A stretch of DNA of 64,000 bases, taken from positions 1 through 64,000 of the IMG/VR virus record IMGVR_UViG_3300021197_001365; one strand, 5' to 3'. The stretch comes from a virus. The notes under the pieces are model-generated. The model saw nothing but the letters and a program-made list of their open reading frames with translations, did no database searches and was not told where the DNA came from. Shown piece by piece: positions 1-64,000 of this stretch (positions within the stretch are counted from its first letter, which is position 1; each line of letters opens with the position of its first letter). The translations under genes and the position numbers were made by a program.

Positions 1-66
1 CATCATAGTCAAGAATCCTGACAAAAGTCCCTGAGTTAAATTTTACCTCTATAGTTTAAAAATTAA

Positions 67-95
67 ATTATACCGAGGTGGAGTTCGAATGTCAA
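67..95 (-). promoter_or_regulatory. Sigma70 promoter TTGACA-N17-TATAAT, pointing to a gene left of the window
   Basis: Exact consensus hexamers on the minus strand (90-95, 67-72), just after the TBDR terminator. Confidence 0.85.
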
Positions 96-116
96 GATGT
101 TTTTTTAGTTAGGAGT

Positions 117-147
117 AATAAAAAAGGGGCCGTAGCCGACCCCTTGT
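117..147 (-). terminator. Intrinsic terminator of the TBDR gene
   Basis: Minus strand AAGGGGTCGGCTACGGCCCCTTTTTT hairpin plus U-run directly after the stop codon. Confidence 0.8.
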
Positions 148-148
148 A

Positions 149-2920
149 TTAGAACGTATAGTTAAATCCTATGCTGTAGTTTTTGCCATACATATCGTAC
201 TGGCTTAATTGAGATTCGTTTCCCCAGTAGTAATATTCTGGTCTATTGTTTAAGTTCACTGCCTCTGCTTTAACAGTGAAGTTATCATTAACAGCATATT
301 TGACTGTTAGGTCCCATTGTATAAAGTCACCAACAAATCTACTATTGTTAACACTTACTTCCCCAATGTCGCCATCTTCATCTGCTAACCAATCTAAGTA
401 ATCACTTCTATAGTTACCAGCAACTCTTATATCCCATGCACCTTTGTCGTAGCCAAAGTTAACGTTAGCAGCTTTATCGGCTAACTTACGGAACGAAGTT
501 GTAAATGATACATCATCTTCAAAGTTAAATGCGCTTTCACTGTCTGTTAGTGTAAAGTTAGTTGCTACATACAATCCATTTTCCCATCCGTATTGTGCAT
601 TAAGTTCTATGCCATTAATTCTGCTGTCATCTGCATTGATCCATGTTTCAACACCATCATTAAACGATATGCCGTTGAACACACCATTGCGTTGGTATGT
701 TGGATAAATTGCATTAGCAATACTCTTATGGAAGTAACCCACTGCAAAGTAAGTCATACCTTCTCCATAATATTCTAAACTTAAATCAAAGTTATCTGCT
801 TCGTATGGCTTTAGGTTTGGATTACCAATGCTACCACTTGTATCACCTGATGTGTCTACATCATAATCTGTGATAGGAGCAGTTTCTTTGAATCCTGGTC
901 TGCTTAAACCTCTCCACAATGCACCACGTACTTGCCAATTGTCTGTGAGCCAATGCTTAACAGTTACACTAGGAGCAACAAAGCCATAGTCATTCTCTGC
1001 ATAAGTTTTATTGCCGTCTTGGTCGTATGCTGTACTTTCAAAGTCAGTATGCTCATAACGTACACCTGCAATAATAGTAGTTTTTTCTAATTCAACTGTG
1101 CGTTGTGCATAAACACTATTAATTGTTTCATCAGTTATAAAATCTCTGCTGATGTCATCGCTGAAATCTACTGTCATTTGGTCAGTTAGACTTCTAAGGT
1201 TATATGTTTCCTGTGCAGTCATATGATTACCAAACACTTGATTTGGAAAGAACCAACCAGGCGCAGTTGTAAATTCAAAGTCTGCCATAGTCATATCGTC
1301 CCATTCATACGCAATAATATAATCATCTACATCCTTAGTTCTGCCTCTGTACTTGTAACCTACCTTCCATAACCCGTTGTCTGCGTTTATTTGAAATGTA
1401 GTTTCGCTATCTTTACTGACATTACTCCACATTTCAAAAGCATCAAACTCTAAGTTCTCTGAATTACGCAAAGTATCATCTACAGGTGTAACAAATGGAT
1501 GAACAGGATTGCTCCAATCAAATACTGCACCACTGTCTTTGTCGTAGTTTCTAAATGTAATGTCAGCATTATCGCTGTCATCTTCTTCAGCCCAACTATA
1601 ACTTAGTTGCGAGTCTACTGCCCAATCAGCCATATCAAATTCTGCACCAAGGTTCATAGCACCTATAGTTCTTGTTTCATATCGCTGTCTTGTTTCTGCA
1701 TCGTGTCTAACTCTGCTGGACAACATACTGTTTTCAAAAGGCTCAGCCATTTTGATTTTGCCATATTCATTTTTAAAACGAATCTCATCTTCTTCATACT
1801 GGTTGTACAAAATATTAGCAAATACCACAGCACCACTTTCTAACAATGTGTTGATGTCATAACTAAATCCGTAACGCTCTCTGGTTAAGTCATAATAGCG
1901 TAACTCAAAGTCATCATTCATGTATCCATCTTCCCAGCCAAATCCAGTTTCATTATTATAACTTTCAATGTTCTTTGAACTGTAAGTTAGTCCCATGATG
2001 TGAGCAGTGTTGTCTGTAATACTGTCGCCATATGTTACGCTAAAGTTAGGAGCTTGTTCATAGTCTGTATACTCCGCAAACTTACTGCTAACTTTTACTT
2101 TTAACAACATTTCATCTAAGTCAGTTGGCTTCTTGGTATTAAATTCAATTCTGCCGCCAATGCTGTCTGAATCCATTTCAGGTGTTAAAGTTTTTGAAAC
2201 TGTAATACTGTCCATAAGTTCAGTGGGTATGCCGTCCATTATTACTGAACGTCCGTTTTCAGGTGCAACCATACTAGCACCGTTTACTGCTACACTGTTT
2301 AAGTCTGAACTTAATCCTCTAATTGTAACATAACGTCCTTCGCCCTGATCATTTTCTACACTTATACCACTTAATCTTCTAATGGCGTCTGCGGCTGTTG
2401 TATCAGGAAAGTTGCCTAATGCATCTGAGTCTACAACACTGATAATACCATCAGCCATCATCTGTTTGTCTACTGCTCTCATAAGTGTTGCTCTGGTTCC
2501 TACAACAAGCACTTCTTCAACAGTAGGGTCGTACGTTGGAGTGTTATCTCTGTATTGTTGAAACTCTTCAACAACTTCTTCTATTGGTGCATTTACTAGA
2601 AGTACTCTTGCATTTACAATGCCCATTTCAGTTAATGCATCATATCTGTGGTGCCCATCAATAATATAATATTGCTGATCGATAACCAAAGGCCTATAAG
2701 TATTTTCTTGTGCCTTGATTAATCTCTTCTCTTGCTTCTTTAAGTTTTGAACTCGTTGAGTCTGCACAGGAATTAAACTGCTTACAGGTACTTCTGTTGC
2801 AGTAAATTCAAATTGTGATTGTTCTAGGATTTCTTGATTTAGTTGGGGGAGTTGATTTCTGTCATATTGTGCAAATACAATAGTAGGCACCAACAGCATT
2901 GCTAAAAATAAATAACGCAT
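149..2920 (-). CDS. TonB-dependent outer-membrane receptor with N-terminal ParB/Srx-like domain
   Basis: Likely start MRYLFLAM at 2920 (GGAGAG SD); signal peptide; PLVID..IIDGHHRY motif; TonB box VEEVLVVGTR; plug motifs (NFPDTTAADAIRRLSG, GEGRYVTIRGL, DSIGGRI); barrel ending in C-terminal Phe (GFNYTF). Confidence 0.93.
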   Translation of the reverse strand: MRYLFLAMLLVPTIVFAQYDRNQLPQLNQEILEQSQFEFTATEVPVSSLIPVQTQRVQNLKKQEKRLIKAQENTYRPLVIDQQYYIIDGHHRYDALTEMGIVNARVLLVNAPIEEVVEEFQQYRDNTPTYDPTVEEVLVVGTRATLMRAVDKQMMADGIISVVDSDALGNFPDTTAADAIRRLSGISVENDQGEGRYVTIRGLSSDLNSVAVNGASMVAPENGRSVIMDGIPTELMDSITVSKTLTPEMDSDSIGGRIEFNTKKPTDLDEMLLKVKVSSKFAEYTDYEQAPNFSVTYGDSITDNTAHIMGLTYSSKNIESYNNETGFGWEDGYMNDDFELRYYDLTRERYGFSYDINTLLESGAVVFANILYNQYEEDEIRFKNEYGKIKMAEPFENSMLSSRVRHDAETRQRYETRTIGAMNLGAEFDMADWAVDSQLSYSWAEEDDSDNADITFRNYDKDSGAVFDWSNPVHPFVTPVDDTLRNSENLEFDAFEMWSNVSKDSETTFQINADNGLWKVGYKYRGRTKDVDDYIIAYEWDDMTMADFEFTTAPGWFFPNQVFGNHMTAQETYNLRSLTDQMTVDFSDDISRDFITDETINSVYAQRTVELEKTTIIAGVRYEHTDFESTAYDQDGNKTYAENDYGFVAPSVTVKHWLTDNWQVRGALWRGLSRPGFKETAPITDYDVDTSGDTSGSIGNPNLKPYEADNFDLSLEYYGEGMTYFAVGYFHKSIANAIYPTYQRNGVFNGISFNDGVETWINADDSRINGIELNAQYGWENGLYVATNFTLTDSESAFNFEDDVSFTTSFRKLADKAANVNFGYDKGAWDIRVAGNYRSDYLDWLADEDGDIGEVSVNNSRFVGDFIQWDLTVKYAVNDNFTVKAEAVNLNNRPEYYYWGNESQLSQYDMYGKNYSIGFNYTF

Positions 2921-2963
2921 AATGCTCTCCTTTTGCTTTGGGTAAATTTTTACCACAGAAGAT

Positions 2964-2997
2964 ATTATACCACAAGATTGTTACAATTTTATGAAAA
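2964..2997 (-). promoter_or_regulatory. PhoB-type promoter: Pho box plus extended -10
   Basis: Minus strand TTTTCATAAAATTGTAAC (14/18 to CTGTCATAAAACTGTCAC), exactly 10 bp upstream of TATAAT (preceded by TGG); no TTGACA. Confidence 0.78.
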
Positions 2998-3037
2998 CAC
3001 CGTTTAACGTTTTTGCTTTTTTTCCAAAGTGGTACGT

Positions 3038-3090
3038 GTGGGGGAGCGCGGCCGCGCTAAATGAGAATGAGTCTCATTACCGCCCCCCCA
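3038..3090. repeat. Palindrome cluster at the left edge of the pre-early block (possible terminal-repeat boundary)
   Basis: Perfect 14-bp palindrome AGCGCGGCCGCGCT (3045-3058), Fur-like palindrome (3060-3078), flanking G-run and C-run; composition shifts here. Confidence 0.55.
3060..3078. promoter_or_regulatory. Fur-box-like inverted repeat 1
   Basis: AATGAGAATGAGTCTCATT; core TGAGAAT-G-AGTCTCA is 11/14 to the 7-1-7 Fur motif TGATAAT-N-ATTATCA. Confidence 0.5.
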
Positions 3091-3148
3091 TACAGCAAAG
3101 ACCCCTGGCGGGCAAGCATTTTTTGTGACATATTACCACTTTTATTTC

Positions 3149-3177
3149 TTGCATTATGGCCCAGGATGGGGTACAAT
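3149..3177 (+). promoter_or_regulatory. Pre-early promoter TTGCAT-N17-TACAAT
   Basis: Near-consensus hexamers upstream of the pre-early operon. Confidence 0.65.
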
Positions 3178-3206
3178 AGGCACTTAATAAATCGAGGCGC
3201 TACGCT

Positions 3207-3311
3207 ATGACAACACTGCAAATTTTTATCATGCTCGGACTGGCATCACCCGCTCTAATTGCTGTGGCGTGGGGCATTTGGGATCAACGTCCAAGCGCGC
3301 GAAAATGGTAA
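3207..3311 (+). CDS. 34-aa single-TM peptide
   Basis: MTTLQIFIMLGLASPALIAVAWGIWDQRPSARKW with GAGG SD; below the ORF-track cutoff. Confidence 0.55.
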   Translation: MTTLQIFIMLGLASPALIAVAWGIWDQRPSARKW

Positions 3312-3409
3312 TATTTCACAAAAATATATCTGGACTTCTGCGCGTCAATATGAGACAATTCATTTCAAGGTGGAGCGATGGGCGCTCGACCTCAACAAAA
3401 GGAGGCTCT

Positions 3410-3721
3410 ATGCCTTATTCAGAAAAGCAGGTTGTGGCACTGCAAAACGCCGCTACTCAATTCGGTACTCTCAACAGTGAGATTGCCGGTAAACTCGCGG
3501 CTGACCTTGGTCAGTCAAAGCGGAGCGTGATCGCTAAGATCGGCTCGCTCGGTTTGCCTTATAAGGCGGCCAAGCGTTCGGTGAAAGGCACTCGTGCCAC
3601 TAGCAAAGCGGAATATGTTGCCGCTATTGCCAAGGCGCTCGACGCTGATGCGTCGGAGCTGGCTGGCTTGGAAAAAGCCACCGCTCTCGCTCTCTCTGGC
3701 TTGCTGTCATCAATTCGATGA
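3410..3721 (+). CDS. T5 A2-like pre-early DNA-binding protein
   Basis: AAGGAGG SD; IAGKLAADLGQSKRSVIAK and SKAEYVAAIAKAL..LAGLEKA resemble T5 A2 as I recall it. Confidence 0.75.
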   Translation: MPYSEKQVVALQNAATQFGTLNSEIAGKLAADLGQSKRSVIAKIGSLGLPYKAAKRSVKGTRATSKAEYVAAIAKALDADASELAGLEKATALALSGLLSSIR

Positions 3722-3915
3722 TAGCGGTTATCGGCTGGATAGGGGCGCTCTGCATGGCAGGCGCTCCATTCATTATCGACACCGACGCGGGCAAGGTCGC
3801 CGCGATTGCTGGATTGGTATTATTAACGGTACAAGCGCTGGACATTCGGGCAATGAATCTGGTACTATTAAATCTGGCTGGAATTATAGGATATAGCTAT
3901 GCACTACTTTTTTGA
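3718..3915 (+). CDS. Small hydrophobic membrane protein
   Basis: 65 aa, nearly all hydrophobic, ATGA-coupled to the A2-like gene. Confidence 0.65.
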   Translation: MIAVIGWIGALCMAGAPFIIDTDAGKVAAIAGLVLLTVQALDIRAMNLVLLNLAGIIGYSYALLF

Positions 3916-4372
3916 CCTCGACCATACGGTCATCGATTCGTCACACCGACAGATCACACGACCGGACGGCTCGCTTGACCTCGCCGCGTGGATTCACAAC
4001 AACACTCGCGCTAACATCATGGCAGACACTCTGCTACCGCTCGCCGCACAATGGCGCAAGGTAGATCGCAAGGGCGCGACTATCGTGATCTGTACCGCTC
4101 GCGTTATGGGTGAGCATGACTACGAATATCTGCGCGCAAATGGGTTGCGTTGGGACGCTTGCCTCTCGCGTCGATTGGGTGACAGCTCACCCGATGCGAA
4201 ATTAAAAGAGCGTATGATCCGCAACTATGCCGCTACATTTCCGGTATCATGGGCGCGGTTCTGCTCAACAGCCGTCTTTTTTGACGACAACAAAAATGTG
4301 CTTGAAATGCTTGATCGCATTGGCATAAAAGCGTATGATTCTATTTTACTCAACGAAAGGTTATCAGCATGA
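3899..4372 (+). CDS. dmp: HAD-family deoxynucleoside 5'-monophosphatase (T5 Dmp-like)
   Basis: FDLDHTVIDSSHR (DxD motif I), ICTAR (II), K (III), FFDD (IV); IMADTLLPL and DYEYLRANGLR segments resemble T5 Dmp. Confidence 0.8.
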   Translation: MHYFFDLDHTVIDSSHRQITRPDGSLDLAAWIHNNTRANIMADTLLPLAAQWRKVDRKGATIVICTARVMGEHDYEYLRANGLRWDACLSRRLGDSSPDAKLKERMIRNYAATFPVSWARFCSTAVFFDDNKNVLEMLDRIGIKAYDSILLNERLSA

Positions 4373-4869
4373 TTTTACGAAGTTACGACAAAGCACCAGA
4401 GATCACCCCGATTTCTGGCATGGCATGGCACTACGTTTGGGAATTGCTCGAATTTGGTGTTTTCAAAAATGGCTACGCTTGCCACGCATACGCCAACGGC
4501 GGGCATGGCGGTATTGAGCGCGTAACATGGTGTTTGCGAGATGTCGAGGACGCATTTGGCTACAATCGCGGAGAGCTTCACGCTCGCGTTTGGCGAATGA
4601 AGCTGGGCGAGAATGAGGAAGTTTTAGCCGCCGAGCAATTTGTCCACGCTCGCAACAAAGATGACAAGGCCATGCTGTATGACAAGCGCTGGCTGGACGT
4701 TGGCGGCAAAAGCGAATTTTACTTTTGCTCTGCCAAAACTGCGATGGCGCGGTTCACTAATTCCTATCGCAAATCCAATTTGCAGATTGGCGAGGGTGTC
4801 GTCGCTCACAAGCGAGCCAAGGGCATACACGGTTGCCCACTGCCCCGCACTTATGCGGTGACGGCGTGA
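4369..4869 (+). CDS. Pre-early protein, possible GIY-YIG/T5orf172-like nuclease
   Basis: FKNGY...ERV...AAEQFVH...GKSEFY pattern resembles KxG..R..E..H..EWF of T5orf172/MUG113. Confidence 0.45.
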   Translation: MILRSYDKAPEITPISGMAWHYVWELLEFGVFKNGYACHAYANGGHGGIERVTWCLRDVEDAFGYNRGELHARVWRMKLGENEEVLAAEQFVHARNKDDKAMLYDKRWLDVGGKSEFYFCSAKTAMARFTNSYRKSNLQIGEGVVAHKRAKGIHGCPLPRTYAVTA

Positions 4870-4958
4870 GATATCTTGCGCTGGCCTATTTGGTTTATTC
4901 TGTCACCACAGATCTAGCGATCTGGGGTGGCGCGCTTTACTACTTTTTCGGAGGATGA
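4866..4958 (+). CDS. 30-aa hydrophobic peptide
   Basis: GTGA overlap with the upstream stop; MRYLALAYLVYSVTTDLAIWGGALYYFFGG. Confidence 0.5.
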   Translation: MRYLALAYLVYSVTTDLAIWGGALYYFFGG

Positions 4959-4962
4959 AAAA

Positions 4963-5085
4963 ATGAGCCAACTGGAAAAAATCCAATTCACAATGGAAAT
5001 TATCCGCACGGTTTGCCCCGTCGTCATGGTGATACTGCAAATCGCCATCATCACCGGCCTTGTAATTATGGGCGATATGGGCTAG
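4963..5085 (+). CDS. 40-aa single-TM peptide
   Basis: GGAGG SD; MSQLEKIQFTMEIIRTVCPVVMVILQIAIITGLVIMGDMG. Confidence 0.6.
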   Translation: MSQLEKIQFTMEIIRTVCPVVMVILQIAIITGLVIMGDMG

Positions 5086-5090
5086 GGCTA

Positions 5091-5109
5091 GATGAGAACC
5101 ATTCTCATT
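5091..5109. promoter_or_regulatory. Fur-box-like inverted repeat 2
   Basis: GATGAGAACCATTCTCATT; core TGAGAAC-C-ATTCTCA is 11/14 to the 7-1-7 Fur motif. Confidence 0.55.
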
Positions 5110-5148
5110 TGGGCCAGGAAATAAAATAATCTTTTTTGCAAATAGGGC

Positions 5149-5178
5149 TTGACACCCCTGCATTTTTTGCGCTAAAAT
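5149..5178 (+). promoter_or_regulatory. Promoter TTGACA-N18-TAAAAT
   Basis: Upstream of the acidic mini-gene. Confidence 0.7.
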
Positions 5179-5221
5179 GTTTACATCAACTAGGGGATTG
5201 GCCCCATTTAAGGATAGAAAA

Positions 5222-5389
5222 ATGTCACACTACGTAAACGAAGCCAACGCCGAAGCCTGCTACGAAGAAGCCTGCGAAGCGGGTTACGCTTTTTTCGCCG
5301 AGGCGGACTGGGACGGCCAAGCGTTCGAGGCTTGGGTAAACTGGAAAACGGATGAGCTTCTTTCTGAGCTTCCCGACGGCTACCGTTAA
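5222..5389 (+). CDS. 55-aa highly acidic pre-early protein
   Basis: TAAGGA SD; 13 D/E versus 2 K/R; has its own promoter. Confidence 0.7.
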   Translation: MSHYVNEANAEACYEEACEAGYAFFAEADWDGQAFEAWVNWKTDELLSELPDGYR

Positions 5390-5405
5390 TGTTCCACATG
5401 GAACA
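5390..5405. promoter_or_regulatory. parS-like palindrome
   Basis: TGTTCCACATGGAACA, 15/16 to the chromosomal parS TGTTCCACGTGGAACA. Confidence 0.7.
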
Positions 5406-5412
5406 CCTCGCC

Positions 5413-5425
5413 CAACTCCTTGATT
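5413..5425 (-). promoter_or_regulatory. IHF consensus site
   Basis: Minus strand AATCAAGGAGTTG matches WATCAANNNNTTR exactly. Confidence 0.5.
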
Positions 5426-5452
5426 TATCAGGGATTTCGGCGCGGGGGCGCC

Positions 5453-5609
5453 AGTAGTAGTGCGACGACGATTTTCTTTGGTGGTGCCTGCGCCATTGTA
5501 CCAGTTCGAAAGCGATTTGTCAAGTCTTTTTTGCGGGTGTGCCCCAAATTGTTTTAAGTTGCCCTGGTCTTAAAAATTGCGCCGATTATAGTAGTAGTAC
5601 GACGACGAT
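5453..5609. repeat. Two copies of a 20-bp direct repeat
   Basis: AGTAGTAGTGCGACGACGAT (5453-5472) and AGTAGTAGTACGACGACGAT (5590-5609), 19/20 identical. Confidence 0.9.
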
Positions 5610-5715
5610 GTCAAGTACTTTTTGCACATTTGCCCAAAATAATTCGACGCGCTAGTCTCTGCCAGACCCCGTGCCCAACCCTGGTATTATATCATAACCC
5701 AGGCGGGGTTGTCAA
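5495..5715 (-). promoter_or_regulatory. Three tandem leftward sigma70 promoters with no downstream ORF
   Basis: TTGACA-17-TACAAT (5495-5523), TTGACA-18-TATAAT (5585-5614), TTGACA-18-TATAAT (5686-5715). Confidence 0.75.
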
Positions 5716-5882
5716 GTACTATTTAGGGTTTTCCTGCATATTGACAACTTACGCGCACTTATGGTACTATAATTCGACAAAATTTGCTACAATTAGACAA
5801 AATAAACCTTGACACGGGAAGGTCGTGTGCGGCCCCCCGGAGTTCGTTTGCGTTATCCTGGCGACCAATTCGCAAAAAAGTG

Positions 5883-5911
5883 TTGACAACTTGCCCAAAC
5901 TTTAGTATAAT
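5883..5911 (+). promoter_or_regulatory. Early promoter TTGACA-N17-TATAAT
   Basis: Exact consensus; a further rightward candidate TTGACA-18-TACTAT lies at 5741-5770. Confidence 0.85.
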
Positions 5912-5937
5912 AGTTACCATAAATCGGAGGACTATGC

Positions 5938-6126
5938 ATGAACGATATTCAATTCGAAGCCTTTAGCTTGTACGCGGGTATGCGTATGGAAGGTATGCCT
6001 AAGCTGGATGCCTTTCTATATACTATACAGTGTATGCTTCCAGAGGACGACTACCCCAACGGATACGACGATGGTGCAGTAGAGCTGTACTCTTGGTTGC
6101 GTCAGAAGGTGAAGCTGGATGGCTAA
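5938..6126 (+). CDS. Hypothetical small acidic protein
   Basis: GGAGG SD, first gene after the promoter. Confidence 0.7.
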   Translation: MNDIQFEAFSLYAGMRMEGMPKLDAFLYTIQCMLPEDDYPNGYDDGAVELYSWLRQKVKLDG

Positions 6127-6553
6127 AGTTAAGTACATAACAAAAGCTAAACGCACATGGACTAAGCACAAACGACAGCTTGTGCGTAATGCGTTTAAGC
6201 ACGCTTTTTGGGAGATGAATCTGTACAAACTTGATGTACATATTGATATTCGTCTAGTGGGAACACCAAATGCCCCAGGAGCCTGCACAGATGCTGAAAC
6301 CAAGTACGTTGTGCATATTGATGGAACACAAGACCCAGAAGACATCGTTGAGACTCTGTTTCACGAACTGCAACACGTTGTTCAATACGCTCTTGGCTAT
6401 TTACAAGACGCAGAAAGTAAAGTATACTGGTTAGGTAACTGGTACACCGGCGATTATCAAGACACCGCTACCTCTGACTACTGGGATGCACCTTGGGAAG
6501 TAGAAGCTCGCCAGGTTGCATGGAATATGTCAGAAAATTACTACCAAAACTAA
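6119..6553 (+). CDS. Zn metallopeptidase-like protein
   Basis: TLFHELQHVVQ (HExxH) and PWEVEAR motif. Confidence 0.8.
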   Translation: MAKVKYITKAKRTWTKHKRQLVRNAFKHAFWEMNLYKLDVHIDIRLVGTPNAPGACTDAETKYVVHIDGTQDPEDIVETLFHELQHVVQYALGYLQDAESKVYWLGNWYTGDYQDTATSDYWDAPWEVEARQVAWNMSENYYQN

Positions 6554-6635
6554 AAAAATTGTTGACAAAATGCTAAAACTACTCTATAATATATTTTCAA
6601 AAGTTGGAAAACAAACATTTTCGGGAGAAAAATTT

Positions 6636-6953
6636 ATGTCTGAAGCTACCAAAGTTGTAAACTACACTGACGAAATGGTTGAGACCATCGTTGCTACCTA
6701 CGAAGCTGCCCCTGAGCGCGCTACTGTTGACGCCCTTGCACAAAAATTTGGCAAGACTTCTCGTTCTATCATCGCTAAGCTGTCTACGCTTGGTATCTAT
6801 CAAGCTCCGGCTCGTGTTACCAAAACAGGTGTTCCTGTTGTCAAGAAGGAGACTTTGGTTGCTGAGATCAACAGCAAGCTCGGTGTTGAACTGCCTTCTC
6901 TGGTCAAGGCTAACAAGCAAGACCTCGAAGCACTTTTTGCGGCTCTCAGCTGA
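6636..6953 (+). CDS. A2-like DNA-binding paralog
   Basis: NYTDEM..LAQKFGKTSRSIIAKLSTLGIY..KKETLV..LPSLVKANK; promoter at 6562-6590. Confidence 0.7.
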   Translation: MSEATKVVNYTDEMVETIVATYEAAPERATVDALAQKFGKTSRSIIAKLSTLGIYQAPARVTKTGVPVVKKETLVAEINSKLGVELPSLVKANKQDLEALFAALS

Positions 6954-7036
6954 GAGTCGTACCCCAGGAGGTAGCCCATCTGCCTCCTTTCTTTTGTAAG
7001 TGCATTTGCTAAGTGTGCTTTCAAAAGGAGACTACC

Positions 7037-7300
7037 ATGAAAAATAATTTTGTTGCTAAAAACGCACATAAGTTCAATCGTGCAAACGTCATGGTTGATC
7101 GTAAAAAAGAAGCCAAAAAGTCTGGGTACAAGCAAGACCAGGCCTGGCTAGGTTTGGGTAATTTTGAACGCGAAATAATTTATGAATATTATGAGCGTTC
7201 TGACCATGCTGGGTTACACTCGTATCTCATGTGTGTTCTGAATTTAACGAGCAGTCAAATCTACGAAATAAAGCAAAGCCTGAGAGACGGAGTATCCTAA
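7037..7300 (+). CDS. Hypothetical protein with basic N-terminus
   Basis: AAGGAG SD before MKNNFVAKNAHKFNRA. Confidence 0.65.
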   Translation: MKNNFVAKNAHKFNRANVMVDRKKEAKKSGYKQDQAWLGLGNFEREIIYEYYERSDHAGLHSYLMCVLNLTSSQIYEIKQSLRDGVS

Positions 7301-7488
7301 TGGCTAAATTAAAAGAGAATGCTGATTCAGTATGTTTTCGAATACAGTCGTACATGATTGAAGCAAGTAACAACCCCGCTCCGATTCTGCATATGAATGC
7401 TGACGGTTTAGTGATTGAGTACAATGATGAAGAAACTGGACACAAGATTTTTGAGAAAATATCTGACGTTCAAAAAAATAATTCTTGA
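7300..7488 (+). CDS. Hypothetical protein
   Basis: TAATG-coupled start MAKLKENAD, GGAG SD. Confidence 0.6.
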   Translation: MAKLKENADSVCFRIQSYMIEASNNPAPILHMNADGLVIEYNDEETGHKIFEKISDVQKNNS

Positions 7489-7520
7489 CTTTTTGTGGTC
7501 ACTTCAAGTATAATATCTTT

Positions 7521-8059
7521 TGAAAAGTCGGAAATAGACCAAGTTTTGAGGAAGTCATGGACGCCAAGGTGTGCTACCCACCTGCGATAAGACAGTAAAG
7601 ATCCCGGTAAAAGTTAACTCGGCCTATCCGGAGCCTCAGCCCATTTGTTCCACCTTCGTTGACCCCGCCGTGTACAGGTTGAAAGGCATCGTCAGTGGAA
7701 CAAGTGCTAATGCGGAATGGCAAAGCACGTTAAAAAGTACCATTTCAGTGTGCGTGGCGCACTAGTTAGTCCACACGCTCTACTCCGAAGCGTCCAAATG
7801 TCGGCAGTACGTTTAGAAGGCGTATAGCTTCTATCCAGTTAAGGTTTGGTGCGATTTCTACCACTGGGATATCAAAAAGAAAAATGCGGTAAGAGTGTAA
7901 ACGCGATACATTCTTAGGTACGTGAGGAAGGCGGTGCGTATCACTATAACTATAGAAGTCTTACTGACAACAGTCTATTATTGCAAAGAGGCGTCGAAAA
8001 CCTTGACTGTGGAAGGAAGGCGGAGGAATCCCTGCATAGAAATATGTGGGGATTTTTTT
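7521..8059 (+). ncRNA. Large structured non-coding RNA candidate (~500 nt), class unknown
   Basis: Own promoter (7485-7514) and terminator (8027-8059); no SD-led ORF; nested 5'/3' pairing and many internal helices. Confidence 0.75.
8027..8059 (+). terminator. Intrinsic terminator
   Basis: AATCCCTGCATA-GAAA-TATGTGGGGATT plus T-run. Confidence 0.85.
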
Positions 8060-8165
8060 ATGCGTGTTCAAAAATATTTCTTGACATTCTTGTTGAAATT
8101 TGAGATAATACATGAGTCTGAAATCTAAGGAGAAAATTCTATGCTGACAATTGGAGGTACTAAGT

Positions 8166-8519
8166 ATGGGTGACATTATTGATTTTCGAAGTAGAAAGAA
8201 GTATCCACAAGATGCTGAGACTTCTGTAATTATGAACAGGCTTAATAACCTGCAAGAAGCTCTGCGTGACGTTTATAAGCATATCGAGGACGGTTGGAAC
8301 AGTATGCAAGTGATGGAAACTGAGTGTGAGAAAGTAGAAAAAGCATACGACTCAGTCCTCTGCGACCTTGGCGAGGTTATGGGAGCCGAAAATATCCCAG
8401 TAGAGTTCCTGGAGTACTCAAAAAATGTAAGAGTAGACTGCCAGGATGACGGAAGTTTTAAGTTGGTTTGGGAACCAGATCAGGATTTTCACATTATTTT
8501 TACACCCGAAGAGGATTAA
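8166..8519 (+). CDS. Hypothetical coiled-coil protein
   Basis: GGAGG SD before MGDIIDF; promoter at 8081-8109. Confidence 0.7.
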   Translation: MGDIIDFRSRKKYPQDAETSVIMNRLNNLQEALRDVYKHIEDGWNSMQVMETECEKVEKAYDSVLCDLGEVMGAENIPVEFLEYSKNVRVDCQDDGSFKLVWEPDQDFHIIFTPEED

Positions 8520-8828
8520 ATGAACTATACAAAAGACCAAACAGAGTACATGATTGAGAAGTACAAGACAAACCCGTCTAGGGATACAGTAGAGGAGCTA
8601 GCAGATGAATTTTCGAAGAGTATTAAGTCGATTATTGGCAAGTTATCACGGGAGGGTGTATATCGCAGAGAGGTCTACAGAACCAAAACCGGAGAGAACC
8701 CCGTTACGAAAGTCGAGATTGTATCCAATATTGCTGATGCGCTTGGAATCGAAATTGACAATTTGGCTGGTCTCGAGAAAGCTCCAAAAGCAACTCTCAA
8801 AGCAATCGAAAGAGTACTATCAGAATAA
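8520..8828 (+). CDS. A2-like DNA-binding paralog
   Basis: NYTKDQ..LADEFSKSIKSIIGKLSREGVY..TKVEIV..LAGLEKAPK; aligns with the 3410 and 6636 proteins. Confidence 0.75.
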   Translation: MNYTKDQTEYMIEKYKTNPSRDTVEELADEFSKSIKSIIGKLSREGVYRREVYRTKTGENPVTKVEIVSNIADALGIEIDNLAGLEKAPKATLKAIERVLSE

Positions 8829-8861
8829 CCCTTGTCAGGGGTCTCAACGGGGTTAAAAAGT

Positions 8862-9017
8862 ATGAAAGATATTATGTTTGTCCTGTGGTTTCTTTATGTC
8901 TCAGTATTCACAGTAATTACTTGGTTTACAAAGATAGGCTCTCTAGCAGAATTTTTAATATCAATACTAGTCTGGGTTATACTTGTATCTCTACCATTAA
9001 TACTCTTTCCAGATTAG
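8862..9017 (+). CDS. Small two-TM membrane protein
   Basis: Two hydrophobic segments. Confidence 0.5.
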   Translation: MKDIMFVLWFLYVSVFTVITWFTKIGSLAEFLISILVWVILVSLPLILFPD

Positions 9018-9149
9018 ACGCTTCTAGCACAAAATTTCCCCAAAGTAATAAAAAACTTTAGTCCAGTACCTTGTACGATGATCGCGAATTGGCGTAAGTT
9101 GAGCGTGTGAACAAAAAACGAAATTTGACTTAAGTGTGGAGGGGTTGTG

Positions 9150-9480
9150 GCGGGATCGTTAATGAGTTATTTGATTAACGGGGTCATTAACGATTGGTCG
9201 AAGTTTACTTTGACAGAAGCAAAGTAAGAATGGGATTATCGATAGATTCAATGCAACAACAAGCTAATTAGTGGGTACGCACTCTCTCTCGCTTACGCTT
9301 CGAGAGTGCTTATCGCACAAATAACTTTATGCACAGTATCTATCTTAGAGTTTAGTAGAATCTCGATTGACCGTATTGTTTAACAATTAGTATATATTTT
9401 ACCACACATTATGGCATAACACAAGTACTATTTTTCTATGGTGTCATTGATTTCCTGGGTTGAACGTACTCCAGGAAACG
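9150..9480. other. Structured non-coding locus (ncRNA or replication origin candidate)
   Basis: Within a ~550-bp gap without long ORFs; several inverted repeats and a leftward promoter (9396-9424). Confidence 0.55.
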
Positions 9481-9574
9481 TAAAAAAGTTTTAAACTAGA
9501 AGAGGGGATATGGTAAAAAACTTCTTGACATTTCGTTTTTTGTTTGCTATAATATAAGAAAATGGAGACTTAAA

Positions 9575-9775
9575 ATGCGTAAGTACTACATCGTGTGGTT
9601 CAAAAGTGGGCTAGAAATTTACTGGCTGAACACTTGGCTAGACTACTACGATGCCTTACGAGAAGCACAAAGTTTAAATCAGCGTGACTACAAAGCATAT
9701 TATTACGTTACCTTAGGAGAAATTAAAGATGGCAAAGCAAATGATCTACGACCCCGTTCTTACTCGCAAGTTTAG
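9575..9775 (+). CDS. Hypothetical protein
   Basis: Promoter at 9525-9553, GGAG SD. Confidence 0.6.
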   Translation: MRKYYIVWFKSGLEIYWLNTWLDYYDALREAQSLNQRDYKAYYYVTLGEIKDGKANDLRPRSYSQV

Positions 9776-9938
9776 AAAAGGGCGATTTTCTGGCAAGAAA
9801 GTAGTATCTCACGGTTCTTATCGAGCAAAGCGTAAGCCCAACTCACCTCTTCTTGAAAGAGCGGAGCGAGTAAAAGCTGCCTCCACCTTTGGAAAGAGTG
9901 CTGAGTTCAAGTTCGCTATCTACGGTATTTCAGCATGA
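9729..9938 (+). CDS. Small basic hypothetical protein
   Basis: AGGAG SD; K/R-rich. Confidence 0.7.
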   Translation: MAKQMIYDPVLTRKFRKGRFSGKKVVSHGSYRAKRKPNSPLLERAERVKAASTFGKSAEFKFAIYGISA

Positions 9939-10079
9939 CTCACATCGTACGAGAAGTCGTAAGGCCTGGACAGTACATTTTCAAAGTTTTTGACCTTCGT
10001 GGAGCATTGATGTATCACGGAGCATCCGAAAGTGTAGCAACTGCAACAGTGGAAAAATTAAAAAAACAGGAGAAAAAGC

Positions 10080-10295
10080 GTGAAAATCTTCCTACTAACT
10101 CTTGAAAACTATATGGCTACACTTGCGAGTATAGAAGGTGCATACTCTACCGCACACAAAGCAGGAGTAGCTGCACGATGCCTTCCCAAATCAGAGGGAG
10201 GTCTTACTCCGAGAGTGAAAGTGTTAGAGGTGGATGCTCCATTAGAGGTAGACATAGAACATATAGAAGATATATTTATAAAAGCCCGCTTATAG
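10080..10295 (+). CDS. Hypothetical protein
   Basis: AGGAG SD with GTG start; followed by the terminator AAAGCCC-GCTTATA-GGGCTTTTTTT. Confidence 0.6.
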   Translation: MKIFLLTLENYMATLASIEGAYSTAHKAGVAARCLPKSEGGLTPRVKVLEVDAPLEVDIEHIEDIFIKARL

Positions 10296-10303
10296 GGCTT
10301 TTT

Positions 10304-10495
10304 TTATATGACGTACAAATGGAGGGCATTTCGCAAGTAGAGGAGTGTAGAAAGTATACCGAGTGTCATCCCTGCGATCGTGATAATTTTTATACACGCA
10401 AACTCCAGTGGAGACAACTTGATTACGATGGTTGTAGATTCCTGTTCCTCCTTCCAGCACGAGGTAGAGCCAAAGAACTTCCAAAGATCTCTCAC
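10304..10495 (-). CDS. Small membrane protein
   Basis: ATGA-coupled to the MazG-like gene; hydrophobic C-terminus. Confidence 0.5.
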   Translation of the reverse strand: MRDLWKFFGSTSCWKEEQESTTIVIKLSPLEFACIKIITIAGMTLGILSTLLYLRNALHLYVI

Positions 10496-10878
10496 TGGTT
10501 TAGAATACTCTCTAAATCTGGGGCAAAGAATCCTGGCCCTTTCATTACCTTTCCATTCTCAGCTTTAATTGGTGTACCATCTTCACCGAGCTTACTCATA
10601 TTAGAAGCATGTACCTCAGTAAAACACTCATCAAGGTCAATACCAAATGTATGACCAGCACCGTAGACAACATATAATATGTCGGTGAGAGCATCTGCAA
10701 TTTCCACCATGTCTTTATTTGTGATAGCTTCAACCAGCTCATCTACTTCTTCTTGTATTAAATCTACCCGCAGTTCTCTCACAGCCCGGTCAGGCCAAGT
10801 CGGTTCTACAAGAACATCCTGGCCAAAGGCTTCCATGAAGTCGCCTACTAATTCAAAATTTGTCCCGTTTGAGCTCAT
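10492..10878 (-). CDS. MazG-like/PRA-PH all-alpha NTP pyrophosphohydrolase
   Basis: LIQEEVDEL..EIADALTDILYVVYG..VHASNMSK..GKVMKGP; start MSSNGT. Confidence 0.9.
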   Translation of the reverse strand: MSSNGTNFELVGDFMEAFGQDVLVEPTWPDRAVRELRVDLIQEEVDELVEAITNKDMVEIADALTDILYVVYGAGHTFGIDLDECFTEVHASNMSKLGEDGTPIKAENGKVMKGPGFFAPDLESILNQ

Positions 10879-11053
10879 TATCTTTTCGCCTCTTTTGTTC
10901 CCTCTTCTTTGCAGCTTGTTTTCCTTTATGCCGCACTGTAGAAGGTTTTTCATAATACTCTCGATTTCGATATTCAAATATAATCTCATTTGATTTCTTT
11001 TTAAATACACGAATCGCTCGTTCTACATTGTTGTTTCTTACTTTAACTCTCAT
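10853..11053 (-). CDS. rpsU: 30S ribosomal protein bS21
   Basis: VERAIRVFKKK..EYRNREYYEKPSTVR..AAKKR signature. Confidence 0.9.
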   Translation of the reverse strand: MRVKVRNNNVERAIRVFKKKSNEIIFEYRNREYYEKPSTVRHKGKQAAKKREQKRRKDNELKRDKF

Positions 11054-11059
11054 ATATTC

Positions 11060-11263
11060 TTATAGGTAGCCTGAGCCTATTTGCATTTCTTCTTTCTTGA
11101 AATACCAGCCTCTCTTTTTTAAGTACGCAACTTGTTTACGAATCGCATTCGGACTTCGCCCAGGTAGCACATCTAACAGTTGTTGCATACTTAGTACGTA
11201 ATAGAAGTCACGAAGAGCATGACGCTCATCGGTTGTCCAAGGTTGCTTTTCATACTTTTTCAT
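11060..11263 (-). CDS. Myb/SANT-like HTH protein
   Basis: PWTTDERHAL..LPGRSPNAIR; ATG lies 7 nt after the -10 of promoter 11271-11299. Confidence 0.7.
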   Translation of the reverse strand: MKKYEKQPWTTDERHALRDFYYVLSMQQLLDVLPGRSPNAIRKQVAYLKKRGWYFKKEEMQIGSGYL

Positions 11264-11425
11264 ACTGTATATTATAAGGGATGCAAGTTTGAAAGTCAAG
11301 TACTATTTTTAACGTTGTTTGCCACACACCAAAAAATTTTTCTTGACTTTGATGCTGATTTTTGATACAATAGTCTCGTGTGAAAAGTTTAACCATTAAA
11401 CTAAGTTTCAAACGGAGTGGTAAGT

Positions 11426-11566
11426 TTGTCTATTGATTTAATAATTTTTATACTATGCCTTTGCGGATGCGGGTTGCACAGTTGGCATCTTGGCAAACAA
11501 CAGGGTATAGAAGGAGCGGTTCAATATCTTATTGACCAAGGCTATATCGAAGTGGAGGATGAATGA
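11426..11566 (+). CDS. 46-aa membrane peptide
   Basis: GGAG SD, TTG start, ATGA-coupled to the next gene; promoter at 11343-11371. Confidence 0.55.
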   Translation: MSIDLIIFILCLCGCGLHSWHLGKQQGIEGAVQYLIDQGYIEVEDE

Positions 11567-11970
11567 AAAAACTATTGGCGGGATTGGTACTTCTCGGCTT
11601 TTCAGCCGGAGTTGCTGGAGAGACCGTTATTAACTATGATGACGGATCGACATATACGCTCACGGACGGGCAAGAAATATACATTAGTAATACGCGCAGT
11701 GCGCTGTTTAAAAGACAATTAATGAAAAACAAGGACACGTTCTTTCGTGTACAAAAGCCTTGGACTAAACGTGACTACGTACCAGAACCACAGGATCCTT
11801 TTCAACCTGGGTCTCATGAATGGTGCAAAGCCTATGTTCCTTGGAGCGAAGGTTTAACCTTTGACATGATTACGTGGCAACGTTTTTGTGACACCGACAG
11901 CGACGGTAAGTACGGATGTGGTGACGACGGCTTTAATGACTCAGAAGACGGAGGAGTTTGCTCCTCTTAA
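11563..11970 (+). CDS. Exported hypothetical protein
   Basis: Sec signal peptide MKKLLAGLVLLGFSAGVAG; C-terminal Cys residues and DTDSDG loop. Confidence 0.75.
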   Translation: MKKLLAGLVLLGFSAGVAGETVINYDDGSTYTLTDGQEIYISNTRSALFKRQLMKNKDTFFRVQKPWTKRDYVPEPQDPFQPGSHEWCKAYVPWSEGLTFDMITWQRFCDTDSDGKYGCGDDGFNDSEDGGVCSS

Positions 11971-11999
11971 CCCCCGGGGCTACGGCCCCTTTCTAACCC

Positions 12000-12035
12000 G
12001 GGCATCGAAAGAGCCCAAGCGTACCGAAAGGACGC
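12000..12035 (+). promoter_or_regulatory. Tandem bulged-A GAAA hairpins in the hsp20 leader
   Basis: GGGC-A-TC-GAAA-GA-GCCC and GCGT-A-CC-GAAA-GG-ACGC. Confidence 0.65.
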
Positions 12036-12056
12036 AATTCATAAAAGGAGAACTTT

Positions 12057-12479
12057 ATGACTAATGCTAAACTAGCAGTGGCAGACCTGCATAAATTTAT
12101 GTTAGGTTTTGACCGAATGTTTCATGATACCAGTGTTTTTGCCCCCACACTCGATGGCGGGTATCCTCGATTCAATATTCTACGTGTAGGCGAGTCCGGC
12201 CATAGAGTCGAATTAGCTGTACCTGGCTGGAATAAAGATGATCTTGAGATTAGCCTTCATAAAGGCTTGTTGACAGTATCGGGCACTGTAAAGCAAACAG
12301 AATCTAGTAACGAAACTTATGTCTACAAAGGCTTAAGTGGTAAGTGCTTCTCACGCACATTCGGCGTAAGCGAGCACGTAAAGCTAGACAAAGCTTACAT
12401 GGAACGTGGACTGTTATGTATTGATTTACATGAAGAAATCCCTAATGAACTGCAACCAATAAAGGTTACAATTTCATAA
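12057..12479 (+). CDS. Small heat-shock protein (Hsp20/IbpA family)
   Basis: GFDRMF..GYPRFNI..ELAVPG..YKGLSGKCFSRTF..GLLCIDL alpha-crystallin domain. Confidence 0.93.
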   Translation: MTNAKLAVADLHKFMLGFDRMFHDTSVFAPTLDGGYPRFNILRVGESGHRVELAVPGWNKDDLEISLHKGLLTVSGTVKQTESSNETYVYKGLSGKCFSRTFGVSEHVKLDKAYMERGLLCIDLHEEIPNELQPIKVTIS

Positions 12480-12487
12480 GGATATAT

Positions 12488-12580
12488 ATGGACTATTTAA
12501 AAGTTGAGTGTTGTGGAGAGTGCTTGCTCTGTTTATGGGCAGCAACAGTAATAACAATGTCTCTAGCACCACTACTTTAA
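12488..12580 (+). CDS. 30-aa Cys-rich hydrophobic peptide
   Basis: TAAGGA SD; MDYLKVECCGECLLCLWAATVITMSLAPLL; followed by a hairpin. Confidence 0.5.
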   Translation: MDYLKVECCGECLLCLWAATVITMSLAPLL

Positions 12581-13070
12581 CCTACTCGCCCGAAGGGAGA
12601 CTTTCGGGCACTTTCCGAGAGCTTAATGAAATTTCCTGTCGAACAAGTAATGGTATGCTTAGCCTTTATAGTGATTTTAGTATCAATGACTACTTGCAGC
12701 CCTCAAGAAAGAAAGTGTGATATTATTCATGAGAGCGCGTCTCATCTTCAAAAATGCGAGGTATGGTAATGGAGTTAGTAGGAATATTTTGTATAATGAT
12801 GCTGCCTATGATAGCAGGGGGCTTTACTTTTGTAATATCTCAAAAAGCAGTAGGGGGCGAATTTTGACACCAGAAGATACAGTAATATTATTCTCAATCG
12901 TAGCGGGGTTGCTAATAGCAGGAGGAATGTGGTATGGCGATAGACAATCATCTAAACGAAATAAATAAAACATATTTTCAACATTTAGTAGGCGCCTGGA
13001 GAGTAGCTTTTATACTTCTTGTGCACGGACTTCTACCAAATGTATGGAAGGATAGAGCGAGTGAAGAAAT

Positions 13071-13451
13071 ATGTACTCAGAAAAGGTATTAGATCATTAT
13101 GAAAATCCCCGGAATGTCGGAAAACTTGACAAAAATGATGAAGATGTCGGAACGGGCCTCACAGGTGCTCCAGCATGTGGAGACGTCATGCAACTTCAAA
13201 TCCGAGTATCGACCGACGGAATTATTGAAGATGCTAAATTCAAAACTTACGGATGCGGCAGTGCTATTGCTTCTTCATCACTACTCACAGAATGGGTTAG
13301 AGGAAAGTCCCTTGACGAAGCGGGAAAGATCAGCAATGTCCAAATTGCTCAAGAATTATCACTTCCGCCAGTAAAAATACATTGTAGCGTATTAGCGGAA
13401 GATGCTATCAAAGCAGCCATCACGGACTATAGAACTAAACATGGGGCCTAA
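13071..13451 (+). CDS. iscU: Fe-S cluster scaffold protein
   Basis: YSEKVLDHYENPRNVG, GAPACGDVM, FKTYGCGSAIASSS, LPPVKIHCS. Confidence 0.96.
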   Translation: MYSEKVLDHYENPRNVGKLDKNDEDVGTGLTGAPACGDVMQLQIRVSTDGIIEDAKFKTYGCGSAIASSSLLTEWVRGKSLDEAGKISNVQIAQELSLPPVKIHCSVLAEDAIKAAITDYRTKHGA

Positions 13452-13591
13452 CACCAAACAGTGGCAAGAAAACTCTGATGAATGGTGTAGAACTATGACA
13501 AAGAGTAAAGAAAGTAAAGAATTGTACAAAAAGTACCAAAATAGAACAAAAAATCCAATGTCCTATATAAAGTGGTTGAAAGGAAAAAAAT

Positions 13592-14035
13592 ATGAATCGT
13601 CAAAGATTGTATGAGGAAATTAAAGCAGATGAAGGAGAAATTCTGGAAATTTATAAGGATCATTTGGGATACCCTACTATTGGTATCGGACACCTGGTCA
13701 CAGAAAAAGATGAAGAGTTTGGAGAAGCAACCGGTACTCCCATTACGGCAGAACGCTCAAGAGAGCTCTTCGATAGAGACATTGAGTGTGCCATTAAGGA
13801 CTGCGAACGACTTTACGGACAGTGGCACAATTGGCCAGAAGAGGTTCAATTAATTCTAGTAAACATGGCGTTTAATCTTGGTGGCCCACGTTTAGCAAGA
13901 TTTAAAAATATGCAGAATATGCTATCTCAAGGAAAGTGGAAAGAGGCTGCGGCAGAGGGCCGGGACTCCTTATGGTATAAGCAAGTTACAAATCGAGCAG
14001 AAAGATTAATGACACGACTTGAAAATATCTCTTGA
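13592..14035 (+). CDS. Endolysin, GH24/T4-type lysozyme
   Basis: DEG..YKDHLGYPTIGIGHL..NMAFNLG..DSLWYKQVTNRAERL. Confidence 0.92.
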   Translation: MNRQRLYEEIKADEGEILEIYKDHLGYPTIGIGHLVTEKDEEFGEATGTPITAERSRELFDRDIECAIKDCERLYGQWHNWPEEVQLILVNMAFNLGGPRLARFKNMQNMLSQGKWKEAAAEGRDSLWYKQVTNRAERLMTRLENIS

Positions 14036-14124
14036 CATTCATTACTAGTTAGTGTATAATAGATTTTGTGGCTGGGAGTTTTCAAAAAATTCACAGCACA
14101 AATTCACTAACTGGAGACAAGACC

Positions 14125-14847
14125 ATGGCAAACGGTGCCCAAACTCAACAATCCACCATTGAACATGCTCTTGAAGTAATGTATCAACATTTACCTGATA
14201 GATTTTACGTTAAGAGTCCCGAAACAACACGTACAATAGGAATATCTGGGGAAGTATTAAAACGACACTTAGGATGCAAAACTTGGCAGCAAGTTTATGA
14301 TGACTTTGTACTTGGGGATGCAGAAATTCCTGAGAATACTACTTTACAAAAGAGAATAAATCCTAAAACTGGAAACTTTTTTGTAAAAGGAGAAGTATGT
14401 GCAGAAACAGGTAAAGTTTTTATGCACTACAAGCTGAGAGAGGTGAATCAAGACCATCTTGGCTATTGCAAAGAGTACTGGACGACAGCAGAACAGTTTA
14501 ATAAAAAACAAGCAAATGATGTATTTACAAAATCAATGACAGCTGCTAAAACCAGAAATCTTGAATGGAATATCTCTCCTGCAAAAGAAGAAGAATTGCT
14601 TGAACAGAAACACTGCCCAGTTTGTGGTATTAGAATGAGAATGCCTTGGGAAGATTTTCCACGCAAAAAGAGAACACCTATTCCTGCTTCTTTTAGTATA
14701 GATAGACTTGATAATGAAGTAGGGTACATCGATTCTAATGTTAATTCTATATGTCATGGGTGTAATACCCTAAAGGGTGCTATGAGTAGAGAAGATATTG
14801 TACGAGTAGCACAACGTTTAGCAGAATTTGTAACAGAAGAAAAGTAG
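14125..14847 (+). CDS. HNH-type endonuclease (free-standing, possibly homing)
   Basis: CPVC..SIDRLDNEVGY..NVNSICHGCNTLKG; own promoter at 14032-14060. Confidence 0.75.
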   Translation: MANGAQTQQSTIEHALEVMYQHLPDRFYVKSPETTRTIGISGEVLKRHLGCKTWQQVYDDFVLGDAEIPENTTLQKRINPKTGNFFVKGEVCAETGKVFMHYKLREVNQDHLGYCKEYWTTAEQFNKKQANDVFTKSMTAAKTRNLEWNISPAKEEELLEQKHCPVCGIRMRMPWEDFPRKKRTPIPASFSIDRLDNEVGYIDSNVNSICHGCNTLKGAMSREDIVRVAQRLAEFVTEEK

Positions 14848-14848
14848 T

Positions 14849-15445
14849 ATGAATCTTTTTTATCTTGACGAGAACTTGGACAAGTGTGCCGAGTATCATG
14901 TCGACAAACATATTGTAAAAATGCCATTGGAAGTTGCCCAGATATGCTGTACAGCAGTTTGGGTAGATGTGCATTTGGGTTTTGTACCCCGGGCTTTGAA
15001 TAAATCAGAGTCAGATTATCTTAACTCCTTGAAGAAGGAGATTAAACACTTACCGCCTGAAAGCAGACCACTCACTCCTTACCTGCCTATGATGTACAAT
15101 CACCCTTGTACTATCTGGGCACGTAGTTCTTTGGATAACTATGAGTGGACACACTGCTATGGCAATGCGCTCGGAGAGGAGTATCGCTATCGATATGGCA
15201 AACAGCACAAATCAGTCACAGTTATCAACAAACTGCCCGACATTGTCAAAATGGAAAGACTTGGATTTACCACTTTCGGATTGGCAATGCCAGACGTGCT
15301 CAAAGACTATGACAATCCTATACAGTCTTATCGTGACTACTATCATCTCGATAAGGCTACTTTTGCCAGTTGGACTGGGAGACCTGCCCCCTCATGGTGG
15401 GATGATTCTCTCGCAGATTACGAGGCAAGGATCACGAGAAAATAA
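14849..15445 (+). CDS. Pyrimidine-dimer DNA glycosylase (DenV-like) family protein
   Basis: MNLFYLD..HVDKHIVKMPLE..NHPCTIWARSS..AMPD..SYRDYY. Confidence 0.8.
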   Translation: MNLFYLDENLDKCAEYHVDKHIVKMPLEVAQICCTAVWVDVHLGFVPRALNKSESDYLNSLKKEIKHLPPESRPLTPYLPMMYNHPCTIWARSSLDNYEWTHCYGNALGEEYRYRYGKQHKSVTVINKLPDIVKMERLGFTTFGLAMPDVLKDYDNPIQSYRDYYHLDKATFASWTGRPAPSWWDDSLADYEARITRK

Positions 15446-15603
15446 ATGAAAAATAAAAAAAGTTACAACCACCTTAAACTTGTAGCTTCTCGCTCTGGTC
15501 TATCAAAAGTGGACGATCAGTATTTAGAGTTAGAAAAGCAACAAGAAGAAATCGAAGAGCAAGCAAGATTAATTGCTGAAATGTATGGAGAACCAGACGA
15601 AGA

Positions 15604-15939
15604 ATGAAAAAACTAGGCTTTTGGGTGTATGACACCTACAATTTCTTTTTTAGTCTTAAAATGAACCCTTTAAGATTTATACCAAATGCGTTTACACAGT
15701 ACATACTGATGTTTTATCTATCGGTCATGTGGACAGTTGTATTTACGCTTTGGACTGGATATAGTATTTATTTTGGCCTTGGAAGTGTCGGTGGACACCT
15801 ATTAGTAATTAGTGCTTTTTTTATCACTGCTCTTACCTTTCAAGATGCAGAAAAGAATGGGCATTTATGGGTACAGCGAGTTCAGCCTACCCCAGTACAG
15901 AACAGGAGAGGTGTGTGGAACCTGGAAAAGGAGGGATGA
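15604..15939 (+). CDS. Hypothetical membrane protein
   Basis: Two TM segments. Confidence 0.7.
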   Translation: MKKLGFWVYDTYNFFFSLKMNPLRFIPNAFTQYILMFYLSVMWTVVFTLWTGYSIYFGLGSVGGHLLVISAFFITALTFQDAEKNGHLWVQRVQPTPVQNRRGVWNLEKEG

Positions 15940-16109
15940 GTATTTTTAAAATTGTAGAAGTATTTTATGCTCAAAACGAAAGAGAGTACAGAGTAGTAGA
16001 AAAAAGACCCGACGGAAAAATACAGGACGTAGCGCGACTTACTAGTAGAGCAAAAGCTCAGTACTACATAGATGCTCGTCAACCACAGATAAAATCGGAG
16101 GAGTAATCA

Positions 16110-16484
16110 ATGTCAGGCAAGTTTAAAAGTAAACTATTTAATGTATATCATCCTCCTCACTATAAAGCACATCCCAGCGGGGTAGAGTGTATACAGATTA
16201 CAGAGCATATGAGTTTTTGTCTCGGAAATGCTGTAAAGTATATTTGGAGAGCAGGAATAAAAACTCACGATCCTGTACATGATTTAAGCAAAGCAGTATG
16301 GTATCTAAATAGGGAGATAGCAAAAATTGAGAAGAATCAAGAAAAAAGAGTCCGAGAACTTGTCCGATACGAATATACAGAAAGTGATCGGTCTTCTGAG
16401 TGGCAACAGTCCTATAACAAAGAAGGAAGCCTGTGGTATCCTGAATATAGCATACAATACAACCAGGCTTCAGAGAATAATTGA
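16110..16484 (+). CDS. DUF3310/SaV-like protein
   Basis: HPPHY..GVECI..FCLGNAVKYIWRAG..DLSKAVWYLNREI. Confidence 0.85.
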   Translation: MSGKFKSKLFNVYHPPHYKAHPSGVECIQITEHMSFCLGNAVKYIWRAGIKTHDPVHDLSKAVWYLNREIAKIEKNQEKRVRELVRYEYTESDRSSEWQQSYNKEGSLWYPEYSIQYNQASENN

Positions 16485-17019
16485 TGACTTCGAAGAGACG
16501 CAGGCGTATCGTTCAAAAAGAAAAAGCCAGAATAAAGGGAAGGCAGCCACAAAAGATGAAGTGGCAGATGCGGTTACTCGATTCTTATCCGGCGACTCTA
16601 TCTCAGAAATCGCAGCGGGGTTATACAGGTCATCTGGATTTGTTAAGTCCATCATTGAGCGAACTGGAGTCCCACAAAAAGGAGAAGGAAAATGTGACTA
16701 TCTCCCGGATGAGTGCATTGCTGAAGATTTTGCTACTGGAGAGATAGCTTGGTCGGCTCGTTATCACGGCCCTTGTATTATAAAACAAGAACTCTCAGTA
16801 GATTATCAAGCTGAGAAAGCTGGAATGTCTGATGTAAACTATGAAAAGAAGTATGGGTGCAAAGCTTTCAATGTCTGGGTAATTCAAAAAATGGACGAAG
16901 ATTATAGTGAGCGTTGGACTACTGCACAAGGTGCAGGATTTACCGCAACAGAGCTTGCATATGATCTGGGGAAACTTAATCATTTGGAAGAATATGGGGT
17001 TGATCTATCACGTATTTAA
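16327..17019 (+). CDS. T5 D2-like protein
   Basis: TKKEACGILNI..FLSGDSISEIA..YRS..LPDECIAEDF..GEIAW; synteny with D3. Confidence 0.8.
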   Translation: MRRIKKKESENLSDTNIQKVIGLLSGNSPITKKEACGILNIAYNTTRLQRIIDDFEETQAYRSKRKSQNKGKAATKDEVADAVTRFLSGDSISEIAAGLYRSSGFVKSIIERTGVPQKGEGKCDYLPDECIAEDFATGEIAWSARYHGPCIIKQELSVDYQAEKAGMSDVNYEKKYGCKAFNVWVIQKMDEDYSERWTTAQGAGFTATELAYDLGKLNHLEEYGVDLSRI

Positions 17020-17163
17020 AAATAGTTCTTGACATTCTTGTTATTTTTGTACTATAATATAGTCTTGAAAATGAGGAAAGAAATGTCTGACCGATTTTAT
17101 TTACAACAACTACAAGTTCTGGGTGGTTGCCCAGGTTCACGAAACAAAAAGAGGAAGCGCAGA

Positions 17164-17532
17164 ATGGCGTGGGACGACGATAAAAAAGCACAAGCAGTAT
17201 CTATGTACGAAGAGCAAGACCCTACTCCCGAGACCTCCATGGAGATTGTAAAAGCAATCGCAGAGGAGCTTGAAGAGTCACCAAATGGTGTTCGTATGAT
17301 TCTTACCAAAGCTGGAGTTTATGTAAAGAAGACCCCCGCTTCTGGTGGCAGCAAAGCTGGCACGAGTGGTGGTAGTGGTGGGGGCCGCGTATCAAAGGCT
17401 GCCGCACAAGAATCATTAGTTGCGGCTATCACAGATGCTGGTCAAGAAGTTGATGAGGATGTAATTTCAAAGTTGACGGGAAAAGCAGCTCAATACTTTA
17501 CCACTATTATTGCTAACGTAAACTCAAACTAA
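17164..17532 (+). CDS. T5 D3-like DNA-binding protein
   Basis: MAWDDDKKAQAVSMY..SPNGVRMILTKAGVYVKK..RVSKA..ISKLTGKAA; alternative in-frame start at 17083. Confidence 0.85.
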   Translation: MAWDDDKKAQAVSMYEEQDPTPETSMEIVKAIAEELEESPNGVRMILTKAGVYVKKTPASGGSKAGTSGGSGGGRVSKAAAQESLVAAITDAGQEVDEDVISKLTGKAAQYFTTIIANVNSN

Positions 17533-17647
17533 AAAACTTTAGTTAAACCACTCTCTTTTTGGAGAGTGGTTTTTTGCTAGCCACAGAAACAACCTTAGAG
17601 TTCGGCAAAGTAAAAAATTTTACTGACCTGCTACCTAAGGAGTATTT

Positions 17648-17920
17648 GTGAAAAAAGAGGAATTAGCAGACCTTGTAAATGAGTATGGTGATGCAATAAT
17701 TACTTATCGAAGTGAGAACTCAGGTAAGTTAAAATATAATGTATGTACCCTGGATTTCTCCACACCATATATTCAAAAGAAAAAGAATAGGGCAAAAGAA
17801 TCCCCAGAGACTTTATTGTTATTCTGTTGGGATACTGATTCTTATCGTCTACTAAAACCAGAGAATGTAACCAGTGTTCTTGGGCTGTCTTCGGTTTTAC
17901 AGAACGGTACTCGAAGATGA
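17648..17920 (+). CDS. Conserved T5-like hypothetical protein
   Basis: AAGGAG SD with GTG start; synteny between D3 and the ligase. Confidence 0.7.
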   Translation: MKKEELADLVNEYGDAIITYRSENSGKLKYNVCTLDFSTPYIQKKKNRAKESPETLLLFCWDTDSYRLLKPENVTSVLGLSSVLQNGTRR

Positions 17921-18219
17921 ATCTGCACGAAGCCCCTCCAATGTATGAGCGAGTAATCCACTATAATCAAGAACATGAAGTTCAAATACGGTTAAGTGTA
18001 AATTCTTTTCGTGGGGTAGAATACCTACATCTAAGAAAGTATTATCTCGATTTTGAAGAAGAATGGAAGCCCTCCTCTGATGGAGTAGCTATGCCAATTG
18101 ATTTTAAAAATTCCAGGGAGCTTTTCATAGGACTCACAGAAATTTTATCATTGGCAGAAAGTAAAGATATTCTAGAAGAACACTTTTCTGACATTGTTCG
18201 AAACCTATACATAAAATAG
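17917..18219 (+). CDS. PC4/YdbC-like ssDNA-binding protein
   Basis: RLSVNSFRGVEYLHLRKYY..EWKPSSDGVAM. Confidence 0.85.
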   Translation: MNLHEAPPMYERVIHYNQEHEVQIRLSVNSFRGVEYLHLRKYYLDFEEEWKPSSDGVAMPIDFKNSRELFIGLTEILSLAESKDILEEHFSDIVRNLYIK

Positions 18220-18274
18220 TTCTTGACTTTTCTTTCTTCTTTCTGTATAATATATGGTCTGAGTGGGAGAAATT

Positions 18275-19219
18275 ATGAAAGATTTTTTTGAAAAATGCGA
18301 AGCCGCATACTTCTCGGGCTACCCGATAATCTCGGACGAAGAGTATGATGCGCTTGTAGCAAAGTGGAATCATAAAGCACTGGGCCATACCGTCACAGAC
18401 GGTGTGCTTCATTTGTATAAAATGTATTCTTTACAAAAATACTTTGAACTTAACGACGCCCCCGATACTACAGAGTATGTTTGTACTCCAAAGTTGGACG
18501 GGGCCGCAGTGTCTTTACTGTATGTAAATGGACACTTTGCACTTGGATTGACACGAGGGGACGGTAACTTAGGCCGAGATATTACTTTAAAACTAGAAGA
18601 GCTAGTACCTGCCACTATTCCTATGAAGGGTAATGTGCAGATTACTGGTGAAGTAGTTTTACCCTCGTCCGTCACCAATGCTCGCAATGCTGCAGCGGGG
18701 TTGTTAAACGTCAAAGACATTAAAGAGTTTCGAGATCGCTCTCAAAACTTGGTCTTTGTCGCTTACGACCTCCAGTTTGAAAAAGACTACTCAGACTATA
18801 AAGCAGCAATGCATGCATTGGCCCATGAAGGTTTCAATGTAGTGACAGACTTCGACGCTACTAATTATCCTACGGATGGTTTAGTATACCGCCTGCGCTC
18901 TCAGAGAGCCTTTCAAAAAATGGGACATACAGCCCACCACCCTCGCGGCGCTTTTGCGCTCAAAGAGCAGAAGGCGGGTGTACATACAGAATTACTCGAT
19001 GTTGTGTGGCAAGTAGGTAAATCGGGCGTAGTCAGTCCAGTTGCTATACTTGATCCAGTCGAAGTAGAAGGAGCCATTGTGGGCAGGGCAACTCTACACA
19101 ATATCGAGTACATTCGCTCCCTGGAACTAGAAATTGGTTGTACTGTAGAGGTAATACGTAGTGGGGACATCATTCCGAGAATCGTTCGGAGAGCAGACAT
19201 CCCAAAAAATAGTTCTTGA
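18275..19219 (+). CDS. NAD-dependent DNA ligase subunit A (adenylation plus OB domains)
   Basis: ISDEEYD, MYSL, KLDG, TRGDG, RNAAAG, RATLHN, RSGDIIP. Confidence 0.93.
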   Translation: MKDFFEKCEAAYFSGYPIISDEEYDALVAKWNHKALGHTVTDGVLHLYKMYSLQKYFELNDAPDTTEYVCTPKLDGAAVSLLYVNGHFALGLTRGDGNLGRDITLKLEELVPATIPMKGNVQITGEVVLPSSVTNARNAAAGLLNVKDIKEFRDRSQNLVFVAYDLQFEKDYSDYKAAMHALAHEGFNVVTDFDATNYPTDGLVYRLRSQRAFQKMGHTAHHPRGAFALKEQKAGVHTELLDVVWQVGKSGVVSPVAILDPVEVEGAIVGRATLHNIEYIRSLELEIGCTVEVIRSGDIIPRIVRRADIPKNSS

Positions 19220-19271
19220 CTTTTACCTCAGTTTTTCGTATAATATATTCTACATTTTCGGAGAAGTTTAA

Positions 19272-20060
19272 ATGCTAAGAGAAATCGTGCCACCAACGGA
19301 ATGTCCTTCCTGTGGTACTGAGCTTACTGTTGTCAATGATTTGTTCTACTGTAAAGGTGGAGACTGTTCGGCACAGGCTCAAAAGAAACTCGAGCATTTT
19401 GCAAAGACTCTGAAGATTAAGGGGCTTGGCCCCGCAACAATAGAGAAGCTGAATATTACAGACTTTGATGAAGTCTATATGTGCGACAAAGAAATACTTT
19501 GTGAGAAGTTGGGTGAAAAGCTCGGTACAAAATTGTACAATGAGATTGATAACTCTGCTTCAGCTCCTCTTGATTTAGTGTTACCTGCTTTTGGTATACA
19601 TTTAATCGGAAAAACGGCAACGAAGAAGCTGTCTGAGACTCTTACTTACTTACATGAAATAAATGCAGACACTTGTGAGCGTGCCGGATTAGGCCCAAAA
19701 GCAACCGAGAGTTTATGTACTTGGTTAAAAAAAGACTGGTATGGTTTCTATGATGGATGCCTTCCCTTCGATATGAAGTTTACACCTCCTGGCGTACTGC
19801 CAGTCCCTATGGATAGAGGCGTTGTCTGTATAACCGGAAAGCTTAAGAGTTTTAAGACTAAGGCTCAAGCAGGCACAGCACTCGTTAATCTTGGCTATGT
19901 AGTAAAGTCTAGTTTAACTAAAGATGTAACAATTCTCGTTAATGAGAGCGGCATTGAATCCGCTAAAACTAAACAGGCCAGAGATTCTGGCATTGAAATA
20001 ATCACGGATTTACAATCCTATTTGGAGAAAAAATATGGCACTTCCCAAGTGGACGGATGA
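19272..20060 (+). CDS. NAD-dependent DNA ligase subunit B (Zn finger, HhH, BRCT)
   Basis: PTECPSCG..IKGLGPATIEKL..VCITGKL; promoter at 19216-19244. Confidence 0.92.
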   Translation: MLREIVPPTECPSCGTELTVVNDLFYCKGGDCSAQAQKKLEHFAKTLKIKGLGPATIEKLNITDFDEVYMCDKEILCEKLGEKLGTKLYNEIDNSASAPLDLVLPAFGIHLIGKTATKKLSETLTYLHEINADTCERAGLGPKATESLCTWLKKDWYGFYDGCLPFDMKFTPPGVLPVPMDRGVVCITGKLKSFKTKAQAGTALVNLGYVVKSSLTKDVTILVNESGIESAKTKQARDSGIEIITDLQSYLEKKYGTSQVDG

Positions 20061-20760
20061 GCGCACTGCTCAACTGACAGCTTTTGTGGGGTCTGAAAGC
20101 CCCGTGTCTCAAGATACTGTTGCTGATGCAGCAGAAGAGCTTGAGACTTCTACTCGTTCTATCTCTAGCAAGCTGCGAAAGATGGGCTACGAAGTAGAGC
20201 TCGCTTCTTCACGATCTAACCGCGCTTTCAGTGCAGATCAAGAAGCAACTCTTGCAACTTTTGTGCAAGATAACAGCGGTGAGTATACTTATGCTCAAAT
20301 CGCTGAAAACTTTGAAGGTGGAGCTTTCTCTGCCAAGTCTATCCAAGGCAAGATTTTGTCTATGGAATTGACCGATCATGTAAAACCTGCTCCTAAGGTT
20401 GAGACTGTTCGTACTTACTCTCCCGACGAGGAAGTAACTTTTATCAATATGGTAAATGATGGTGCGTTCGTTGAAGCTATTGCAGACGCTCTTGATCGCT
20501 CTGTAAACTCTGTTCGTGGTAAGGCTCTTAGCCTTCTTCGATCAGGTGAAATTGACGCTATTCCTCGTCAAGAGCACACTAAGGGCGGAGCTAAAGAAGA
20601 TCCTTTGGCTGACCTCGGTGATGTGTCAGGAATGACCGTTGAAGAGATCGCAGAAGCAATCGGCAAGACTGCTCGCGGTGTCAAGACTATGCTCACTCGT
20701 CGTGGCTTGTCAGCTTCTGACTATGACGGTGCAGCTCGAAAAGAAAAGGCCGCTTCCTAA
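20035..20760 (+). CDS. T5 D5-like transcription regulator
   Basis: Tandem HTH repeats (TRSISSKLRKMG, AKSIQGKILSMELT, VNSVRGKALSL, ARGVKTMLTRRG). Confidence 0.9.
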   Translation: MALPKWTDERTAQLTAFVGSESPVSQDTVADAAEELETSTRSISSKLRKMGYEVELASSRSNRAFSADQEATLATFVQDNSGEYTYAQIAENFEGGAFSAKSIQGKILSMELTDHVKPAPKVETVRTYSPDEEVTFINMVNDGAFVEAIADALDRSVNSVRGKALSLLRSGEIDAIPRQEHTKGGAKEDPLADLGDVSGMTVEEIAEAIGKTARGVKTMLTRRGLSASDYDGAARKEKAAS

Positions 20761-20824
20761 GTAGTTTTTCTTTTCCGCAACCGTGGTATTTACTGCGGTT
20801 GCATTTTTATGTTTCGGGGAATAA

Positions 20825-22177
20825 GTGAATATATCTAGCGCATTAATCAAACAGATTATTATGCTCCAGGATGCTGATACCTGGAGTTACTTGCGCAAGC
20901 ATTATCTTCCTACTGAGTACCATACCCTCTTTTCTATAATTGATGGACATTCTCAGAAATTTCATAAAGTTCCCACGTTTGAGGATCTTAAGTTTGAAAT
21001 CCGAGACACAGCTTCGCGGGATAAACTTCTCGCCATTGAAGCACTTGATATTGAGGCAGACCCTTCGATATTGCTTCAGTATCTCAAGAATGAGTATACT
21101 CAAAAAGAGATTCTGTACTCTCTTGAAAAATATATTGACTCCTCTATTTCTTTTGAAGATGCAGAAGAGTCAGTATCCCATCTGCACCAGATTGTTCTAG
21201 ACATCGAAGAAAAAGTAGAACTAGAACAGCCGCAGGAAAGTATGCAACGTATTTCCCTGTTCCCGCCAGATGAGGAATTGGATAAGTACTTGCCCTTAGG
21301 CCTTAACACCGCCTTTGATGAGGAGTTCAAGTTTTCTCCCCGAGACTTGATTCTTGTCGGGGGTCGACGCGGGTCAGGAAAATCCATTACATGCTGTAAT
21401 ATAGCTAATAGTGTATTTGAAAGTGGAAAGTCGGCAATCTATTTCACCATTGAGATGGATAGCCGTGAGATTTTACAAAGATGTTGTGCCATTGCCACAG
21501 GTATTGCTCACGATAAACTTCGTAAGCGAACGCTCAGTGTTAAGGAGTGGGAAACTGTAGCAGCTTGGTGGACGAATCGTTTCGTCGATGCAGATGAAAA
21601 ACTGAAAGAGTATCACGATCATCGTGACTTTGAGAGACTACATTACGAACTCAAGACTAACTGTGAGCTTCTCCCGACTCAACAGTTAGACGTAGTTTAT
21701 GATGCTTCTCTTACAATTTCAAAGATTCGTGCTGAGTTGGATAAAAAAGTAAAAAGTGCAATGGATGTTGGAGTAGTTATTGTAGACTACATCAACCAAG
21801 TAAAACGTTCCAACCTACCATCTCGCGCAGGACAGTATGACTGGACTGAGCAGATAGAGGTAAGTAAAGCATTAAAGTCTATGGCCCAGGAATATGAAGT
21901 TCCAGTTTACAGTCCGTATCAAATTGATGCAACAGGTGAAGCTCGCTTTGCTAAAGGTATTCTTGATGCGGCAGATGCAGCTTTCACGATTGATACGTGG
22001 AAAACTGAAGATGCAGTTATGTCCTTTAATTGTACTAAAATGAGAAGTGGTAAAATGGGAACATTTACTTCTACAATGAACTGGGAAAGCCTAAAGATTG
22101 GGCCAGATACAGCTCTTACACCAGATGAAAGAGAACAAGAAGAACATAAAACTGGCGAAGAAATAAACGACATCTAA
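20825..22177 (+). CDS. Replicative DnaB-like helicase (T5 D6)
   Basis: GGRRGSGKS Walker A, FTIEM, IVDYIN. Confidence 0.92.
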   Translation: MNISSALIKQIIMLQDADTWSYLRKHYLPTEYHTLFSIIDGHSQKFHKVPTFEDLKFEIRDTASRDKLLAIEALDIEADPSILLQYLKNEYTQKEILYSLEKYIDSSISFEDAEESVSHLHQIVLDIEEKVELEQPQESMQRISLFPPDEELDKYLPLGLNTAFDEEFKFSPRDLILVGGRRGSGKSITCCNIANSVFESGKSAIYFTIEMDSREILQRCCAIATGIAHDKLRKRTLSVKEWETVAAWWTNRFVDADEKLKEYHDHRDFERLHYELKTNCELLPTQQLDVVYDASLTISKIRAELDKKVKSAMDVGVVIVDYINQVKRSNLPSRAGQYDWTEQIEVSKALKSMAQEYEVPVYSPYQIDATGEARFAKGILDAADAAFTIDTWKTEDAVMSFNCTKMRSGKMGTFTSTMNWESLKIGPDTALTPDEREQEEHKTGEEINDI

Positions 22178-22245
22178 AAATATTTCTTGACACTCCTGCT
22201 GATTTTTGATATAATATATCTTCTATTGGCAGGAGTTTTTTACGT

Positions 22246-22539
22246 ATGGGGATGATATATGGCTCACTTAGACACACCACATCTGGTAGAGTTAAGAAGA
22301 AAGTTCAAAGACGAGCTAAGACAGCTAAGCGCGTACTTTCCACAAACACTACGCAGTCTTACAGACGACCCACCCCAAAGTATCCAAGCGACTCCGGTAC
22401 AGCTGGAGTTGCCGCTCGAGTGGAACCGCCACGTTACACGGGAACCCTTGTTAAAGGTATCGGAACCATGCATAAATCCAATGCGATACCAATTATCAAC
22501 GAAGAAGAAATGAAAGATTTAGCGAGGATGAGAAGATAA
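22246..22539 (+). CDS. Hypothetical basic protein
   Basis: AGGAG SD, promoter at 22187-22215. Confidence 0.7.
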   Translation: MGMIYGSLRHTTSGRVKKKVQRRAKTAKRVLSTNTTQSYRRPTPKYPSDSGTAGVAARVEPPRYTGTLVKGIGTMHKSNAIPIINEEEMKDLARMRR

Positions 22540-22772
22540 TGCACGACGCACTTATGGAACATTGGAATACTAGAGATACGTGCCCGAACTGTGGAGAAAC
22601 TCTTGAGGGGGATGGGTATAGTAATGGTAATCCTGTACGATGCCCTAACGCTTTAGAAGAGGACTGGTGGTATTCTGAGCCCGACAGCGGGCCTTGGTTC
22701 TGTAGTATAGATGACGACTATGATGAGCCTACCGAAATGGATGAGTGGGCTTCTTTTGATCCGGACTGTTAA
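22539..22772 (+). CDS. Small acidic Zn-ribbon-like protein
   Basis: CPNCG..CP..FC; coupled on both sides. Confidence 0.65.
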   Translation: MHDALMEHWNTRDTCPNCGETLEGDGYSNGNPVRCPNALEEDWWYSEPDSGPWFCSIDDDYDEPTEMDEWASFDPDC

Positions 22773-23605
22773 TGAACGTAGAAGAGTTATTACAATCTAA
22801 ACAGGTTCCGTTTATACCGAAAGGTAAGGATTATGTAGTATCGTGCCTAAGTCCTGAGCACGATGATAGTAACCCAAGTATGCGGGTTGACCAGATTACA
22901 GGTATATTTCATTGTTTCTCTTGTGGTTACAAGGGAAATCTTTTTGTGCATTTTGGAGAAAAGGCAAGTTTTCTACACTTACGCAGAGAACTACTTAAGA
23001 AAAAAATTCGTGAAAAGAGAGCTGAAAGTGTGGGCTTGCCTTTTCCCCGAAGTGCATTACCTTATGTAGGTAATTGGAGAAATATTAAACCAGAAACCTA
23101 TCGTAAGTTTGAAGCTTTCCAAGAACATGAAAGTTTTATAGGCAGAGTTGTATTTCCTATTCGTGATATGTCTGGGCGGATAGTTGCTTTTAATGCACGA
23201 CATATGACAGGAGGTACTCCAAAGTATCTAATTAGCCCGCCTGGGGCACGAATGCCTCTCTTTCCGGCAAAGATAGATTCTATACAAGCTAGTGTTATTC
23301 TTGTAGAAGGAATCTATGATATGCTTAATTTACATGACAAAGGACTTACCAATGCGGTTTGTTGTTTTGGTACTCGCAATATCAATGAGGAAAAATTATC
23401 AATTCTTCGGCTCCAGGGTATAGAAGAAGCCATCGTATTTTTTGATGGAGATGAAGCAGGCCAAGCAGCCGCAATAAAAGTTCAAGAGATGTGTAAGAAC
23501 GTAGACCTGCTAACACGAAATATTAATATAGCAGATATAGACCCTGGTGCTCTTACCGAGAATCAAGTGGAGAAGTTAAAAAGTAAACTCTATAAAGGAG
23601 TATAG
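22772..23605 (+). CDS. DNA primase (CHC2 Zn finger plus TOPRIM)
   Basis: CLSPEHDD..FHCFSCG; LVEGIYD; FDGDEAG. Confidence 0.95.
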   Translation: MNVEELLQSKQVPFIPKGKDYVVSCLSPEHDDSNPSMRVDQITGIFHCFSCGYKGNLFVHFGEKASFLHLRRELLKKKIREKRAESVGLPFPRSALPYVGNWRNIKPETYRKFEAFQEHESFIGRVVFPIRDMSGRIVAFNARHMTGGTPKYLISPPGARMPLFPAKIDSIQASVILVEGIYDMLNLHDKGLTNAVCCFGTRNINEEKLSILRLQGIEEAIVFFDGDEAGQAAAIKVQEMCKNVDLLTRNINIADIDPGALTENQVEKLKSKLYKGV

Positions 23606-23606
23606 T

Positions 23607-25877
23607 ATGACGAGCTCAAAGGTTGCTCTAATAGAAACCAAACCAAGTAGAACGAATTTCAAACAAGAATTTGATAGTGCTTTTGATTTTGACCAGTTTC
23701 AGCTTTGTTCAGATCCAAGTATTAAAAAAGTACTCAAGCGAGACTGTGACATTGATATTGATACAGACTTATATGATTGGGTCATTCTAGTAGGATCAGA
23801 CGCACTAAAGTACTTTACTAAAATTAATTCCGTAACAGAATATTCTGGAAAGAAGGTAGAAGAAAAGTTTCTGCCTGTAATCAATCCATCAATGCTTGCT
23901 TTCAAACCAGAAGCCCGCAGTACTTGGGAATCTTCAAAAGAAAACATCATTGCATATATTCGAGGAGAAATAGAAGAGGTCATTATAGATGATTCTATCG
24001 CCTTTGGTATTCAGGATACAGAGGAAGCTATTGCATTTCTCAAGAAAGCTATCAAACACCCCAGTACCTTTATCGCACTGGACTCAGAAACTACTGGACT
24101 CTACCCTCGGGACGGTCATATGCTGGGTATTAGCCTTTGCTATGACGGGGCTACTGGGGCTTATATTGATACTGAATGTTTTGATGACAGAGTTGAACAA
24201 CTATTGGCAGAGCTATGCCGTAAAAAGACAGTAGTATTTCATAACGCAAAGTTCGATATTGCATTTTTTGAATATCACTTTGGTATAGAATTTCCAAGTT
24301 TTGAAGATACTATGCTGCTTCATTACTTGATTGATGAGAACCCTGGCACACATGGATTGAAACAACTATCGCTAAAGTATAGTCCTTATGGAGATTATGA
24401 GAAGCCCATGTATGACTGGATTGATCAGTATAGAAAAGAGCGGGGCATATTAAAAGCAGAGTTTCAGTGGGGATCTATTCCTTTTGATGTAATGAAAACT
24501 TATGCTGCAATGGATGCAGTATGTACCTCAATAATTTATGAGAAGTTTGTTAAGATCAAGCAGAACAAGAAGTTGGCATGGGTGTACGATAACATTCTTA
24601 TCCCAGGTTGCCGCTTCTTAATTGATACACAAGATAATGGAGTGCCTTTTGATGCAGGACGACTACAAAAGTCTCAGTACCTTATGCAACACGACATTGA
24701 TAATGCTATCATTTCTCTGTATGAGAACCCAAAGATTCGTCAGTTTGAGAAGTCAAATGATGGAGAGTTTAATCCAAATAGCACTGTTCAGCTTCGTAAG
24801 TTACTATTCGATTATCTAGGGTTGAGACCAACGGGTAAGAAAACAGGAACAGGCGCAGACTCAACAGATGCAGAAGTACTTAAAGCATTGGAGTCACAAT
24901 CAGAGGTACCCGGACTTATTCTGGATATTCGACAAAAGTCAAAAATCAAGAACACTTACTTAGACAAGATTATTCCACAGCTAAATAAAGATAGTCGTTT
25001 AAGAACAAATTTCAATCTACATGGCACTACTTCCGGCAGGTTGTCCAGTAGTGGTAAGTTAAATATGCAGCAGTTGCCTCGTGATAATCCTATTGTAAAA
25101 GGATGTATTAAAGCAGCTCCAGGTCATAAGATTGTAGCAATGGACTTGACCACTGCAGAAGTATATGTTGCAGCAAAACTTGCAGAAGATAATGCTCTAA
25201 TGAATGTATTTCGTAGTGGTGGTAATTTTCACAGTACAATTGCAAAAACAGTTTTCAAATTATCCTGTGAAGTAGAAGAGGTAGCAGAGTTTTATGGAAC
25301 ACAAAGACAGGCTGCAAAAGCAGTAACATTTGGTATTATGTATGGCGCAGGGCCAAAGAAGATTAGTGAGCAAGTTACTAAGGATTCGGGTACGCACTTT
25401 AGCCAACAAGAGGCAAAAGAAGTTATTGATGACTATTTTGATTCCTTCCACAAACTAAGAAAGTGGATTGACAACAATCAAAAATTTATTGAAGCAAATG
25501 GATTTATTTATAGTTTCTTTGGCCGGAAAAGGAGGTTGCCTAATGTCAAATCGTCAGACGCAGGCATCAAGAGTCATAGCATTAGGTCTGGTCTTAATTT
25601 TTTGGTGCAGTCTGCTGCTAGTGATATCAACTTGCTCGGTGCCATAGATATGGGACAGTTCATCAAGAGCCAAAGAATGAAGGCAAGAATTTTTGCTTTA
25701 GTACATGACTCGATTTTGGCAGAGGTTCCAGAGGATGAGATTGAGTTCTATTCAGAAATGTTACAGAAGTTTATACAAATGGATAGAGGTATATCTATTC
25801 CAGGAGCTCCGGTGGGTTGTGATTTTGAAGTCGGAGAAGACTATTCAATGGGTAAATACGAGAAGTTTTATCTTTGA
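23607..25877 (+). CDS. polA: Family A DNA polymerase with 3'-5' exonuclease
   Basis: LDSETTGL, HNAKFD, TTSGRLSS, DLTTAEV, RQAAKAVTFGIMYG, LVHDS. Confidence 0.97.
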   Translation: MTSSKVALIETKPSRTNFKQEFDSAFDFDQFQLCSDPSIKKVLKRDCDIDIDTDLYDWVILVGSDALKYFTKINSVTEYSGKKVEEKFLPVINPSMLAFKPEARSTWESSKENIIAYIRGEIEEVIIDDSIAFGIQDTEEAIAFLKKAIKHPSTFIALDSETTGLYPRDGHMLGISLCYDGATGAYIDTECFDDRVEQLLAELCRKKTVVFHNAKFDIAFFEYHFGIEFPSFEDTMLLHYLIDENPGTHGLKQLSLKYSPYGDYEKPMYDWIDQYRKERGILKAEFQWGSIPFDVMKTYAAMDAVCTSIIYEKFVKIKQNKKLAWVYDNILIPGCRFLIDTQDNGVPFDAGRLQKSQYLMQHDIDNAIISLYENPKIRQFEKSNDGEFNPNSTVQLRKLLFDYLGLRPTGKKTGTGADSTDAEVLKALESQSEVPGLILDIRQKSKIKNTYLDKIIPQLNKDSRLRTNFNLHGTTSGRLSSSGKLNMQQLPRDNPIVKGCIKAAPGHKIVAMDLTTAEVYVAAKLAEDNALMNVFRSGGNFHSTIAKTVFKLSCEVEEVAEFYGTQRQAAKAVTFGIMYGAGPKKISEQVTKDSGTHFSQQEAKEVIDDYFDSFHKLRKWIDNNQKFIEANGFIYSFFGRKRRLPNVKSSDAGIKSHSIRSGLNFLVQSAASDINLLGAIDMGQFIKSQRMKARIFALVHDSILAEVPEDEIEFYSEMLQKFIQMDRGISIPGAPVGCDFEVGEDYSMGKYEKFYL

Positions 25878-26365
25878 TAGTAAACTACAATAATTTAACA
25901 AAAATAACATTTCCTGTCTACAAGATTCCCAATAGTAACTGGGAGCTTGTAGACGGGCTCTTATTTTTAGATAATGAAGTTTTAGATGACAGAAATCAAA
26001 AAGGAAAAACTCTTGGTATAAGGCGTGCACAAACTTCATTTGATTTATTTCCGTTGAAGCATTCAATAGCCAGTCTTACAGGTATTTTAAAGCAGAATGA
26101 CAAAACTTTTATAGACACAAAGGGTACTCCTTTTATCTATCAAAAAACAAGAAATTCTGCTTTAAAGTATTATAAGATAAGAAAAGTAGAGCAGAAAGGA
26201 GTAGTTTCCATATTGTGGCTAAAAGATATTAAGTCGCCATTTACAATTCCTCGTCCCCCGCCTTTGGGAATGACTTGGGCGGGTGTTTTACATATCGAAT
26301 CTTGGCCGTGGATTTTGTACTGCTATTCTAAAACGTATCAGAAACCTTCTAGAAGAAAAATATGA
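25874..26365 (+). CDS. Conserved T5-like hypothetical protein
   Basis: Coupled between pol and D10, as in T5. Confidence 0.7.
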   Translation: MIVNYNNLTKITFPVYKIPNSNWELVDGLLFLDNEVLDDRNQKGKTLGIRRAQTSFDLFPLKHSIASLTGILKQNDKTFIDTKGTPFIYQKTRNSALKYYKIRKVEQKGVVSILWLKDIKSPFTIPRPPPLGMTWAGVLHIESWPWILYCYSKTYQKPSRRKI

Positions 26366-27645
26366 AAGCAGTAATTAGTAATCGTATATATTTAGAATGC
26401 AATCGTGAGTTTAGAGAAGCGCTCTCTAAAGAACTTACATATAAAATTATGCCTAGAAATCCTAATGATCCTCCAATCATTATTAAAAATATGGCTCGAA
26501 TACGAGAAAACTTAGTAACTCTTCCAATAGGAAGAACGGATCTTATACCTAATCATTATGAAATTGTTGACAAGAGGACTCTGGTGCCTGTTGATTTTCC
26601 TGATTTTCGCTATGTACTCCGCGAATCTCAACAAGCCGTCTACGAAGAACTCGATGATAACTGTATCATCAATGCGTGGGTAAGTTGGGGAAAGACCTTT
26701 ACGGGACTAGCAATAGCTGGAAGGTTAGGACAAAAAACGTTAGTAGTCGTGCATACTGTACCATTACGAAACCAATGGGCAAAGGAAGTAGAGAAAGTCT
26801 ATGGCTTTACTCCTGGAATCATAGGAAGCGGTAAGTTTGATATTGAACCGCCTATTGTAATAGGAAATACACAGAGTCTTTATCGAAACATTCCAAAGAT
26901 TCAAAAACAATTTGGTACAATTATTCTTGATGAAATGCATCATGTAAGTAGCCCCACTTTTTCTAAAATTATCGACACAAACTATGCAAGATATAAGATA
27001 GGATTATCGGGCACTATTGAAAGAAAAGATGGTAAGCACGTAGTTTTTCGTGATTACTTTGGAAGTAAGATATTTAAACCGCCAAAAGAAAATTTTATGA
27101 CACCTAAAGTCCATATAATCAAATCAGATGTTCGTTTTATGGATGGAGCTAGAATACCTTGGGCAAATAGAGTAACAAGTCTTGCAAATGATGAGGAGTA
27201 TAAACATATGATTTCTATGTTATCTTCTTTTTATGCTGCAAAAGGACACAAAGTGTTAGTAGTTTCAGATCGAGTTAGCTTTTTAAAAAACTGCTCTGCC
27301 TTAGTTGGAGAAACTGCAATTTGTGTAACAGGAGAAGTACCCCATGAAGAACGTGAAACCCTTCTTGATGAAATTAACTACGGAAATAAAAACATACTGT
27401 TTGGTACTCAAGCGATATTTAGTGAAGGAATTTCAGTCAATTCCCTCTCTGTGCTTATACTCGGTACCCCTATCAACAACGAACCCCTTCTCACCCAGCT
27501 CATCGGAAGAGTTATCCGAGAGCAAGAAGGAAAACCCACCCCTGTAATAATAGATATTCACTTAAAAGGAAATACTGCTCGAAAGCAGGCTTCAAATAGA
27601 ATGGGTTACTATATAAAGCAGGGTTGGAAAATAACTCAAACATAG
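26362..27645 (+). CDS. SF2 helicase (T5 D10/UvsW-like)
   Basis: WGKT, DEMHH, GLSGT, QLIGRVIR. Confidence 0.92.
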   Translation: MKAVISNRIYLECNREFREALSKELTYKIMPRNPNDPPIIIKNMARIRENLVTLPIGRTDLIPNHYEIVDKRTLVPVDFPDFRYVLRESQQAVYEELDDNCIINAWVSWGKTFTGLAIAGRLGQKTLVVVHTVPLRNQWAKEVEKVYGFTPGIIGSGKFDIEPPIVIGNTQSLYRNIPKIQKQFGTIILDEMHHVSSPTFSKIIDTNYARYKIGLSGTIERKDGKHVVFRDYFGSKIFKPPKENFMTPKVHIIKSDVRFMDGARIPWANRVTSLANDEEYKHMISMLSSFYAAKGHKVLVVSDRVSFLKNCSALVGETAICVTGEVPHEERETLLDEINYGNKNILFGTQAIFSEGISVNSLSVLILGTPINNEPLLTQLIGRVIREQEGKPTPVIIDIHLKGNTARKQASNRMGYYIKQGWKITQT

Positions 27646-27687
27646 AAAAATAGTTCTTGACAATAACCTTAATTTTTAGTATAATAT

Positions 27688-28098
27688 ATGCTTCTATATG
27701 ACTGGCAAAAAATCTTTACCGCAGCATCGGGTAAACCAAGTACAATCTTCTTAATCTTTGAGATGCTTGTAAAAAAGTCTATACCGGAAAATAGGTTTGA
27801 TCCTACTTACCGTTTTTCTGACTTAAACTTTACAGGTGATTCGTTCTTGGCACATCCCGATGTTCTTTTGTATAATTCATTTAGACACCCTCGTCGTGAT
27901 GTTGCTCTGTACTTGGCCTTGGCTAGTATGAGGTCTTTAGCAGAGTTTCTTATCAACGACAAAACAACGCTAGATCTCTTGGAATGTCCACTAGATCCTT
28001 TTGAACACTTAGAAGATGATAGGCTACTTTATATCGAAGATAATGAAATACATTTTTTATATGAAGAAGTCCCAAAGGAGAAAACACAATGGCATTAA
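27688..28098 (+). CDS. Hypothetical T5-like protein
   Basis: Syntenic between D10 and D11. Confidence 0.7.
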   Translation: MLLYDWQKIFTAASGKPSTIFLIFEMLVKKSIPENRFDPTYRFSDLNFTGDSFLAHPDVLLYNSFRHPRRDVALYLALASMRSLAEFLINDKTTLDLLECPLDPFEHLEDDRLLYIEDNEIHFLYEEVPKEKTQWH

Positions 28099-28718
28099 GC
28101 TTTAACAAGTCAAAGGGCGCTGCCCAAAAATCTAACATCACCACTTTTGGTTATCAAGATGGTGATAACTCAGTACGTCTCGTAGGCGATATTCTTGCTC
28201 GATATGTATACTGGGTTACAGGCGAAAACGATAAGAATATTCCTCTGGAGTGTATGTCGTTTGATCGTAATGAAGAGCGGTTCAACAACAAAGAAAAAGA
28301 TTGGGTTCGTGAGTACTACCCCGATCTAAAGTGTGGCTGGAGCTACGCAATGCAATGCATTCACAACGGTGAAGTCAAAGTAATCAATCTAAAGAAGAAG
28401 CTGTGGGAGCAAATTCTTACTGCTGCAGAGGATCTTGGAGATCCTACTGATTCTGAGACTGGTTGGGATGTTAAGTTCAAGCGAGTTAAGACCGGCCCAC
28501 TGGCTTATAATGTAGAGTATCAGCTTCAAGTATTGAAGTGCAAGCCCCGTGCTCTGACTGATGAGGAAGCGGAACTTGTAGCATCTTTGAAGTCTATGGA
28601 TGATGTTATGCCTCGTCCTACTCCGGATGCTCAAAAAGAGCTGTTGGATCGTATTCGACAGCCCGCAACAAATGAAATTGATGAAGAAGCACTTGATGCG
28701 GAGTTTGCTATTTCATGA
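28089..28718 (+). CDS. T5 D11-like ssDNA-binding protein
   Basis: VRLVGDILARYVYW..DLGDPTD..GPLAYNVEY; acidic tail. Confidence 0.85.
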   Translation: MALSFNKSKGAAQKSNITTFGYQDGDNSVRLVGDILARYVYWVTGENDKNIPLECMSFDRNEERFNNKEKDWVREYYPDLKCGWSYAMQCIHNGEVKVINLKKKLWEQILTAAEDLGDPTDSETGWDVKFKRVKTGPLAYNVEYQLQVLKCKPRALTDEEAELVASLKSMDDVMPRPTPDAQKELLDRIRQPATNEIDEEALDAEFAIS

Positions 28719-29674
28719 TCCTTTTTACGGCAGACTGGCACTTAAAGCTAGGTCAGAAAAATGTTCCACGCGAGTGGGCACTCAACCGTTATAAATTATT
28801 TTTTGAGCAGATTCATTCTCTCGAAAAGCAATGCAATATGCATATTATAGGTGGAGACCTTTTTGACCGTCTGCCGAACATGGAAGAACTGGAACTGTAC
28901 TTTTCGTTTATTCGGAAAGTACAGATTCCGACTCTTATCTATGATGGCAATCATGAAGCTACAAAGAAGAACAAAACATTTTTTACTCAGCTAAAGCAAG
29001 TGAGTAGAGATATTAACCCTTTAGTACAAATAGTGGATATTTCGTATCATGATTCCGATTTTGGTTTTGGTGTTCTTCCTTACGCCGACTTACATAGAAA
29101 AGGAAGCATTGAGAAGTTTGTACAAACAGAACCACTCTTTACTCATGTACGAGGGGAGATACCTCCGCACGTCAAGCCAGAGGTGGACTTAGACAGATTT
29201 GAGGATTTTCCAATCGTCTTTGCAGGCGATTTACACGCACATAGTAATACACAAAAAAATATTGTATACCCTGGCTCGCCTATGACTACTTCTTTTCATA
29301 GAACAGAAGTAAAGACAGGCTGTATCTTGATTAATCCAAATGATTGGTCATGGATATGGGAACCGTTTGATCTACCACAGTTACTTCGTAAAACTGTATC
29401 TGATCCAGCTGAAATGATTCCTACAGACTTTCATCATACAATCTATGAGATAGAAGGAGATATTCAGGATCTAGCCGCTATTAAGAATAGTGAGCTGTTA
29501 GATAAAAAAGTTGTAAAGCGTAGTAGTGAAGCAACTTTAGTAATAGAAAAAGATATGAGCATCCAAGAAGAGTTGGCAGAATATCTTGCATACATCTTGG
29601 AATTAGAAGAAGATAAAATACAAAGTATAGTAGGTACTTTTAATGATTACGCTCAAAAAGTTGCAGTGGGATAA
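28715..29674 (+). CDS. SbcD/Mre11-like nuclease (T5 D12)
   Basis: ADWH, GGDLFD, GNHE, GDLH, YPGS. Confidence 0.92.
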   Translation: MILFTADWHLKLGQKNVPREWALNRYKLFFEQIHSLEKQCNMHIIGGDLFDRLPNMEELELYFSFIRKVQIPTLIYDGNHEATKKNKTFFTQLKQVSRDINPLVQIVDISYHDSDFGFGVLPYADLHRKGSIEKFVQTEPLFTHVRGEIPPHVKPEVDLDRFEDFPIVFAGDLHAHSNTQKNIVYPGSPMTTSFHRTEVKTGCILINPNDWSWIWEPFDLPQLLRKTVSDPAEMIPTDFHHTIYEIEGDIQDLAAIKNSELLDKKVVKRSSEATLVIEKDMSIQEELAEYLAYILELEEDKIQSIVGTFNDYAQKVAVG

Positions 29675-31439
29675 TTGTTTTAGCTATGGCTCTAACAATA
29701 TATTAGACCTACAAGAAAATACAGTAACTCAAATTATTGGCACTAACGGTATGGGGAAGTCCTCTATACCGTTAATTATTGAGGAAGCCTTATTTAATAA
29801 AAACTCAAAAGGTATTAAAAAGGCAGACATTCCGAATCGTTATGTAAACAATGGCTATCACATCTATTTGGAATTTTCCAAAGATACGGATGAGTATAGT
29901 ATCGAAATTGATAGAAAGTCAAGTATAAAAGTCAAGCTAGTAGAAAATGGAGACGATATTTCTAGTCATACAGCTACAAACACTTTTAAAACAATTCAAG
30001 ATATTCTTGGTGTTGATTTCAAAACTTTCTCTCAACTAGTCTATCAAAATACAAATGCCAGTCTACAGTTTCTTACGGCTACTGACACGACTCGTAAAAA
30101 GTTTTTGATTGACTTACTACACCTGGAAGAGTATGTAGAACTATTTGAAGTATTTAAAAATACCTCAAGAGAGCTTTCAAATGAAATTGCAGGGATTCGA
30201 TCAAAGATAGCAACAGTAGAAAAATGGTTGACAGATAATAAATTAGAGGATACAACCATACTGCCAATGTTAAAAATTGAAAATGATACGGCAGAACTTG
30301 AGAAGGATTTCCGTTCTTTAACGATGGGAATTGAAAATATTTCCGAAAAAAATAAAAAAATCTCAAAAAATAATCAGTACATAAAGCTGTTGAAAGATAT
30401 TGATATTGATAAAGTTCAGAATATCGAAATTAATGAAAAACAATCCTATGATGGCTTACAAGCAGACTTAGGAACCTTAAACGGGGTCGTAACGGGGTCA
30501 CGAAAACTTATTAAAAAGTTGCACGACTTAGAAGATAAATGCCCAACTTGTGAGCAAACAGTTCCAGAAACTTTTAAACAAACACTGATTGCGGAAGAGA
30601 CGGGTAAGATTTCTTACGCACAGGAGAAAATGAGTGACATTACAACAAGAATTGAACAAATTAAGCGACAAAATGAGCAGTTTGAATACAAAACAAAAAT
30701 GCAGCGAGATTGGGAAGACCTCTACCGAAGTGTTGACCGAACTCTCCCAGTGGCCCTCGTGGATAAAGGAGAGCTCGAAAGGCGCTTGGAGAGAGTACGA
30801 GCTGACTTGGTTTCGGTGCAAGAGTGTATATCGAGCACGGCAAAGGAAAATGAAAGACGAACTCGACAGAACACACGCATCCAAGTAATTCAAGAGCAAA
30901 CAGACGAATTTATCAATCAATTAAATGAAGCAGAGAGTAGCCTTTCTAATTTAGATTCTTTGTACTCGAACTTAGAAGTGCTGAAAAAAGCATTTAGTAC
31001 AAATGGCCTCATTGCATACAAGATTGAAAATCTAGTCAAAGAGCTCGAAGAGCTTGTAAATACATACTTAGCGGAGCTATCAGATGGGCGATTCACTTTG
31101 GAGTTTGTTGTGTCAAACGATAAACTCAACGTTCAGATCACTGATAATGGCAACATTGTGGATATCCTTGCTCTTTCTTCTGGCGAGCTTGCTAGGGTAA
31201 ATACAGCTACTCTTATAGCTATTCGTAAACTTATGAGTAGCATATCGAAGTCCAGAATAAATATACTCTTTCTGGACGAAGTTATAAACGTACTCGACGA
31301 AACAGGTAGAGAAAAGCTGGTAGAAGTTTTACTTGAAGAAGACAACTTAAATACTTATGTAGTAAGTCATGGTTGGACTCATCCTCTTCTTGAAAAAATC
31401 GAAGTCGTTAAGCGAGAAAATGTGAGCGCACTAGAATGA
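29643..31439 (+). CDS. SbcC/Rad50-like ATPase (T5 D13)
   Basis: GTNGMGKS, CPTC hook, LSSGE, LFLDE. Confidence 0.94.
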   Translation: MITLKKLQWDNCFSYGSNNILDLQENTVTQIIGTNGMGKSSIPLIIEEALFNKNSKGIKKADIPNRYVNNGYHIYLEFSKDTDEYSIEIDRKSSIKVKLVENGDDISSHTATNTFKTIQDILGVDFKTFSQLVYQNTNASLQFLTATDTTRKKFLIDLLHLEEYVELFEVFKNTSRELSNEIAGIRSKIATVEKWLTDNKLEDTTILPMLKIENDTAELEKDFRSLTMGIENISEKNKKISKNNQYIKLLKDIDIDKVQNIEINEKQSYDGLQADLGTLNGVVTGSRKLIKKLHDLEDKCPTCEQTVPETFKQTLIAEETGKISYAQEKMSDITTRIEQIKRQNEQFEYKTKMQRDWEDLYRSVDRTLPVALVDKGELERRLERVRADLVSVQECISSTAKENERRTRQNTRIQVIQEQTDEFINQLNEAESSLSNLDSLYSNLEVLKKAFSTNGLIAYKIENLVKELEELVNTYLAELSDGRFTLEFVVSNDKLNVQITDNGNIVDILALSSGELARVNTATLIAIRKLMSSISKSRINILFLDEVINVLDETGREKLVEVLLEEDNLNTYVVSHGWTHPLLEKIEVVKRENVSALE

Positions 31440-31496
31440 GTCGACAGTCTTCAGCTAGAAGAACATGGTTACTATCAAAACAAAAGGAAGAAGAAA

Positions 31497-31703
31497 ATGA
31501 AAACACTGATACTGGAAGCCCTCCAGGCGAAGTACTTCGGGAAGATCAAGGAAGCTCAAGCAAACATCGAGATATATCTGGAAAACCCAGTTGGTATTGG
31601 AGAGCATCCCGAAATACTCGACGCCATTGATACACAAGTAGCAAAGCTCGCAGAAGCCCAAGAAAAGTTTGACGTATTAAAAGAGTTTACCGATGGTGGA
31701 TAG
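31497..31703 (+). CDS. Small phage hypothetical protein
   Basis: NPVGIGEHP motif; helical. Confidence 0.7.
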   Translation: MKTLILEALQAKYFGKIKEAQANIEIYLENPVGIGEHPEILDAIDTQVAKLAEAQEKFDVLKEFTDGG

Positions 31704-32142
31704 TAGAGCAAAAGGTGCGCGGGGTGAGTATTTAGTACGAGATATGTTAAGAGAGTCGACAGGGCTTCAGTTTGAAAGAGTCCCTGCTTCTGGGGCGCTA
31801 GAGTATTTGAAAGGAGACTTATATGTGCCTCACGAAAAAAACAGATTTTGTATCGAAGTAAAAAACTATTCAGAGTCGCCTCTCAATGATAAAATTTTCA
31901 CAGCAAAAAAGACAAATAATCTTATACGCTGGTGGAACAAAGTAAAGCAGCAGGCAGAGCAAGGGAATCAAGAACCACTACTATTTTTTAAATATAATAG
32001 ATCACCAGTATTTGTAGTATTTGAGGACACGCCCCAAGCAGCTACAGATCGTTGGATTCGTATAGAGTGGTTAAATTGTTTTGTAATGCTTGCAGAAGAA
32101 TGGCTAGAAAAAGAAGAGCCGAGGTTTTTAAATGGCATTTAG
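31693..32142 (+). CDS. Holliday-junction resolvase-like protein (T5 D14)
   Basis: SRAKGARGE..SGA..GD..IEVKN (PD-(D/E)xK). Confidence 0.88.
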   Translation: MVDSRAKGARGEYLVRDMLRESTGLQFERVPASGALEYLKGDLYVPHEKNRFCIEVKNYSESPLNDKIFTAKKTNNLIRWWNKVKQQAEQGNQEPLLFFKYNRSPVFVVFEDTPQAATDRWIRIEWLNCFVMLAEEWLEKEEPRFLNGI

Positions 32143-32968
32143 TTTTGAAGAAAAGTTTAATGTAGAAAATGGCACCCTAATTGTAGATGCACTCAATCTT
32201 GCTTTTAGATGGAAGCATCAAGGACGTACTGACTTTCGATACGAATATGACAGTACAGTAAAAAGCTTAAGGAAATCTTATGAATGTGAACGAGTCATAT
32301 TGGCAGCAGACTGGGGCTCTTCTACCTACCGTAAGGAGATCCACCCAGCGTATAAACAAAATAGAAAAGACAAGTTCGCTGAACAATCAGAGGAAGAAAG
32401 AATCGCTTTCGAAGAGTTCTTCGAAGAGTACGAAGCATCCCTCGAAGTCGTGGGAGATAACTTCCAGGTACTTAGATATAAGGGTGTAGAAGCAGACGAT
32501 ATTGCTGCACATTTAGTAAAACAAAAAGAAAAGTACGAATTAGGTAGTATTTGGTTAGTATCTAGTGATAGAGACTGGGATCTACTGATTCAAGAGGATG
32601 TAAGCAGATTTTCTTATGTGACGAGGAAGGAAGTCACGCTAGAAAATTGGAATACTCACTATGAATGTTCTCCAGAGGAATATATTTCTTTAAAATGCCT
32701 CACAGGAGACAAAGGTGACAATGTTCCGGGCATACCTGGAATTGGCCCCAAACGAGCTGTACAGTTAATAAAAGAATACGGAAATGCTTTTAGTATTTAT
32801 GAAGCCGCCCCTATTCCTAGTAAATACAAATTCATTCAGTCTTTAAATGAGAATGCAGAACAGATTTTACAAAACTATGAGCTTATGGATTTAATGACTT
32901 TTTGCGATGATGCAATAGGCACTGATAATTTATCAGACATTGAAAGGAGAATGACAAGTGTCATTTAA
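32132..32968 (+). CDS. 5'-3' flap endonuclease (T5 D15)
   Basis: IVDALNLAFR, YKQNR, GVEADD, DRDW, GDKGDNVPGIPGIGPKRA. Confidence 0.95.
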   Translation: MAFSFEEKFNVENGTLIVDALNLAFRWKHQGRTDFRYEYDSTVKSLRKSYECERVILAADWGSSTYRKEIHPAYKQNRKDKFAEQSEEERIAFEEFFEEYEASLEVVGDNFQVLRYKGVEADDIAAHLVKQKEKYELGSIWLVSSDRDWDLLIQEDVSRFSYVTRKEVTLENWNTHYECSPEEYISLKCLTGDKGDNVPGIPGIGPKRAVQLIKEYGNAFSIYEAAPIPSKYKFIQSLNENAEQILQNYELMDLMTFCDDAIGTDNLSDIERRMTSVI

Positions 32969-34739
32969 TGTAACAGTAGATTATCGACGAGACAGATATC
33001 TGTCGGAGTTTAGCAAGAAAACTCTTGAAGATCGGTACATGATTGACGGGGAAGTATCTCCCCAAGACGCTTTTGCACGAGCGGCAAAAGCCTTTGCAAA
33101 TGATGAGGAACATGCTCAAAGACTATACGACTATGCTAGTAAACTCTGGTTTATGTTTAGTACTCCTATACTATCTAATGGTGGAACCACCCGCGGCCTT
33201 CCTATTAGCTGCTTTCTTAATTTCGTGGAAGACAGTCGAGAAGGGATTACAAATCACTACACAGAAAATGCTTTTCTCAGTAGCGTTGGTGGTGGTGTTG
33301 GTGGCTGCTGGAATAGCATACGAAGCGTAGGTAGTAAGACATCTAACGGTTCTGAAAGTACTGGCGTAATTCCTTTTATGAAAGTTGTAGACGCTGAGAT
33401 GCTTGCATTCTCTCAAGGCGTCACTCGACGAGGTAGCTATGCAGCGTACCTCGATATGTCTCACCCTGAAATTGAGGAGTTTTTAGATGTTCGCAAACCT
33501 ACTGGAGGGGATATTAACCGCAAATCTACTAATCTTCATCACGGAGTGGTTGTTTCAGATCACTTTATGGCCCTTATAGAAGGTGCCACCAGGGAAGAGG
33601 GTTTTGATGATTCCTGGGATTTGAAGGATCCTAATTCTGGTAGAGTTGTAAAGACTGTATCCGCAAAAACACTTTGGGTAAAACTTATTCAGAATCGTGT
33701 AGAAACTGGTGAGCCTTATATTATGTTTGGTGATACAGTGCAGAATGGATTGCCTGAGTGTCAGAAAGAGAAAGGATTAAAAGTAAATCATTCAAATTTG
33801 TGTAGCGAGATTACTCTTGCCACAGATGAAGATCGTACCGCAGTATGTTGTCTTTCAAGCGTAAATCTAGAAGAGTTTGATGAGTGGCAACACGATCCGA
33901 ATTTTATTCCGGATTTAGTAAATATGTTAGATAATGTGCTTAGTTACTTTATTGAGAACGCTCCGAGAGAGTTATGGAGAGCTGCATATAGTGCAATGCA
34001 AGAAAGAAGTATTGGTCTAGGTGCAATGGGGTTTCATGCATACCTTCAAAGACATCATATGCCTTTTGAGGGTGTAATGGCAAAGAGTGCAAACATGAGA
34101 ATGTTTCGGCATATAAAATCGGAGGCAGAAAATGCAACTCGTAAACTTGCTGAAGAACGCGGTGAAGCTCCTGATGCTGTCGGCTATGGAGTTCGTAATG
34201 TGCATCTCTTGGCTGTTGCTCCTAATGCTAGCTCTAGCATTATATGCGGTAATACTAGTCCCAGTATTGAGCCTTATCGGGCTAATGCATTTACTCAAAA
34301 AACTAAGTCAGGCTCTAGTTTACAAAAGAATGAGTACTTAGAGCATATTTTGCAGGAGCTAGGAGAGGATAATGATGAAGTATGGAAAGGAATTATTACG
34401 AACGGCGGCTCAATACAGCATTTGGACTTTTTGGATGATTGGACGAAAGACGTATTCAAAACCGCAGTTGAAATTGACCAAAGATGGGTTATTGATCTTG
34501 CAGCCGATAGACAAGAATATATCTGTCAAAGTCAATCCCTAAATGTCTTTTTTCCTGCAAATGTGTCAAAGCAAGAGCTTCATGCCATTCATATGATGGC
34601 TTGGAAAAAGAAAGTAAAAACTCTGTACTATTTGCGTAGTGAAGCGTATAAAAGGGCAGAAAATGTATCGGACGAAGCACTTCGTCAGTATATCTTCGAT
34701 AGTATAGAAGAAGACGCGTGTTTAGCGTGTGAAGGATAA
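32958..34739 (+). CDS. nrdA: Class Ia ribonucleotide reductase alpha subunit (no ATP cone)
   Basis: PISCF, SNLCSEI, VCCLSS, APNASSS, TLYY, C-terminal CLACEG. Confidence 0.96.
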   Translation: MSFNVTVDYRRDRYLSEFSKKTLEDRYMIDGEVSPQDAFARAAKAFANDEEHAQRLYDYASKLWFMFSTPILSNGGTTRGLPISCFLNFVEDSREGITNHYTENAFLSSVGGGVGGCWNSIRSVGSKTSNGSESTGVIPFMKVVDAEMLAFSQGVTRRGSYAAYLDMSHPEIEEFLDVRKPTGGDINRKSTNLHHGVVVSDHFMALIEGATREEGFDDSWDLKDPNSGRVVKTVSAKTLWVKLIQNRVETGEPYIMFGDTVQNGLPECQKEKGLKVNHSNLCSEITLATDEDRTAVCCLSSVNLEEFDEWQHDPNFIPDLVNMLDNVLSYFIENAPRELWRAAYSAMQERSIGLGAMGFHAYLQRHHMPFEGVMAKSANMRMFRHIKSEAENATRKLAEERGEAPDAVGYGVRNVHLLAVAPNASSSIICGNTSPSIEPYRANAFTQKTKSGSSLQKNEYLEHILQELGEDNDEVWKGIITNGGSIQHLDFLDDWTKDVFKTAVEIDQRWVIDLAADRQEYICQSQSLNVFFPANVSKQELHAIHMMAWKKKVKTLYYLRSEAYKRAENVSDEALRQYIFDSIEEDACLACEG

Positions 34740-34742
34740 ATA

Positions 34743-35702
34743 ATGAATTTACTAACAGAAAGAGAATACTATAAGCCCTTTAATTATCCTTGGGCTTACG
34801 AACACTATAAGACTCAACAACATATGCACTGGTTGCCTGATGAAGTTAATCTTGCAGATGATTTACGAGACTATCGAGATAAGTTGACTCCTGAGAATCG
34901 TCGACTTATTAATCAGATTTTTAGATTCTTTACTCAAGCTGACGTAGATGTTTGTTGTGGATATGCCAAGCATTATCTTCCAACATTTAAGCAGCCTGAA
35001 GTAAGAATGATGCTGTCTGCTTTTGCAGCAATGGAAGCAGTACATCAAGAAGCCTATTCACTTTTACTAGAAACTCTTGGCTTTGGGGACGACGAGTACC
35101 AAAAGTTCTTTGAGCATAAAGCAATGATGGATAAGCATGAGCATCTATCCAATTTTGGGATGGATACTCCTATAGATATTGCAAAAACTTTAGCAATTTA
35201 TTCTGGATTTACAGAAGGAGTACAGTTGTTTAGTAGTTTTGCAATTTTATTAAACTTTCCAAGACATAACTTGATGAAGGGTATGGGACAGATAGTAACA
35301 TGGTCAGTTCGTGATGAAACATTACACGTCGAAGGCATGAGCCAACTATTCCGTACATTTATTCAAGAAAACCCGCAACTGTGGAATGATGATCTAAAGT
35401 ATGAAATTTATTGTGCAGCAGAGCGCACAGTAGAACTAGAGGATGCTTTTATCGACTTGTGTTTTGAAGGCGCAGAAGTGCCAGATCTAACAGCACAAGA
35501 AATAAAAGAATATATTCGATACATTGCAGATCGTAGACTTCTTGGTTTGGGTATGAAAAAGATTTTTGGAAGCGAAGAGAATCCTCTACCCTGGCTAGAT
35601 TATATGTTAAACGGGGTAGAGCATACTAACTTTTTTGAAAACCGTGCCACCGAGTATGCACGCGCGAGCACTACCGGAAATTGGCAAGATATATTTAAAT
35701 AG
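34743..35702 (+). CDS. nrdB: Ribonucleotide reductase beta subunit
   Basis: FFTQAD, EAVHQEAY, EGVQLF, DETLH, NFFE. Confidence 0.96.
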   Translation: MNLLTEREYYKPFNYPWAYEHYKTQQHMHWLPDEVNLADDLRDYRDKLTPENRRLINQIFRFFTQADVDVCCGYAKHYLPTFKQPEVRMMLSAFAAMEAVHQEAYSLLLETLGFGDDEYQKFFEHKAMMDKHEHLSNFGMDTPIDIAKTLAIYSGFTEGVQLFSSFAILLNFPRHNLMKGMGQIVTWSVRDETLHVEGMSQLFRTFIQENPQLWNDDLKYEIYCAAERTVELEDAFIDLCFEGAEVPDLTAQEIKEYIRYIADRRLLGLGMKKIFGSEENPLPWLDYMLNGVEHTNFFENRATEYARASTTGNWQDIFK

Positions 35703-35711
35703 GAACCTATT

Positions 35712-35879
35712 ATGGCGAACGAAAGCATTAATCTTGATCTTTCTTTAGATGAAGTAAATATTGTGCTAAATGCTTTGGGGGAACTGCCTGCAAAAGCAAG
35801 TATGGCAGTTATTTCGAAGATTCAATCACAGGCTCAACCTCAAGTTACACCTGAGCCGGTATCTGAAGGGGCTGAATAG
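35712..35879 (+). CDS. 55-aa hypothetical protein
   Basis: AGGA SD; MANESINLDLSLDEVNIVLNALGELP. Confidence 0.65.
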   Translation: MANESINLDLSLDEVNIVLNALGELPAKASMAVISKIQSQAQPQVTPEPVSEGAE

Positions 35880-35890
35880 CCCCTTTTTTT
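35866..35890. terminator. Terminator at the early/late convergence
   Basis: AAGGGGCT-GAAT-AGCCCCTTTTTTT. Confidence 0.8.
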
Positions 35891-38555
35891 AAGCCTCTAA
35901 AGCTGCTGAGGGTCGAGTGAAGTTAGATGTATATCTTGCTTTACCTTTAGTAGTACGAACATCAAATTGATAACCAGTAAAAGTTTCACCCCCATTATGG
36001 CTAGCACCAATTCTGTATTGTGTATCGCTAAAGTTATTAGTCATACTGCTATTAGTAGTTCCTACTTGAGTTCCATCTAAAAACATTTTACCCGTATTAC
36101 CGGATCTAGAAAACGCCCAGTGGTACCAAGTACCGGTCGATACAGATCCTCCAACACCAACGATTTGTGAGCCCGAATAAACATATATTTGTCCAGAAGC
36201 GTTCAATCCCATTGTCCATCCGGTTGATGTGTTACCATTACGAGCGTCGACTATAGAATAAATTGTTCCGCTTCCGGGTAAACTAGTAACATAGAACCAA
36301 CCCTCTGCAGTAAAATCACCTGTGCCAAAATTAGCATGCCCCTCACCGTCCATTTTTAGATAATCGTTACCATCAAAGTGCATTGATGAAGTGAGATACT
36401 TAGCATAAGTAGTAGAAGTTACTGGGTCACCTTGCCGTATAATTTTTTCGGTTTGTTGTGCCTTATCGATGATTGCAGCATTTGTTCCGCTAAGAAGGAC
36501 AGTTGTGTTAGTAATTGCAGTAAGTGCTGTAGTTGGTACCGTACAGGTAGTTTGCGTAGGGTCGTATACAGTAGTACCATTTACAATTCGAAATTGTGAT
36601 ATAGTTCCATTAAAATATCCAGAAGCACCACTACCCCCTACACAGGCCGACCCAACATTAAAAATGTCTCTTGTTGTCGGCTGTGCATATGTTGGTGTCG
36701 TGGTGCTCTCTCTAATGCCATTTATAAACATCGCGGTTGTAGTACCATTGTGGGATATTGCAATATGATACCAACGACCAACGACCATAGTAGAAGTACT
36801 TGAGAAACCGCCGTTACTGCCCCCAGTATTCCAATACCACGACATTCCTGCAGAACCGTTAGTTTGCAAAGTATAAGCTACCCCAGCGCTACCACTCCAA
36901 GCAGAGCCGGAACCTCCCCCGCGTTGGACTATGTTATTACCCTCATTAGTAGCTTCAAGTTTGTACCACGCTTCTAAGGTCCAAGAACCAGACGTCGTTA
37001 AATCCATAGCGGTGTTGTTATTAGCAACTCGAAGAAAGTCTCCTGTACCATCAAAGTCCATTGAACCCCCATGGGTTGCTGCTGCATATTCAAGGTAGTC
37101 GTAAGGGCTGTAAGGTTCTGTAACTGGATCTCCAGCTAAAGTTATAGTATGCTTATCTGTGGAACCATCCGCAATATAAGGTAAATGACAAGTAAGTAAC
37201 TTAGTATTTGTTACTGCTGTTAAAGGCTCTGTAGGTGCGGTAAATGCAGAAGTATATACAGCGGTACCTTTTACAAATCTAACGTCTCTTATATAGCCAT
37301 TTAAATTATTACCATATTGATGTGACCCAATTCTAATTCTATTATTAGCATAATTAGTACTATTTGACGCACTATATTTTAAAGCCCCGTCAATATATAA
37401 ATATAAAGTAGAGGCATCCCTAACAAGGGCTAAATGATACCACTTATTTAAATCAATAATATCGTGATTGGTACCACTTCCTACATTTCCTGTTAACCAA
37501 TCTGAGTCGACTATACCAATACTATCATTTGTGTGGTAATAAAAAATGTTCATTACATTAGTTGAACCACTCATAAGAGCAAGAAGAGTATACTGTGTAT
37601 CTGCGTTAACTTGAAACCAACATTCTAAAGTAAACTGCCCAGTACCAACTTGAAATGATGAAATATTTGTAGGAGTTTCTAAATAGTCCCCGGTACCATC
37701 AAAATAAGTCGAATACCCCCCAGACCGGGTAGGGCTAACTGTGCGTTGAAATACGTCTCCGGAAGCGGTAACAGTATGTGTACTAGAACTAGAGTCTACA
37801 AAACTATTATTCAAGGCACTAGCATTATTACCCCCAGCAGCTGTAATTAGTGACGTAGTAAACTTACTATCAGGAATTTGCAAAATAAATTCAAGAGTAA
37901 AAGTAGATGCCGCTGTTGCGATATTAACACCATCTGAAGCACGGAATGTTAAACTAAACGAACCCGAGTTATCAGTATTTGTAGAGGGTGTAATAGTAAA
38001 TACATTTGTATTTGATCCCGTTCCCTGAGTTACAGCCGCAACATTGCCAGACGTATCTGAAGCAATACTAAAAGTAACCGGCAATCCTTCCGGATCAGTT
38101 GCAACGATTGTAACTATAGTTGCTGTACCATCCGTTGCTAGCGAATAAGCGGCATTAGCCCCACTAATAGTTGGGGTTGTATTGATTAGCGCAATATTGT
38201 ACCAACCATTGTCGCTCTGAATATATAAACGATTTGTAGAATCAACTAGAGCCATGGAGCCTTCTGATACAGAAGAGGGGGCGGGTAAGTTGTCCAGAGT
38301 AGAGTATACAGTTACACCAGCGCCTGAGCCTCCTGCATTATTATCAACATAGTCTTTAACAGCGGCAGAGGTAGGTAAAGTAGTATCATTATCATTATTT
38401 CCAATACCCTCTGATTCAGTAACTAATGAAGCAGGAGCTAGTTTTGATGAAGTAATAGTTGAATCCGCAATTTGAGATGCGGCATCTGCTAACTTACCGT
38501 CGCTATTAAGTCCTCTTAAAAATTCTGCAACTAGTCTGCCTTTTGACTTTGACAT
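35889..38555 (-). CDS. Tail fibre/adhesin with cadherin-like and three LamG/ConA-like domains
   Basis: Three FDG.GD..FT.E.W..WYH.A..R repeats; ATDPEG Ig-like segment. Confidence 0.85.
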   Translation of the reverse strand: MSKSKGRLVAEFLRGLNSDGKLADAASQIADSTITSSKLAPASLVTESEGIGNNDNDTTLPTSAAVKDYVDNNAGGSGAGVTVYSTLDNLPAPSSVSEGSMALVDSTNRLYIQSDNGWYNIALINTTPTISGANAAYSLATDGTATIVTIVATDPEGLPVTFSIASDTSGNVAAVTQGTGSNTNVFTITPSTNTDNSGSFSLTFRASDGVNIATAASTFTLEFILQIPDSKFTTSLITAAGGNNASALNNSFVDSSSSTHTVTASGDVFQRTVSPTRSGGYSTYFDGTGDYLETPTNISSFQVGTGQFTLECWFQVNADTQYTLLALMSGSTNVMNIFYYHTNDSIGIVDSDWLTGNVGSGTNHDIIDLNKWYHLALVRDASTLYLYIDGALKYSASNSTNYANNRIRIGSHQYGNNLNGYIRDVRFVKGTAVYTSAFTAPTEPLTAVTNTKLLTCHLPYIADGSTDKHTITLAGDPVTEPYSPYDYLEYAAATHGGSMDFDGTGDFLRVANNNTAMDLTTSGSWTLEAWYKLEATNEGNNIVQRGGGSGSAWSGSAGVAYTLQTNGSAGMSWYWNTGGSNGGFSSTSTMVVGRWYHIAISHNGTTTAMFINGIRESTTTPTYAQPTTRDIFNVGSACVGGSGASGYFNGTISQFRIVNGTTVYDPTQTTCTVPTTALTAITNTTVLLSGTNAAIIDKAQQTEKIIRQGDPVTSTTYAKYLTSSMHFDGNDYLKMDGEGHANFGTGDFTAEGWFYVTSLPGSGTIYSIVDARNGNTSTGWTMGLNASGQIYVYSGSQIVGVGGSVSTGTWYHWAFSRSGNTGKMFLDGTQVGTTNSSMTNNFSDTQYRIGASHNGGETFTGYQFDVRTTKGKARYTSNFTRPSAALEA

Positions 38556-38558
38556 TTA

Positions 38559-39059
38559 TTACTCCGGTTTTGTAGGCCAGGTTATGTTATTTGGAAACTC
38601 TGACTGCTGCGGCACATCTCGAAGTGCTTGTCTGTATGTTTTCATTGCATCTGCCATTGTTACGTCTGAAAGTGCAAAATGGTCTGTTTCTTTGAGTAAG
38701 TTGTCTCGTGTAGAGCGTTCTTGAATTGCTTTTTCATTGTTTATTCTAGCTGTATGCGCTGTTTGTTGTGCAGATACAGTTTGTACATTCCCTTCTTCAT
38801 CTGTGTATTCTGTAAACATTTCTCTTTCAACCCACGCATACACCCAGTTTCCGTTAGAATCTTGTACTGCCCCATTTCTGCCAACTACTTTAAATTCTCC
38901 ACTCGGGGTCGGAGCGGGTGCAGCAAGCACAGGATCAATTCCTAAAGCTTCAAATACATTTATATTCCATACTTTTGGAAAAGAAACATTTCTATTCTCA
39001 AGTCGGAGATCTGTTTTGGATTTGAGCTCTCCGCTTGCTCGTATTCTATATTCGCTCAT
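38559..39059 (-). CDS. Tail fibre assembly chaperone-like protein
   Basis: RDNLLKETD..YRQALRDVPQQ..WPTKPE. Confidence 0.85.
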   Translation of the reverse strand: MSEYRIRASGELKSKTDLRLENRNVSFPKVWNINVFEALGIDPVLAAPAPTPSGEFKVVGRNGAVQDSNGNWVYAWVEREMFTEYTDEEGNVQTVSAQQTAHTARINNEKAIQERSTRDNLLKETDHFALSDVTMADAMKTYRQALRDVPQQSEFPNNITWPTKPE

Positions 39060-39069
39060 TTTTTATCTC

Positions 39070-40053
39070 CTATGCGATTGCTAAAAATAAGTAAGTTTCA
39101 CTGCTTCTGTTGCTGTCGCTATCATTTCCAAACACCTCGAACCCGCTTGATTGTGGGTTAACATCCACTGGCGAGTTTGTTGTTTCTGCCGCAGTCTGAT
39201 TAACAATCAGATAATTATCAAGACCCGATGTAATCCCTCTGGCGCTGTCCCATATAAACCAGTTAGCCGACCCGCTTGTTTGCTTAATCATTACAAACCT
39301 AGCCCCGCTACTAAAACCACAGTCTATAGTCTGAGTGGATCCACTGCCCGTATAAGTGCCAACCTTAGATATGCCATCTACCGTAGCAAAGAGATACGCA
39401 ACCTTTTTTATTTCTTCAGTACCACCACCAAAGTTACTAACAGAAGTAGACGAATAAGTGCCAAATGAAAGACCGTTTTCCAATGCGGCGGTTAAATGAA
39501 AATACCCCCTTTTGTTTATAAGAGGGACGTCCACCGACCAATTACTAGTGGTTATATAAGGGCCACCGGAACGAGTGTCATGATATGCCTTGACAATAGC
39601 TAGTTGTGGAGTGGCTCCTAAATTATGGGATATTGCTGTTGTTGAGCCGTCTTCAATCCAAGTTACTACGTCAAAGAATCCCGGCGCTTGGCGAAATGTC
39701 CAAGAAACAAAATTACCGCTTGATTCATTTACACCGGCTTCACTGCCCAGCGAAAAACCGTTTGAGTTAAAAGCAGTTACAGAATTTGCTGTAGTTTGCT
39801 CGACGGCAGTTCTGTCTGAGTTAAGGGTCTTGTTAACTCCCCGATTGGTATCTACCAAAAAATGATTTCTAATTGAGTCGCGTTGTTTAATCCAAACAAG
39901 ACCGCCTTCGCCAGAAAGATTAATGTCGTTGGTTATGCTCTGAGTGGAGCTATTGCCTGTGTAAGTTGTTGGTGAAAAAACATCAACAGCGTCAAAACTT
40001 GCGCCGGCATTGCCAGCCGCCGCCGCAAGTAGTTTTAAGGCTCCGTTACTCAT
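39070..40053 (-). CDS. Virion structural/fibre-associated protein
   Basis: Repeated YTGNSSTQSI..LVWIKQR / YTGSGSTQTI..FVMIKQ modules. Confidence 0.75.
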   Translation of the reverse strand: MSNGALKLLAAAAGNAGASFDAVDVFSPTTYTGNSSTQSITNDINLSGEGGLVWIKQRDSIRNHFLVDTNRGVNKTLNSDRTAVEQTTANSVTAFNSNGFSLGSEAGVNESSGNFVSWTFRQAPGFFDVVTWIEDGSTTAISHNLGATPQLAIVKAYHDTRSGGPYITTSNWSVDVPLINKRGYFHLTAALENGLSFGTYSSTSVSNFGGGTEEIKKVAYLFATVDGISKVGTYTGSGSTQTIDCGFSSGARFVMIKQTSGSANWFIWDSARGITSGLDNYLIVNQTAAETTNSPVDVNPQSSGFEVFGNDSDSNRSSETYLFLAIA

Positions 40054-40943
40054 TAGCCCATCGCCTGTCCAGCAGTAAAGCCGTAATAAGTTGTGCCACC
40101 ATCATAAGTTATAAATACAAATACATCTACACCAGCATTTGTAGCTGTTATAGTTGGAGCAGTCGCGGCCGCCCAGTCTACACTAGAAGGCCAAGTAATT
40201 GTTCGTGCGCTACTATCTTGAATAACTTTTAGACTAAAAATAGTAGGCTTACCTGATGCTCCTGGATTGCTAAATGTATAAGTTACATTTTCTGATAAAG
40301 TATGTGTAAAGTTATCTCCAAGTTGTAAATTTAAAGTTGCAGCATTTGAGCTTGAAGTAATCGCTGTAGACTTACTTACAGTACCTTTATCAAAATTTAC
40401 AACTCCGTTTGCATCCGCAGTTACAGCCTTAGACGCCGCCGTTAACCCAAGCGTAGCAATATCTAAGTAATTAAGCTCTGCGGTAGTAGCAGTAACACCG
40501 TCAAGAAGATTAAGTTCCGTAGCGGTTGCAGTAACCGCTACATTCTCGTTTATTTTAGGAGATGTTAAAGTTTTGTTGGTCAATGTATCTGTTGTTGCTC
40601 TACCCACTAAAGTGTCAGTGCCGGTTGGAAGCGTAAGAGTTACATTACCACTATAAGCACTATGAGCGGCAGACTGTAATTGAGTATAGTGTGCATTACT
40701 GGATTCACAATAAAATTTAATATTTGAAACGGAACCTGAATTTTTAAGTACAATTTCTCCAGATTGAATATCTACGTTACCATCGAGGCGTACAAGACCG
40801 CTACCATTTGGAGTAATTGCAATATTACCATTTGATACACTAACTAATCCATTTCCATTTACATCCAAATCGCCCCCAAGTTGAGGGGTAGTATCCTCTA
40901 CTACTGCTGGTGCTGTCCCCGGCTGTATGCCAATAAAAGCCAT
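40053..40943 (-). CDS. Virion structural/fibre protein
   Basis: DTTPQLGGDLD, TLTNKTLTSP, TATELNLLDG repeats. Confidence 0.75.
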   Translation of the reverse strand: MAFIGIQPGTAPAVVEDTTPQLGGDLDVNGNGLVSVSNGNIAITPNGSGLVRLDGNVDIQSGEIVLKNSGSVSNIKFYCESSNAHYTQLQSAAHSAYSGNVTLTLPTGTDTLVGRATTDTLTNKTLTSPKINENVAVTATATELNLLDGVTATTAELNYLDIATLGLTAASKAVTADANGVVNFDKGTVSKSTAITSSSNAATLNLQLGDNFTHTLSENVTYTFSNPGASGKPTIFSLKVIQDSSARTITWPSSVDWAAATAPTITATNAGVDVFVFITYDGGTTYYGFTAGQAMG

Positions 40944-41278
40944 TATGTAATCTCCATAATACCAAGAGTTGCATCAAGTGCTGACCCGGTTCCTGCTTTT
41001 ACACGCAGAACATCTGTAGCTTCAAGAACATACTTTTGCCCGCTCAGCAATTCTAAAGACGTCCTGGCAGGTATACTAACTGTATCGATTACCTGAAAAT
41101 CTGCATTTGAAGCTGAGGTATCTTGAAACTGAACTGTTGCAGTTACAGAACTCGCTGTTTTATTGCAAAGAGTTAACCCAAGAACTATTGTAGTCGTGGA
41201 AGCAGGAACAGTATACAAATCTACAAAAGAAGAGTTGCTTACGCTTGCTGCAAAAGCATTTTTAAAAGTATTTGCCAT
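40943..41278 (-). CDS. Small beta-sandwich virion protein
   Basis: MANTFKN..LYTVPASTT..KYVLEATDVL; coupled in the late operon. Confidence 0.7.
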   Translation of the reverse strand: MANTFKNAFAASVSNSSFVDLYTVPASTTTIVLGLTLCNKTASSVTATVQFQDTSASNADFQVIDTVSIPARTSLELLSGQKYVLEATDVLRVKAGTGSALDATLGIMEIT

Positions 41279-41282
41279 AATT

Positions 41283-41984
41283 TTATCCTAAAGCAATCGC
41301 CAATGCGGTTGCATCATCCAGTACAGAATTTACAGTTAGTTTTCTTCCTAAATCTATTATATAATCAATTACGTCGCCAGTAACAAGAGCTGGAGCAAAT
41401 GTAATTGTTGATCCAGATATAGTAAAAGAGTCTCCAGGTTCTTGTGTTATACCATTTACTGATACAATCAATGCATTTTGATGTGACGGAGTATAGGCAG
41501 CACTACTTACTGTCATAGAGTATGCCGCTTGATTATTAACAGTACTAATAGCATCCAGCTTTGTAGGAGTAACACTATCTACCGTGCTTCCAAAAGTTAA
41601 AATGCGAACTTCATCATTTGCAGCTAATGCTGTCGTAAATACTACGGAAGTTCCATTTGTAGCAGTATAGTCCACAGAATCATCTTGTAATATTCCATTA
41701 AGAAATACCATAATAGATCCAGCTGTATATATTAAACTTTGTGATCCTGTATCATTACCACTAAAAGTTGTTTGACTGCCACTGGCCGTATATTCAAATT
41801 CTTTAATAGCAACCGTAGAGCTTGATAAAAGAGCCTCAGAAGTTCCTAACTCTTTTATTGTACCAGAATCATTTATAAAAAGTTTTTGTGCAGAAGTATC
41901 TACAGCAACTTCACCACTAGCAATATTACTAGTAGTAGGAGTACTGGTACCTCTTTTTAATTTTATTACTTGATTCGTTGCCAC
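41283..41984 (-). CDS. Virion structural/fibre protein
   Basis: IKLKRGT..GEVAV; VFLNGILQ and VSVNGITQEPG repeats. Confidence 0.75.
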   Translation of the reverse strand: MATNQVIKLKRGTSTPTTSNIASGEVAVDTSAQKLFINDSGTIKELGTSEALLSSSTVAIKEFEYTASGSQTTFSGNDTGSQSLIYTAGSIMVFLNGILQDDSVDYTATNGTSVVFTTALAANDEVRILTFGSTVDSVTPTKLDAISTVNNQAAYSMTVSSAAYTPSHQNALIVSVNGITQEPGDSFTISGSTITFAPALVTGDVIDYIIDLGRKLTVNSVLDDATALAIALG

Positions 41985-41995
41985 TGTACCGCTCC

Positions 41996-43039
41996 TTAGT
42001 AGGTGCCGCCATCAATTGTATTTAGAGTGACTGCCCCTGTTGATACATCAAATTGTCCAGAATCAAAAGACGCCACGCCTTTTGTAGAAGCAGTTGCAGT
42101 TGCAACAGTTACTTGGCCGTTTGAGGCCGTAACATTCGTTCCAGAAATACTAGAAATGAAATCTACGATTGATTCTTTTGCAGAAGTACCTGAAGCACCT
42201 CCATCAAAGAAAAATAAGTAATCAGTGTTAACAGCCGCAGTTGCCTCTGTAACACTAGCAGCATCTAAACCCGCAGCATTTGCATCGAGAATACCAGTAC
42301 TACCACTAAATACTTCTGAAGAATTTGTAGCATCTGGGATAAAAGTAAACTTACCTGTGCTATCATCAAATCCAAAGAAACCTAATTTTGCACCTGATCC
42401 AGTATGATATCGAAATTCAATACCACGATCTTTATTATCGTCAGATCCAGGCGCAGAATCGCCACCAAGAGTAAATACTGGGTCATCTACAGTCGTGGTA
42501 GTAGAGTTTACAGTAGTTGTAGTCCCATTTACCGTAAGATTTCCAGTTACAGTAAGACCCCCAGCCATTGTAATAGTAACATCTGTACCATCACCAATAG
42601 TAGTGCTATCACTAATTGCAGTAAGTCGAGTACGCAAATTTGCAACACTTACGTCCACATCCGAAGTAGAAACGCTTCCAAAAGATAATGTACCACTACC
42701 ATTTGTTTGTAATACTTGAGTGTTAGAACCGTCTGAAGTCGGTAAAGTAAAAGCACTTACAAAAGAGGCTAAGTTTGCATCATGTACAAGAGTATCTACT
42801 CCAGGCTCTATATCCAGCAGTTGTTGAATCTCGCCTTTTGTAATACCTGTTGCAAGTACAGGAGCTCCCGCATTATTTTTAATTGCACCGCCTACGGCAA
42901 TTGGAGTATTTGCTGCTCCCGGGTCTCCGATATAAAATGTATCCGTTCCTTTTGTATAAGCAAGCTCACCTGAAGCCAACGTAGACGGGGCCGAAGAGCC
43001 GGTAGAACGTTTAATTTTTATGGTTTGTGTGGATGCCAT
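41996..43039 (-). CDS. Tail fibre-like protein
   Basis: IKIKRSTG..LASGELAY; GNLTVNGTTTTVNS; C-terminal IDGGTY. Confidence 0.75.
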   Translation of the reverse strand: MASTQTIKIKRSTGSSAPSTLASGELAYTKGTDTFYIGDPGAANTPIAVGGAIKNNAGAPVLATGITKGEIQQLLDIEPGVDTLVHDANLASFVSAFTLPTSDGSNTQVLQTNGSGTLSFGSVSTSDVDVSVANLRTRLTAISDSTTIGDGTDVTITMAGGLTVTGNLTVNGTTTTVNSTTTTVDDPVFTLGGDSAPGSDDNKDRGIEFRYHTGSGAKLGFFGFDDSTGKFTFIPDATNSSEVFSGSTGILDANAAGLDAASVTEATAAVNTDYLFFFDGGASGTSAKESIVDFISSISGTNVTASNGQVTVATATASTKGVASFDSGQFDVSTGAVTLNTIDGGTY

Positions 43040-43057
43040 AATTTAAATTCCTGTGGC

Positions 43058-43468
43058 TTAGTAAAGCCCTCCATCTAATGTGTCTGAGTCTGCGGCTCCG
43101 ATTGCTATGGGTTGCCATTCAAATGTACCCGGCGAGACCTCTCTGTAGATGTATAAAGTTTCTGTATCAGTTTCGTACCAAATGTCCCCTTGCTCCACTC
43201 TATCACCGCTAGGTGCAGAAGTACCACGAAAACTTTGGTCAGCTAAAATCTTTAGTGCCTCGTCTAAGAATCCAGACGGGATTGTATTGTGTGCTTGTAC
43301 TGTTACACTGGAAGCGTCTATCACTCCAGGAACTGCCGTAGGCACTGCTAAATTATATGCTTGAATAGTAGTAACGTCGTCAGTAAGATTTATAGATATT
43401 TGGTCGCCTGTTGCAGCAATTTCTGACACACTTTCAGTTACTTCAATTACTGTAGAAACTGTGGACAT
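43058..43468 (-). CDS. Virion structural protein
   Basis: SAP..GDIWYET; C-terminal LDGGLY. Confidence 0.7.
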   Translation of the reverse strand: MSTVSTVIEVTESVSEIAATGDQISINLTDDVTTIQAYNLAVPTAVPGVIDASSVTVQAHNTIPSGFLDEALKILADQSFRGTSAPSGDRVEQGDIWYETDTETLYIYREVSPGTFEWQPIAIGAADSDTLDGGLY

Positions 43469-43839
43469 TATCTAGTAACCTCAGGATTTATTGTAGCATT
43501 TCCTTGAATTATTCTTTTTACTACCGCATCACTGCTTGTAAATATTTCTACATCATATACATATTGACCGGCCGGTATATCTTTTGAACCACTTCGAGTA
43601 ACGCCCGAAGAATCTGTCCAATTTCCATTGGGAAGCTCCACTTTAAGAGACCCCGTAGAAGCATTAGTTACTGTAACTTTAAGATACCCCGAAACGGCAG
43701 TCGCTGTATGAGACGAGCGCAGCTGTCCACGACCTGCGTAGTTAGATAAATTTTTAGCAGTTCCCGATTCTTTGATTACTAAATCAACCGCAAAGTCGGA
43801 TCCTTGGTCAATGAATAAGTTGTAAGTAGCTGCGCTCAT
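43468..43839 (-). CDS. Tail-fibre collar/adaptor (T5 p132/BppU-like)
   Basis: IDQGSDF..YVYDVEI..RIIQGNATINPEVTR; promoter at 43860-43888. Confidence 0.75.
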   Translation of the reverse strand: MSAATYNLFIDQGSDFAVDLVIKESGTAKNLSNYAGRGQLRSSHTATAVSGYLKVTVTNASTGSLKVELPNGNWTDSSGVTRSGSKDIPAGQYVYDVEIFTSSDAVVKRIIQGNATINPEVTR

Positions 43840-43906
43840 TTAAAGTTCTCCATGATGAAATTATAACAAAAGGGACATTTTATGTCAAGTGTTATTTTTT
43901 TGGTGG

Positions 43907-46900
43907 TTATGATAATTTTCCAAGTATTACTCTTGAATTTCCGCTTCCATCTTTTATAATTATCTGTTTATTAGTAGAATCAAGATCTATTGTGCCTCCA
44001 CTACTTCCGGATTCAGTTGATAATGTAATCTTTCCTGAGGTAATTGATGTTGACGCACTAAAGGCCCCCTGTACTTGGCCCGCGGCATTGGCATTTAGAA
44101 CGTTCCCAAGCTGAATAGACCCTGCTGTAATTTCAGTATTTAAATAATTGTTTTCTGAGGTTTGATCTAAAAATAGCCCAGAAGCGCTTAGTTGTGCTTT
44201 AAATTGAGTTGTAAAGCTATTAGTACCTGCAGTACCCGAAGGGTCTCCGTTAAAAATGTCGGCTTCTAGAGCAATACCAGAAGCATTTATTGTATTTTTA
44301 AAAGCACCTACGAGTCTAGTGCTTGAATTGCTTGGGTCTCCATCAAAAATATCTGCTTCAAATACTCCTCCTGCAGCATTGAAAGCACTACTAAAAGCTG
44401 CAGAATAAGAAGTTGCTCCTGTTCCTCCTTGACTTTCGGGCAGGCTTCCAGTTAAAGAAGCGCTACCTAGTGATAAACTACTTAACTTTGCAAAAGTGCC
44501 GAGATTTAAACCATTCGAGCCTTCTAGATCAGTAACACTTAAAGTACCGTTGGAGCCAGGAGTTAGAGATCCTATAGCCAGAAGAGGAGTAGAAATAAAT
44601 CTATCTGCCTGGATAGTTCCTGTTTTAATGGCTGCTCCATTTATTTGTGTTACGCTAGCTTCGCCGGATATTGTACCATTTATATACTTAATAGGATTAT
44701 AAGTAGTACTCCCACTAATTAAGTTATCACCACTAAAAGTTACAAGTCCTGTAAACCCAATACCTTTAATACAATCACTTCCTACACTCGGTGAAGCAGT
44801 TTTATCAACATCATCCCAAGCATTACTTGTGTAATTCCCACTTTCAGAAATTGTTAAATGAAAATAGTAATAGCTTGTTTGACTTCCTGGAGTTGCTGTT
44901 GGGGGAACAGCTCCCCAGCCAGAAGCATATGTAAAAGTACCGTCAGTAAAGTTGGCACTAAAACCAGTTAGTGCTGGAACATCCGGAACATTGCTATCAG
45001 TAACTGCAGTTTGATAGTATACAACTCCAGATACTGTTCTTTGTCCTGGCTCTCCAGTTGTGCTTGTTCCCGGCAGGCCTTGTTTTGCTTTTGAAAATCC
45101 TTGAACTTTTGACGCAGTAAAATTAGTTCCATCTTCAGTCTTACCTGTAACACTAAAAGTTCTTGTAGCAGTATCTGTACTACTTCCAATAGCAGTTGCA
45201 ACTCCAAAAGATACGGAGCCTCCGCTTATATCTGTACTCCCATATGTTGTATCTGCAGTAATACCGCTTGTTGATGCTAATACTGTATATTGACCGTTAC
45301 CAGCAGATGAAGTTACGGGTGTAAGACTTGTAGCTCCTTCACGAACAGTTACAGTACATTGAGAGCCTGAAAAATCACTAACCCCTCCGTCTTTATCCGC
45401 TGTAAGAATAACATTATCATTACTTAAAGATATAGTAATTGCATCTGCTCCTGCAGCGCCATCTTCTACTACTTCAATACTTTCTATATCTGTAAACGTT
45501 GCTCCTTGATAGGAGACCGTACCTGTTACAGTAACTGAAGATGCATTTGCTGCTAAATCTGAAGCTCGAATATATACTACATCGCCTGTGGTAGTTGTAC
45601 TACCGCCAGTTTCTGCTGTATAAAATGTTGCACCACTCCAATTTACTGTTCCGGTAACATTTGTCTTTTTTGCAGTAATTTTGATAGCTGAAGGCTCTAT
45701 TGTTCCATTACTCTGTTTGACAAAAAGTTGATGTTCTGGAGATACACTAAATAAACTTGCCTCTACATATCTTGCAATAAGAACGGGAGTAGACCAGTCT
45801 TGACCATCAGCATTTACTCCACTATCAACACCATCAATTGTAGCAGTAGCTCCAGTTGAAACTGCTGCTGCACTTGTTCTCCAAACATACTGAGTGCTTA
45901 CAGTAGGGCCGGGCATTGTTTCGCTCCAGCCTCGAAGTCCCAGAGAGCCCGAAGGTGTGGATAGCCCTGGAGGATTAAAGGTATAAGTCAAATCTCCAGG
46001 AAGATTCGGTGCAGTATTTTCTGTGTTATTTGCTTGAAAAAGTTCTACAGTTGCGGTGCTAAGTCCATCATCTCCTGTGAATTGAACTGTAGTTGTCCAC
46101 TCTGTATTAACAATATAGTCAAAATTTCCTGTTCCATTTGCAGTTGCTGCAACTATCCATATAGTTCCAGAAGCTCCTGATGCTGCAAAAGCAGCATTTG
46201 CAGTGCTATACCAGCCTTCATCAGCACTGACAGAGCCTCCTGCATAAACTGCATTACTATTATCATCAGTTCCAGTTGGATCAATTAAACCTGTTGCTAA
46301 GTTAACTTTTACTTTGGGAAAACTTGAGGAAGGCTGATTTGGGGCATTAACCGATCTTTTATAAAGAAAAACTTGTCCAACTGTAGTTCCTTTTGTTCCG
46401 TCCTTTACAAGAGAAAAAGTTTGAGTAACCGACATGCTTACAGCAGTTTCTCCTGCAGACATTCCTATAGTAAGTGGATAAGTAATTGCTTCTGTGTTTT
46501 CAAATGGGTCACCTATTTTTCCTTTAAATTTATGGTCGGCTATTATAGCATGGGCTACCTCTCCGGAAGGTGTAGTAGTACTTATAGCACCCACAGTTAT
46601 TCCATTTGCAGTTGCTGAAAGAGCTGTATCTGTAGTAGTAATGCCCGAACTAGGAATAGTAAACTGGCTGCCCGTAGGAACTCCAGAAGCTATATACTGT
46701 AGCTTTGTTGCTCCTTTAAATACTTTTATCTGTGCCCCAGATAAAGGAACAGTACCATCGCTATTATTTATTACGTCTCCATCGCCGTCACACGGAACTA
46801 TATGACTATCATTAATAAAGTTTACTGTTATACCGTTATGGCCAGCACGTAAACCAAGAATATTATCAACATCTTTTGCAAATATTTGGTCTGTTGGAGG

Positions 46901-49900
46901 CTCATTTGTATTTGTACCGCTTGAAGGCGCTGCTGCTGTCCAATTATCTGGCTTCTCTGCAACTTCTACAACTACATTTTTACTGCCACCATTTTTGTTT
47001 GTCCAAGTAAATGCATTATTTGCGTATAGAGTCGTTGGAACAGGCCAGTTAACATTAGCAATATCTCCGCCCGGGTCAAACCAGTCACCATTTTGATATG
47101 CATCTGCTCTAACTACTGCGCCACCTACCTTGAATCGAAAGATAGGATCTGCGAACCCAGGAGAGGCTGTGCCTGTAAGTCGTATTTTTCCAGATCCTGA
47201 ACTAGAAGGAGTAAAAGCAGGATTTGTTCCATTTTGATCATAAAGAACATCATAATCTGAAAGCTCTATTAAGACCGAACGGCTTCCTTCCCCTGCTGCA
47301 ACATCACCAACTTTTGCCAGTGTTATTGTTTCAGTAACTGTTTTATCCCCGTCTCCTTGATCTTCTTTTTCAATTACTTGTACTCTTATTTGTATTGCGT
47401 CGGCGTCATCAAAAGGAAGTGTATTAGTTCCATTCCAAATATCTGCTTTGAATGTAAATAAGCCTGCAGTTGGATTTTGAAAAGAAGTATCTTCAGCTCG
47501 TAAAGGCATAGGAGACCCCGAAGGCTCCGTATTATTATAGTCAACTTTAAATAGAGGATCATCAAATCCAATTGCAGTAGCAATTAATTCTAACTTTGGA
47601 GGAGCTAAGATTAATTCTTCATCTGGATTATATTGTAAAAAAGACTCATTTAAATCAAGAAGAATAGCTCTATCCCCTTGAAGGCTAGGATCAATAGTTA
47701 GAAAACTTTGAAATCTAAAATTTCCTGTACCATTAGTTGTAGTATTTGCAAGTCTACCTAATATAACATCTTTTCTAAAATCCGGAGCATAGTTTTGAAC
47801 CCACAATTGAAGAGCTTCAGGATCGCCATTGTTATCCAAAGCGCCCGGAGGCAAAGTTACTTTTCTGTCCAAAAATAATTCAGTAGCATTTTTTACATAG
47901 GCAACCCTAGCTGCAGTTACTACTAAATGAATTGTTACATTTGGATTTTCAGTTACTATAGCTTCTTCTACTGTGATAGAAGTTGTACTAGGTATGCTAG
48001 CTACATGAAATCGTCCAGTATTTTTTCCCGTTGTGGAGGAGATTTCTATAACAGAACCAATTTGTAAGTCAGCTACTGTACTCGTAGCTAAACTAGAAAT
48101 AGTTTTAGTTCCAGAAGTAAAAGCAGTTGTTCCACTTTGAAGTTGTTTTGCAAAAATTATTTTATTTAAATTATTTAAATCAGTAAAAGAATAGCTACCA
48201 GAGTCACGAGTTACTTTATTACTTCCGTCTACGAATTTTATTGTTGCGGATGTATTAGTCCAGTACTTAGATAACCCAGTATTTGAACTATCCATAAAAT
48301 GTTTTATATCATACCAGTAAAAAATTGCTAAATCTGCATCATATTTTGCATGAAGTAAACGAAAAGCAGGAGTTGAAGCAGAACTATCACTAGCTGTACT
48401 GTGGTCTAGTACTACTTCAGCATATCTACTGTTAGTTGTGATAACTCCTGGCCATGTTTTACTGCGTAATATATTTACATCAAAAATAGTATTTGCGTCA
48501 AGAGTTACTGCTTCCTCTCTTCTAGAACGGCTGGGCGCGAGTACAGGATTTGTATCTTCTCTAAACTTTAGAATTCCTCCACGATAGTCTTTCCAAGTAC
48601 TAATATCCGTGGGGGTACCCTCAGTAGGTAAATAATAGTATGCACCCCCTGTTATAACAATATCTTTGACTTTGTATCCATCATCATTACTACCGGAAAC
48701 AAACCCTCCAATACTCGAGTCAAATACCCCTCTAAAGTTTCCAGTTGCTTCAGTCTCATTTGTTACAAATGGAATACTTGAAGCCAACCCTTCTGTTTGT
48801 ATTCCCTTATTTCTATTTACACTGTCATCAAAAGGGTCTTCAACTACATATCGAGAAGAAGTCCATGCAGACTTATGCTGAGATACGGAAATAGCTCGTA
48901 TTCGGAACATATATGTTCCATCGGGTACATCTCGTAAAGAAAAACGTCTTGCATTTTTCCCTAGATTGAACGTATTTTCTCTATCAGGAACTGTATGTAA
49001 AATTTCGAAACTATCTAAGAACCTGCTTATAGGATTGCCGCTTGCATCAAATTCAGGGTATTCCCACTCGATTATAATTTCTTCATTAGGTCTAGAGGCA
49101 TTAGAGTTTTGAAGAATAAATACATTTGTAGGAGCAGGAACTATTTGGGGTTCCGGAGCATAAACATCGTCAGGAATATCCAGTATTGCATCAGGATCAT
49201 CAATAAAAGCATATTTATTATTTAAATGCTCTACTGCAGAAATGCTATATACATTTTTTGCATCTTGTGCAATACCTAAAATCTTATATAGATCAGGGGA
49301 AGATTTACTTGGTAGGCCGCCATCTGTTGCCGTTTCTTCAAGCATCCAAATAGAGCTAGGATCTGGAAGTGTATCGAAAGTGCCATCAACCGTTATTTGT
49401 GTTTTTCCAGCGGTTACAGTAAAACTACTTACTGTTTTTGTTTCTACAAAAGAGTCTTTCTTCCAGTTAAGTTCAATTAACTGACCGCCTGTTTCTTCTG
49501 TATATGCATTTGCAGCTTTTTCTTTAGTGTCTATTACTCCAAGAGTTCTGCTTCCTGAAGAAGTATCTCTTACCCATGCTTTTAGTATTCTCTCCCCTCT
49601 TGTTAAAATTTGGTTATCACTACTGCTTCCTGAGCCATGATCAACAGTAATACTATCTTCACCAAGATAGTAAGCAGCAGGTTCTGTTATAAGAATATTT
49701 AATTTATAATCAAAAGTTGTAGTATCTAGAGTAACTTCTCGATCTAAAGTAACAACATGATTTCCAGAAGTAGTAGTTGCTGAAGAAGTACGACCACTTA
49801 AAGATTTACCATAACGTGCGGCATCCTGTACTTCAATTATATCTCCGGGCTTTAGAAATAAACCTTCAAAAGAAGTTTTAAATGAGACAATTTCAGTTTG

Positions 49901-52384
49901 TCCTTGGGCAGTAAATAGTTTCCATTTTCCATATCTTCGTGCCTGCCCTTCTGAAGTAACTCCAAAAGCAACAGCATTTTCTTTTATAATTCTTCCAGAA
50001 GATACAATAGCGTCTCTATCTTCTACAATAAGAGGCACTTTTTCATACCCAATTTCTGGATTGTTCCAAGTGACTACAACTTGATTTGTTCTTGTTTTTT
50101 GACCGGTGCTCTCATACACAAACTGTCCATCGACAACATTTGCCTGAGAAAAACTGTAAACAGGGTCGCCAGGAGCATCCATTATTGTAGTTAACTGTCC
50201 ATCCATCCAATAAACTAAAGAAGTAAAAACTGTTGCCATATCTTTTACAACTTTGTAAACATCAGTAGCTTTTGAAAGGTATAAGTTAGCTGTAAAACGA
50301 GGTTCAAAGCCCCCTTTTCCATCGGGTACTAGCTCATCACAATATTTTGATACTCGATATAGAGAATATATATCTATATCTGATGTTTTTACCCAGTCTC
50401 CTGCCCCGAATCGATCATTTGTAATAATATCTAAAAAGATCCATACAGGGTTATTTGTATAATAAAGTTCTTCAGTTAAATTACCGTTCCAAAATTCCGG
50501 ATAGGTAGGCACACTATAACTTGCACTAGTTCCTGCATCATTTGTTTTAGATTCTGTAATTCCTGAGTGCTCTCGAGGTTTGTATCCTTGAGGAACTTTT
50601 ACTTTCATTCCTCTCATTTCATAGCTTCTTTTTGGAACACTAGAGTACTCACGAGAGTCTAAAAATAGACCAGCATGTGCCGTATAAGGGTAAGAAAACT
50701 TATCTTTATTTATCGCAACTAAGTTTGAAATTTGGGAAGTTGTATCGCCTTGATCTGAATCATAATCAGGAAAGTGATCCCCCCCTCCTTCCATTATGCC
50801 TCGACCTTTATGACGAGTCAAGCGAAAAATTTGTATTTTAAAGTCTACAAAAGGTTTAATAAAAGATAAATCAATATAGTGCTCGAAAGAAACTGCACTT
50901 TTATCTTTTCCTCGATGCTCGATAGTAGGTTGTCCAGCACCTTGGGGCGTTTTAAAAACAGCTTTATAGTTTTCAAATGAAGTGGCTCCAGGAGCTTTTC
51001 TTGCAATTCGAAATAAATAAACTGCATGATTCTGAATTTCATCTCCATTCTGCTTTTTAATTGCTTGAAACTGTCCGTATTGTATAGAAATACGAACTTC
51101 ATCAAGAGTTGGAACTACACTATCTAGACTTCCGAACATGCTGGCATTAATTTCAATAGGAGTAACTGCACCTTCCGTATCTATCGTTTGGCCTTCTGGG
51201 TAGTCTGAGGTAGAAAATCCATAAAGGTTGGAACCGTCCGGTTTAGTACGTAACTTATCATTTGGATTAGCCGTATCCCAAGAGGTATAATTTATCTGTT
51301 TTAATAAATTTGTAGGTAAAGCACCGGTATTTGCAGTATATGAAGCACCCCCTCCCACGCCATTTAATTCTGTGATTGCATCTTGATATGCATAACCGCC
51401 TCGAAACTGCGCTACAAAATTATTTGATTGTGGCGGATTATCGACCTCAACATCGTCAGCACTGCCTGGCTTAGACCCAGACAGAGTAAAGCAGTAAGTG
51501 CCGGCGCCTGCAGTAGGTCCATGTTCAATAGTAATTTTATTAGTAACAACATTAAAACTACTAATTTTTATAGCTTCTAATACTTGTACTTTATAGGGGC
51601 GTGCAGCTAAGTTATTATTCCAAGGATTATACGCATTTAAATCGGTGGGACTAAACTTAAGAGTAGTGCCAGAAATCCAGTGACCGTCTCCTACATACAT
51701 TATATCATTTGTAACAGGGTGAGCAAGTACAATAAAACGATCTTCAATTAAAGGCGGAGAGCTTATTTCAAACGCAAAAGTACCCGATAATCCACTATTT
51801 CCTGAAGGGGAAACAGAAATTGAAGTTACTGAACCTCCTGTGAGTGCGGCTGTTGCAGTAACGTTTTCAACAACGGTACTTACACCTGCTGTAACTTTAA
51901 GAACTTTCACACTTGGAGCAGTTGTATATCCAGTGCCTCCATTTGTTATGCTTGGAGTTTCTAAACTTCCCACTATAACTTGATTACCTGCAGTTGCCGT
52001 TTGATTAAATGTTCGATAAACTTCACTAAAATTGCTTGCGCCTGTAATTTCTAATGTTTTAGTTGAATAGTCATAAGTTGCTGAAGACTTTGTAATACCT
52101 TCATTTCTTATAAGTAAAAAATTATCATTTTTTGGAATACCCGCATTCTCAGAAAAAGAAAGGGGTAAAGCAGGAGTTATACTATCACCCTCAGTATCGC
52201 TACTACCAGCAAAATTTATTTTAGCATTTATAGGAGTCCAAGGAGCATCAGGATCTAAATCTTGTACACGTTGACCATTAAGAAATATGGAAGAATCTCC
52301 GTAAACAAGACCCTCAACGGGGCCTTCACAAATTGCATCGTGAATAAAAATATGTTGTTGATTACTTTTTATGGGCGTAGCCAT
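43907..52384 (-). CDS. Tail tip/central fibre protein (lambda gpJ-like), 2825 aa
   Basis: ICEGPVEGL, YPYTA, NNPVWIFLD, YCDELVPDGKGGFEPRF, FGVTSEGQARRYGKW, C-terminal RVILGKL. Confidence 0.92.
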   Translation of the reverse strand: MATPIKSNQQHIFIHDAICEGPVEGLVYGDSSIFLNGQRVQDLDPDAPWTPINAKINFAGSSDTEGDSITPALPLSFSENAGIPKNDNFLLIRNEGITKSSATYDYSTKTLEITGASNFSEVYRTFNQTATAGNQVIVGSLETPSITNGGTGYTTAPSVKVLKVTAGVSTVVENVTATAALTGGSVTSISVSPSGNSGLSGTFAFEISSPPLIEDRFIVLAHPVTNDIMYVGDGHWISGTTLKFSPTDLNAYNPWNNNLAARPYKVQVLEAIKISSFNVVTNKITIEHGPTAGAGTYCFTLSGSKPGSADDVEVDNPPQSNNFVAQFRGGYAYQDAITELNGVGGGASYTANTGALPTNLLKQINYTSWDTANPNDKLRTKPDGSNLYGFSTSDYPEGQTIDTEGAVTPIEINASMFGSLDSVVPTLDEVRISIQYGQFQAIKKQNGDEIQNHAVYLFRIARKAPGATSFENYKAVFKTPQGAGQPTIEHRGKDKSAVSFEHYIDLSFIKPFVDFKIQIFRLTRHKGRGIMEGGGDHFPDYDSDQGDTTSQISNLVAINKDKFSYPYTAHAGLFLDSREYSSVPKRSYEMRGMKVKVPQGYKPREHSGITESKTNDAGTSASYSVPTYPEFWNGNLTEELYYTNNPVWIFLDIITNDRFGAGDWVKTSDIDIYSLYRVSKYCDELVPDGKGGFEPRFTANLYLSKATDVYKVVKDMATVFTSLVYWMDGQLTTIMDAPGDPVYSFSQANVVDGQFVYESTGQKTRTNQVVVTWNNPEIGYEKVPLIVEDRDAIVSSGRIIKENAVAFGVTSEGQARRYGKWKLFTAQGQTEIVSFKTSFEGLFLKPGDIIEVQDAARYGKSLSGRTSSATTTSGNHVVTLDREVTLDTTTFDYKLNILITEPAAYYLGEDSITVDHGSGSSSDNQILTRGERILKAWVRDTSSGSRTLGVIDTKEKAANAYTEETGGQLIELNWKKDSFVETKTVSSFTVTAGKTQITVDGTFDTLPDPSSIWMLEETATDGGLPSKSSPDLYKILGIAQDAKNVYSISAVEHLNNKYAFIDDPDAILDIPDDVYAPEPQIVPAPTNVFILQNSNASRPNEEIIIEWEYPEFDASGNPISRFLDSFEILHTVPDRENTFNLGKNARRFSLRDVPDGTYMFRIRAISVSQHKSAWTSSRYVVEDPFDDSVNRNKGIQTEGLASSIPFVTNETEATGNFRGVFDSSIGGFVSGSNDDGYKVKDIVITGGAYYYLPTEGTPTDISTWKDYRGGILKFREDTNPVLAPSRSRREEAVTLDANTIFDVNILRSKTWPGVITTNSRYAEVVLDHSTASDSSASTPAFRLLHAKYDADLAIFYWYDIKHFMDSSNTGLSKYWTNTSATIKFVDGSNKVTRDSGSYSFTDLNNLNKIIFAKQLQSGTTAFTSGTKTISSLATSTVADLQIGSVIEISSTTGKNTGRFHVASIPSTTSITVEEAIVTENPNVTIHLVVTAARVAYVKNATELFLDRKVTLPPGALDNNGDPEALQLWVQNYAPDFRKDVILGRLANTTTNGTGNFRFQSFLTIDPSLQGDRAILLDLNESFLQYNPDEELILAPPKLELIATAIGFDDPLFKVDYNNTEPSGSPMPLRAEDTSFQNPTAGLFTFKADIWNGTNTLPFDDADAIQIRVQVIEKEDQGDGDKTVTETITLAKVGDVAAGEGSRSVLIELSDYDVLYDQNGTNPAFTPSSSGSGKIRLTGTASPGFADPIFRFKVGGAVVRADAYQNGDWFDPGGDIANVNWPVPTTLYANNAFTWTNKNGGSKNVVVEVAEKPDNWTAAAPSSGTNTNEPPTDQIFAKDVDNILGLRAGHNGITVNFINDSHIVPCDGDGDVINNSDGTVPLSGAQIKVFKGATKLQYIASGVPTGSQFTIPSSGITTTDTALSATANGITVGAISTTTPSGEVAHAIIADHKFKGKIGDPFENTEAITYPLTIGMSAGETAVSMSVTQTFSLVKDGTKGTTVGQVFLYKRSVNAPNQPSSSFPKVKVNLATGLIDPTGTDDNSNAVYAGGSVSADEGWYSTANAAFAASGASGTIWIVAATANGTGNFDYIVNTEWTTTVQFTGDDGLSTATVELFQANNTENTAPNLPGDLTYTFNPPGLSTPSGSLGLRGWSETMPGPTVSTQYVWRTSAAAVSTGATATIDGVDSGVNADGQDWSTPVLIARYVEASLFSVSPEHQLFVKQSNGTIEPSAIKITAKKTNVTGTVNWSGATFYTAETGGSTTTTGDVVYIRASDLAANASSVTVTGTVSYQGATFTDIESIEVVEDGAAGADAITISLSNDNVILTADKDGGVSDFSGSQCTVTVREGATSLTPVTSSAGNGQYTVLASTSGITADTTYGSTDISGGSVSFGVATAIGSSTDTATRTFSVTGKTEDGTNFTASKVQGFSKAKQGLPGTSTTGEPGQRTVSGVVYYQTAVTDSNVPDVPALTGFSANFTDGTFTYASGWGAVPPTATPGSQTSYYYFHLTISESGNYTSNAWDDVDKTASPSVGSDCIKGIGFTGLVTFSGDNLISGSTTYNPIKYINGTISGEASVTQINGAAIKTGTIQADRFISTPLLAIGSLTPGSNGTLSVTDLEGSNGLNLGTFAKLSSLSLGSASLTGSLPESQGGTGATSYSAAFSSAFNAAGGVFEADIFDGDPSNSSTRLVGAFKNTINASGIALEADIFNGDPSGTAGTNSFTTQFKAQLSASGLFLDQTSENNYLNTEITAGSIQLGNVLNANAAGQVQGAFSASTSITSGKITLSTESGSSGGTIDLDSTNKQIIIKDGSGNSRVILGKLS

Positions 52385-52397
52385 TTATATCTTCCTA

Positions 52398-53132
52398 TTA
52401 AAAGTGGAACGTTTGATTGTAATACGGACCTCGTCCTCCCCAATATGGTGAATATCCCCCATTTGAGTAATAGTTACTGTAAACATTGTTTTTATTTCTT
52501 AGTTCAAATCCAATTGGTCTACCTGGTACTCGTAGCTCTCCATAAACAACCGGAACAGGATCCCCCTCTAAAATTGTTTGCTCAGATCCTTTAAATAAGT
52601 AAGTGCTTTCGGGAGTGTTTTCGGGTATATCCATTGAAGGGTCGGGAGCCATTAACTGTTGAATACCTGTTAGTGCTAAATTTACTGCGACGCCTAGTGC
52701 CATCAATCCGAAAGTACCAGTTGCCAACATGGCGCTTCCGAATGTGACCGCCGTAGGCGCCATGCCCAAGCTGACCGCCGCCGCATTTTGTAAAGCTAAA
52801 ATTTGTCCTCCTGTAAAATAAATTGCAGCTACAATTAGAACCGCAGCTAAAATTTTACCAAAAGCACTTTTTGAGCCTGCAGGTTGAGGAGATATAAATA
52901 CATCTCCTTCTCCTATTTTTAAAAGTAACTCTTCATCCTTTTCTAAAGACTTTTCTCCGACTTTGCAAATAAAACCCACATCTTTTTCATGACAGTTAAT
53001 TAAAAACTTATGAAGTTCTGGAAAGTTAGCATTTAAGCATCTCCAAACATCTGCAACGGATTCTGCATAAATAGTAAACTCTGAACCAAACTTTTCTGCA
53101 AGTGATCCTTGTAAATATACTTTACGCTCCAT
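52398..53132 (-). CDS. Tail assembly protein (lambda gpI-like)
   Basis: VYLQGSLAEKFG..PAGS..EGDPVPVVYGE. Confidence 0.88.
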   Translation of the reverse strand: MERKVYLQGSLAEKFGSEFTIYAESVADVWRCLNANFPELHKFLINCHEKDVGFICKVGEKSLEKDEELLLKIGEGDVFISPQPAGSKSAFGKILAAVLIVAAIYFTGGQILALQNAAAVSLGMAPTAVTFGSAMLATGTFGLMALGVAVNLALTGIQQLMAPDPSMDIPENTPESTYLFKGSEQTILEGDPVPVVYGELRVPGRPIGFELRNKNNVYSNYYSNGGYSPYWGGRGPYYNQTFHF

Positions 53133-53814
53133 ATCTATAAACTCCTACTAATGCTTTCATCCAAAATCTATTTAAAGGCTCTCTACAAGATAATCTGTTT
53201 TCTGCATGATGAAAAAAATTGTTATCACCAATATACACTCCACAATGATCCGGCACATCATGTTTTACTTTAAAAATTAAAACATCGTTTTTTTGAACAT
53301 CTTCCATAGAAACTTTTTTACCACCCCACTTTTCTATAATTTGATCTGAAAAATAATCAATATTCTTATCCCACCAATTATCTTCAAAAGGAACTCTAGG
53401 GGGTATTTCTATATTTTTTGATTTTAAGTAATCTCTCATAGCTTCGAAACAGTCTCTTACACCAAATTCATATTCACGACCAATTAAAGGATAACTTTTC
53501 TGTTCTGGCTCTAAAATACATAAATCCATTTCAGGATAGCTAAAAATCCAGTAAGGTATTCCTAATGCATTACAATTATTTATATCTGCTTGACTTGGTT
53601 CATTACTTGCATCTGGATGATTATGTACAACTGCAAATATGTCACACTGCTTTACTATTTCAAAATATTCATCTGATGATAGTATAAAGTCATCTTCATT
53701 TTCTGCTACATTTGTACAAGGAAACCATTTCTTCTCTCCTCTTATAATTCCAATAATGCCACAGGCTTCCCTGGGATATGATGCTTCAAAATGTTGTTGT
53801 ATTTCTTCAATCAT
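53122..53814 (-). CDS. Tail assembly protein (lambda gpK-like; JAB plus NlpC/P60)
   Basis: PREACG, HNHP..PSQAD, GVRDCF, HCGVYIG..HH. Confidence 0.92.
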   Translation of the reverse strand: MIEEIQQHFEASYPREACGIIGIIRGEKKWFPCTNVAENEDDFILSSDEYFEIVKQCDIFAVVHNHPDASNEPSQADINNCNALGIPYWIFSYPEMDLCILEPEQKSYPLIGREYEFGVRDCFEAMRDYLKSKNIEIPPRVPFEDNWWDKNIDYFSDQIIEKWGGKKVSMEDVQKNDVLIFKVKHDVPDHCGVYIGDNNFFHHAENRLSCREPLNRFWMKALVGVYRYGA

Positions 53815-55130
53815 TATTTAAACTTACGACTTCCAGGAAATCCTCCAAAAGGTAATGAACGATCTGTATTTTGATGAACCGCATTCGAACTTGCAGAAGT
53901 TTTAGGATGAAATCTACACTTACAAGATTGTATAGTTTTTCCACAAACATCGTTTGCTTGTGTAGTAGGACTATTATCTATATCAAACCAAGGACCTAAT
54001 CCCCAAGTTCCGGGATGCGCTATATTGTCGTCTGCAACAGAAGCCCCTGCTCCCGCATTTATCGGATCTCCAGTAACATAATATGTTTGTCCTCCGCTTG
54101 TAACTACGTCATTCGCGGCATATGGAATACTTGGGGTTTGGTCAAAAGCTCCTCGAATTGTATACCCCTTCCAGTCTTCCCATGTTCCGGGATGTGCGTT
54201 ATTATCTGCTGTTATAGAGCTTTCATCTCCCGCATTTGCCGGGTCTCCAACAAGGCGATATCTATTGCGACTAAAGTACCCTGCAAATCCACCCCCGCCT
54301 TGTCTAACTATAGCATTAGCAGAATAAGTAGTTCCTTGAGTAAAATTCCCTACAAAATCATACCCTTGAGAGACCCAAGGACACCCCGATTTTACAGAAC
54401 CTGCTGCAGCTCCTTTGTATTCCCAAGGACAATATTTTCCTATAACATATCGATTCGGAATTTGCAAACCCTGAACATCCAAAGGATTTGCTAATTCAAA
54501 TTCTACTAATATGCTAGTTTCTCCAGCTACTCTATCAAGCACAAATTTTTGTTCTGGGAACTCTATTGGAGCAGGAGCATTAAGTACATGATAACTTCCC
54601 GAAGTACCCGTTTTCGTAGCATGATCATATGGGTACCATCTTACTGTCCCTAGATCATTAGCCCGTATAAAAGTATTTTTTAATAGAGTTTTTCTATATG
54701 TTACTAAAGAGCCTAAAACATCTTCATTTTTTGAAATATTTAACCCTTGAAGAATGGCATCAATATTTGTTTCATCTTCTTTAGCGTCCCCTGTCGAAGG
54801 TGTTAAAGTACTATCATAGTCAGATACTCTTGCAATCGAAGCAACATTTGCAACACTTAAACTAGGTCGAGAAGCTGCCCCTGCATTATCAACTGAAATT
54901 CCATCTATTTGTATAGGACAAGCTAAATATTGTGCCCAAATTGTTGATCCCCCGGTTTCATAAGGCATCCAGAGATTAAACTCATTGGGATCTTCTAATC
55001 CATTCGTTAAATGAAGTATCTCTGTTTGAGTAGCTCCATTTGAATCTTTATATTTTAGTTCTACATCAAACAACTCAATAAACGCATCGTCTAAAGCTGT
55101 TTTTTGTACTGTGTCAATTAAGTCTACCAT
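53814..55130 (-). CDS. Minor tail protein (lambda gpL-like) with insertions
   Basis: EFELANPLD..IPNR..CPWEY..GCP..DVCGK..SCKCRF..LPFGGFPG. Confidence 0.9.
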   Translation of the reverse strand: MVDLIDTVQKTALDDAFIELFDVELKYKDSNGATQTEILHLTNGLEDPNEFNLWMPYETGGSTIWAQYLACPIQIDGISVDNAGAASRPSLSVANVASIARVSDYDSTLTPSTGDAKEDETNIDAILQGLNISKNEDVLGSLVTYRKTLLKNTFIRANDLGTVRWYPYDHATKTGTSGSYHVLNAPAPIEFPEQKFVLDRVAGETSILVEFELANPLDVQGLQIPNRYVIGKYCPWEYKGAAAGSVKSGCPWVSQGYDFVGNFTQGTTYSANAIVRQGGGGFAGYFSRNRYRLVGDPANAGDESSITADNNAHPGTWEDWKGYTIRGAFDQTPSIPYAANDVVTSGGQTYYVTGDPINAGAGASVADDNIAHPGTWGLGPWFDIDNSPTTQANDVCGKTIQSCKCRFHPKTSASSNAVHQNTDRSLPFGGFPGSRKFK

Positions 55131-55135
55131 CTTAT

Positions 55136-55588
55136 TTAAGGCTCGTATACTCTTCGTAATTGTGAAGTAACAGTGGCCACTGTATCCGTAACATATGTTA
55201 AAGTATAGCTATCACAAGCTACTTTTATAGTTTCGTGAACATCTGTCGCATTTGCGCTTTCTACATCTTTTGTATTAGTAATTTCTAAGTTAAAATTCAA
55301 ACCTTTTTTAGAATCAAAAAATGCAGCAATTAAATTTGCTTCTTTATAATCTCTATTCTTAAAAGTTAATCCAAAATTCTCTTGTTTACTGTTGATTCCG
55401 TCAATAGCCCTCTGTTCATACCCATCACCAAACTTTGCTGTAAGAAGAGAAAAGCTAGTTTGTCGGGATAATCCTCTATCTCCAGTTATAATATAAGTAT
55501 CGTTAGTACCACGAGCGGGAGTAGCAGCACCCAAAAGAGTATCTAAGTCTGTATGGGCTATCGTGAATTGATATTTTGTGGTTGACAT
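55136..55588 (-). CDS. Distal tail protein (lambda gpM-like)
   Basis: AKFGDGYEQRAIDGIN..RRVYEP. Confidence 0.9.
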   Translation of the reverse strand: MSTTKYQFTIAHTDLDTLLGAATPARGTNDTYIITGDRGLSRQTSFSLLTAKFGDGYEQRAIDGINSKQENFGLTFKNRDYKEANLIAAFFDSKKGLNFNLEITNTKDVESANATDVHETIKVACDSYTLTYVTDTVATVTSQLRRVYEP

Positions 55589-58500
55589 TATGCTACCCCA
55601 TAAGGACTAAGAATCCCACCAGAGCGTTTCTGATTTTGAAGTTCTTTTTGTACTGCTATAGCTATAGCATTTCCTAAGTTTGTACCCTGCTGGGAGTCTC
55701 CAGAAGTATTTTTACTACCTCCTCCACCTCCTTCTGCCATAGTTACATTTACAGTTACATTATTTGTTCCGCCTGCATTTCCTTGCAAGTCTACAGGTAT
55801 TGAACGATTATTTGGAAGTGGGACTACTGCTTCTGTTCCGTGTAGAATTGCAGGATAACCTCCATCCGGGCCTTTTGCAACTCCTCCAACACCATAGCCT
55901 CTGGGATCTTTCATTACTCCGCCATATCGAGCTTCTTCTTGAACCCCTCCATAACGACTTTTGGGTATGCCAAGAAAGTTTCCAAAACCTGAGCCTCCAA
56001 GTGCTGCTGTAAGAAGTTTTGCAACAAGAAGTTCCGTAATAATTTTAGCAATCATACTTAGTATGCTTTTTGCCATACTTGCAAAAGCTTGTTTTGCTGT
56101 CATTGTGCCTTCAACTAAGCTCTGAAAAGCTGATTGAAAACTGCTTTGAAGAGTATTTCCAATTCTTAAACCTGCAGATTCAAAATCACTTGCATTTCTT
56201 TGTGCATTTTCAACTAAAGTATTTTGATTTGCTATTTGCTGTTCTACCGTATCTCTTTCGGCTTCTTTATCGGAACGAGGTATGCCTGTTAGAGCCCCCT
56301 CTCCTGTTATATCTAAAGCATTATTTATTGATTTTAATTGATTTTGTAGCTGTAGTAATTCATTCTGTGCCTGTAGAACTGCAATATCTTTTAATCTTTC
56401 TTCTCTAAATCTGCCACTCAATGCTTCTGCTTCGGCTCTTTGTCCTTGTAATTCAAGGGCCTGTAAAGCTAATTTATCTGCTGTTTCTCGTAGTGTAGTA
56501 AATTCTTCTCTAATAGCTTTTAATCTTCCGCCTAAAGTGTCTGCTAGTATTTCTCCTGCTTCAGAACTTTCATTAAGATTTTCTGCAAGCTCGTTTGCCT
56601 TAGATGCCGCAAGCTCTATTTCCACTAATCCTCTTTCTATTGCTTTTGAATCCCCTGTGAAAAGTCCCGGCAAATCTCCTACTTTTGACTTTAGTTCAGT
56701 TATTGTTCCAATATAAGTAGAAGCAAATAGCTCTATTTTTTCAACTGCTTCAGTGCTGCCCGCCATTGCAGCATCGAACATCTCTTTACTTATATCATTT
56801 AGCCCTGCTTTTTGAATTTGCTCTCTAAAAGTCTCCACTGCTGCTCGTCCTGCCTCAGGATCAAGAAAAGATAAAGCATCTGCTTTTCGCATCGCACTGC
56901 CTATACCTAAGGTGGCCATTCCTTGTACTCGAGCACGTGAACGTTCTTGACCAGATTTATTGAAAGCGGACTTACCTGCGGCAGCTTCTGCGCTTAAATT
57001 AATTGCATCTCCCAACTCCCCATATTGGGCTATAAGATCATCTAAAGCTTCCTGTCTTCTAGATATTCTTGCTTGCTCATTTTCAAAAGTCTGTAGCTTA
57101 TCCATTACTCCAGGAAATGTTTCATTTATAAGAGTAGTAAACTTCTCATCAAAATTGTCGGCAAAGGTTAAAGGCTGAATCACAACTTCCCCCTCTTCAA
57201 GACCTAACATTTTTTTAAGTCTATCTGGAAGTTTATTAACCAAACCATTTATTAACTCCACAACTAAATTTGCAAAAAATTGAATACCCTTTGCCATGGT
57301 ACCAATCATTCCAATGATTCCGCGAGCAAGAGTGGCAGGAGCATTAAAAAGAGCTTCAAAGGCTTGTACTATACTAGAAATAATTCCAAGAATAACTGTT
57401 ACCTTCATGGCGGCATTTATAGCTTTACCTGCAAGTTTTGCAGTTGCTGCAACGCCTTTCCAAGCAGCTTTAAGACTAATCACTGCAGGCGTCGAGAATG
57501 CTCGTATAAAGAGTCCAGTTTTTTTAGAAAGATTTTTTACTCTTTGACCAAATTTTAAGTGCTCTCTTTCCATATCATCAAGAGCACCTTTTAAGTGGCG
57601 AAGTCTTTTTATATCTTCACCTTCAAAAATACCGCTTACAATTTCGCCGTGTCTTTGATATTCTTTCTCTGCTCTTTTTAGAGCTTTCTTAAGAATAGTA
57701 ATATCTCTTTTATTAGCTGTGCCTTCAGCGACCTTTTGCACAGTTTTACTGCGAGTGCCGTCTGCTACCATTTGCCCTGCGACACCTTTTGCTTTTTTAC
57801 CCGCTTTTCTTTGTAGCTCTTCTACACTAATTACACTTCTATCTACACTATCTTGAAACGCTTTATAATCATCTATAGCATCTGTAATTGCTTTTTTACT
57901 CTCTCTTCCAAATTCTGCTACGGCAGCTCCCATATTTTTAAAGCCACCTACTGCTCCGGCTAAAGGATTTAAAGATACAAAAAAGCTCTTCATGAAGCCT
58001 GTCAAAGAACTCATGCCTGGAATAGTTTTAACAATAGATAATATTAGTAATCCAAAAAATAAAGCTGCAGCTTTAGCATTTTTATTTAATATATCTGCAA
58101 CAAACTCAAAGGCTGGAAGAACCCCTTTTGTTATATCTCTTGTAATATCTGAAAAGGTTTTAGATAGCTCTATAAAAGCATTTTTATCAGGATCTACATT
58201 TCCAAATTGTTGATCTATCTGTCTTTGTACTTCTAAAAGCACTGCTTGACTTCTTTCTGTGTCTGTTAATGCTTTTACATTTTTACCTAAAGCAGCAGAA
58301 TATCTATTAGTAGCATTTTCAAGACGAAGCGTAATACCTAATTCATCCAAAAGTTCTGGTTCCGCTTTTGATACGCCACGAACTAAACGATCGAACGCAT
58401 CTTCAAAGTCTCGTCCTAAAGCTGTGGATGCTTTTCGTGCACCTTCTGCTAATTGTTCCATTTGTGAGGCAGAAAAGCCTTTTGCAACACCAATTGCAGT

Positions 58501-58917
58501 TGCTTGGGCAGCTTCTTTAAAGCCCAGCATACCTCCAGAAGCCTCTCTAAGTCTGGAAGTCATTGCTCCGAGAGCTGTACCTGTACGCTCTGCAAAAGAA
58601 ACTTGTTGTTCTTCTAAGTTTCTTACATCTGCTGCTCGTTTAAAGAAATCGAAAGCGGCAGTAATAGCAAATACTTGTGCAGCAAGAGTTGCATAGGCAG
58701 GAACAAGACCTCCTGTAATACCTTGCGCCATTTTAGTAAAGTTTTTAGTGCCATTTGCAGAAGTTTGTGCAGCACCTTTAAGATTGCGATCTGCAGTGCG
58801 CGCAGATTTGCCCGTTCGCTCTAATGATAGACCGAGCTTATCGGCATCCACCGCAAGTCTTTTTGTAGTTCCTTTATCATCAACAACTACATCAATAAAA
58901 ACTTTATTTTTTGCCAT
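55588..58917 (-). CDS. Tape measure protein
   Basis: 1109-aa helical Ala-rich protein; T5-like N-terminus (GLVPAYATLAA, EPELLDELGI); position. Confidence 0.93.
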   Translation of the reverse strand: MAKNKVFIDVVVDDKGTTKRLAVDADKLGLSLERTGKSARTADRNLKGAAQTSANGTKNFTKMAQGITGGLVPAYATLAAQVFAITAAFDFFKRAADVRNLEEQQVSFAERTGTALGAMTSRLREASGGMLGFKEAAQATAIGVAKGFSASQMEQLAEGARKASTALGRDFEDAFDRLVRGVSKAEPELLDELGITLRLENATNRYSAALGKNVKALTDTERSQAVLLEVQRQIDQQFGNVDPDKNAFIELSKTFSDITRDITKGVLPAFEFVADILNKNAKAAALFFGLLILSIVKTIPGMSSLTGFMKSFFVSLNPLAGAVGGFKNMGAAVAEFGRESKKAITDAIDDYKAFQDSVDRSVISVEELQRKAGKKAKGVAGQMVADGTRSKTVQKVAEGTANKRDITILKKALKRAEKEYQRHGEIVSGIFEGEDIKRLRHLKGALDDMEREHLKFGQRVKNLSKKTGLFIRAFSTPAVISLKAAWKGVAATAKLAGKAINAAMKVTVILGIISSIVQAFEALFNAPATLARGIIGMIGTMAKGIQFFANLVVELINGLVNKLPDRLKKMLGLEEGEVVIQPLTFADNFDEKFTTLINETFPGVMDKLQTFENEQARISRRQEALDDLIAQYGELGDAINLSAEAAAGKSAFNKSGQERSRARVQGMATLGIGSAMRKADALSFLDPEAGRAAVETFREQIQKAGLNDISKEMFDAAMAGSTEAVEKIELFASTYIGTITELKSKVGDLPGLFTGDSKAIERGLVEIELAASKANELAENLNESSEAGEILADTLGGRLKAIREEFTTLRETADKLALQALELQGQRAEAEALSGRFREERLKDIAVLQAQNELLQLQNQLKSINNALDITGEGALTGIPRSDKEAERDTVEQQIANQNTLVENAQRNASDFESAGLRIGNTLQSSFQSAFQSLVEGTMTAKQAFASMAKSILSMIAKIITELLVAKLLTAALGGSGFGNFLGIPKSRYGGVQEEARYGGVMKDPRGYGVGGVAKGPDGGYPAILHGTEAVVPLPNNRSIPVDLQGNAGGTNNVTVNVTMAEGGGGGSKNTSGDSQQGTNLGNAIAIAVQKELQNQKRSGGILSPYGVA

Positions 58918-59357
58918 TAGCGCCGCACATTATGGGTATAGGTTTTACTACCCCCTGCAGATTTTGCTTTTCGCTCCTCTGCTTTCTGTTTATTCTCTGA
59001 TTCTTTCATTTTATATTCTATCAGGTATCGTTCATATACTTTTGCAAAATATAAAATAATTTTTGGTTCTGTGGGATAGTCATAAACTCTTACTATCGTA
59101 TCAAAATCTGACCAATTCTTACCAAGATAAGTTCCCGACATACCTTCCCATCTATCAGACAGGAAACTAAATATAAAAAATGCCACTTGAACTTCTTCTG
59201 GAAATGCAGAAGGCTCGAGCGGCATTTTGGTGGGATCAGGTACTTGCCCTAGTTGTTCGCACATCAATAAATATTTTTCAATATCTAATTGATGACGCTC
59301 TGTTACATATCGTTCAAGTAGCTTTTCGATTTCTGCTACTTGTTGCTCGTAAAATTT
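58917..59357 (-). CDS. Tail assembly chaperone C-terminal (gpT-like) frame reached by -1 frameshift
   Basis: The -1 frame is open from the slippery AAATTTT (59351-59357) through to 58917. Confidence 0.8.
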   Translation of the reverse strand, partial: KFYEQQVAEIEKLLERYVTERHQLDIEKYLLMCEQLGQVPDPTKMPLEPSAFPEEVQVAFFIFSFLSDRWEGMSGTYLGKNWSDFDTIVRVYDYPTEPKIILYFAKVYERYLIEYKMKESENKQKAEERKAKSAGGSKTYTHNVRR

Positions 59358-59761
59358 TCAAGGTCACCTACTGTCTCCGTTAGCCAACTGTCAAAGTCGG
59401 AGGCATTTTTCATGAGAAGTTCGGCGTTTTCTTGAGTATAGGGAAGTTCATCATCTGGATCAAGTTCTGAAATATCCACCAAAAGAAGCTCTTCCAGGTA
59501 TCGATATTTAAGACCTTTCCATCCTTTGATTACTGCTTTACAATACTCTACTAAAAACTTATCTTCATCTAAGTGTTCTTCCGGTTGTCGAGTTTTTCTA
59601 TCAAACTTTGTGCTAACGCATTTTTTTCGTAGCTTGAGTAGTTCTTCTCGTGCAAGATAGCATAAATCTACGCTCATTCCGGCACATCCGGGAAAATCAA
59701 TTGCAACTGTCTTACTTGGAGTCATAAGACTCGCGAGAGAAACAGGAGTTTTATCAGTCAT
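59336..59761 (-). CDS. Tail assembly chaperone (gpG-like)
   Basis: Between tail tube and TMP; IKGWKGL..ENAELLM; promoter at 59802-59830. Confidence 0.88.
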   Translation of the reverse strand: MTDKTPVSLASLMTPSKTVAIDFPGCAGMSVDLCYLAREELLKLRKKCVSTKFDRKTRQPEEHLDEDKFLVEYCKAVIKGWKGLKYRYLEELLLVDISELDPDDELPYTQENAELLMKNASDFDSWLTETVGDLENFTSNK

Positions 59762-59854
59762 GTTTTGTTCCTTAAAAAGTTATTGGGTATTTATAACACA
59801 TATTATAGCGAAGGTAAGCTGATATGTCAAGAATTATTTTTATGACCTGAAAAG

Positions 59855-59878
59855 AAAAAACCCGCCGAAGCGGGTTTT
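59855..59878 (-). terminator. Terminator after the major tail gene
   Basis: AAAACCCGC-TTCG-GCGGGTTTTTT. Confidence 0.9.
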
Positions 59879-59897
59879 AGTAGAAATGTTGATGTTA

Positions 59898-61511
59898 TTA
59901 TGCGCTAACTCCAAATACCTCGATTTGAAACTCATCAGCAGTATCAAAGTCTTCGGTATACGCACCGAAGTTTGTTTCTAATGAAATAACATCTTCAATA
60001 CTATGACTCGGCACATCGATGTGTACTTTCGGAAAGTTAAAGTGAACGCGAGGTTCTGTAGAGCCCGTACCCCCAACCTTAAATGTAACATCAAAGTCGT
60101 TTACAACTTTTGTAAGACCTTTAGTTGGGTCTACAAGATCTGCAAAGAAGTCTGCTGAAGCACCTGTATTTCCTGTAGCGTCATCAAATACAAGATAGCA
60201 AGTAAAGCTTCCACCAATTGCACGTGCTCCAGTTACGCCTTCGATTGGCTTGTTAATAGTACCAATTTCTTCTGGAACCAAGTAGGTAACATTATTTCCA
60301 ATAGTAATGTTTCCACCTGTTAGAGTAAAGTTATAAATGCCAGTATCAACTACTCCAGAATTTCCTGTATGAGTACCTGTGCCGGCGAGTGCACTGCCTC
60401 CATCAGTAGCTGAAACTGTAAAAGTCGTGGTACTAGGCACAGTTTTTACAAAAAGTGTAGTATTCCAACTACTAGCATTTGTAAGTCCTGCAACGCTAGA
60501 TAGTTTAATTGTATCTCCTACTTTTAGACCATGAGCAGTTGTTCCTGTTGTTACAACTCCTGGACTAGCAGTAGTAATCGCACTAATAGATACTCTTTTT
60601 CCTTCCATTACATCGGGATTTTGACCTCTAACTTCAAGTTGAGTCAAACGATTACGAATAAAGTTATTCGTGGAAGTTACACCTGTTGTAATCGCAGTTC
60701 TAAACTCGTCATGAACCGCAGGGCTCGCATTACTTGCATCAATAGGAACAGATAGTCTAAAGTCATTTCCACTATCTAAGAACAGCAGATTCTGAGCTAT
60801 TGAAGGAGCTGAAGTGCCTACATTTACTTTTCCTGCTGTTTGCATATCTGTTACTTCTTTTGCGAAACCAGACCAGTTAGCAGTAGCAATTCCATCAATA
60901 TCAAAATCAATAGAGCACTCATTTACAATCGAATTTGTAAGTTTATATACCATTGGATTCGTTGTGTCTGTTTCAAATACAAAGTATAAAGTCATTTTTG
61001 GTAGAGTTGCACGATTTGAGTTTTTAAAGTCTAAAAGACCTCCTACTGCGGTACTATCCGAAGGAAGAGTTGCGCCCTCTTCATCATGAACTACACCACT
61101 TACTGTACCTACTCCAGCTACTGGATTCGTACTACGAGTATAGTTTCCGGTTAACGCAGGCCCTGTTGCTGTAACTCCGGTTCCAGCAAAGTTATCTGCA
61201 CCTGCCATTGCTGCCCAAAGAACTTGGTCAACAAGATGCATTTTATTTGACCCATGATTAGTAGGCCTCATATAAGTGCTAAAAGACCATTCCGCAGGAG
61301 ACAGAGAGTCAGTAAAAAGACGACGACCCCTTCTACTAGTACCTGCGGTACTTTCCATTTCATTTAGTCCAATCTCAGTTTGATTTGTAGCCTGAGAAAA
61401 GCTGAAGCCATCCAATACAGGAATTTCCCACAGTCCTTGGAAAGAACCATTGATTCCCGTAAGCTCGACATAAAGTTTCGAGTCGCGGCTAAAATAAAGT
61501 TTATCTGCCAT
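59898..61511 (-). CDS. Major tail tube protein (T5 pb6-like)
   Basis: EIPVLDGFSFSQ, PAEWSFSTYMRP, IDFDIDGIA, ITIGNNVTYL. Confidence 0.9.
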   Translation of the reverse strand: MADKLYFSRDSKLYVELTGINGSFQGLWEIPVLDGFSFSQATNQTEIGLNEMESTAGTSRRGRRLFTDSLSPAEWSFSTYMRPTNHGSNKMHLVDQVLWAAMAGADNFAGTGVTATGPALTGNYTRSTNPVAGVGTVSGVVHDEEGATLPSDSTAVGGLLDFKNSNRATLPKMTLYFVFETDTTNPMVYKLTNSIVNECSIDFDIDGIATANWSGFAKEVTDMQTAGKVNVGTSAPSIAQNLLFLDSGNDFRLSVPIDASNASPAVHDEFRTAITTGVTSTNNFIRNRLTQLEVRGQNPDVMEGKRVSISAITTASPGVVTTGTTAHGLKVGDTIKLSSVAGLTNASSWNTTLFVKTVPSTTTFTVSATDGGSALAGTGTHTGNSGVVDTGIYNFTLTGGNITIGNNVTYLVPEEIGTINKPIEGVTGARAIGGSFTCYLVFDDATGNTGASADFFADLVDPTKGLTKVVNDFDVTFKVGGTGSTEPRVHFNFPKVHIDVPSHSIEDVISLETNFGAYTEDFDTADEFQIEVFGVSA

Positions 61512-61571
61512 AGATTATCTCCTATGTCTTGAAAAGGCATGGACGTGAACGTTTGTTCGTGCCAGCATTTT

Positions 61572-62033
61572 CTAGTATCGAACCTCTACAAGTATTTCGC
61601 CTACTCCCAGAGGATCTAACACACCTTCATCAGTATCTATACTGAGAACTGTGATTTGTTGAGTAAACTGCTCTAGTCCCATACGATCATAGTAGCGCAG
61701 TCTACTATTTTCTTCAATAACTGTCTCTACATCTTCTAAAAGTTCGTCAAGAGCATCTGTAGAGTCTTCTTGATTTACATAACATCGAATAGTTACATTT
61801 AAAAAGCGGTCTTTATATGCTCCGCCTTGGTATTCTCTACTTTCAGAGCCTGCATTTAAATGAATTGCAGGAAACTCTTCTACTTCATCCCAAAACTTAA
61901 GGCGAGGACTAACTTCAGCAACTGCTGTATGATAAATACCTCTTCCATCTATAAGAGCAAGTTTATCCGCAAGTCCTTTTGTTATAGCAGACCTACGGCT
62001 TGTATACTGTCTGTGTGCCGGTTTTTCTGCCAC
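61572..62033 (-). CDS. Tail terminator (T5 p142-like)
   Basis: RSAI..FWDEVEEFP..IDTDEGVLDPLGVGE. Confidence 0.85.
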   Translation of the reverse strand: MAEKPAHRQYTSRRSAITKGLADKLALIDGRGIYHTAVAEVSPRLKFWDEVEEFPAIHLNAGSESREYQGGAYKDRFLNVTIRCYVNQEDSTDALDELLEDVETVIEENSRLRYYDRMGLEQFTQQITVLSIDTDEGVLDPLGVGEILVEVRY

Positions 62034-63451
62034 TATACTCTCCTAGTATAAAATCTGCCCAATGCTAGTTCTGCTGCTATTTCTCGAATAGAAGAATCAA
62101 TCAATACGCGAGGATCTCTATCTGAGTTTGCCCAAGGACTTCTTCCTTTTCCTGGCTCATACACTTGGTATGGATTTTTCTGATAAGTATAGCCAAAACT
62201 TGGAAATCCTTGAGGAGTTGTTAAAACCTCTGTTAATTTTACACTATTTGCAAATGTTCCTGTTCTATTTTCTAGTCTAGGATTCCTCATGTTCTTTCTA
62301 ACCGTTTGTGGCAACTTTTGATTTATTAGGGCCATCATAGAAAACATACTTCGTTGTGTATCTGATTGCTTATTAGAGGTTGAACGTGCTTTTGGTCGAG
62401 CAGCTAGTGCTCCACCTCTAGAAATCTTTTTAGCTGAGTATCCTTTCCCTCTTTTTCCTTTCTCTGTAACTTTTGTTCTGGTCTTTGTTTTTACTTTTTT
62501 TGAACCTAACTTTACTTTTACGTTTTTTCCTTTCTTAAGATTTTTTACTAAATGATCATGAACAATTGTTTTTTCAATCTTCTCAAAAAGAGTGCTAGAA
62601 CCTTCTAAGTTTTCATACTCTATATTTCTGAAAGTCATCTCAAAAGCGTTTAGAAAAGCTTCTTGAATTTGTTTCTCTTCTGTTGAGCCTCTTTTTATAT
62701 TAACCTCTGCTAATACAGGTGTTAAAAGCATTGATAGTCCAGCTTTTAAATCTCCACCCTTTGAAATAATTTGCTCTGCATCAATAACTAACTTCATCAC
62801 AATGCCGTGCATTTTTCCTTTTTGTCCTTTTGTAAGATCATTTAAAGAGCGATCAAGAACTGCTGTTAAGTTACTTGCAAAAGTCTTTCGAAAACCTTTT
62901 GGTAATTCTCCTTGTTCTGCTGCTACCTCAAAAGACCCGACTACAGAACCTACAAGACCAGAAGCAGTACCATCGGCTCCATGGTCTAAATTTACAGTTT
63001 GACCAAACTCTTTTCTACTATAACTATTTTGGCTTATTTTTTCTGCGTACCCTTCATTAAAATCATTTATATTATCTCGTATAGTTTCAAATGATTTTGC
63101 TACATAAAAGATATTTTTACCAAAAGTTAATCCCTGCTTTTTTACAATTTGCATAAAAAATCGAGTTTGAGGATTTTTATCCTTTGGAAAAGGTTTATGC
63201 TGTCCTCTAATATACTTTTTAAATGCTGCTCTGTACTTTGTACCTTCTTCCTTAGTTAAAGGTCTACCAATTGCTGCTTCATACCCAATTTGTATTGCCC
63301 TTGTTTCTCTATTTTTTATAACTAAGCATTGTCTTACATCAGCAGATTGAAGTAAAATACGAGCAGCATCCCCAACTGTTTTTTCACTTTTACGATTATA
63401 GTTTTCAATCAGCTTTGCAGCAATTTGCTTTCTAAATACTGATTTACTCAT
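62033..63451 (-). CDS. Tail completion/neck protein (T5 p143-like, N-terminally extended)
   Basis: C-terminal LENRTGTFANSV..YTYQKNPYQVYE..RDPRVLI; synteny. Confidence 0.75.
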   Translation of the reverse strand: MSKSVFRKQIAAKLIENYNRKSEKTVGDAARILLQSADVRQCLVIKNRETRAIQIGYEAAIGRPLTKEEGTKYRAAFKKYIRGQHKPFPKDKNPQTRFFMQIVKKQGLTFGKNIFYVAKSFETIRDNINDFNEGYAEKISQNSYSRKEFGQTVNLDHGADGTASGLVGSVVGSFEVAAEQGELPKGFRKTFASNLTAVLDRSLNDLTKGQKGKMHGIVMKLVIDAEQIISKGGDLKAGLSMLLTPVLAEVNIKRGSTEEKQIQEAFLNAFEMTFRNIEYENLEGSSTLFEKIEKTIVHDHLVKNLKKGKNVKVKLGSKKVKTKTRTKVTEKGKRGKGYSAKKISRGGALAARPKARSTSNKQSDTQRSMFSMMALINQKLPQTVRKNMRNPRLENRTGTFANSVKLTEVLTTPQGFPSFGYTYQKNPYQVYEPGKGRSPWANSDRDPRVLIDSSIREIAAELALGRFYTRRV

Positions 63452-64000
63452 TAAAAATTCTTATATAAATCAAGTACGCGTTTTATGTGATCTGGAAATG
63501 CCACATTATTACGCTGACTTGAGCTTGCTTGATTCTGAATACTAGCGCCTGCAATTGAGCGTCGCTCTTTGTGTTCATCTTTCAAGTAGTATGTAATCAA
63601 ATCAAAAACTGCAAGTTGTAAATCTGCGGGTAAAACAGCGTATCCTGCTTTATATATTACACGAACAGATGCGGGGCCACGAGCCCAATTCTTATACCCC
63701 TGTCCTGTTGTTCGATACAAACAATCTGTAGTCTCATCAAGATAATATTCATGAGCTCCTGTAGTAAGAGTACTATAAGTTTGACTATAGTTATTTCTTT
63801 CTTCTACGGAAACTATACTAACAATAGGACTTTCTGTCAATTGTATGAGATATGTATCCCAGTTCACAGTGACAGTTTCAGTTTTATTTGTTGAGTAGAA
63901 ATCTACAAAACTATTTGCACAATAAGTTTTTACGAGTTGACTCACGGAGGGAATGATAAAGTTTAGACGGCTATCATCTTTAGGGCTGCTGATGCCCTCT
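63451..64000 (-). CDS. Head-tail adaptor/head completion protein (5' end outside the window)
   Basis: VSQLVKTYC..YKAGY..PADLQLA..FPDHIKRVLDLY; the frame stays open to the window edge. Confidence 0.8.
   Translation of the reverse strand, partial: EGISSPKDDSRLNFIIPSVSQLVKTYCANSFVDFYSTNKTETVTVNWDTYLIQLTESPIVSIVSVEERNNYSQTYSTLTTGAHEYYLDETTDCLYRTTGQGYKNWARGPASVRVIYKAGYAVLPADLQLAVFDLITYYLKDEHKERRSIAGASIQNQASSSQRNNVAFPDHIKRVLDLYKNF

What the first reader, a model, noticed from the sequence alone, without database searches (positions are those of the whole stretch)
149..2920. Phage-encoded TonB-dependent receptor fused to a periplasmic ParB/Srx-like domain
Seen: signal peptide, then a ~105-aa domain (about 2552-2869) with VPVSSLIPVQ..RPLVIDQQYYIIDGHHRY, then TonB box, plug and a complete barrel. 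Known: GxxR/DGHHR is the nucleotide-binding motif of the ParB/sulfiredoxin fold, and the slot between signal peptide and TonB box normally holds an STN signalling domain or nothing. Inference: this may be an enzyme-coupled transporter that binds or hydrolyses nucleotides or phosphate esters in the periplasm as they are imported. I do not know this architecture from any characterised protein, and an intact TBDR in a lytic phage is itself unusual. The plug motifs resemble TBDRs often found beside phytases/phosphatases, from memory.
Basis: partly seen in the sequence, partly recalled or inferred. Interest (0 to 1): 0.9.

Follow-up and report, generated by a model that had tools for sequence, protein, structure and literature searches.

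The report
Phage phosphorus importer with periplasmic ParB domain
A marine T5-like phage carries an intact bacterial outer-membrane nutrient importer of the type that host bacteria pair with phytase for phosphorus scavenging, and a small phage-type ParB/sulfiredoxin-fold domain has been grafted onto its periplasmic end, an arrangement not found in the papers searched and whose biochemistry is untested.

Summary
Window 149-2920 (-) is one 923-aa ORF: signal peptide, a 115-aa ParB/Srx-fold domain, TonB box, plug and a full barrel (TIGR01782, 442 bits).

The N-domain alone passes Pfam's ParBc_2 cut-off. Its model has pLDDT 91 and matches ParB, Noc, sulfiredoxin and SerK structures.

The record is an about 80%-complete T5-like siphovirus. 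The same fusion occurs in T4-like phage contigs and once in a cellular MAG. A sister phage carries an 86%-identical receptor without the domain.

The nearest cellular relatives are from SAR92/Porticoccaceae and SAR86. They lack the domain, and 65 of 80 have a beta-propeller phytase immediately downstream, often with PPK2, Ppx and PHO4.

I read it as a host-derived phosphorus-scavenging auxiliary gene, probably PhoB-controlled. What the domain does is unknown. It is under purifying selection and keeps a basic His/Arg motif, so I favour binding or hydrolysis of phosphorylated cargo, with low confidence.

Chimeric assembly is unlikely. This scan has noted the same fusion in three other phage genomes. 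I found no paper describing it.

The parts
149..2920 (-). Complete CDS of the fusion protein (923 aa plus stop codon)
   Evidence: ORF and translation. TIGR01782 at 441.9 bits, with Plug and barrel Pfam hits. The C-terminal residue is Phe, as in outer-membrane barrels.
2867..2920 (-). Sec signal peptide (residues 1-18, cleavage predicted after VFA)
   Evidence: Read from the sequence. A17 is invariant in 16 homologues. No signal-peptide predictor was available.
2516..2866 (-). ParB/Srx-fold N-terminal domain plus linker (residues 19-135), with invariant R21, P25, Q26, P51, Q53, R56, P77, D81 and G89-H90-H91-R92
   Evidence: ParBc_2 at 25.9 bits against a cut-off of 23.6. AF2 model with pLDDT 91.2. 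Foldseek matches to ParB, Noc, Srx and SerK structures and to phage ParB/Srx proteins. Profile hit to 5k5a at E=4e-6. Conservation. dN/dS is 0.12-0.19.
2492..2518 (-). TonB box (EEVLVVGTR, residues 135-143)
   Evidence: E136, V139 and G141 are invariant. This is the start of the TIGR01782 match. It aligns with MEEIVVIGTK, which directly follows the signal peptide in the domain-less L002 homologue.
2153..2461 (-). Plug domain (residues 154-256)
   Evidence: PF07715 at E=7.9e-15.
152..2140 (-). Beta-barrel (about residues 261-923)
   Evidence: PF00593 at E=4e-36 and PF14905. The AF2 full-length model shows long antiparallel strands with pLDDT 70-85.
2964..2997 (-). The gene's own promoter: Pho-box-like TTTTCATAAAATTGTAAC (2980-2997), a 10-bp gap, then extended -10 TGgTATAAT (2964-2972). 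There is no TTGACA -35.
   Evidence: Sequence and pattern match. 16 other promoters in the window carry a perfect TTGACW -35. Similar 11-bp-spaced direct repeats lie upstream of viral and cellular homologues. Function was not tested.
2927..2932 (-). Shine-Dalgarno AAGGAG, 6 nt before the ATG
   Evidence: Sequence.
124..145 (-). Intrinsic terminator directly after the stop codon
   Evidence: A 9-bp stem with 6 G-C pairs followed by a T-run.
67..95 (-). Phage-type perfect consensus promoter (TTGACA-17-TATAAT) on the far side of the gene, reading off the contig end
   Evidence: this is one of 16 such sites against 0.11 expected by chance, so the short left flank also looks like phage DNA.

Best explanation
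The gene is a real, intact auxiliary gene of an uncultured marine T5-like siphovirus.

Shown:
- It encodes a TonB-dependent outer-membrane transporter.
- Its plug and barrel belong to a clade whose cellular members, in SAR92/Porticoccaceae, SAR86 and related oligotrophic Gammaproteobacteria, sit in phosphorus-acquisition loci. A beta-propeller phytase lies directly downstream, with PPK2, Ppx, PHO4 or PhoA nearby.
- Between the signal peptide and the TonB box it carries a 115-aa domain with the ParB/sulfiredoxin fold.
- The relatives of that domain are almost all cytoplasmic parts of phage proteins.
- The domain is under purifying selection and is exchanged as a module.

Inferred:
- During infection the protein is made from its own promoter, which lacks a -35 element and has a Pho-box-like sequence, so it would be switched on by host PhoB under phosphate starvation.
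- It is exported by Sec, inserted into the host outer membrane, and energised by the host TonB-ExbBD.
- It increases uptake of phytate, inositol phosphates or another phosphate-rich organic compound, which feeds phage DNA synthesis.

Inferred with low confidence, about 0.3 on its own:
- The periplasmic ParB/Srx domain uses its conserved basic pocket (R21, R56, R76, H90, H91, R92, R105) to bind, and perhaps hydrolyse, the phosphorylated cargo as it leaves the barrel.
- It would then stand in for the separate periplasmic hydrolase gene, which is absent next to every fusion copy.
For: Architecture.

Fold: the model has pLDDT 91.2. Foldseek hits to pNOB8 ParB-N, Srx, Noc, ParB and SerK have E from 2e-6 to 2e-3 and TM about 0.6. 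The profile hits 5k5a at 4e-6 and SerK at 2e-4. Matches to phage ParB/Srx proteins have TM about 0.7.

Phage identity:
- Tape measure, major tail protein, tail fibre, DNA polymerase, RNR and DnaB are present.
- The polymerase is 43% identical to those of T5-like phages.
- It is an IMG/VR virus record, about 80% complete.

Recurrence in phages:
- L002 and L009 share five flanking genes with this phage and carry the receptor, 86% identical, between them.
- L006 carries it directly after T4-like gp18 to gp23.
- L001 has a 93%-identical allele in a likely T4-like context, resting on a borderline tail-tube hit.

Phosphorus link:
- Phytase lies directly downstream in 65 of 80 cellular loci, with PPK2, Ppx and PHO4 nearby.
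- PhoA lies beside L012.
- Phytate is a published predicted substrate for this transporter cluster (PMC3400609).

Phylogeny: all viral copies plus L011-L013 form a clade with 100% support, sister to SAR92/Porticoccaceae.

Promoter.

Constraint on the domain: dN/dS is 0.12-0.19, and the family's invariant residues are kept.

No phytase, PPK2, PHO4 or Ppx gene was found in the phage record or in the viral loci.

Not a chimera:
- GC3 is 0.29, matching phage genes, against 0.53-0.57 in the closest cellular copies.
- A phage-type promoter lies on the far flank.
- Unitigs from three studies tile the junctions.
Against: - No binding, catalysis, transport or expression was measured.
- The periplasm has no known NTP pool, so the usual NTP-switch chemistry of this fold may not apply.
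- The sister phage (L002/L009) and the cellular L012/L013 do without the domain, so it is dispensable for the receptor's basic use.
- In the three genomes of the closest cellular clade no phytase was found, so the substrate of this sub-clade may not be phytate.
- The degenerate Pho-box pattern is not rare in the window, with 3 matches against 1.75 expected. Its support is positional and comparative only.
- In this record the gene lies 148 bp from a contig end.
- In run X1 its unitig has lower depth (24.6) than the neighbouring phage DNA (56-131). This may reflect two alleles plus a collapsed terminal repeat, or carriage by only part of the population.
Confidence: 0.55

Rival explanations
1. 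The receptor is a phosphorus-scavenging auxiliary gene as above, but the ParB/Srx domain is a non-catalytic N-terminal extension. It would work like the STN or NTE domains of other TonB-dependent transporters: docking to TonB-ExbBD, to an inner-membrane or periplasmic partner, or to the plug, to tune gating or signalling rather than to handle cargo.
For: It occupies exactly the slot used by STN and NTE domains, between the signal peptide and the TonB box. The periplasm lacks NTPs. The domain is swapped between alleles as a module: L003 and L004 are 65% identical in the domain but 97% in the barrel, as expected for an interaction module. Domain-less versions exist in a sister phage.
Against: Every invariant polar residue of the wider, mostly cytoplasmic, family is retained, including G-H-H-R and four further Arg residues. 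That points to a conserved ligand pocket rather than a mere docking surface. No partner gene, such as an anti-sigma factor or TonB, was found in the record. Neighbouring ORFs have no informative Pfam hit.
Confidence: 0.25
2. The gene serves phage-host recognition rather than nutrition. T5-like phages adsorb to TonB-dependent receptors and encode blockers of their own receptor. The phage copy could replace or mask the host receptor, giving superinfection exclusion or protecting progeny from debris, with the N-domain altering its conformation.
For: The phage is T5-like. The gene lies at the end of the late block next to the putative pre-early region, where another first-reader note (e1-6091368) says T5 keeps its receptor-binding and receptor-blocking genes. 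The same cassette occurs in unrelated phages that probably share a host.
Against: Plug, barrel and TonB box are under strong purifying selection (dN/dS 0.02-0.14), as for a working transporter. The promoter looks nutrient-regulated rather than like the 16 constitutive phage promoters. T4-like carriers are not known to use such receptors in this way (my own knowledge). The shared-terminator part of that note was not confirmed.
Confidence: 0.1
3. The gene is host DNA joined to a phage contig by misassembly or mis-binning, so it is not phage-encoded in this record.
For: The gene is the last one before the left end of a linear, 80%-complete record. In run X1 its unitig depth is lower than that of the adjacent phage region, and the graph branches at about 121-136, 2901 and 3088.
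Against: - A perfect phage-type promoter lies between the gene and the contig end.
- GC3 matches the phage, not the closest cellular copies.
- Close homologues are flanked on both sides by phage genes in L002, L009, L006 and L007.
- The branch at 2901 leads to another signal-peptide allele of the same gene start, not to its absence.
- The stretch is held by seawater runs of 8 studies.
Confidence: 0.03

Closest known systems
Phytase-linked TonB-dependent receptors of marine Gammaproteobacteria (TIGR01782 'TonB-Xanth-Caul' subfamily; receptor plus beta-propeller phytase gene pairs)
   Same: Plug and barrel are 57-68% identical to copies in SAR92, Porticoccaceae and the K189A clade, and 41-51% to SAR86. 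The TonB box and the TIGR01782 match are the same. Pho-box-like repeats lie upstream of both. Phytate is a published predicted substrate for this cluster (PMC3400609).
   Different: The cellular copies start at the TonB box right after the signal peptide, and 65 of 80 have a phytase gene downstream. The phage copy has the extra 115-aa domain, no phytase neighbour and phage-like codon composition.
ParB/sulfiredoxin (ParB-CTPase) fold proteins: ParB, Noc, pNOB8 ParB-N, sulfiredoxin, SerK, and phage 'ParB-like nuclease' proteins (PF08857, PF02195)
   Same: The fold matches. The Box I-like P-x-Q-x-x-R motif and the Box II-position G-H-H-R motif are present. The size, about 100 aa, is like Srx and the single-domain phage forms described in PMC12704722.
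   Different: All characterised members work in the cytoplasm with NTPs. This one lies behind a signal peptide on an outer-membrane transporter. It has no DNA-binding or dimerisation domain and no Box III. The 2025 survey of fusions of this fold does not mention TonB, periplasm, signal peptide or outer membrane.
N-terminal extensions of TonB-dependent transporters (STN signalling domain of FecA/FpvA/FoxA-type transducers; NTE of SusC-like transporters)
   Same: The position is the same, between the signal peptide and the TonB box, facing the periplasm.
   Different: The fold is unrelated, and no STN or other Pfam domain was detected. No sigma or anti-sigma pair was seen among the annotated neighbours.
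Phage auxiliary genes for phosphorus and nutrient uptake (cyanophage pstS/phoA under host PhoB, from my own knowledge; putative SusC-like TonB-dependent receptor in marine megaphages, PMC9723777)
   Same: These are host-derived uptake genes carried by lytic marine phages. A Pho-box-like promoter suggests control by the host's phosphate regulator. A phage-borne TonB-dependent receptor has a precedent.
   Different: The receptor subfamily differs: the megaphage copy is 22.5% identical. The added ParB/Srx domain is new. The cassette recurs in both T5-like and T4-like phages.

Membership tests
TonB-dependent receptor/transporter (TIGR01782 subfamily) | Plug domain (PF07715) | tested here: met
   E=7.9e-15, residues 154-256.
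TonB-dependent receptor/transporter (TIGR01782 subfamily) | 22-strand barrel domain (PF00593) and a full-length subfamily model above its cut-off | tested here: met
   PF00593 at E=4.1e-36. TIGR01782 at 441.9 bits against 310, covering model positions 1-868. The strand pattern appears in the model, but strands were not counted.
TonB-dependent receptor/transporter (TIGR01782 subfamily) | Signal peptide, TonB box before the plug, C-terminal aromatic residue | tested here: met
   Read from the sequence. The TonB box is conserved in 16 homologues. The protein ends in Phe. No dedicated predictor was run.
TonB-dependent receptor/transporter (TIGR01782 subfamily) | TonB-dependent transport of a defined substrate | not testable with these tools
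   Only gene context in relatives.
ParB/Srx (ParB-CTPase) fold superfamily | Sequence match to a family model | tested here: met
   PF08857 at 25.9 bits against a cut-off of 23.6 for the isolated domain, but 21.7 bits, below the cut-off, in the whole protein. The profile hits 5k5a at 4e-6 and SerK at 2e-4.
ParB/Srx (ParB-CTPase) fold superfamily | Three-dimensional fold | tested here: met
   The model has pLDDT 91.2. The top Foldseek hits with E up to 1e-3, and nearly all weaker ones listed, are ParB, Noc, Srx or SerK. Viral ParB/Srx hits have TM about 0.7.
ParB/Srx (ParB-CTPase) fold superfamily | Phosphate-binding Box II motif (GxxR) and Box I Arg | tested here: met
   G89-H90-H91-R92 and P51-x-Q53-x-x-R56 are invariant in 16 fusions and at least 90% conserved in 118 family members.
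ParB/Srx (ParB-CTPase) fold superfamily | NTP binding or hydrolysis | not testable with these tools
   Nucleotide specificity cannot be predicted reliably from sequence or AlphaFold, according to PMC12704722 (section title).
Canonical ParB (partition protein, TIGR00180) | HTH DNA-binding domain, C-terminal dimerisation domain, Box III, ParA partner | tested here: not met
   TIGR00180 scores 12.4 bits against 58.45. The domain is followed directly by the TonB box. It is not a partition protein.
Phage auxiliary metabolic gene | Host-type metabolic or uptake gene inside a phage genome, flanked by phage genes | tested here: met
   This record has phage genes on one side and a phage-type promoter on the other. 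Homologues are flanked on both sides in L002, L009, L006 and L007.
Pho regulon member | Pho box at the -35 position; induction by PhoB under phosphate limitation | tested here: inconclusive
   A Pho-box-like 18-mer lies 10 bp upstream of TATAAT and no -35 is present. Similar repeats lie upstream of homologues. The pattern is not statistically rare in the window. Induction was not testable.

The most novel reading that the evidence does not exclude
The ParB/Srx domain is an active periplasmic module that binds or hydrolyses a polyphosphorylated compound (NTPs, inositol phosphates or polyphosphate) brought in by the barrel it is tethered to. The fusion would then be a self-contained, single-gene phosphorus-scavenging device that phages pass between unrelated lineages. 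It would also be the first ParB-CTPase-fold protein working outside the cytoplasm.
Probability: 0.2. Interest if true: 0.85.

Novelty: new variant of a known kind. Interest (0 to 1): 0.65.

Why it matters
Phosphorus limits much of the surface ocean, and phage replication is phosphorus-hungry. A phage-borne outer-membrane importer from the phytase-linked receptor clade would extend viral phosphorus-acquisition genes (known so far mainly as pstS, phoA and phoH) to TonB-dependent uptake of organic phosphorus. It would do so in SAR92-like heterotrophs rather than cyanobacteria.

The domain graft matters for two fields:
- It places a ParB-CTPase/sulfiredoxin fold, so far known only as a cytoplasmic NTP-binding module, in the periplasm.
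- It adds a new kind of N-terminal extension to TonB-dependent transporters.

Natural pairs with and without the domain, at 86% identity in related phages, make the question directly testable.

Tried and rejected
The contexts of the metagenome proteins P0014 and P0033 could not be read, so I used IMG/VR and GTDB loci instead.
- The full-length AF2 model has pLDDT 27-45 in the linker and plug, so nothing can be said about where the N-domain docks.
- Megablast of the first 8 kb found no cultured phage relative.
- tblastn of the receptor against cultured and deposited phages gave only five weak hits, all without the N-domain.
- P0098, a cytoplasmic relative of the domain, has no match in deposited phages, although it is abundant in IMG/VR.
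- The TBDR terminator is not repeated elsewhere in the window at up to 3 mismatches. The 'shared terminator' part of note e1-6091368 is therefore not confirmed.
- The degenerate Pho-box pattern is not enriched in the window.
- PhoH and TonB_C were not found in this 80%-complete record. Phytase, PPK2, PHO4 and Ppx were not found in the record or the viral loci.
- Circularising the contig does not restore the ORF that is cut at the right end, so the record is a fragment, not a closed circle.
- Contigs of an RNA library (X18) lie on parts of the gene at low depth. This does not show transcription.
- Parts of the gene have no laid contig in X7 and X18. That is not evidence of absence.
- The protein Atlas gave only unnamed or ParB_N clusters.
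Full report
**1. What is in the sequence**

The minus-strand ORF at 149..2956 is open. The real start is the ATG at 2920, six bases after AAGGAG. That gives a 923-aa protein.

The parts, in order along the protein:
- Residues 1-18 form a Sec-type signal peptide.
- The TIGR01782 'TonB-Xanth-Caul' model matches from its first position at residue 134 to the last residue. It scores 441.9 bits against a cut-off of 310.
- Pfam finds the plug at 154-256 and the barrel at 443-890.
- The TonB box EEVLVVGTR lies at 135-143, and the protein ends in Phe.
- Residues 19-133 are therefore an insert between the signal peptide and the point where a normal mature receptor begins.

The gene has its own regulatory signals:
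- An intrinsic terminator at 124-145.
- A promoter with an extended -10 (TGgTATAAT, 2964-2972) and no -35 element.
- In place of the -35, the 18-mer TTTTCATAAAATTGTAAC sits 10 bp upstream of the -10.

**2. The inserted domain**

Sequence and structure agree on the fold:
- Cut out alone, it passes Pfam's gathering score for ParBc_2, 25.9 bits against 23.6.
- A profile built from 118 family members hits the pNOB8 ParB N-domain (E=4e-6), serine kinase SerK (2e-4) and 1VK1.
- An AlphaFold2 model built on that alignment has pLDDT 91.2.
- The strongest Foldseek hits in the PDB, and nearly all the weaker ones listed, are ParB/Srx-fold proteins: pNOB8 ParB-N, sulfiredoxin, Noc, ParB and SerK.
- In the viral structure library it matches phage 'ParB/Sulfiredoxin' proteins at TM about 0.7.

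The conserved residues line up with known ParB motifs:
- R21, P25, Q26, P51, Q53, R56, P77, D81 and G89-H90-H91-R92 are invariant in 16 fusion proteins and at least 90% conserved across the wider family.
- P-x-Q-x-x-R aligns with ParB Box I.
- G-H-H-R aligns with the Box II GxxR phosphate-binding motif.
- There is no HTH, no Box III and no dimerisation domain, so it is a minimal Srx-sized module and not a partition protein.

**3. Is it really in a phage?**

The record is a single 77,735-bp IMG/VR virus contig, linear, with a CheckV completeness estimate of 80%.
- It encodes a tape measure, major tail protein, J-like tail fibre, DNA polymerase, DnaB, SbcC-like nuclease and RNR.
- Its polymerase is 43% identical to those of T5-like Vibrio, Aeromonas and E. 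coli phages.
- The contig is truncated. A minus-strand ORF runs off the right end, and joining the two ends does not complete it.

The receptor gene lies 148 bp from the left end, so I treated a chimeric join as a serious possibility. Five results argue against it:
- The short left flank holds a perfect TTGACA-17-TATAAT promoter. That is one of 16 such sites in the window against 0.11 expected by chance. This is a signature of this phage.
- The gene's GC3 is 0.29, like the phage's genes (0.19-0.32). The closest cellular copies have GC3 of 0.53-0.57.
- Contigs L002 and L009 come from a related phage. Their flanking genes are mostly 59-84% identical to this phage's (one is 42%). They carry an 86%-identical receptor flanked on both sides by homologues of window genes 26362-31439.
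- Contig L006, the end of a 169.7-kb contig, has the fusion directly after T4-like gp18, 19, 20, 21, 22 and 23. L001 has a 93%-identical allele in what is probably a T4-like context. That call rests on a borderline tail-tube hit, and the gene sits next to a TnsA-like endonuclease gene.
- The first 6 kb of the window is held by seawater metagenomes from 8 studies. Unitigs from three of the studies tile the junctions.

The depth figures in run X1 need explaining:
- They are 65.6 at positions 1-116 and 24.6 over the gene.
- They are 55.9 at 2901-3087 and about 131 from 3112 onward.
- The branch at 2901 leads into a second allele that has the same start codon but a different signal peptide.

One reading is two alleles that together make about single-copy depth, next to a collapsed T5-type terminal repeat at double depth. 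The other is that only part of the population carries the gene. Contig depths cannot separate these.

**4. Where the two halves come from**

The barrel and plug:
- A scan of one genome per prokaryotic species found 157 relatives. The best 80 are all Gammaproteobacteria or unclassified Proteobacteria MAGs. They include SAR92/Porticoccaceae, the K189A clade, Luminiphilus, Pseudohongiella and SAR86.
- On a tree of 94 sequences, all viral copies plus three MAG copies (L011-L013) form a clade with 100% support. It is sister to the SAR92/Porticoccaceae copies.
- Only L011 among the cellular loci has the N-domain.
- L011 is genuinely cellular. It is flanked by ribH, ribBA, ribE, ribD, nrdR and glyA on one side and an ABC-F ATPase on the other. 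Its GC3 matches its flanks.
- In 150 other genomes of L011's family the domain was not found. L011's own genome has a second copy, interrupted by a stop codon, on a 2.4-kb contig.

The domain:
- An exhaustive HMMER search of 1.84 billion representative proteins found only 185 relatives. Apart from one 275-aa fragment (P0073), only one representative (P0041) has the receptor architecture.
- Most of the rest have hydrophilic N-termini and are fused to Sod_Cu (17 of 118), NT5C (15), or zeta-toxin and AAA_33 kinases.
- Two of them, used as queries, each hit about 600 stretches in IMG/VR.

So a phage-type cytoplasmic module was joined to a host-type transporter.

The domain is maintained by selection and moves as a unit:
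- Its dN/dS is 0.12-0.19, against 0.02-0.14 for the plug and barrel.
- L003 and L004 are 97% identical in the barrel but only 65% in the domain.
- The sister phage (L002/L009) and L012/L013 lack the domain cleanly, with the signal peptide running straight into the TonB box.
- On the tree this fits one gain and two losses, or repeated exchange.

**5. What the receptor probably carries**

In 65 of 80 cellular loci the next gene downstream is a beta-propeller phytase (PF02333, E=1e-47). PPK2, Ppx/GppA and a PHO4 phosphate transporter recur upstream. L012 instead has a PhoA-type alkaline phosphatase nearby.

Phytate is a published predicted substrate for this transporter cluster, and receptor-phytase adjacency has been noted before (PMC3400609).

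Classical Pho boxes lie upstream of the cellular genes, for example in L054, L012 and L013. Repeats of the CTTAACA or CTGTAAC type, 11 bp apart, lie upstream of the viral ones.

The phage copies have no hydrolase gene beside them. No phytase was found in the three genomes of the closest cellular clade.

The receptor therefore belongs to a phosphorus-scavenging clade. The exact substrate of this sub-clade is open.

**6. Mechanism**

Best-supported reading:
- Under host phosphate stress, PhoB would activate the promoter that lacks a -35 element.
- The precursor is exported by Sec and inserted into the outer membrane.
- It uses the host's TonB system, since the record has no TonB_C match.
- It raises uptake of a phosphate-rich organic compound for phage nucleotide synthesis.

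These steps are inferred from family knowledge and gene context.

The role of the ParB/Srx domain is the real unknown. Three observations make me favour binding or hydrolysis of phosphorylated cargo:
- The phosphate-binding motif is kept.
- There is an unusually basic set of invariant residues.
- No neighbouring hydrolase gene is present next to any fusion copy.

I rate this at only about 0.3. A non-catalytic regulatory or TonB-coupling extension is nearly as likely. A receptor-masking role, by analogy with T5's receptor biology, cannot be excluded.

**7. Novelty**

Already known:
- Phage-borne TonB-dependent receptors, as a SusC-like gene in marine megaphages (PMC9723777).
- Receptor-phytase gene pairs.

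Apparently not described:
- The 2025 survey of ParB-CTPase-fold fusions does not mention TonB, periplasm, signal peptide or outer membrane in its main text (PMC12704722).
- My literature searches found no description of this fusion.
- Automated annotation misses the domain. None of about 50 homologues carries a ParB Pfam label.

This scan had already noted the same fusion in three other phage genomes, and my results agree with those notes. I add three points:
- A T5-like carrier.
- A cellular copy, which contradicts the 'only in phages' wording of one note.
- Evidence that the domain is exchanged as a module.

I class it as a new variant of known kinds.

Noticed in passing
L002:378-2813 and L009 (IMG/VR 3300003474_000042 and 3300003477_000076): A related phage carries an 811-aa receptor, 86% identical in plug and barrel, with no ParB/Srx domain. 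It is inserted between the homologues of window genes 26362-27645 and 27688-28098, which in the window are separated by only 42 bp holding a consensus promoter. Upstream lies a CTTAACA-ATAT-CTTAACA direct repeat.
   Followed up: partly
window 13071-13451 (+): A NifU_N/IscU-like iron-sulphur scaffold gene (PF01592, E=5e-53), 84.5% identical to a gene in the T4-like contig L007. Two further genes, at 14849-15445 and 15604-15939, are also shared with that contig. This suggests gene exchange between unrelated phages of one host.
   Followed up: partly
window, 16 sites (for example 67-95, 5585-5614, 27657-27685, 59802-59830): Perfect TTGACW-N16-18-TATAAT promoters occur 16 times against 0.11 expected by chance. 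The TBDR promoter is an exception because it lacks the -35.
   Followed up: yes
P0059, P0098 and relatives; loci L091-L241: A family of marine phage proteins combines this ParB-like domain with Cu/Zn superoxide dismutase, NT5C 5'-nucleotidase or zeta-toxin-like kinase domains. They share a Lys-rich C-terminal module ending in the motif MYHWCANM. Each query hit about 600 stretches in IMG/VR. Function unknown.
   Followed up: partly
G000 76454-77735 (beyond the window) and window 1-3: A minus-strand ORF with Thr/Val/Ser-rich repeats (TVTVTSGST...) runs off the right contig end with no start codon for 149 codons. Joining the ends does not complete it, so the record is a fragment (CheckV 80%).
   Followed up: yes
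window 1-6000 in run X1: Contig depth is about 131 from 3112 onward but 65.6 at positions 1-116. This fits a collapsed T5-type terminal repeat starting near 3090-3112, just beyond the receptor's promoter. The graph branches at 3088 in two studies.
   Followed up: partly
L001:4077-4520 (-): A TnsA-like endonuclease gene (PF08722, E=2e-20) lies directly downstream of the 93%-identical fusion allele, in a probable T4-like context. It may be a mobility factor for the cassette.
   Followed up: no
L006 and L007:12781-14472 (-): A 563-aa reprolysin-like (M12B) metallopeptidase gene is convergent with the fusion receptor in the T4-like phage.
   Followed up: no
L243 (G001:C179:801-1175): The MAG that holds the cellular fusion (L011) has a second copy of the N-domain, 75% identical, with an in-frame TAA, on a 2.4-kb contig. 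It could be a pseudogene, a binned phage fragment or an assembly error.
   Followed up: no
window 3899-4372 (+): The ORF that another first-reader note called Dmp-like gives only a weak HAD_PNKP phosphatase hit (E=3e-4, below the cut-off). The ORFs at 3269-3721 and 4369-4869 have no Pfam hit.
   Followed up: partly

Follow-up and report, generated by a model that had tools for sequence, protein, structure and literature searches.

Can a phage place a nutrient receptor of its own under the phosphate regulator of its host? This question is raised by a TonB-dependent receptor gene whose promoter, in a virus record of 77,735 bp, shows a Pho-box-like element at the place of the -35. The record represents a single virus, estimated by CheckV to be about 80% complete, and the stretch analyzed here (hereafter the window) is its first 64 kb. 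To our knowledge, cyanophages are the only phages in which the host PhoB has been established to control phosphorus genes. Cyanophage pstS and phoA, along with other genes of S-PM2d and P-SSM2, are under the control of the host PhoBR (PMC10976474 and its reference 13). In S-PM2d, predicted Pho boxes were also found to be a poor guide to PhoB binding or regulation when taken without binding assays (PMC10976474). A megaphage SusC-like receptor has already been reported as an auxiliary gene, and our literature search retrieved neither an account of Pho boxes before a TonB-dependent receptor gene in a phage nor any work on SAR92 phages. As detailed below, the promoter is probably controlled by PhoB and lies at a slot with exchangeable cargo.

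The receptor cassette and its promoter

The receptor gene lies on the minus strand (ATG at 2920, stop at 149) and encodes a protein of 923 aa with a signal peptide, an N-terminal extension, a plug and a barrel. Its initial annotation as a TonB-dependent receptor is borne out by matches to Pfam Plug (E 7.9e-15) and TonB_dep_Rec_b-barrel (E 4.1e-36), as well as by a score of 441.9 bits against NCBIfam TIGR01782 (TonB-Xanth-Caul), well above the subfamily cut-off of 310. Receptors of the TIGR01782 type consist of a Plug domain and a 22-strand barrel. The N-terminal extension of about 134 aa (residues 1-134, positions 2519-2920) presents a DGHHR motif and a weak ParBc_2 likeness (E 2.4e-4); it is seen only in phage copies and is absent from all bacterial homologues, which begin at about residue 135, as do the phage copies on contigs L002, L009 and L029. 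Since the gene has its own ribosome binding site (GGAGAG, 2930-2925) and its own intrinsic terminator (145-124, minus strand; in the terminator scan, a 9-bp stem containing 6 GC pairs, then TTTTATT), it forms a one-gene cassette. Receptor copies 93-100% identical exist on long contigs, and pieces of the gene are found as contigs in three metatranscriptome runs from two studies; RNA libraries may include DNA, and these contigs are evidence neither for transcription of the receptor gene nor for its start site or regulation.

The genome encodes a siphovirus tail module, SbcCD, a ribonucleotide reductase and a family-A DNA polymerase. T5-like phages (Demerecviridae) have genomes of about 110-120 kb with many tRNA genes. 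The phage had been described as T5-like, a placement that would include close replication and structural homology; because its DNA polymerase is 43% identical to those of T5-like phages of Vibrio, Aeromonas and E. coli, the 64-kb window holds no tRNA gene and the record measures 77.7 kb, it is better regarded as a siphovirus with only a distant T5 kinship. Megablast of positions 1-6000 against the phage collection gave no match. No terminal repeat was found that would join the first 6 kb with later parts of the record, and the idea of a receptor gene located at a true or first-entering genome end was therefore dropped. Positions 3001-5000 reach 51% GC, compared to 37% in the receptor gene and about 40% in the rest of the genome, and match relatives weakly at the DNA level.

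Read on the minus strand, positions 2997 to 2964 are made of an 18-mer, TTTTCATAAAATTGTAAC, a 10-bp spacer, AATCTTGTGG, and the -10 hexamer TATAAT. The 18-mer (2997-2980) reads TTTTCAT-AAAA-TTGTAAC, that is, two 7-bp half-sites placed 11 bp apart, and agrees with the Pho box consensus CTGTCATAWAWCTGTCAY at 14 of 18 positions (5 of 7 in each half-site), with one mismatch per half-site in the TGTCA core. It thus presents the two direct repeats of a Pho promoter, each with 4 A/T-rich bp in an 11-bp period, and lies 10 bp before the -10 in place of a -35, exactly as the initial annotation had read it. That first reading overlooked that the spacer (2979-2970) ends with TGG (2972-2970), the TGn of an extended -10, so that together with the hexamer (2969-2964) it forms a perfect extended -10, TGGTATAAT, of the sigma-70 type (TGn and a good -10). 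Extended -10 promoters can function without a -35 element or an activator. No TTGACA-like hexamer was found 16-18 bp upstream of this TATAAT, and A-tracts, GGAAAAAAAGCAAAAAC, precede the 18-mer. We infer that transcription starts near 2957, which would place the 18-mer at about -40 to -23 and is followed by a short leader (2921-2963) that includes the ribosome binding site.

The promoters of E. coli of the phoB, pstS and phoA type are built in a similar way: two direct repeats with an 11-bp period form an 18-bp box, and this box is located 10 bp before the -10. The closest parallel is phoB itself, where TTTTCATAAATCTGTCAT is followed by 10 bp and CATAAT, without a -35, and where the box shares 14 of 18 bases with the phage site. 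The two differ in that the phage -10 is a perfect extended one compared to CATAAT, and in that the second phage half-site is TTGTAAC rather than CTGTCAT.

Among the promoters of this phage, that of the receptor is an exception: promoters of the form TTGAC[AT]-N16-18-TAnnAT number 23 over the 77.7 kb of the genome, including 21 inside the window, versus 2.2 expected, in agreement with the "about 20" promoters with TTGAC(A/T) counted earlier in the window. The genome also harbors eight TGnTATAAT sites, four of which have TTGACA. The four others comprise two sites inside the gene of a 2825-aa tail protein, the receptor promoter, which is intergenic, and a site at 67610 beyond the window; of the three located in the window, the receptor promoter is the only intergenic one.

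The resemblance to a Pho box was also set against chance. Only 6 of the 155,436 positions in the genome reach 14/18, which is the maximum observed. For a scoring matrix, pstS promoters were taken from 16 genomes of the Porticoccaceae type, a candidate host clade that may not be that of the phage host; the canonical box in these promoters is (C/T)TGTCA(T/C)ATTTCTGTCA(T/C), and most of them consist of the box, 10 bp and TAnnnT. In the genome-wide PhoB matrix scan proposed by the initial annotation, the phage site, with 11.3 bits, ranks 4th of 155,436 positions, but Markov-1 random genomes contain 4.6 +/- 2.0 sites scoring as high, compared to the 4 observed. Such sites are therefore not over-represented, and a genome-wide excess of Pho boxes is ruled out. 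None of the three better-scoring sites (66559+, 22895- and 24225-) is followed by a -10 after 10 bp, and the two that were mapped to genes, 22895- and 24225-, lie antisense within them. The site at 2997-2980 is the sole intergenic one lying 10 bp before a perfect -10 among the four sites of at least 11.3 bits. By an analytic estimate, chance alone would produce the composite of an intergenic site exactly 10 bp from a perfect -10 and before the receptor gene about 0.003 times per genome. In strength, the phage site (11.3 bits) falls below all 16 pstS boxes used for training (15.4-25.3 bits), a soft shortfall because training sites score high by construction. Taken alone, the sequence match is only modestly more than chance.

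Receptor homologues in bacteria and other phages

The closest bacterial homologues of the receptor belong to SAR92/Porticoccaceae and share 60-61% identity over residues 135-924. In these genomes (L013-L019), a ppk2-NUDIX pair is divergently oriented from the receptor gene, which is followed by a beta-propeller phytase, and the receptor promoter comprises four half-sites with an 11-bp period, then 10 bp and a weak -10. The ppk2 side of the same intergenic region (about 5730-5910) has its own canonical Pho boxes, such as ACTTAATATATCTGTCAT. This arrangement suggests a compact Pho-controlled locus for polyphosphate and phytate. The phage gene, a homologous receptor of the TIGR01782 type also preceded by a Pho-box-like element, differs from the bacterial locus in having two half-sites instead of four, a perfect extended -10 instead of a weak one and the extension of about 134 aa, as well as in lacking the phytase. 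The "organic-phosphorus scavenger" of the initial annotation thus gains from the synteny of the bacterial receptor with the beta-propeller phytase and ppk2 behind tandem Pho boxes; this synteny points to phytate or a different phosphorus compound as the putative substrate.

The exact sequences of both phage half-sites, TTTTCAT and TTGTAAC, recur in the arrays of Pho boxes that separate pstS from a porin gene in SAR92-type genomes. Moreover, a PhoB above the TIGR02154 cut-off was found in four of four SAR92-type genomes with a receptor orthologue, which may not be those of the phage host, and in each it is the sole TIGR02154 match spanning the winged-helix domain.

Similar receptors are carried by other phages. 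On T4-like marine contigs (L003-L008 and L031-L034, e.g., L007:2-8784), the largest of which measures 169,742 bp, a receptor 64-67% identical directly follows gp20-gp21-gp22-gp23 and is preceded by a terminator and a phased array of half-sites; a Reprolysin-like peptidase and a NifU-like gene are found near the receptor in these contigs. In the siphovirus relatives L002, L009 and L029, the receptor cassette is located between the helicase gene and a block of 136-aa, 209-aa, SbcD and SbcC genes, and is preceded by TCTTAAC-AATA-TCTTAAC, 10 bp and TAAAAT. The equivalent site of the window (27646-27688) presents a TTGACA-17-TATAAT promoter at 27657-27685. Further homologues are found on phage contigs that remain unplaced.

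Among 34 distinct receptor upstream regions, 21 harbor at least two [GT]T[CA]A[TC] units at the exact 11-bp spacing and 9 harbor at least three, compared to 1.4% and 0% of random 200-mers from the phage genome and 3.6% and 0.03% of shuffled upstream regions. The phage site has two half-sites, versus three to five in the bacterial and in most other phage copies. Certain phage copies depart from the 10-bp distance, with 21-31 bp separating the array from the closest -10-like motif (ATAAATA, T4-late-like). Long receptor leaders are seen on six contigs (L027, L028, L036, L044, L048 and L050) and share, at about 30-150 nt before the ATG, a repeated CCATTAGG along with ATAAATA, resembling a T4 late promoter; both motifs are absent from the short leader of the window.

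Promoter conservation and exchange of cargo

Searching viral contigs with the promoter itself retrieved three phage relatives, L078 and L079, which are identical, and L080. The 18-mer is kept at 18 of 18 positions in all three, together with TATAAT, and the 34 nt from box to -10 show a single difference, in the spacer: L080 has TGA instead of TGG, which retains the TGn and gives TGATATAAT as extended -10. By comparison, the leader and the stretch of about 30 nt that precedes the box diverge at about one position in four, and the window shares the ribosome binding site and first codons of its receptor gene with L078/L079. A box not conserved upstream of homologues would have spoken against PhoB control according to the initial annotation, and the opposite is observed. 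This conservation is counted over three relatives, two of them identical, and as the conserved island spans the spacer and -10 too, it may be no more than the usual conservation of a promoter, or the result of a recent exchange.

A second conserved feature, a GC-rich palindromic element (3033-3090) that is nearly invariant in the same relatives, separates the receptor promoter from an early promoter that diverges rightward; its GGGGCGGTAATGAGACTCATTCTCAT is identical across the window and the contigs L078, L079 and L080.

The gene behind the promoter is not the same in these relatives. In place of the receptor, the promoter precedes a gene for a secreted protein of 181-193 aa that looks like a small outer-membrane barrel. 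For this protein, DUF2490 is an Atlas lead only: a search of Pfam and NCBIfam with the 181-aa protein and its neighbours gave nothing, and no literature link between DUF2490 and phosphate was found. In L078/L079, the next gene downstream encodes a 306-aa membrane protein from a large marine family, of which 10 of 20 sampled members match Pfam PHO4 (best E 6e-6). The profile of this family matches the phosphate transporter 6L85 of the PDB (E 1.7e-4), and the protein thus resembles a phosphate permease of the PHO4/PiT type.

Bacterial homologues of this permease were examined in two genomes. In one, it directly follows a PstS-family gene. In the second (G374; 33% GC, 1.1 Mb), an orphan winged-helix regulator and a porin flank it on either side, with CCTTAACAAAACTTTAAC lying upstream; the region L081:982-3532 encodes a 131-aa protein with Trans_reg_C only and no receiver domain, then the PHO4-like permease and a Porin_4 gene. 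A full-length PhoB was not found in the 1.1 Mb of G374 examined. The search for the PHO4-like cargo gave no match in 25 SAR92 relatives and found it in 2 of 401 sampled genomes of the class, and SAR92 is consequently only a candidate host.

Both cargoes found under the kept promoter point to phosphorus, the receptor through the phytase and ppk2 synteny of its bacterial homologues and the permease through its PHO4 links. From these comparisons, the promoter would be a fixed cargo slot of this phage group, under which phosphorus-linked genes are swapped.

Predicted PhoB control and competing explanations

We consider PhoB control the probable explanation of this promoter. The cassette would be read by the host sigma-70 RNA polymerase from a promoter devoid of -35. 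In a phosphate-starved host, a head-to-tail dimer of PhoB~P would occupy the box (about -40 to -23), contact region 4 of sigma-70 and so substitute for the missing -35 contact, raising transcription by class-II activation. The phage would then add a phosphorus-linked outer-membrane importer while the host Pho regulon is active, and the phosphate sensor of the host would probably decide the timing of the phage uptake genes. Because the -10 is a perfect extended one, basal PhoB-independent activity is likely; the Pho promoters of the candidate host clade, on the contrary, have weak -10s. The predicted output is therefore a basal level with a PhoB-dependent boost rather than an on/off switch, and the earlier statement that the receptor is switched on "only in P-starved cells" goes too far.

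The first alternative takes this basal activity as the whole story: a constitutive extended -10 promoter, in which TGGTATAAT alone recruits the sigma-70 polymerase and the box is a relic or simply AT-rich DNA with no role for PhoB. The perfect TGnTATAAT, of a kind that works without a -35, the A-tracts upstream of the box and a box score within the chance range of the genome all fit this explanation. However, 18 bp at -40 to -23 that stay invariant in three relatives among variable neighbours would be unexpected if unused, both alternative cargoes are phosphate-linked, and the E. coli phoB promoter shares the layout. We thus hold a constitutive promoter to be unlikely.

Alternatively, another winged-helix regulator, such as OmpR, a further member of the OmpR/PhoB family, an orphan Trans_reg_C protein or a phage factor, may bind the repeats in response to a signal other than phosphate. 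TGTAAC and GAAAC-like units presumably resemble OmpR sites, and an orphan Trans_reg_C gene adjoins the PHO4-like gene in the 33%-GC genome described above. Nevertheless, the 11-bp period is that expected for PhoB, identical half-sites are found upstream of pstS, a hallmark Pho gene, PhoB is the sole winged-helix-covering match in the four SAR92-type genomes, and the TIGR02154 search of the phage record gave no PhoB-type regulator. This makes a different regulator a quite improbable explanation.

On the minus strand at 5495-5715, three consensus promoters (TTGACA-17/18-TATAAT or TACAAT) point leftward, with no obvious ORF behind them and aimed at the early block and the receptor gene. The least probable explanation, that the resemblance is fortuitous, TATAAT is no used start and the receptor is transcribed late only or mainly by read-through from these three promoters, may draw on their position and on the four to five equally good sites that arise at random per genome, yet the intervening stretch comprises the conserved GC-rich palindrome and some 2.4 kb of genes that run the other way, the island of box and -10 is conserved, and the composite with a phosphorus-linked gene has the very low estimated expectation given above.

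Probable PhoB control of this one promoter can be placed in a broader frame, which we propose only tentatively. A marine siphovirus group may keep a host-PhoB promoter slot and swap phosphorus-uptake modules under it, with T4-like phages of the same waters carrying the receptor behind Pho-box arrays. The modules swapped would be, with a comparably guarded confidence, the phytase-linked receptor here and, in the relatives, an outer-membrane pore accompanied by a PHO4/PiT-like permease.

Such a system would recall the cyanophage pstS and phoA genes, as a phage-borne phosphorus-acquisition gene is here too predicted to be under the phosphate two-component system of the host. It differs by a box of gammaproteobacterial type, compared to the cyanobacterial motif PyTTAAPyPy(T/A), by an inferred heterotrophic host, by a cargo that is a TonB-dependent receptor or a PHO4-like permease instead of pstS or phoA, and by its siphovirus carrier. 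Similarly, phage morons and cargo slots have their own promoter and terminator and an exchangeable cargo at a fixed genome position in relatives. Here, however, the promoter stays while the cargo changes, and both cargoes point to one nutrient.

If PhoB control is true, control of phage genes by the host PhoB would also reach phages that infect abundant heterotrophs of the sea, and would cover a class of cargo that is new to it, namely outer-membrane receptors and PiT-like permeases. The slot would moreover provide an example of a promoter that persists as the nutrient-uptake genes under it are exchanged. In the broader frame proposed above, phages of heterotrophic bacterioplankton would rebuild the host envelope for phosphorus capture on a starvation signal of the host, a heterotroph counterpart of cyanophage pstS that works at the outer membrane. 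The promoter and receptor may also serve as a marker for reading phage activity in metatranscriptomes of P-depleted oceans.

Natural variation of the locus is visible in metagenome and RNA-library contigs, where one variant has TACAAT as -10 (2967 A>G). An abundant variant shows, among the differences listed, none within 2968-3001, an observation to which we gave no weight. In the same types of contigs, the palindromic element at 3033-3090 reaches a depth of 25-108, which suggests that it is common to several abundant relatives.

Follow-up and report, generated by a model that had tools for sequence, protein, structure and literature searches.

The DNA analysed here, called the window in the following, covers the first 64,000 bases of a virus record in IMG/VR that has a length of 77.7 kb and is 80% complete according to CheckV. 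Its DNA polymerase A shows 43% identity to those of T5-like phages (Demerecviridae) of Vibrio, Aeromonas, and enterobacteria, and the phage also encodes a tape-measure protein and an SbcC-like nuclease. From this T5-like gene content, together with the lack of integrases, we infer a lytic character. The features of the region under study are collected in Table 1. The original prediction had spoken of a pre-early block, a designation that homology supports in part: an A2-like DNA-binding protein, assigned to a family that is defined by T5 A2 itself, is followed by a homologue of the T5 pre-early protein dmp, but A1 could not be recovered. When T5 A1 and the remaining T5 pre-early proteins were used as tblastn queries, dmp alone matched, and no A1 homologue was found with the T5 A1 query in the clade of the window phage.

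Table 1. Coordinates of genes, sites, and predicted promoters in the parS region of the window.
Feature	Position	Strand	Remark
TonB-dependent receptor with signal peptide, ParB/Srx-like DGHHR domain, plug, and barrel	149-2920	-	
A2-like DNA-binding protein (family of T5 pre-early A2)	3269..3721	+	phrog_1725, E 8.8e-7; weak BLASTP match
Homologue of T5 pre-early dmp (deoxynucleoside-5'-monophosphatase)	3899..4372	+	tblastn 31% identity, E 2e-12; HAD/PNK phosphatase families
Fur-box-like palindrome AAATGAGAACCATTCTCATTT	5090..5110	.	second copy at 3059-3079
Promoter and 70-aa ORF	5149..5389	+	promoter 5149-5178, ORF 5177-5389
Orphan host-type parS TGTTCCACATGGAACA, central-mismatch variant of TGTTCCACGTGGAACA	5390..5405	.	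15/16 match
Exact IHF consensus WATCAANNNNTTR, overlapping a small inverted repeat	5413..5425	-	7 bp after parS
Conserved GC palindrome GGCGC-N4-GCGCC	5439..5452	.	preceded by parS at 26-67 nt in most relatives, at more in a few
Three tandem consensus sigma-70 promoters, toward parS	5523->5495, 5614->5585, 5715->5686	-	11-12/12 consensus positions
Rightward consensus promoters for the next gene block	5741-5770, 5883-5911	+	

The TAA stop of the 70-aa ORF ends at 5389 and parS starts at the very next base, which bears out the prediction of a 15/16 site opening one base after the last pre-early stop codon. As a 16-bp palindrome it fits the chromosomal-type consensus TGTTNCACGTGNAACA, from which the sites of the related contigs described below deviate at no more than one position. 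It is the sole match at ≤3 mismatches in the window, a threshold at which shuffled windows gave a mean of 0.22 matches and 21 of 100 shuffles at least one, and also the sole match at ≤2 mismatches in the whole 77.7-kb record. By analytic estimate, about 7e-4 sites with ≤1 mismatch are expected by chance in 64 kb. Half-sites (GTTYCAC) are not enriched, with 15, 16, and 26 observed versus 17, 21, and 22 expected.

To the right of parS, about 550 nt are non-coding and contain invariant blocks and repeats. The predicted leftward and rightward promoters stand back to back in this region, and GGCGC, the half of the conserved GC palindrome, recurs as the start region of those firing leftward. A 20-mer, AGTAGTAGTrCGACGACGAT, is repeated (5453-5472 and 5590-5609) as spacer or downstream box of the leftward promoters, and the block TGTCAAGTCTTTTTTG of the promoter region (5495..5715) is invariant in relatives. 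Judging by these predicted promoters, parS marks the meeting point of rightward pre-early-like and strong leftward transcription. No ORF is served by the leftward promoters, which run antisense to the pre-early-like genes. The IHF consensus that had been noted next to parS is an exact match, but it is near chance level, as the pattern occurs six times in the window against about two estimated for uniform bases, and it is poorly conserved, being kept only in the subclade of the window and in one further relative (L009), while a TTGAC element is found elsewhere. The Fur-like boxes fared better: in three relatives (L155, L156, and L033) a predicted Fur-like palindrome lies immediately 5' of parS. 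In two of these, L155 and L156, the box is followed directly by parS without the 70-aa ORF, and in the window this ORF and its promoter look like a cassette inserted between the predicted box and parS. One palindrome of this kind (AATGAG AATGAG T CTCATT type) is found close to where the pre-early-like block begins and another, close to its end, before the promoter of the 70-aa ORF; the copy in L155 lies at 6875-6895.

Since 4800-6200 had no counterpart among cultured phages by blastn, relatives were taken from IMG/VR via neighbouring proteins. They were fetched with the two ORFs upstream of parS, with the dmp-like protein, or with the invariant non-coding block TGTCAAGTCTTTTTTG, the last search being independent of parS, and most relatives were thus found without using parS itself. 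At least six seawater metagenome studies, dated 2014 to 2025, contain the sequence of the window phage, and one contig of 2024 is identical to the window across 4891-5695. A missing or degenerate site in relatives had been suggested as evidence against the prediction, but this was not borne out: of 21 distinct related marine contigs with coverage of the position, about 19 have a parS-consensus site at the equivalent place. Most sites are perfect (TGTTCCACGTGGAACA, 12 contigs); TGTTCCACGTGAAACA was seen in two contigs, the central CA/TG variant likewise in two (the window and G003), and GGTTCCACGTGGAACA, TGTTCCACGTGGAACG, and GGTTTCACGTGAAACA in one each. Among 16 distinct sequences, mean pairwise identity amounts to 93% in parS versus 34% and 31% in the 24-nt flanks, and the variable positions of the site are only 1 and 16, the N positions of the textbook consensus, and the central CpG. 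Some changes are one-sided, at position 12 (L187 and L199) and at position 1 or 16 (L007 and L009). At least seven unrelated upstream contexts adjoin parS, several different ORFs having a stop codon that touches the site, and in L187 and L212 the upstream ORF terminates at a TGA within it. Genomes G000-G003 have exactly one parS each. In two relatives (G004/L006 and L251) the non-coding region is kept, with its GC palindrome and promoter blocks, and parS is absent, which indicates that the site is dispensable in some settings. The end of an ORF occupies its place there (6180-6290 in L006). What the window holds is a genuine host-type parS that is under selection.

A palindrome placed right after stop codons could also act as a nucleic acid hairpin, either as an RNA 3'-end or stability element or as a terminator between converging transcripts, rather than as a protein site. 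The site can fold into a 6-bp stem capped by a 4-nt loop (-6.9 kcal/mol, z = -3.4), the z value of the 81-nt region is about -3 for either strand, and contigs from RNA libraries run across parS, those from two metatranscriptome libraries of one study covering 5323-5435 and 5432-5593. These RNA-library contigs cover parts of 4870-5870; they show neither strand, ends, nor true expression, their gaps carry no meaning, and they could be DNA carry-over. Moreover, a U-tract does not follow downstream, a hairpin would not need the exact parS sequence, and the one-sided changes named above break pairs of the stem. As these changes affect a single half-site, a dimeric DNA-binding protein fits better than a hairpin, which we consider very improbable.

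The hexamer CACGTG, the core of the perfect site, is 4- to 14-fold under-represented in G000, G001, and G002, with three, one, and two copies, respectively, versus 11-14 expected, and the sole CACGTG in the 94.6 kb of G001 is the core of its parS. Both ACGT and CATG are also under-represented in these genomes, each about 2-fold. This scarcity of CACGTG, ACGT, and CATG suggests restriction avoidance, and parS is retained against the genome-wide avoidance of CACGTG. The CACATG form found in the window may be a compromise with this pressure.

A self-contained parA-parB-parS cassette, in which the element supplies ParB and ParA beside its site, is not present in G000-G004. The Pfam family ParB_N detected no homologue in these genomes, and neither did protein searches with ParB and ParA of the candidate host; one of the genomes is 97% and another 100% complete, and tyrosine integrases and serine recombinases were not found in them either. 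The claim that no DNA-binding ParB or ParA is encoded in the window could thereby be extended to the whole record and to the 97%- and 100%-complete relatives. The sole ParB-like sequence, the DGHHR domain of the TonB-dependent receptor, was considered as a partition ParB and rejected, as the protein lies outside the cytoplasm, where it has no access to cytoplasmic DNA, and is without the DNA-binding part of ParB. What is found, from sequence alone, is the constellation of an orphan centromere of the SGI1 type, namely a site for a foreign ParB without a ParB of its own. The nearest precedent is indeed the hijack of the IncC parABS system by SGI1 (PMC10954446): this island carries parS matching the ParB of the IncC plasmid and has no ParB itself, as the phage does for that of its likely host, and it exploits the parABS of the helper plasmid for stable inheritance and helper expulsion, whereas the phage case would concern the chromosomal system of the host and a T5-like phage.

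In its receptor part, the phage TonB-dependent protein shares 60-68% identity with SAR92/Porticoccaceae receptors, which makes this family the likely host. The assignment derives from a single gene that was itself probably acquired from a host. All five SAR92/Porticoccaceae genomes tested encode one ParB each and have one or two parS, typically about 620 bp apart, and parS lies about 11.5 kb from parB where both share a contig (four of the five genomes). At the locus of G008, both parS are inside recF, between dnaN and gyrB. Family-wide, 136 of 151 genomes have one or two sites at ≤1 mismatch, a reversed-pattern control being almost empty, and a typical arrangement is a parS pair about 627 bp apart in recF. 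A combination of one perfect site with TGTTCCACATGGAACA, identical to the window variant, is very common in the family; GGTTCCACGTGGAACA and T/A forms are likewise among its sites, so that TGTTCCACATGGAACA and GGTTCCACGTGGAACA, the two commonest phage variants, are both native to the host family. In G008, the central-mismatch variant is the only form of parS, which argues that host ParB can use it. The flanks of the phage sites show no similarity to those of the host recF sites, and a recent capture of recF DNA is ruled out by this lack of shared sequence.

Among cultured phages, Vibrio phage phi 3 (KP280063, Demerecviridae, host V. cholerae) carries two perfect sites, TGTTTCACGTGGAACA at 821-836 and TGTTTCACGTGAAACA at 2934-2949. 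According to its annotation, both lie within the left terminal repeat (1-7769, first-step-transfer) in an operon of the order A2 - site - A1 - ORF2 - site - dmp, and the right terminal repeat carries both again. Read along the coding strand, the first site directly abuts the TAG stop of ORF2 and is then followed by a hairpin, a layout as in the window. JSF10 (KY883654), which is 95% identical to phi 3, has kept both sites (88000-88015 and 90148-90163) with the same central C-to-T change in each. The cultured V. cholerae phage JSF12 has the same parS feature. A sub-threshold ParB_N match of phi 3 and JSF10 (12.8-13.1 bits) was rejected as a ParB; it corresponds to a 77-aa frame, in phi 3 at 50530-50655 on the minus strand (12.8 bits, profile positions 53-94), which is too short for a DNA-binding ParB. 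In fifteen other cultured phage genomes with a total of about 1.9 Mb, no parS with ≤1 mismatch was detected. These comprised T5, the Vibrio phages VspSw_1, Cilsick, PVo5, KIT04, VCPH, D239, VPG01, D51, and 249E41-1, and Aeromonas phage TS3, Rhizobium phages RHph_N37 and RHEph15, and Caulobacter phages S2L and CcrBL10. Most cultured Vibrio T5-like phages are hence devoid of parS, as are the A1-bearing Caulobacter and Rhizobium phages tested, although these hosts probably have ParABS. Given its absence from most tested phages, parS is not a general requirement. Its occurrence is sporadic, but in those T5-like phages that have it the site is located in pre-early DNA, and phi 3 and JSF10 represent an independent cultured T5-like lineage in which it recurs there.

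The gene order of phi 3 also bears on the question of whether a phage protein, such as the A2-like DNA-binding protein, might bind the palindrome, its likeness to parS being coincidental or an imitation. In the window an A2-family gene lies 1.7 kb upstream of parS, and one of the phi 3 sites is placed between A2 and A1. Still, T5 and most A2-bearing phages are without such a site, and a coincidental match would be expected about once in 4^14 or more rarely, considering the 16/16 identity and a variation that is limited to degenerate positions and to variants used by the host. Binding by a phage protein is therefore improbable.

As to whether the site arose by chance or is neutral host DNA left over from a capture, some 15/16 matches have to be expected over about 250,000 windows, and shuffling the window also yielded matches at the laxer threshold given above. 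The data already contradict chance, however, as the site is conserved across diverged relatives and recurs in phi 3 and JSF10. Furthermore, perfect TGTTCCACGTGGAACA is present in at least 120 IMG/VR contigs compared to three for the reversed control palindrome, being at least 40-fold commoner, and the flanks show no resemblance to host recF. We consider a chance match or neutral relic scarcely credible.

With the identity, conservation, and orphan status of the site established, together with its match to native host sites and its recurrence in a cultured lineage, host ParB would be by far the most economical reader of parS, and we hold this to be highly probable. Most likely, host ParB would load on early phage DNA, the phage borrowing the ParB clamp of its host. 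Once this stretch of the phage genome reaches the cytoplasm, ParB dimers of the host would bind parS, take up CTP, close into sliding clamps, and spread a few kb to both sides, leftward over the A2/dmp pre-early-like genes and rightward over the opposing strong promoters. The resulting partition complex might then pass the phage DNA to host ParA and the pole-positioning machinery, and it might also damp or insulate the converging transcription that meets at parS. In our preferred reading, to which we assign a probability of roughly 0.6, the site would be a working copy of the host centromere without phage partition genes, and the ParB complex would act in cis on early phage DNA, with a benefit for the phage. 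Such a role in cis is favoured because the position is fixed beside the earliest genes in two lineages, and because ParB1 of V. cholerae spreads over about 16 kb and silences some genes; it can also block the replication of parS1 plasmids, and parAB1 mutants are viable (PMC4010829). Given that such mutants are viable, any benefit would have to come from an action on the phage DNA itself. The phenotypes of V. cholerae parAB1 mutants are mild. In vitro, ParB clamps slide off free DNA ends, and an accumulation of ParB on a linear entering genome is for this reason uncertain. V. cholerae uses MukBEF and not SMC, which makes SMC loading unlikely as a shared purpose.

A benefit in trans would arise if replicating phage genomes acted as decoys that soak up host ParB and disturb segregation, SMC loading, or the cell cycle. 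In its favour, the site is a single orphan without other parts of its own, and with just one or two parS on the host chromosome, few phage copies would be enough to compete. On the other hand, a decoy could lie anywhere in the genome, whereas the site keeps its position next to the earliest genes in two separate lineages. In Vibrio and Pseudomonas, cells that lose chromosomal ParB are only mildly affected, and the effect builds up over generations and not within one lytic cycle, so that the phage would gain little from a decoy, and we judge this role to be unlikely.

Apart from positioning or gene control, the ParB complex might serve as a stop, anchor, or ratchet in the two-step DNA entry of T5-like phages. 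In the iss region of T5-like phages, Davison described eight oriC-like DnaA boxes and proposed that host DnaA stops injection there (bioRxiv 10.1101/866236), and parS would be the counterpart of these boxes. Both are conserved untranslated regions with many repeats and palindromes after the pre-early genes (A2-family and dmp in the window) and with predicted sites for host proteins of the origin region. Paired DnaA boxes in inverted repeats, as in T5 iss, are not found in the window, where the region holds a ParB site and only one consensus DnaA box (5620), and where DnaA boxes are not enriched (six in 64 kb). An injection stop is a proposal for the DnaA boxes of T5 iss as well as for parS. 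In support of entry control, parS follows the A2- and dmp-like genes and opens the conserved repeat-rich region, and both phi 3 sites belong to the annotated first-step-transfer repeat. The unitig depth of run X1 is 120-137 over 3200-5695, 95 over 5666-6025, and 49-58 over 6033-8062. Depth thus falls about 2:1 at 5.7-6.0 kb (about 125 versus about 55), immediately to the right of parS and the promoters. The step is clear only in X1, a DNA run, and weak in another run; it could represent the point at which a collapsed terminal repeat ends on its inner side. The phi 3 sites, however, are placed between pre-early genes inside the operon and not in iss, which would be expected at the end of the repeat, 4-7 kb away. 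In addition, A1 was not detected in the clade of the window phage, its contigs are permuted relative to one another, and two relatives do without parS. Taken as a specific function, entry control thus seems quite unlikely. More broadly and only tentatively, it is conceivable that several virulent lineages copy the host centromere to load ParB and that T5-like phages do so on the first-entering DNA, where the complex would control the pre-early stage by holding or positioning the DNA, by gene shut-off, or by entry timing, as a counterpart of the T5 DnaA boxes for hosts with ParABS.

Compared to the chromosomal parS/ParB (Spo0J)-CTP complexes of bacteria, the phage site is the same 16-bp palindrome, and its variants are identical to recF sites of the candidate host family; it differs in residing on a virulent-type genome without parA and parB, in its single copy per roughly 100 kb, and in its place beside pre-early-like genes instead of a replication origin. 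Centromere-like sites are also carried by phages such as P1 (parABS), N15 (sopABC), and the extrachromosomal mycobacteriophages (PMC7157519). These plasmid prophages possess their own ParA and ParB together with element-specific sites for inheritance, whereas the clade of the window has neither protein, and lysogeny genes were not found in it. Full-text literature searches on parS/ParB and phages turned up no virulent phage that lacks ParB and is described as carrying a natural host-type parS. To our knowledge, virulent phages have not been described as exploiting ParB-parS, a core system of chromosome segregation, as a host factor. Should host ParB indeed load on these phage genomes, such centromere mimicry would be a new kind of host takeover, giving access to the pre-early stage of infection by T5-like phages, which is poorly understood, and a natural counterpart to the laboratory labelling of phage DNA by ParB/parS. 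Phages phi 3, JSF10, and JSF12 represent a tractable system here, as the genetics of ParB1, ParA1, and HubP already exist in V. cholerae.

Orphan parS may be widespread in phages. Among the 120 IMG/VR loci listed with a perfect site (L026-L145), a ParB-like gene was found in the fetched flank at one, and recF or gyrB at none. In other marine phage groups, parS follows closely after the major head protein gene or after its downstream neighbour. Four loci (L081, L112, L145, and L026) show two parS 8 bp apart, which in L081 are located just upstream of the large terminase gene.

Follow-up and report, generated by a model that had tools for sequence, protein, structure and literature searches.

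What kind of gene lies between the consensus promoter and the intrinsic terminator that enclose positions 7521-8059 of this viral DNA? The earlier note had proposed a large, ornate non-coding RNA with a transcription unit of its own, whose ends zip together in nested order and whose class could not be assigned and might be new. The window (the whole stretch of 64,000 nt that was analysed) is part of a 77.7-kb IMG/VR virus record. PHROG matches to a D5-like regulator, a family-A DNA polymerase, an SbcC-like nuclease, a tape measure protein and a major tail protein, together with the best tblastn relatives of the polymerase, which are Demerecviridae at only ~43% identity, mark the record as what is, judged from its proteins, a distant uncultured T5-like siphovirus. 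No tRNA genes were detected by ARAGORN in the 64-kb window. In some relatives, a tmRNA gene, which is separate from the RNA unit, is found 2-4 kb downstream; it is of the alpha type and provides a clue to the host. The hosts are probably marine bacteria belonging to the Alphaproteobacteria.

The proposed transcription unit consists of the following elements.

7485..7514, plus strand: sigma-70-type promoter with a TTGACT -35 element (7485-7490) and a TATAAT -10 element (7509-7514) separated by an 18-nt spacer, found by a consensus scan.
7521..8059, plus strand: non-coding RNA of ~539 nt, with predicted ends.
8027..8059, plus strand: intrinsic terminator, a hairpin followed by seven U, recognised from the sequence, from its fold and in all complete relatives.

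The promoter matches the consensus at 11 of 12 positions and places the predicted transcription start at ~7521; consensus promoters of the sigma-70 type are frequent in this part of the genome, with 28 found across 5000-11000 and 11 expected. Both the promoter and the terminator, which the earlier note had assigned to the unit, are common to all 44 complete homologous loci (see below), and the terminator stem is spelled differently in four versions. On the 3' side of the terminator, the same type of scan finds a fresh consensus promoter at 8081-8109 for the next gene (8166-8519), which lies on the same strand and has a ribosome-binding site; the counterpart of this second promoter is likewise kept in all relatives. 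The unit forms an early gene of its own in an uncultured marine T5-like phage. Transcription by the host RNA polymerase would start at the consensus sigma-70 promoter and end at the intrinsic terminator, yielding a non-coding RNA of ~540 nt.

Starting from the downstream protein, the search for relatives first reached two syntenic loci. Scans for exact words taken from conserved parts of the unit then yielded 13 viral and 52 metagenome stretches, and an nhmmer check accepted ~57 of these as true, some being the same contig in two collections, while eight chance matches were dropped. Complete promoter-to-terminator loci number 44 and represent 34 distinct sequences of 476-690 nt. A second motif scan of viral contigs added one true member (L086), bringing the total to ~35 distinct full-length versions; three further matches of that scan lie in coding DNA and were discarded as chance. 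All versions occupy syntenic positions in contigs of uncultured T5-like phages and are followed by a homologous downstream gene. No match was returned when 7400-8150 was compared by blastn with 50,697 phage records. A covariance model of the unit (R1) gave no credible match in four cultured Demerecviridae (Aeromonas TS3, Vibrio VspSw_1, Escherichia VEc33 and Vibrio phi 3); weak R1 matches in cultured Demerecviridae (22 and 15.5 bits) lack the conserved words and one stem and were judged to be chance. The same verdict applies to nine matches of a 19-mer scan of prokaryote genomes, which fall in unrelated MAGs and none of which matches model R1. No paper describing the RNA family was found in the literature. 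The family is uncatalogued and so far restricted to this uncultured marine T5-like phage group.

Known RNA families were searched at two levels of stringency. The entire window has no match to Rfam 15 by cmscan at gathering thresholds; when the cutoff was relaxed to E<=10 for three versions of the unit (window, L012 and L013), the only matches were to snoRNA or sRNA families at chance level. In particular, the covariance models of ROOL (RF03087), GOLLD (RF01998) and OLE (RF01071) match neither the window at gathering thresholds nor the unit at E<=10, and Rfam and ARAGORN report no tmRNA, tRNA, RNase P RNA, group I or II intron, known ribozyme or riboswitch on the unit. Several more specific resemblances were considered and rejected. 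RNase P-like and tRNA-like readings of the GGAAGUC words and the GUCGAAA loop differ in topology from the known RNAs and have no model or ARAGORN match; a CsrA-type sponge finds no support in the frequency of GGA, which, as counted on the window sequence, is about that expected from base composition; and a hammerhead-like CUGACGAG in the long 3' module of L013-type versions has no Rfam match. The suggestion that the RNA belongs to no assignable class and may be new was thus borne out by cmscan. The unit combines a promoter and a terminator with the lack of a conserved ORF, compensatory pairs and a G-U strand asymmetry, which are generic features of structured non-coding RNA genes, and it is very probably such a gene of a new family.

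Support for a conserved fold comes from comparative evidence. The fold energy of the single sequence is unexceptional (z -1.64, with 6 of 100 shuffles folding as well; minus strand z -0.48), which leaves the comparison with relatives as the basis of the case. When RNAalifold was applied to the mixed alignment over its whole length, the different modules of the versions led to an inconsistent fold. Since the versions are mosaics of exchangeable modules, the analysis was carried out domain by domain, and two covariance models were used to obtain structure-consistent alignments of the domains listed here.

7548..7714: 20 pairs, 97.6% of cells paired, 6 pairs changed on both sides, covariation score 0.161 (shuffled 0.089).
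7636..7711 (long hairpin): 13 pairs, 97.5% of cells paired, 8 pairs changed on both sides, score 0.257 (shuffled 0.122).
7701..7842: 23 pairs, 93.6% of cells paired, 8 pairs changed on both sides, score 0.261 (shuffled 0.144).
7832..7948: 31 pairs, 96.4% of cells paired (shuffled 83.4%), 18 pairs changed on both sides, score 0.376 (shuffled 0.151).

Overall, 94-98% of cells are paired and ~38 pairs have changed on both sides. The observed covariation score was reached by 0 of 500 shuffles in each of the four domains, a control that takes no account of relatedness among the sequences. When the 3' partners were slid by one to three columns, pairing dropped to 22-49% in all four domains, and for 7832-7948 the covariation score of the slid controls was at most 0.09. 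Together with the many independent pair types, the behaviour of these slid controls argues for a real covariation signal. Moreover, G-U cells outnumber A-C cells by 173 to 21 across the domain structures, which identifies the plus strand as the functional RNA, as had been proposed from the G-U pairs of the window. Covariation among homologs, on which the earlier note had made its reading depend, is therefore present in four domain alignments and upholds the central proposal of a large, ornate non-coding RNA with its own transcription unit.

The predicted RNA is a conserved, ornate plus-strand fold composed of a 5' three-helix domain, a branched hairpin, three H-type pseudoknots and further hairpins, arranged as follows.

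7554..7593, plus strand: local 5' domain of three stacked helices, recognised by covariation.
7594..7643, plus strand: almost invariant stretch in which CCGG 7604-7607 faces CCGG 7628-7631 around a tiny hairpin of variable length.
7645..7703, plus strand: long branched hairpin with outer stem 7645-7653/7695-7703, inner stem 7657-7664/7685-7691 and tip CC 7668-7669/GG 7677-7678.
7704..7746, plus strand: H-type pseudoknot 1, GUGCU 7704-7708/AGCAC 7724-7728 crossed by GGAAUGG 7714-7720/CCAUUUC 7740-7746.
7747..7805, plus strand: two variable hairpins, the first formed by 7747-7753/7757-7763 (earlier note) or by 7750-7757/7771-7778 (position-equivalent to the relatives), the second by CCGA 7785-7788/UCGG 7801-7804.
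7808..7833, plus strand: H-type pseudoknot 2, UACG 7808-7811/CGUA 7821-7824 crossed by UAGAAG 7814-7819/CUUCUA 7828-7833.
7834..7887, plus strand: H-type pseudoknot 3, UCCAG 7834-7838/CUGGG 7864-7868 with a crossing stem of GCG 7851-7853 and UUUCU 7855-7859 paired with AGAAA 7878-7882 and UGC 7885-7887.
7890..7916, plus strand: 10-bp hairpin 7890-7899/7907-7916 with loop AACGCGA 7900-7906, which contains the palindrome CGCG.
7917..7942, plus strand: hairpin GGUACGUG 7917-7924/UGCGUAUC 7935-7942 with a purine-rich loop.
7943..8026, plus strand: exchangeable 3' module with the single-stranded palindrome CUAUAG 7950-7955, the zipper 3' strands 7978-7985 and 7990-7995, and a local hairpin.

In the 5' domain, the outer helix (GUC 7554-7556/GAC 7591-7593) includes pair 7555/7592, for which 21 sequences have U-A and 11 have C-G; the middle helix (CGC 7562-7564/GCG 7584-7586) never varies; and the inner hairpin (GGUG 7568-7571/CACC 7579-7582) has three covarying pairs and a conserved UGCUACC loop. 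Within the almost invariant stretch 7594-7643, CCGG/CCGG is the same in 32 of 32 sequences, so that covariation is neutral on this pairing; in L086 a C-A flanking CCGG/CCGG is turned into U-A. The model-based alignment of the long hairpin contains changes on both sides in 8 of 13 pairs, and the 7-nt loop at its tip, GUGUACA 7670-7676, contains the palindrome UGUACA. Pseudoknot 1 has an A-rich third loop and a second stem that is 100% paired, with one pair alternating between G-C (17) and A-U (9) and two more in which G-U alternates with G-C or A-U; its first stem never varies, so that the knot is inferred from both stems being kept. The first and second variable hairpins have two and five pairs changed on both sides and are 80% and 92% paired, respectively, in an imperfect alignment.

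The crossing stem of pseudoknot 2 occurs as UAGAAG/CUUCUA, CAGAAG/CUUCUG, CAAAAG/CUUUUG and CGGAAG/CUUCUG, and a second sequence type in relatives keeps the same topology with CCCC/GGGG crossed by GUGUAC/GUACAC and variants; its first stem does not vary within a type. Both crossing stems of pseudoknot 3 covary: its closing pair 7834/7868 is found as five types (U-G 13, A-U 8, G-C 6, C-G 4, U-A 2), and in the crossing stem both sides have changed at five pairs. The 10-bp hairpin 7890-7916 is 99.7% paired with 9 of 10 pairs changed on both sides, and hairpin 7917-7942 is 99.6% paired with three such pairs. The complementary words listed in the earlier note, all of whose coordinates proved exact when checked against the sequence, fared differently as helices. 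Among the internal ones, CATTTGTTCCAC/GTGGAACAAGTG, GAATGG/CCATTT, TAGAAG/CTTCTA and TAAGAGTGTA/TACATTCTTA are real and covary; AGTGTGC/GCGCACT is specific to window-like versions, and the homologous hairpin of the relatives aligns better with 7750-7757/7771-7778.

The ends of the RNA do not conform to the nested zipper. The helices of the zipper were tested in the 24 versions that possess the 3' module; in 10 of 34 versions, from several lineages, the module is replaced by a short GAACU...AGUUC hairpin, and other versions add modules of ~45 or ~170 nt. Two of the four helices are not conserved. In AGTCATGG/CCTTGACT, C-A, A-C and C-C mismatches occur in many relatives, and in particular C-A is found in six of the 24 versions, those with C at 7555, a change matched by the local partner 7592; pairing of CAGTAA with TTACTG is confined to window-like versions. 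The other two, GACGCC/GGCGTC and TGCGATAA/TTATTGCA, are kept as invariant 5-bp cores without covariation; as these cores never vary, covariation cannot judge them, and they compete with the local CGC/GCG stem. Within the module, CUAUAG 7950-7955 is a conserved single-stranded palindrome, and the local hairpin GAGG 7988-7991/CCUU 8001-8004 covaries (G-C 15/A-U 7, A-U 19/G-C 5 and G-C 19/A-U 5). Because two helices fail, loss of the 3' strand is tolerated, and the local hairpin and the 5' domain covary, end closure is not the architecture of the family; in the aligned versions, end-to-end closure would be at most an optional feature.

Public RNA libraries hint at expression of the unit in marine samples. 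Part of the unit is contained in 20 public runs, 15 of which are recorded as RNA, and four marine RNA libraries were compared with 6000-10000. Three marine RNA-library studies each contain a near-identical contig of 252-267 nt that lies wholly inside 7658-7942, and in those three studies no contigs were found on the flanking genes within 6000-10000. A relative's contig reaches a depth of 105 in one library, and the fourth library contributes pieces at 7583-7635, 7754-7803 and 7895-8044. These data are assembled contigs, which are blind to strand, ends and level and may include DNA carry-over.

Three other accounts of the locus do not assume a free-standing RNA. The unit might encode one or two small proteins, as ORFs 7571-7765 and 7922-8128 are both open in the window; however, both start with GTG, a ribosome-binding site is seen before neither, and in all 33 other versions both are disrupted by indels that shift the frame and by in-frame stops, which refutes this reading and makes its probability practically negligible. 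The 5' two-thirds of the unit are more conserved than the flanking genes, yet contain 1- and 2-nt indels, and the conserved coding signal in the two ORFs that the earlier note had named as telling against an RNA is absent. Somewhat less remote, though still very unlikely, is a role in cis for the downstream gene 8166-8519, as a regulatory element or long 5' leader that would be read through the terminator. The gene is close by, on the same strand and in a syntenic arrangement in all relatives; nevertheless, the strong seven-U terminator is conserved, the gene has its own conserved consensus promoter and ribosome-binding site, no riboswitch family matches, and the RNA-library contigs stop inside the unit. 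It is also highly improbable that the conserved object is DNA, such as a replication origin, a protein-binding array or a cluster of restriction-site decoys. The location in the early part of the genome and the palindromic 6-mers of the type II restriction-enzyme kind spelled by several loops would suit such an element, whereas the compensatory changes that keep the helices, the promoter and terminator, the presence in RNA libraries without flanks and the G-U excess, which fits plus-strand RNA only, speak against it.

The palindromic loops are the feature that bears most directly on how the RNA may act. The 7-nt loop of hairpin 7890-7916 reads AACGCGA, ACCGCGA, UUCGCGG, UCUGCAG or ACCAUGG, with the palindromes CGCG, CUGCAG and CCAUGG, and a longer loop in two versions contains GUUGCAAC, as read from the alignment. 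The palindrome content of the 7-nt loops was reached by 0 of 20000 shuffles. The long hairpin ends in a 7-nt loop with UGUACA or UGGCCA in about half of the versions, among them that of the window, and in a GACG tetraloop in the others. CUGCAG, CCAUGG and UGGCCA occur once per RNA, and UGUACA is single in 13 of the 16 versions that have it; thus, in most versions these words have no partner within the same chain. In a cryo-EM study of OLE, ROOL and GOLLD, loops that switch palindromes were used as evolutionary evidence for the symmetric intermolecular kissing loops OLE L9.3 and GOLLD L21a (PMC12286853). Because the loops described here likewise switch letters yet stay palindromic, copies of the RNA may dock on each other. 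Self-association through these loops falls somewhat short of an even chance, as only one site is universal and the variants are few. Several observations weigh against it: the window's own loop 7900-7906 has only a 4-nt palindrome (CGCG); the tetraloop at the second site leaves only one universal candidate kissing site; the loop variants are few (four words) and come from non-independent samples; palindromes also serve as protein and restriction-enzyme sites; and the gene has no tRNA island beside it, unlike many ROOL and GOLLD loci.

The strongest rival, which is less probable than self-association but deserves serious weight, is a structured RNA that acts as a single chain or with a protein partner, for instance as a ribozyme, a protein scaffold or decoy, or a host-factor sponge, with the palindromic loops as protein-binding or intramolecular tertiary sites. 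The evidence for the conserved fold applies equally to such an RNA, only one palindromic loop is universal, and the RNA contains long invariant single-stranded stretches, for example 7594-7635, of a kind that is typical for catalytic cores or binding sites. However, no Rfam ribozyme or RNP RNA matches, the neighbouring proteins belong to no informative family and have no recognisable RNA-binding domain, and self-complementary loops that change their letters are hard to square with one protein site. Moreover, an intramolecular tertiary pairing of the purine-rich loop 7925-7934 with the pyrimidine run 7663-7669 failed its test, as it matched no better than permuted sequences (2543 of 5000 permutations were at least as good). 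Taken as a whole, the best explanation of the locus, an independent gene for an ornately folded RNA of a new family with self-association as its favoured mode of action, has slightly better than even prospects.

On that explanation, the RNA would look and work like the large, ornate phage RNAs ROOL and GOLLD, with the modest confidence that attaches to a self-associating particle, yet it constitutes a separate family, since the ROOL and GOLLD models fail to match and tRNA neighbours are missing. ROOL is likewise a phage-encoded, stand-alone gene of ~500-600 nt (here 476-690 nt) with many pseudoknots and no known protein partner, and it forms an RNA-only octamer via kissing loops and A-minor contacts (PMC12286853). 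The loop features of the new RNA suggest similar docking. The two differ in that the ROOL model does not match at E<=10, the helices and conserved words are not the same, and there are no tRNA genes near the new gene; furthermore, ROOL is found in rumen and Firmicutes phages, whereas the new RNA is found in marine T5-like phages. GOLLD resembles it as a large, ornate phage RNA with a conserved and a variable part, and the switching of palindromes across relatives in the symmetric kissing loop L21a (PMC12286853) recalls loop 7900-7906. However, GOLLD is larger (often >800 nt) and usually lies beside tRNAs, its model does not match, and the order of its parts is reversed with respect to the new RNA, which has conserved 5' two-thirds and a variable 3' end. 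OLE is similarly ornate (~600 nt) and has a palindromic kissing loop, L9.3, that holds the dimer and whose internal palindrome covaries (GGCC, GAUC, AGCU) (PMC12286853). It differs in being an RNA of Bacillota bacteria that works with proteins (PMC12054373), and its model does not match the new RNA.

Loop-loop pairing also joins smaller viral RNAs, namely the phi29 pRNA and the HIV-1 dimerisation initiation site. The HIV-1 site is a 6-nt palindrome in a hairpin loop and is part of the genome, whereas the new RNA is a separate gene. The pRNA is much smaller and pairs two different loops, and no Rfam match to it was obtained on the unit at E<=10.

A self-associating RNA of this kind might operate as follows. 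Loop 7900-7906, in many versions loop 7670-7676 and possibly CUAUAG 7950-7955 appear to keep self-complementary words while their letters change. As adjacent bases within one loop are unable to pair, the predicted contact is a symmetric kissing interaction between the loops of two copies, and two or three such sites per chain could produce dimers or closed multimers like those solved for OLE, ROOL and GOLLD. As to its role, the best guess is that the RNA, produced early in infection, would build a scaffold or shell of RNA alone in which a host or phage component is held or shielded. A bolder and rather unlikely version makes this RNA the first representative of another class of RNA-only phage particles that assemble by themselves, in which a closed multimer comparable to the ROOL and GOLLD cages would form via 7900-7906, 7670-7676 and perhaps 7950-7955, and the 3' module would carry lineage-specific cargo or contacts.

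Large, ornate non-coding RNAs are rare, and those known (OLE, ROOL, GOLLD and raiA) serve as test cases for RNA quaternary structure. The new family adds an independent class from another phage group and habitat, the uncultured marine T5-like phages. Its compact conserved core, three pseudoknots and letter-switching loop palindromes make multimerisation directly testable on an RNA of ~540 nt, and the natural exchange of 3' modules provides a way to find the part responsible for the function. If self-association is true, this would be the third unrelated phage RNA with the same trick, and would speak for self-assembling RNAs as a general phage strategy rather than two curiosities.

The gene for the large RNA (a predicted structured non-coding RNA of ~540 nt) is a recombinational mosaic. 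Related uncultured T5-like phages carry versions in which lineages exchange whole modules, namely pseudoknot 1, pseudoknot 2 and the 3' end, at junctions that are conserved. In particular, alignments with the window and with the homologous locus L013 show that the version in contig L024 consists of a 5' third as in the window joined to an L013-like remainder. Some versions also contain an additional ~170-nt 3' module ahead of the terminator:

L013:11230-11529, extra 3' module of ~170 nt; also in L023, L031, L038, L067, L045 and L051

The stems of this module covary (CUACUC/GAGUAG versus CUACUU/AAGUAG), and it includes the word CUGACGAG; the L013 version has no Rfam match at E<=10.

Within the window, the RNA gene region is flanked by two small paralogous proteins (6633-6950 and 8520-8825), both of which match the PHROG families phrog_323 and phrog_1725, which comprise D5-like regulators and DNA-binding proteins. 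Between 5000 and 11000, 28 matches to the sigma-70 consensus promoter were observed against 11 expected; several are perfect (12/12), and nearly every small early gene there has a promoter of its own. Towards the left end, a long reading frame was noted:

149-2956 (-), ORF of 935 aa; only a weak PHROG match (phrog_2859, E 1.4e-7)

A second ORF-poor, repeat-rich locus lies at 9150-9480. Contigs of the marine RNA library X5 (depth 16-19) cover 9082-9349 at this locus, and their joints leave out 8091-9159 and 9189-9269; thus, insertions or deletions distinguish relatives here.

In many relatives, the gene for the large RNA is followed, 2-4 kb further downstream, by a permuted tmRNA gene of alphaproteobacterial type:

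L012:5273-5694 (-), tmRNA gene; Rfam RF01849 (93 bits) and RF04321 (112 bits)

It also occurs in L011, L015, L016, L033, L041, L044, L051, L058 and L063; the tags in relatives read ANDDVYTLAA, ANDDIYALAA or ANDDVYALAA. The 64-kb window lacks such a gene. The relatives' tmRNA gene points to the early region as a neighbourhood of RNA genes and to Alphaproteobacteria as the hosts.
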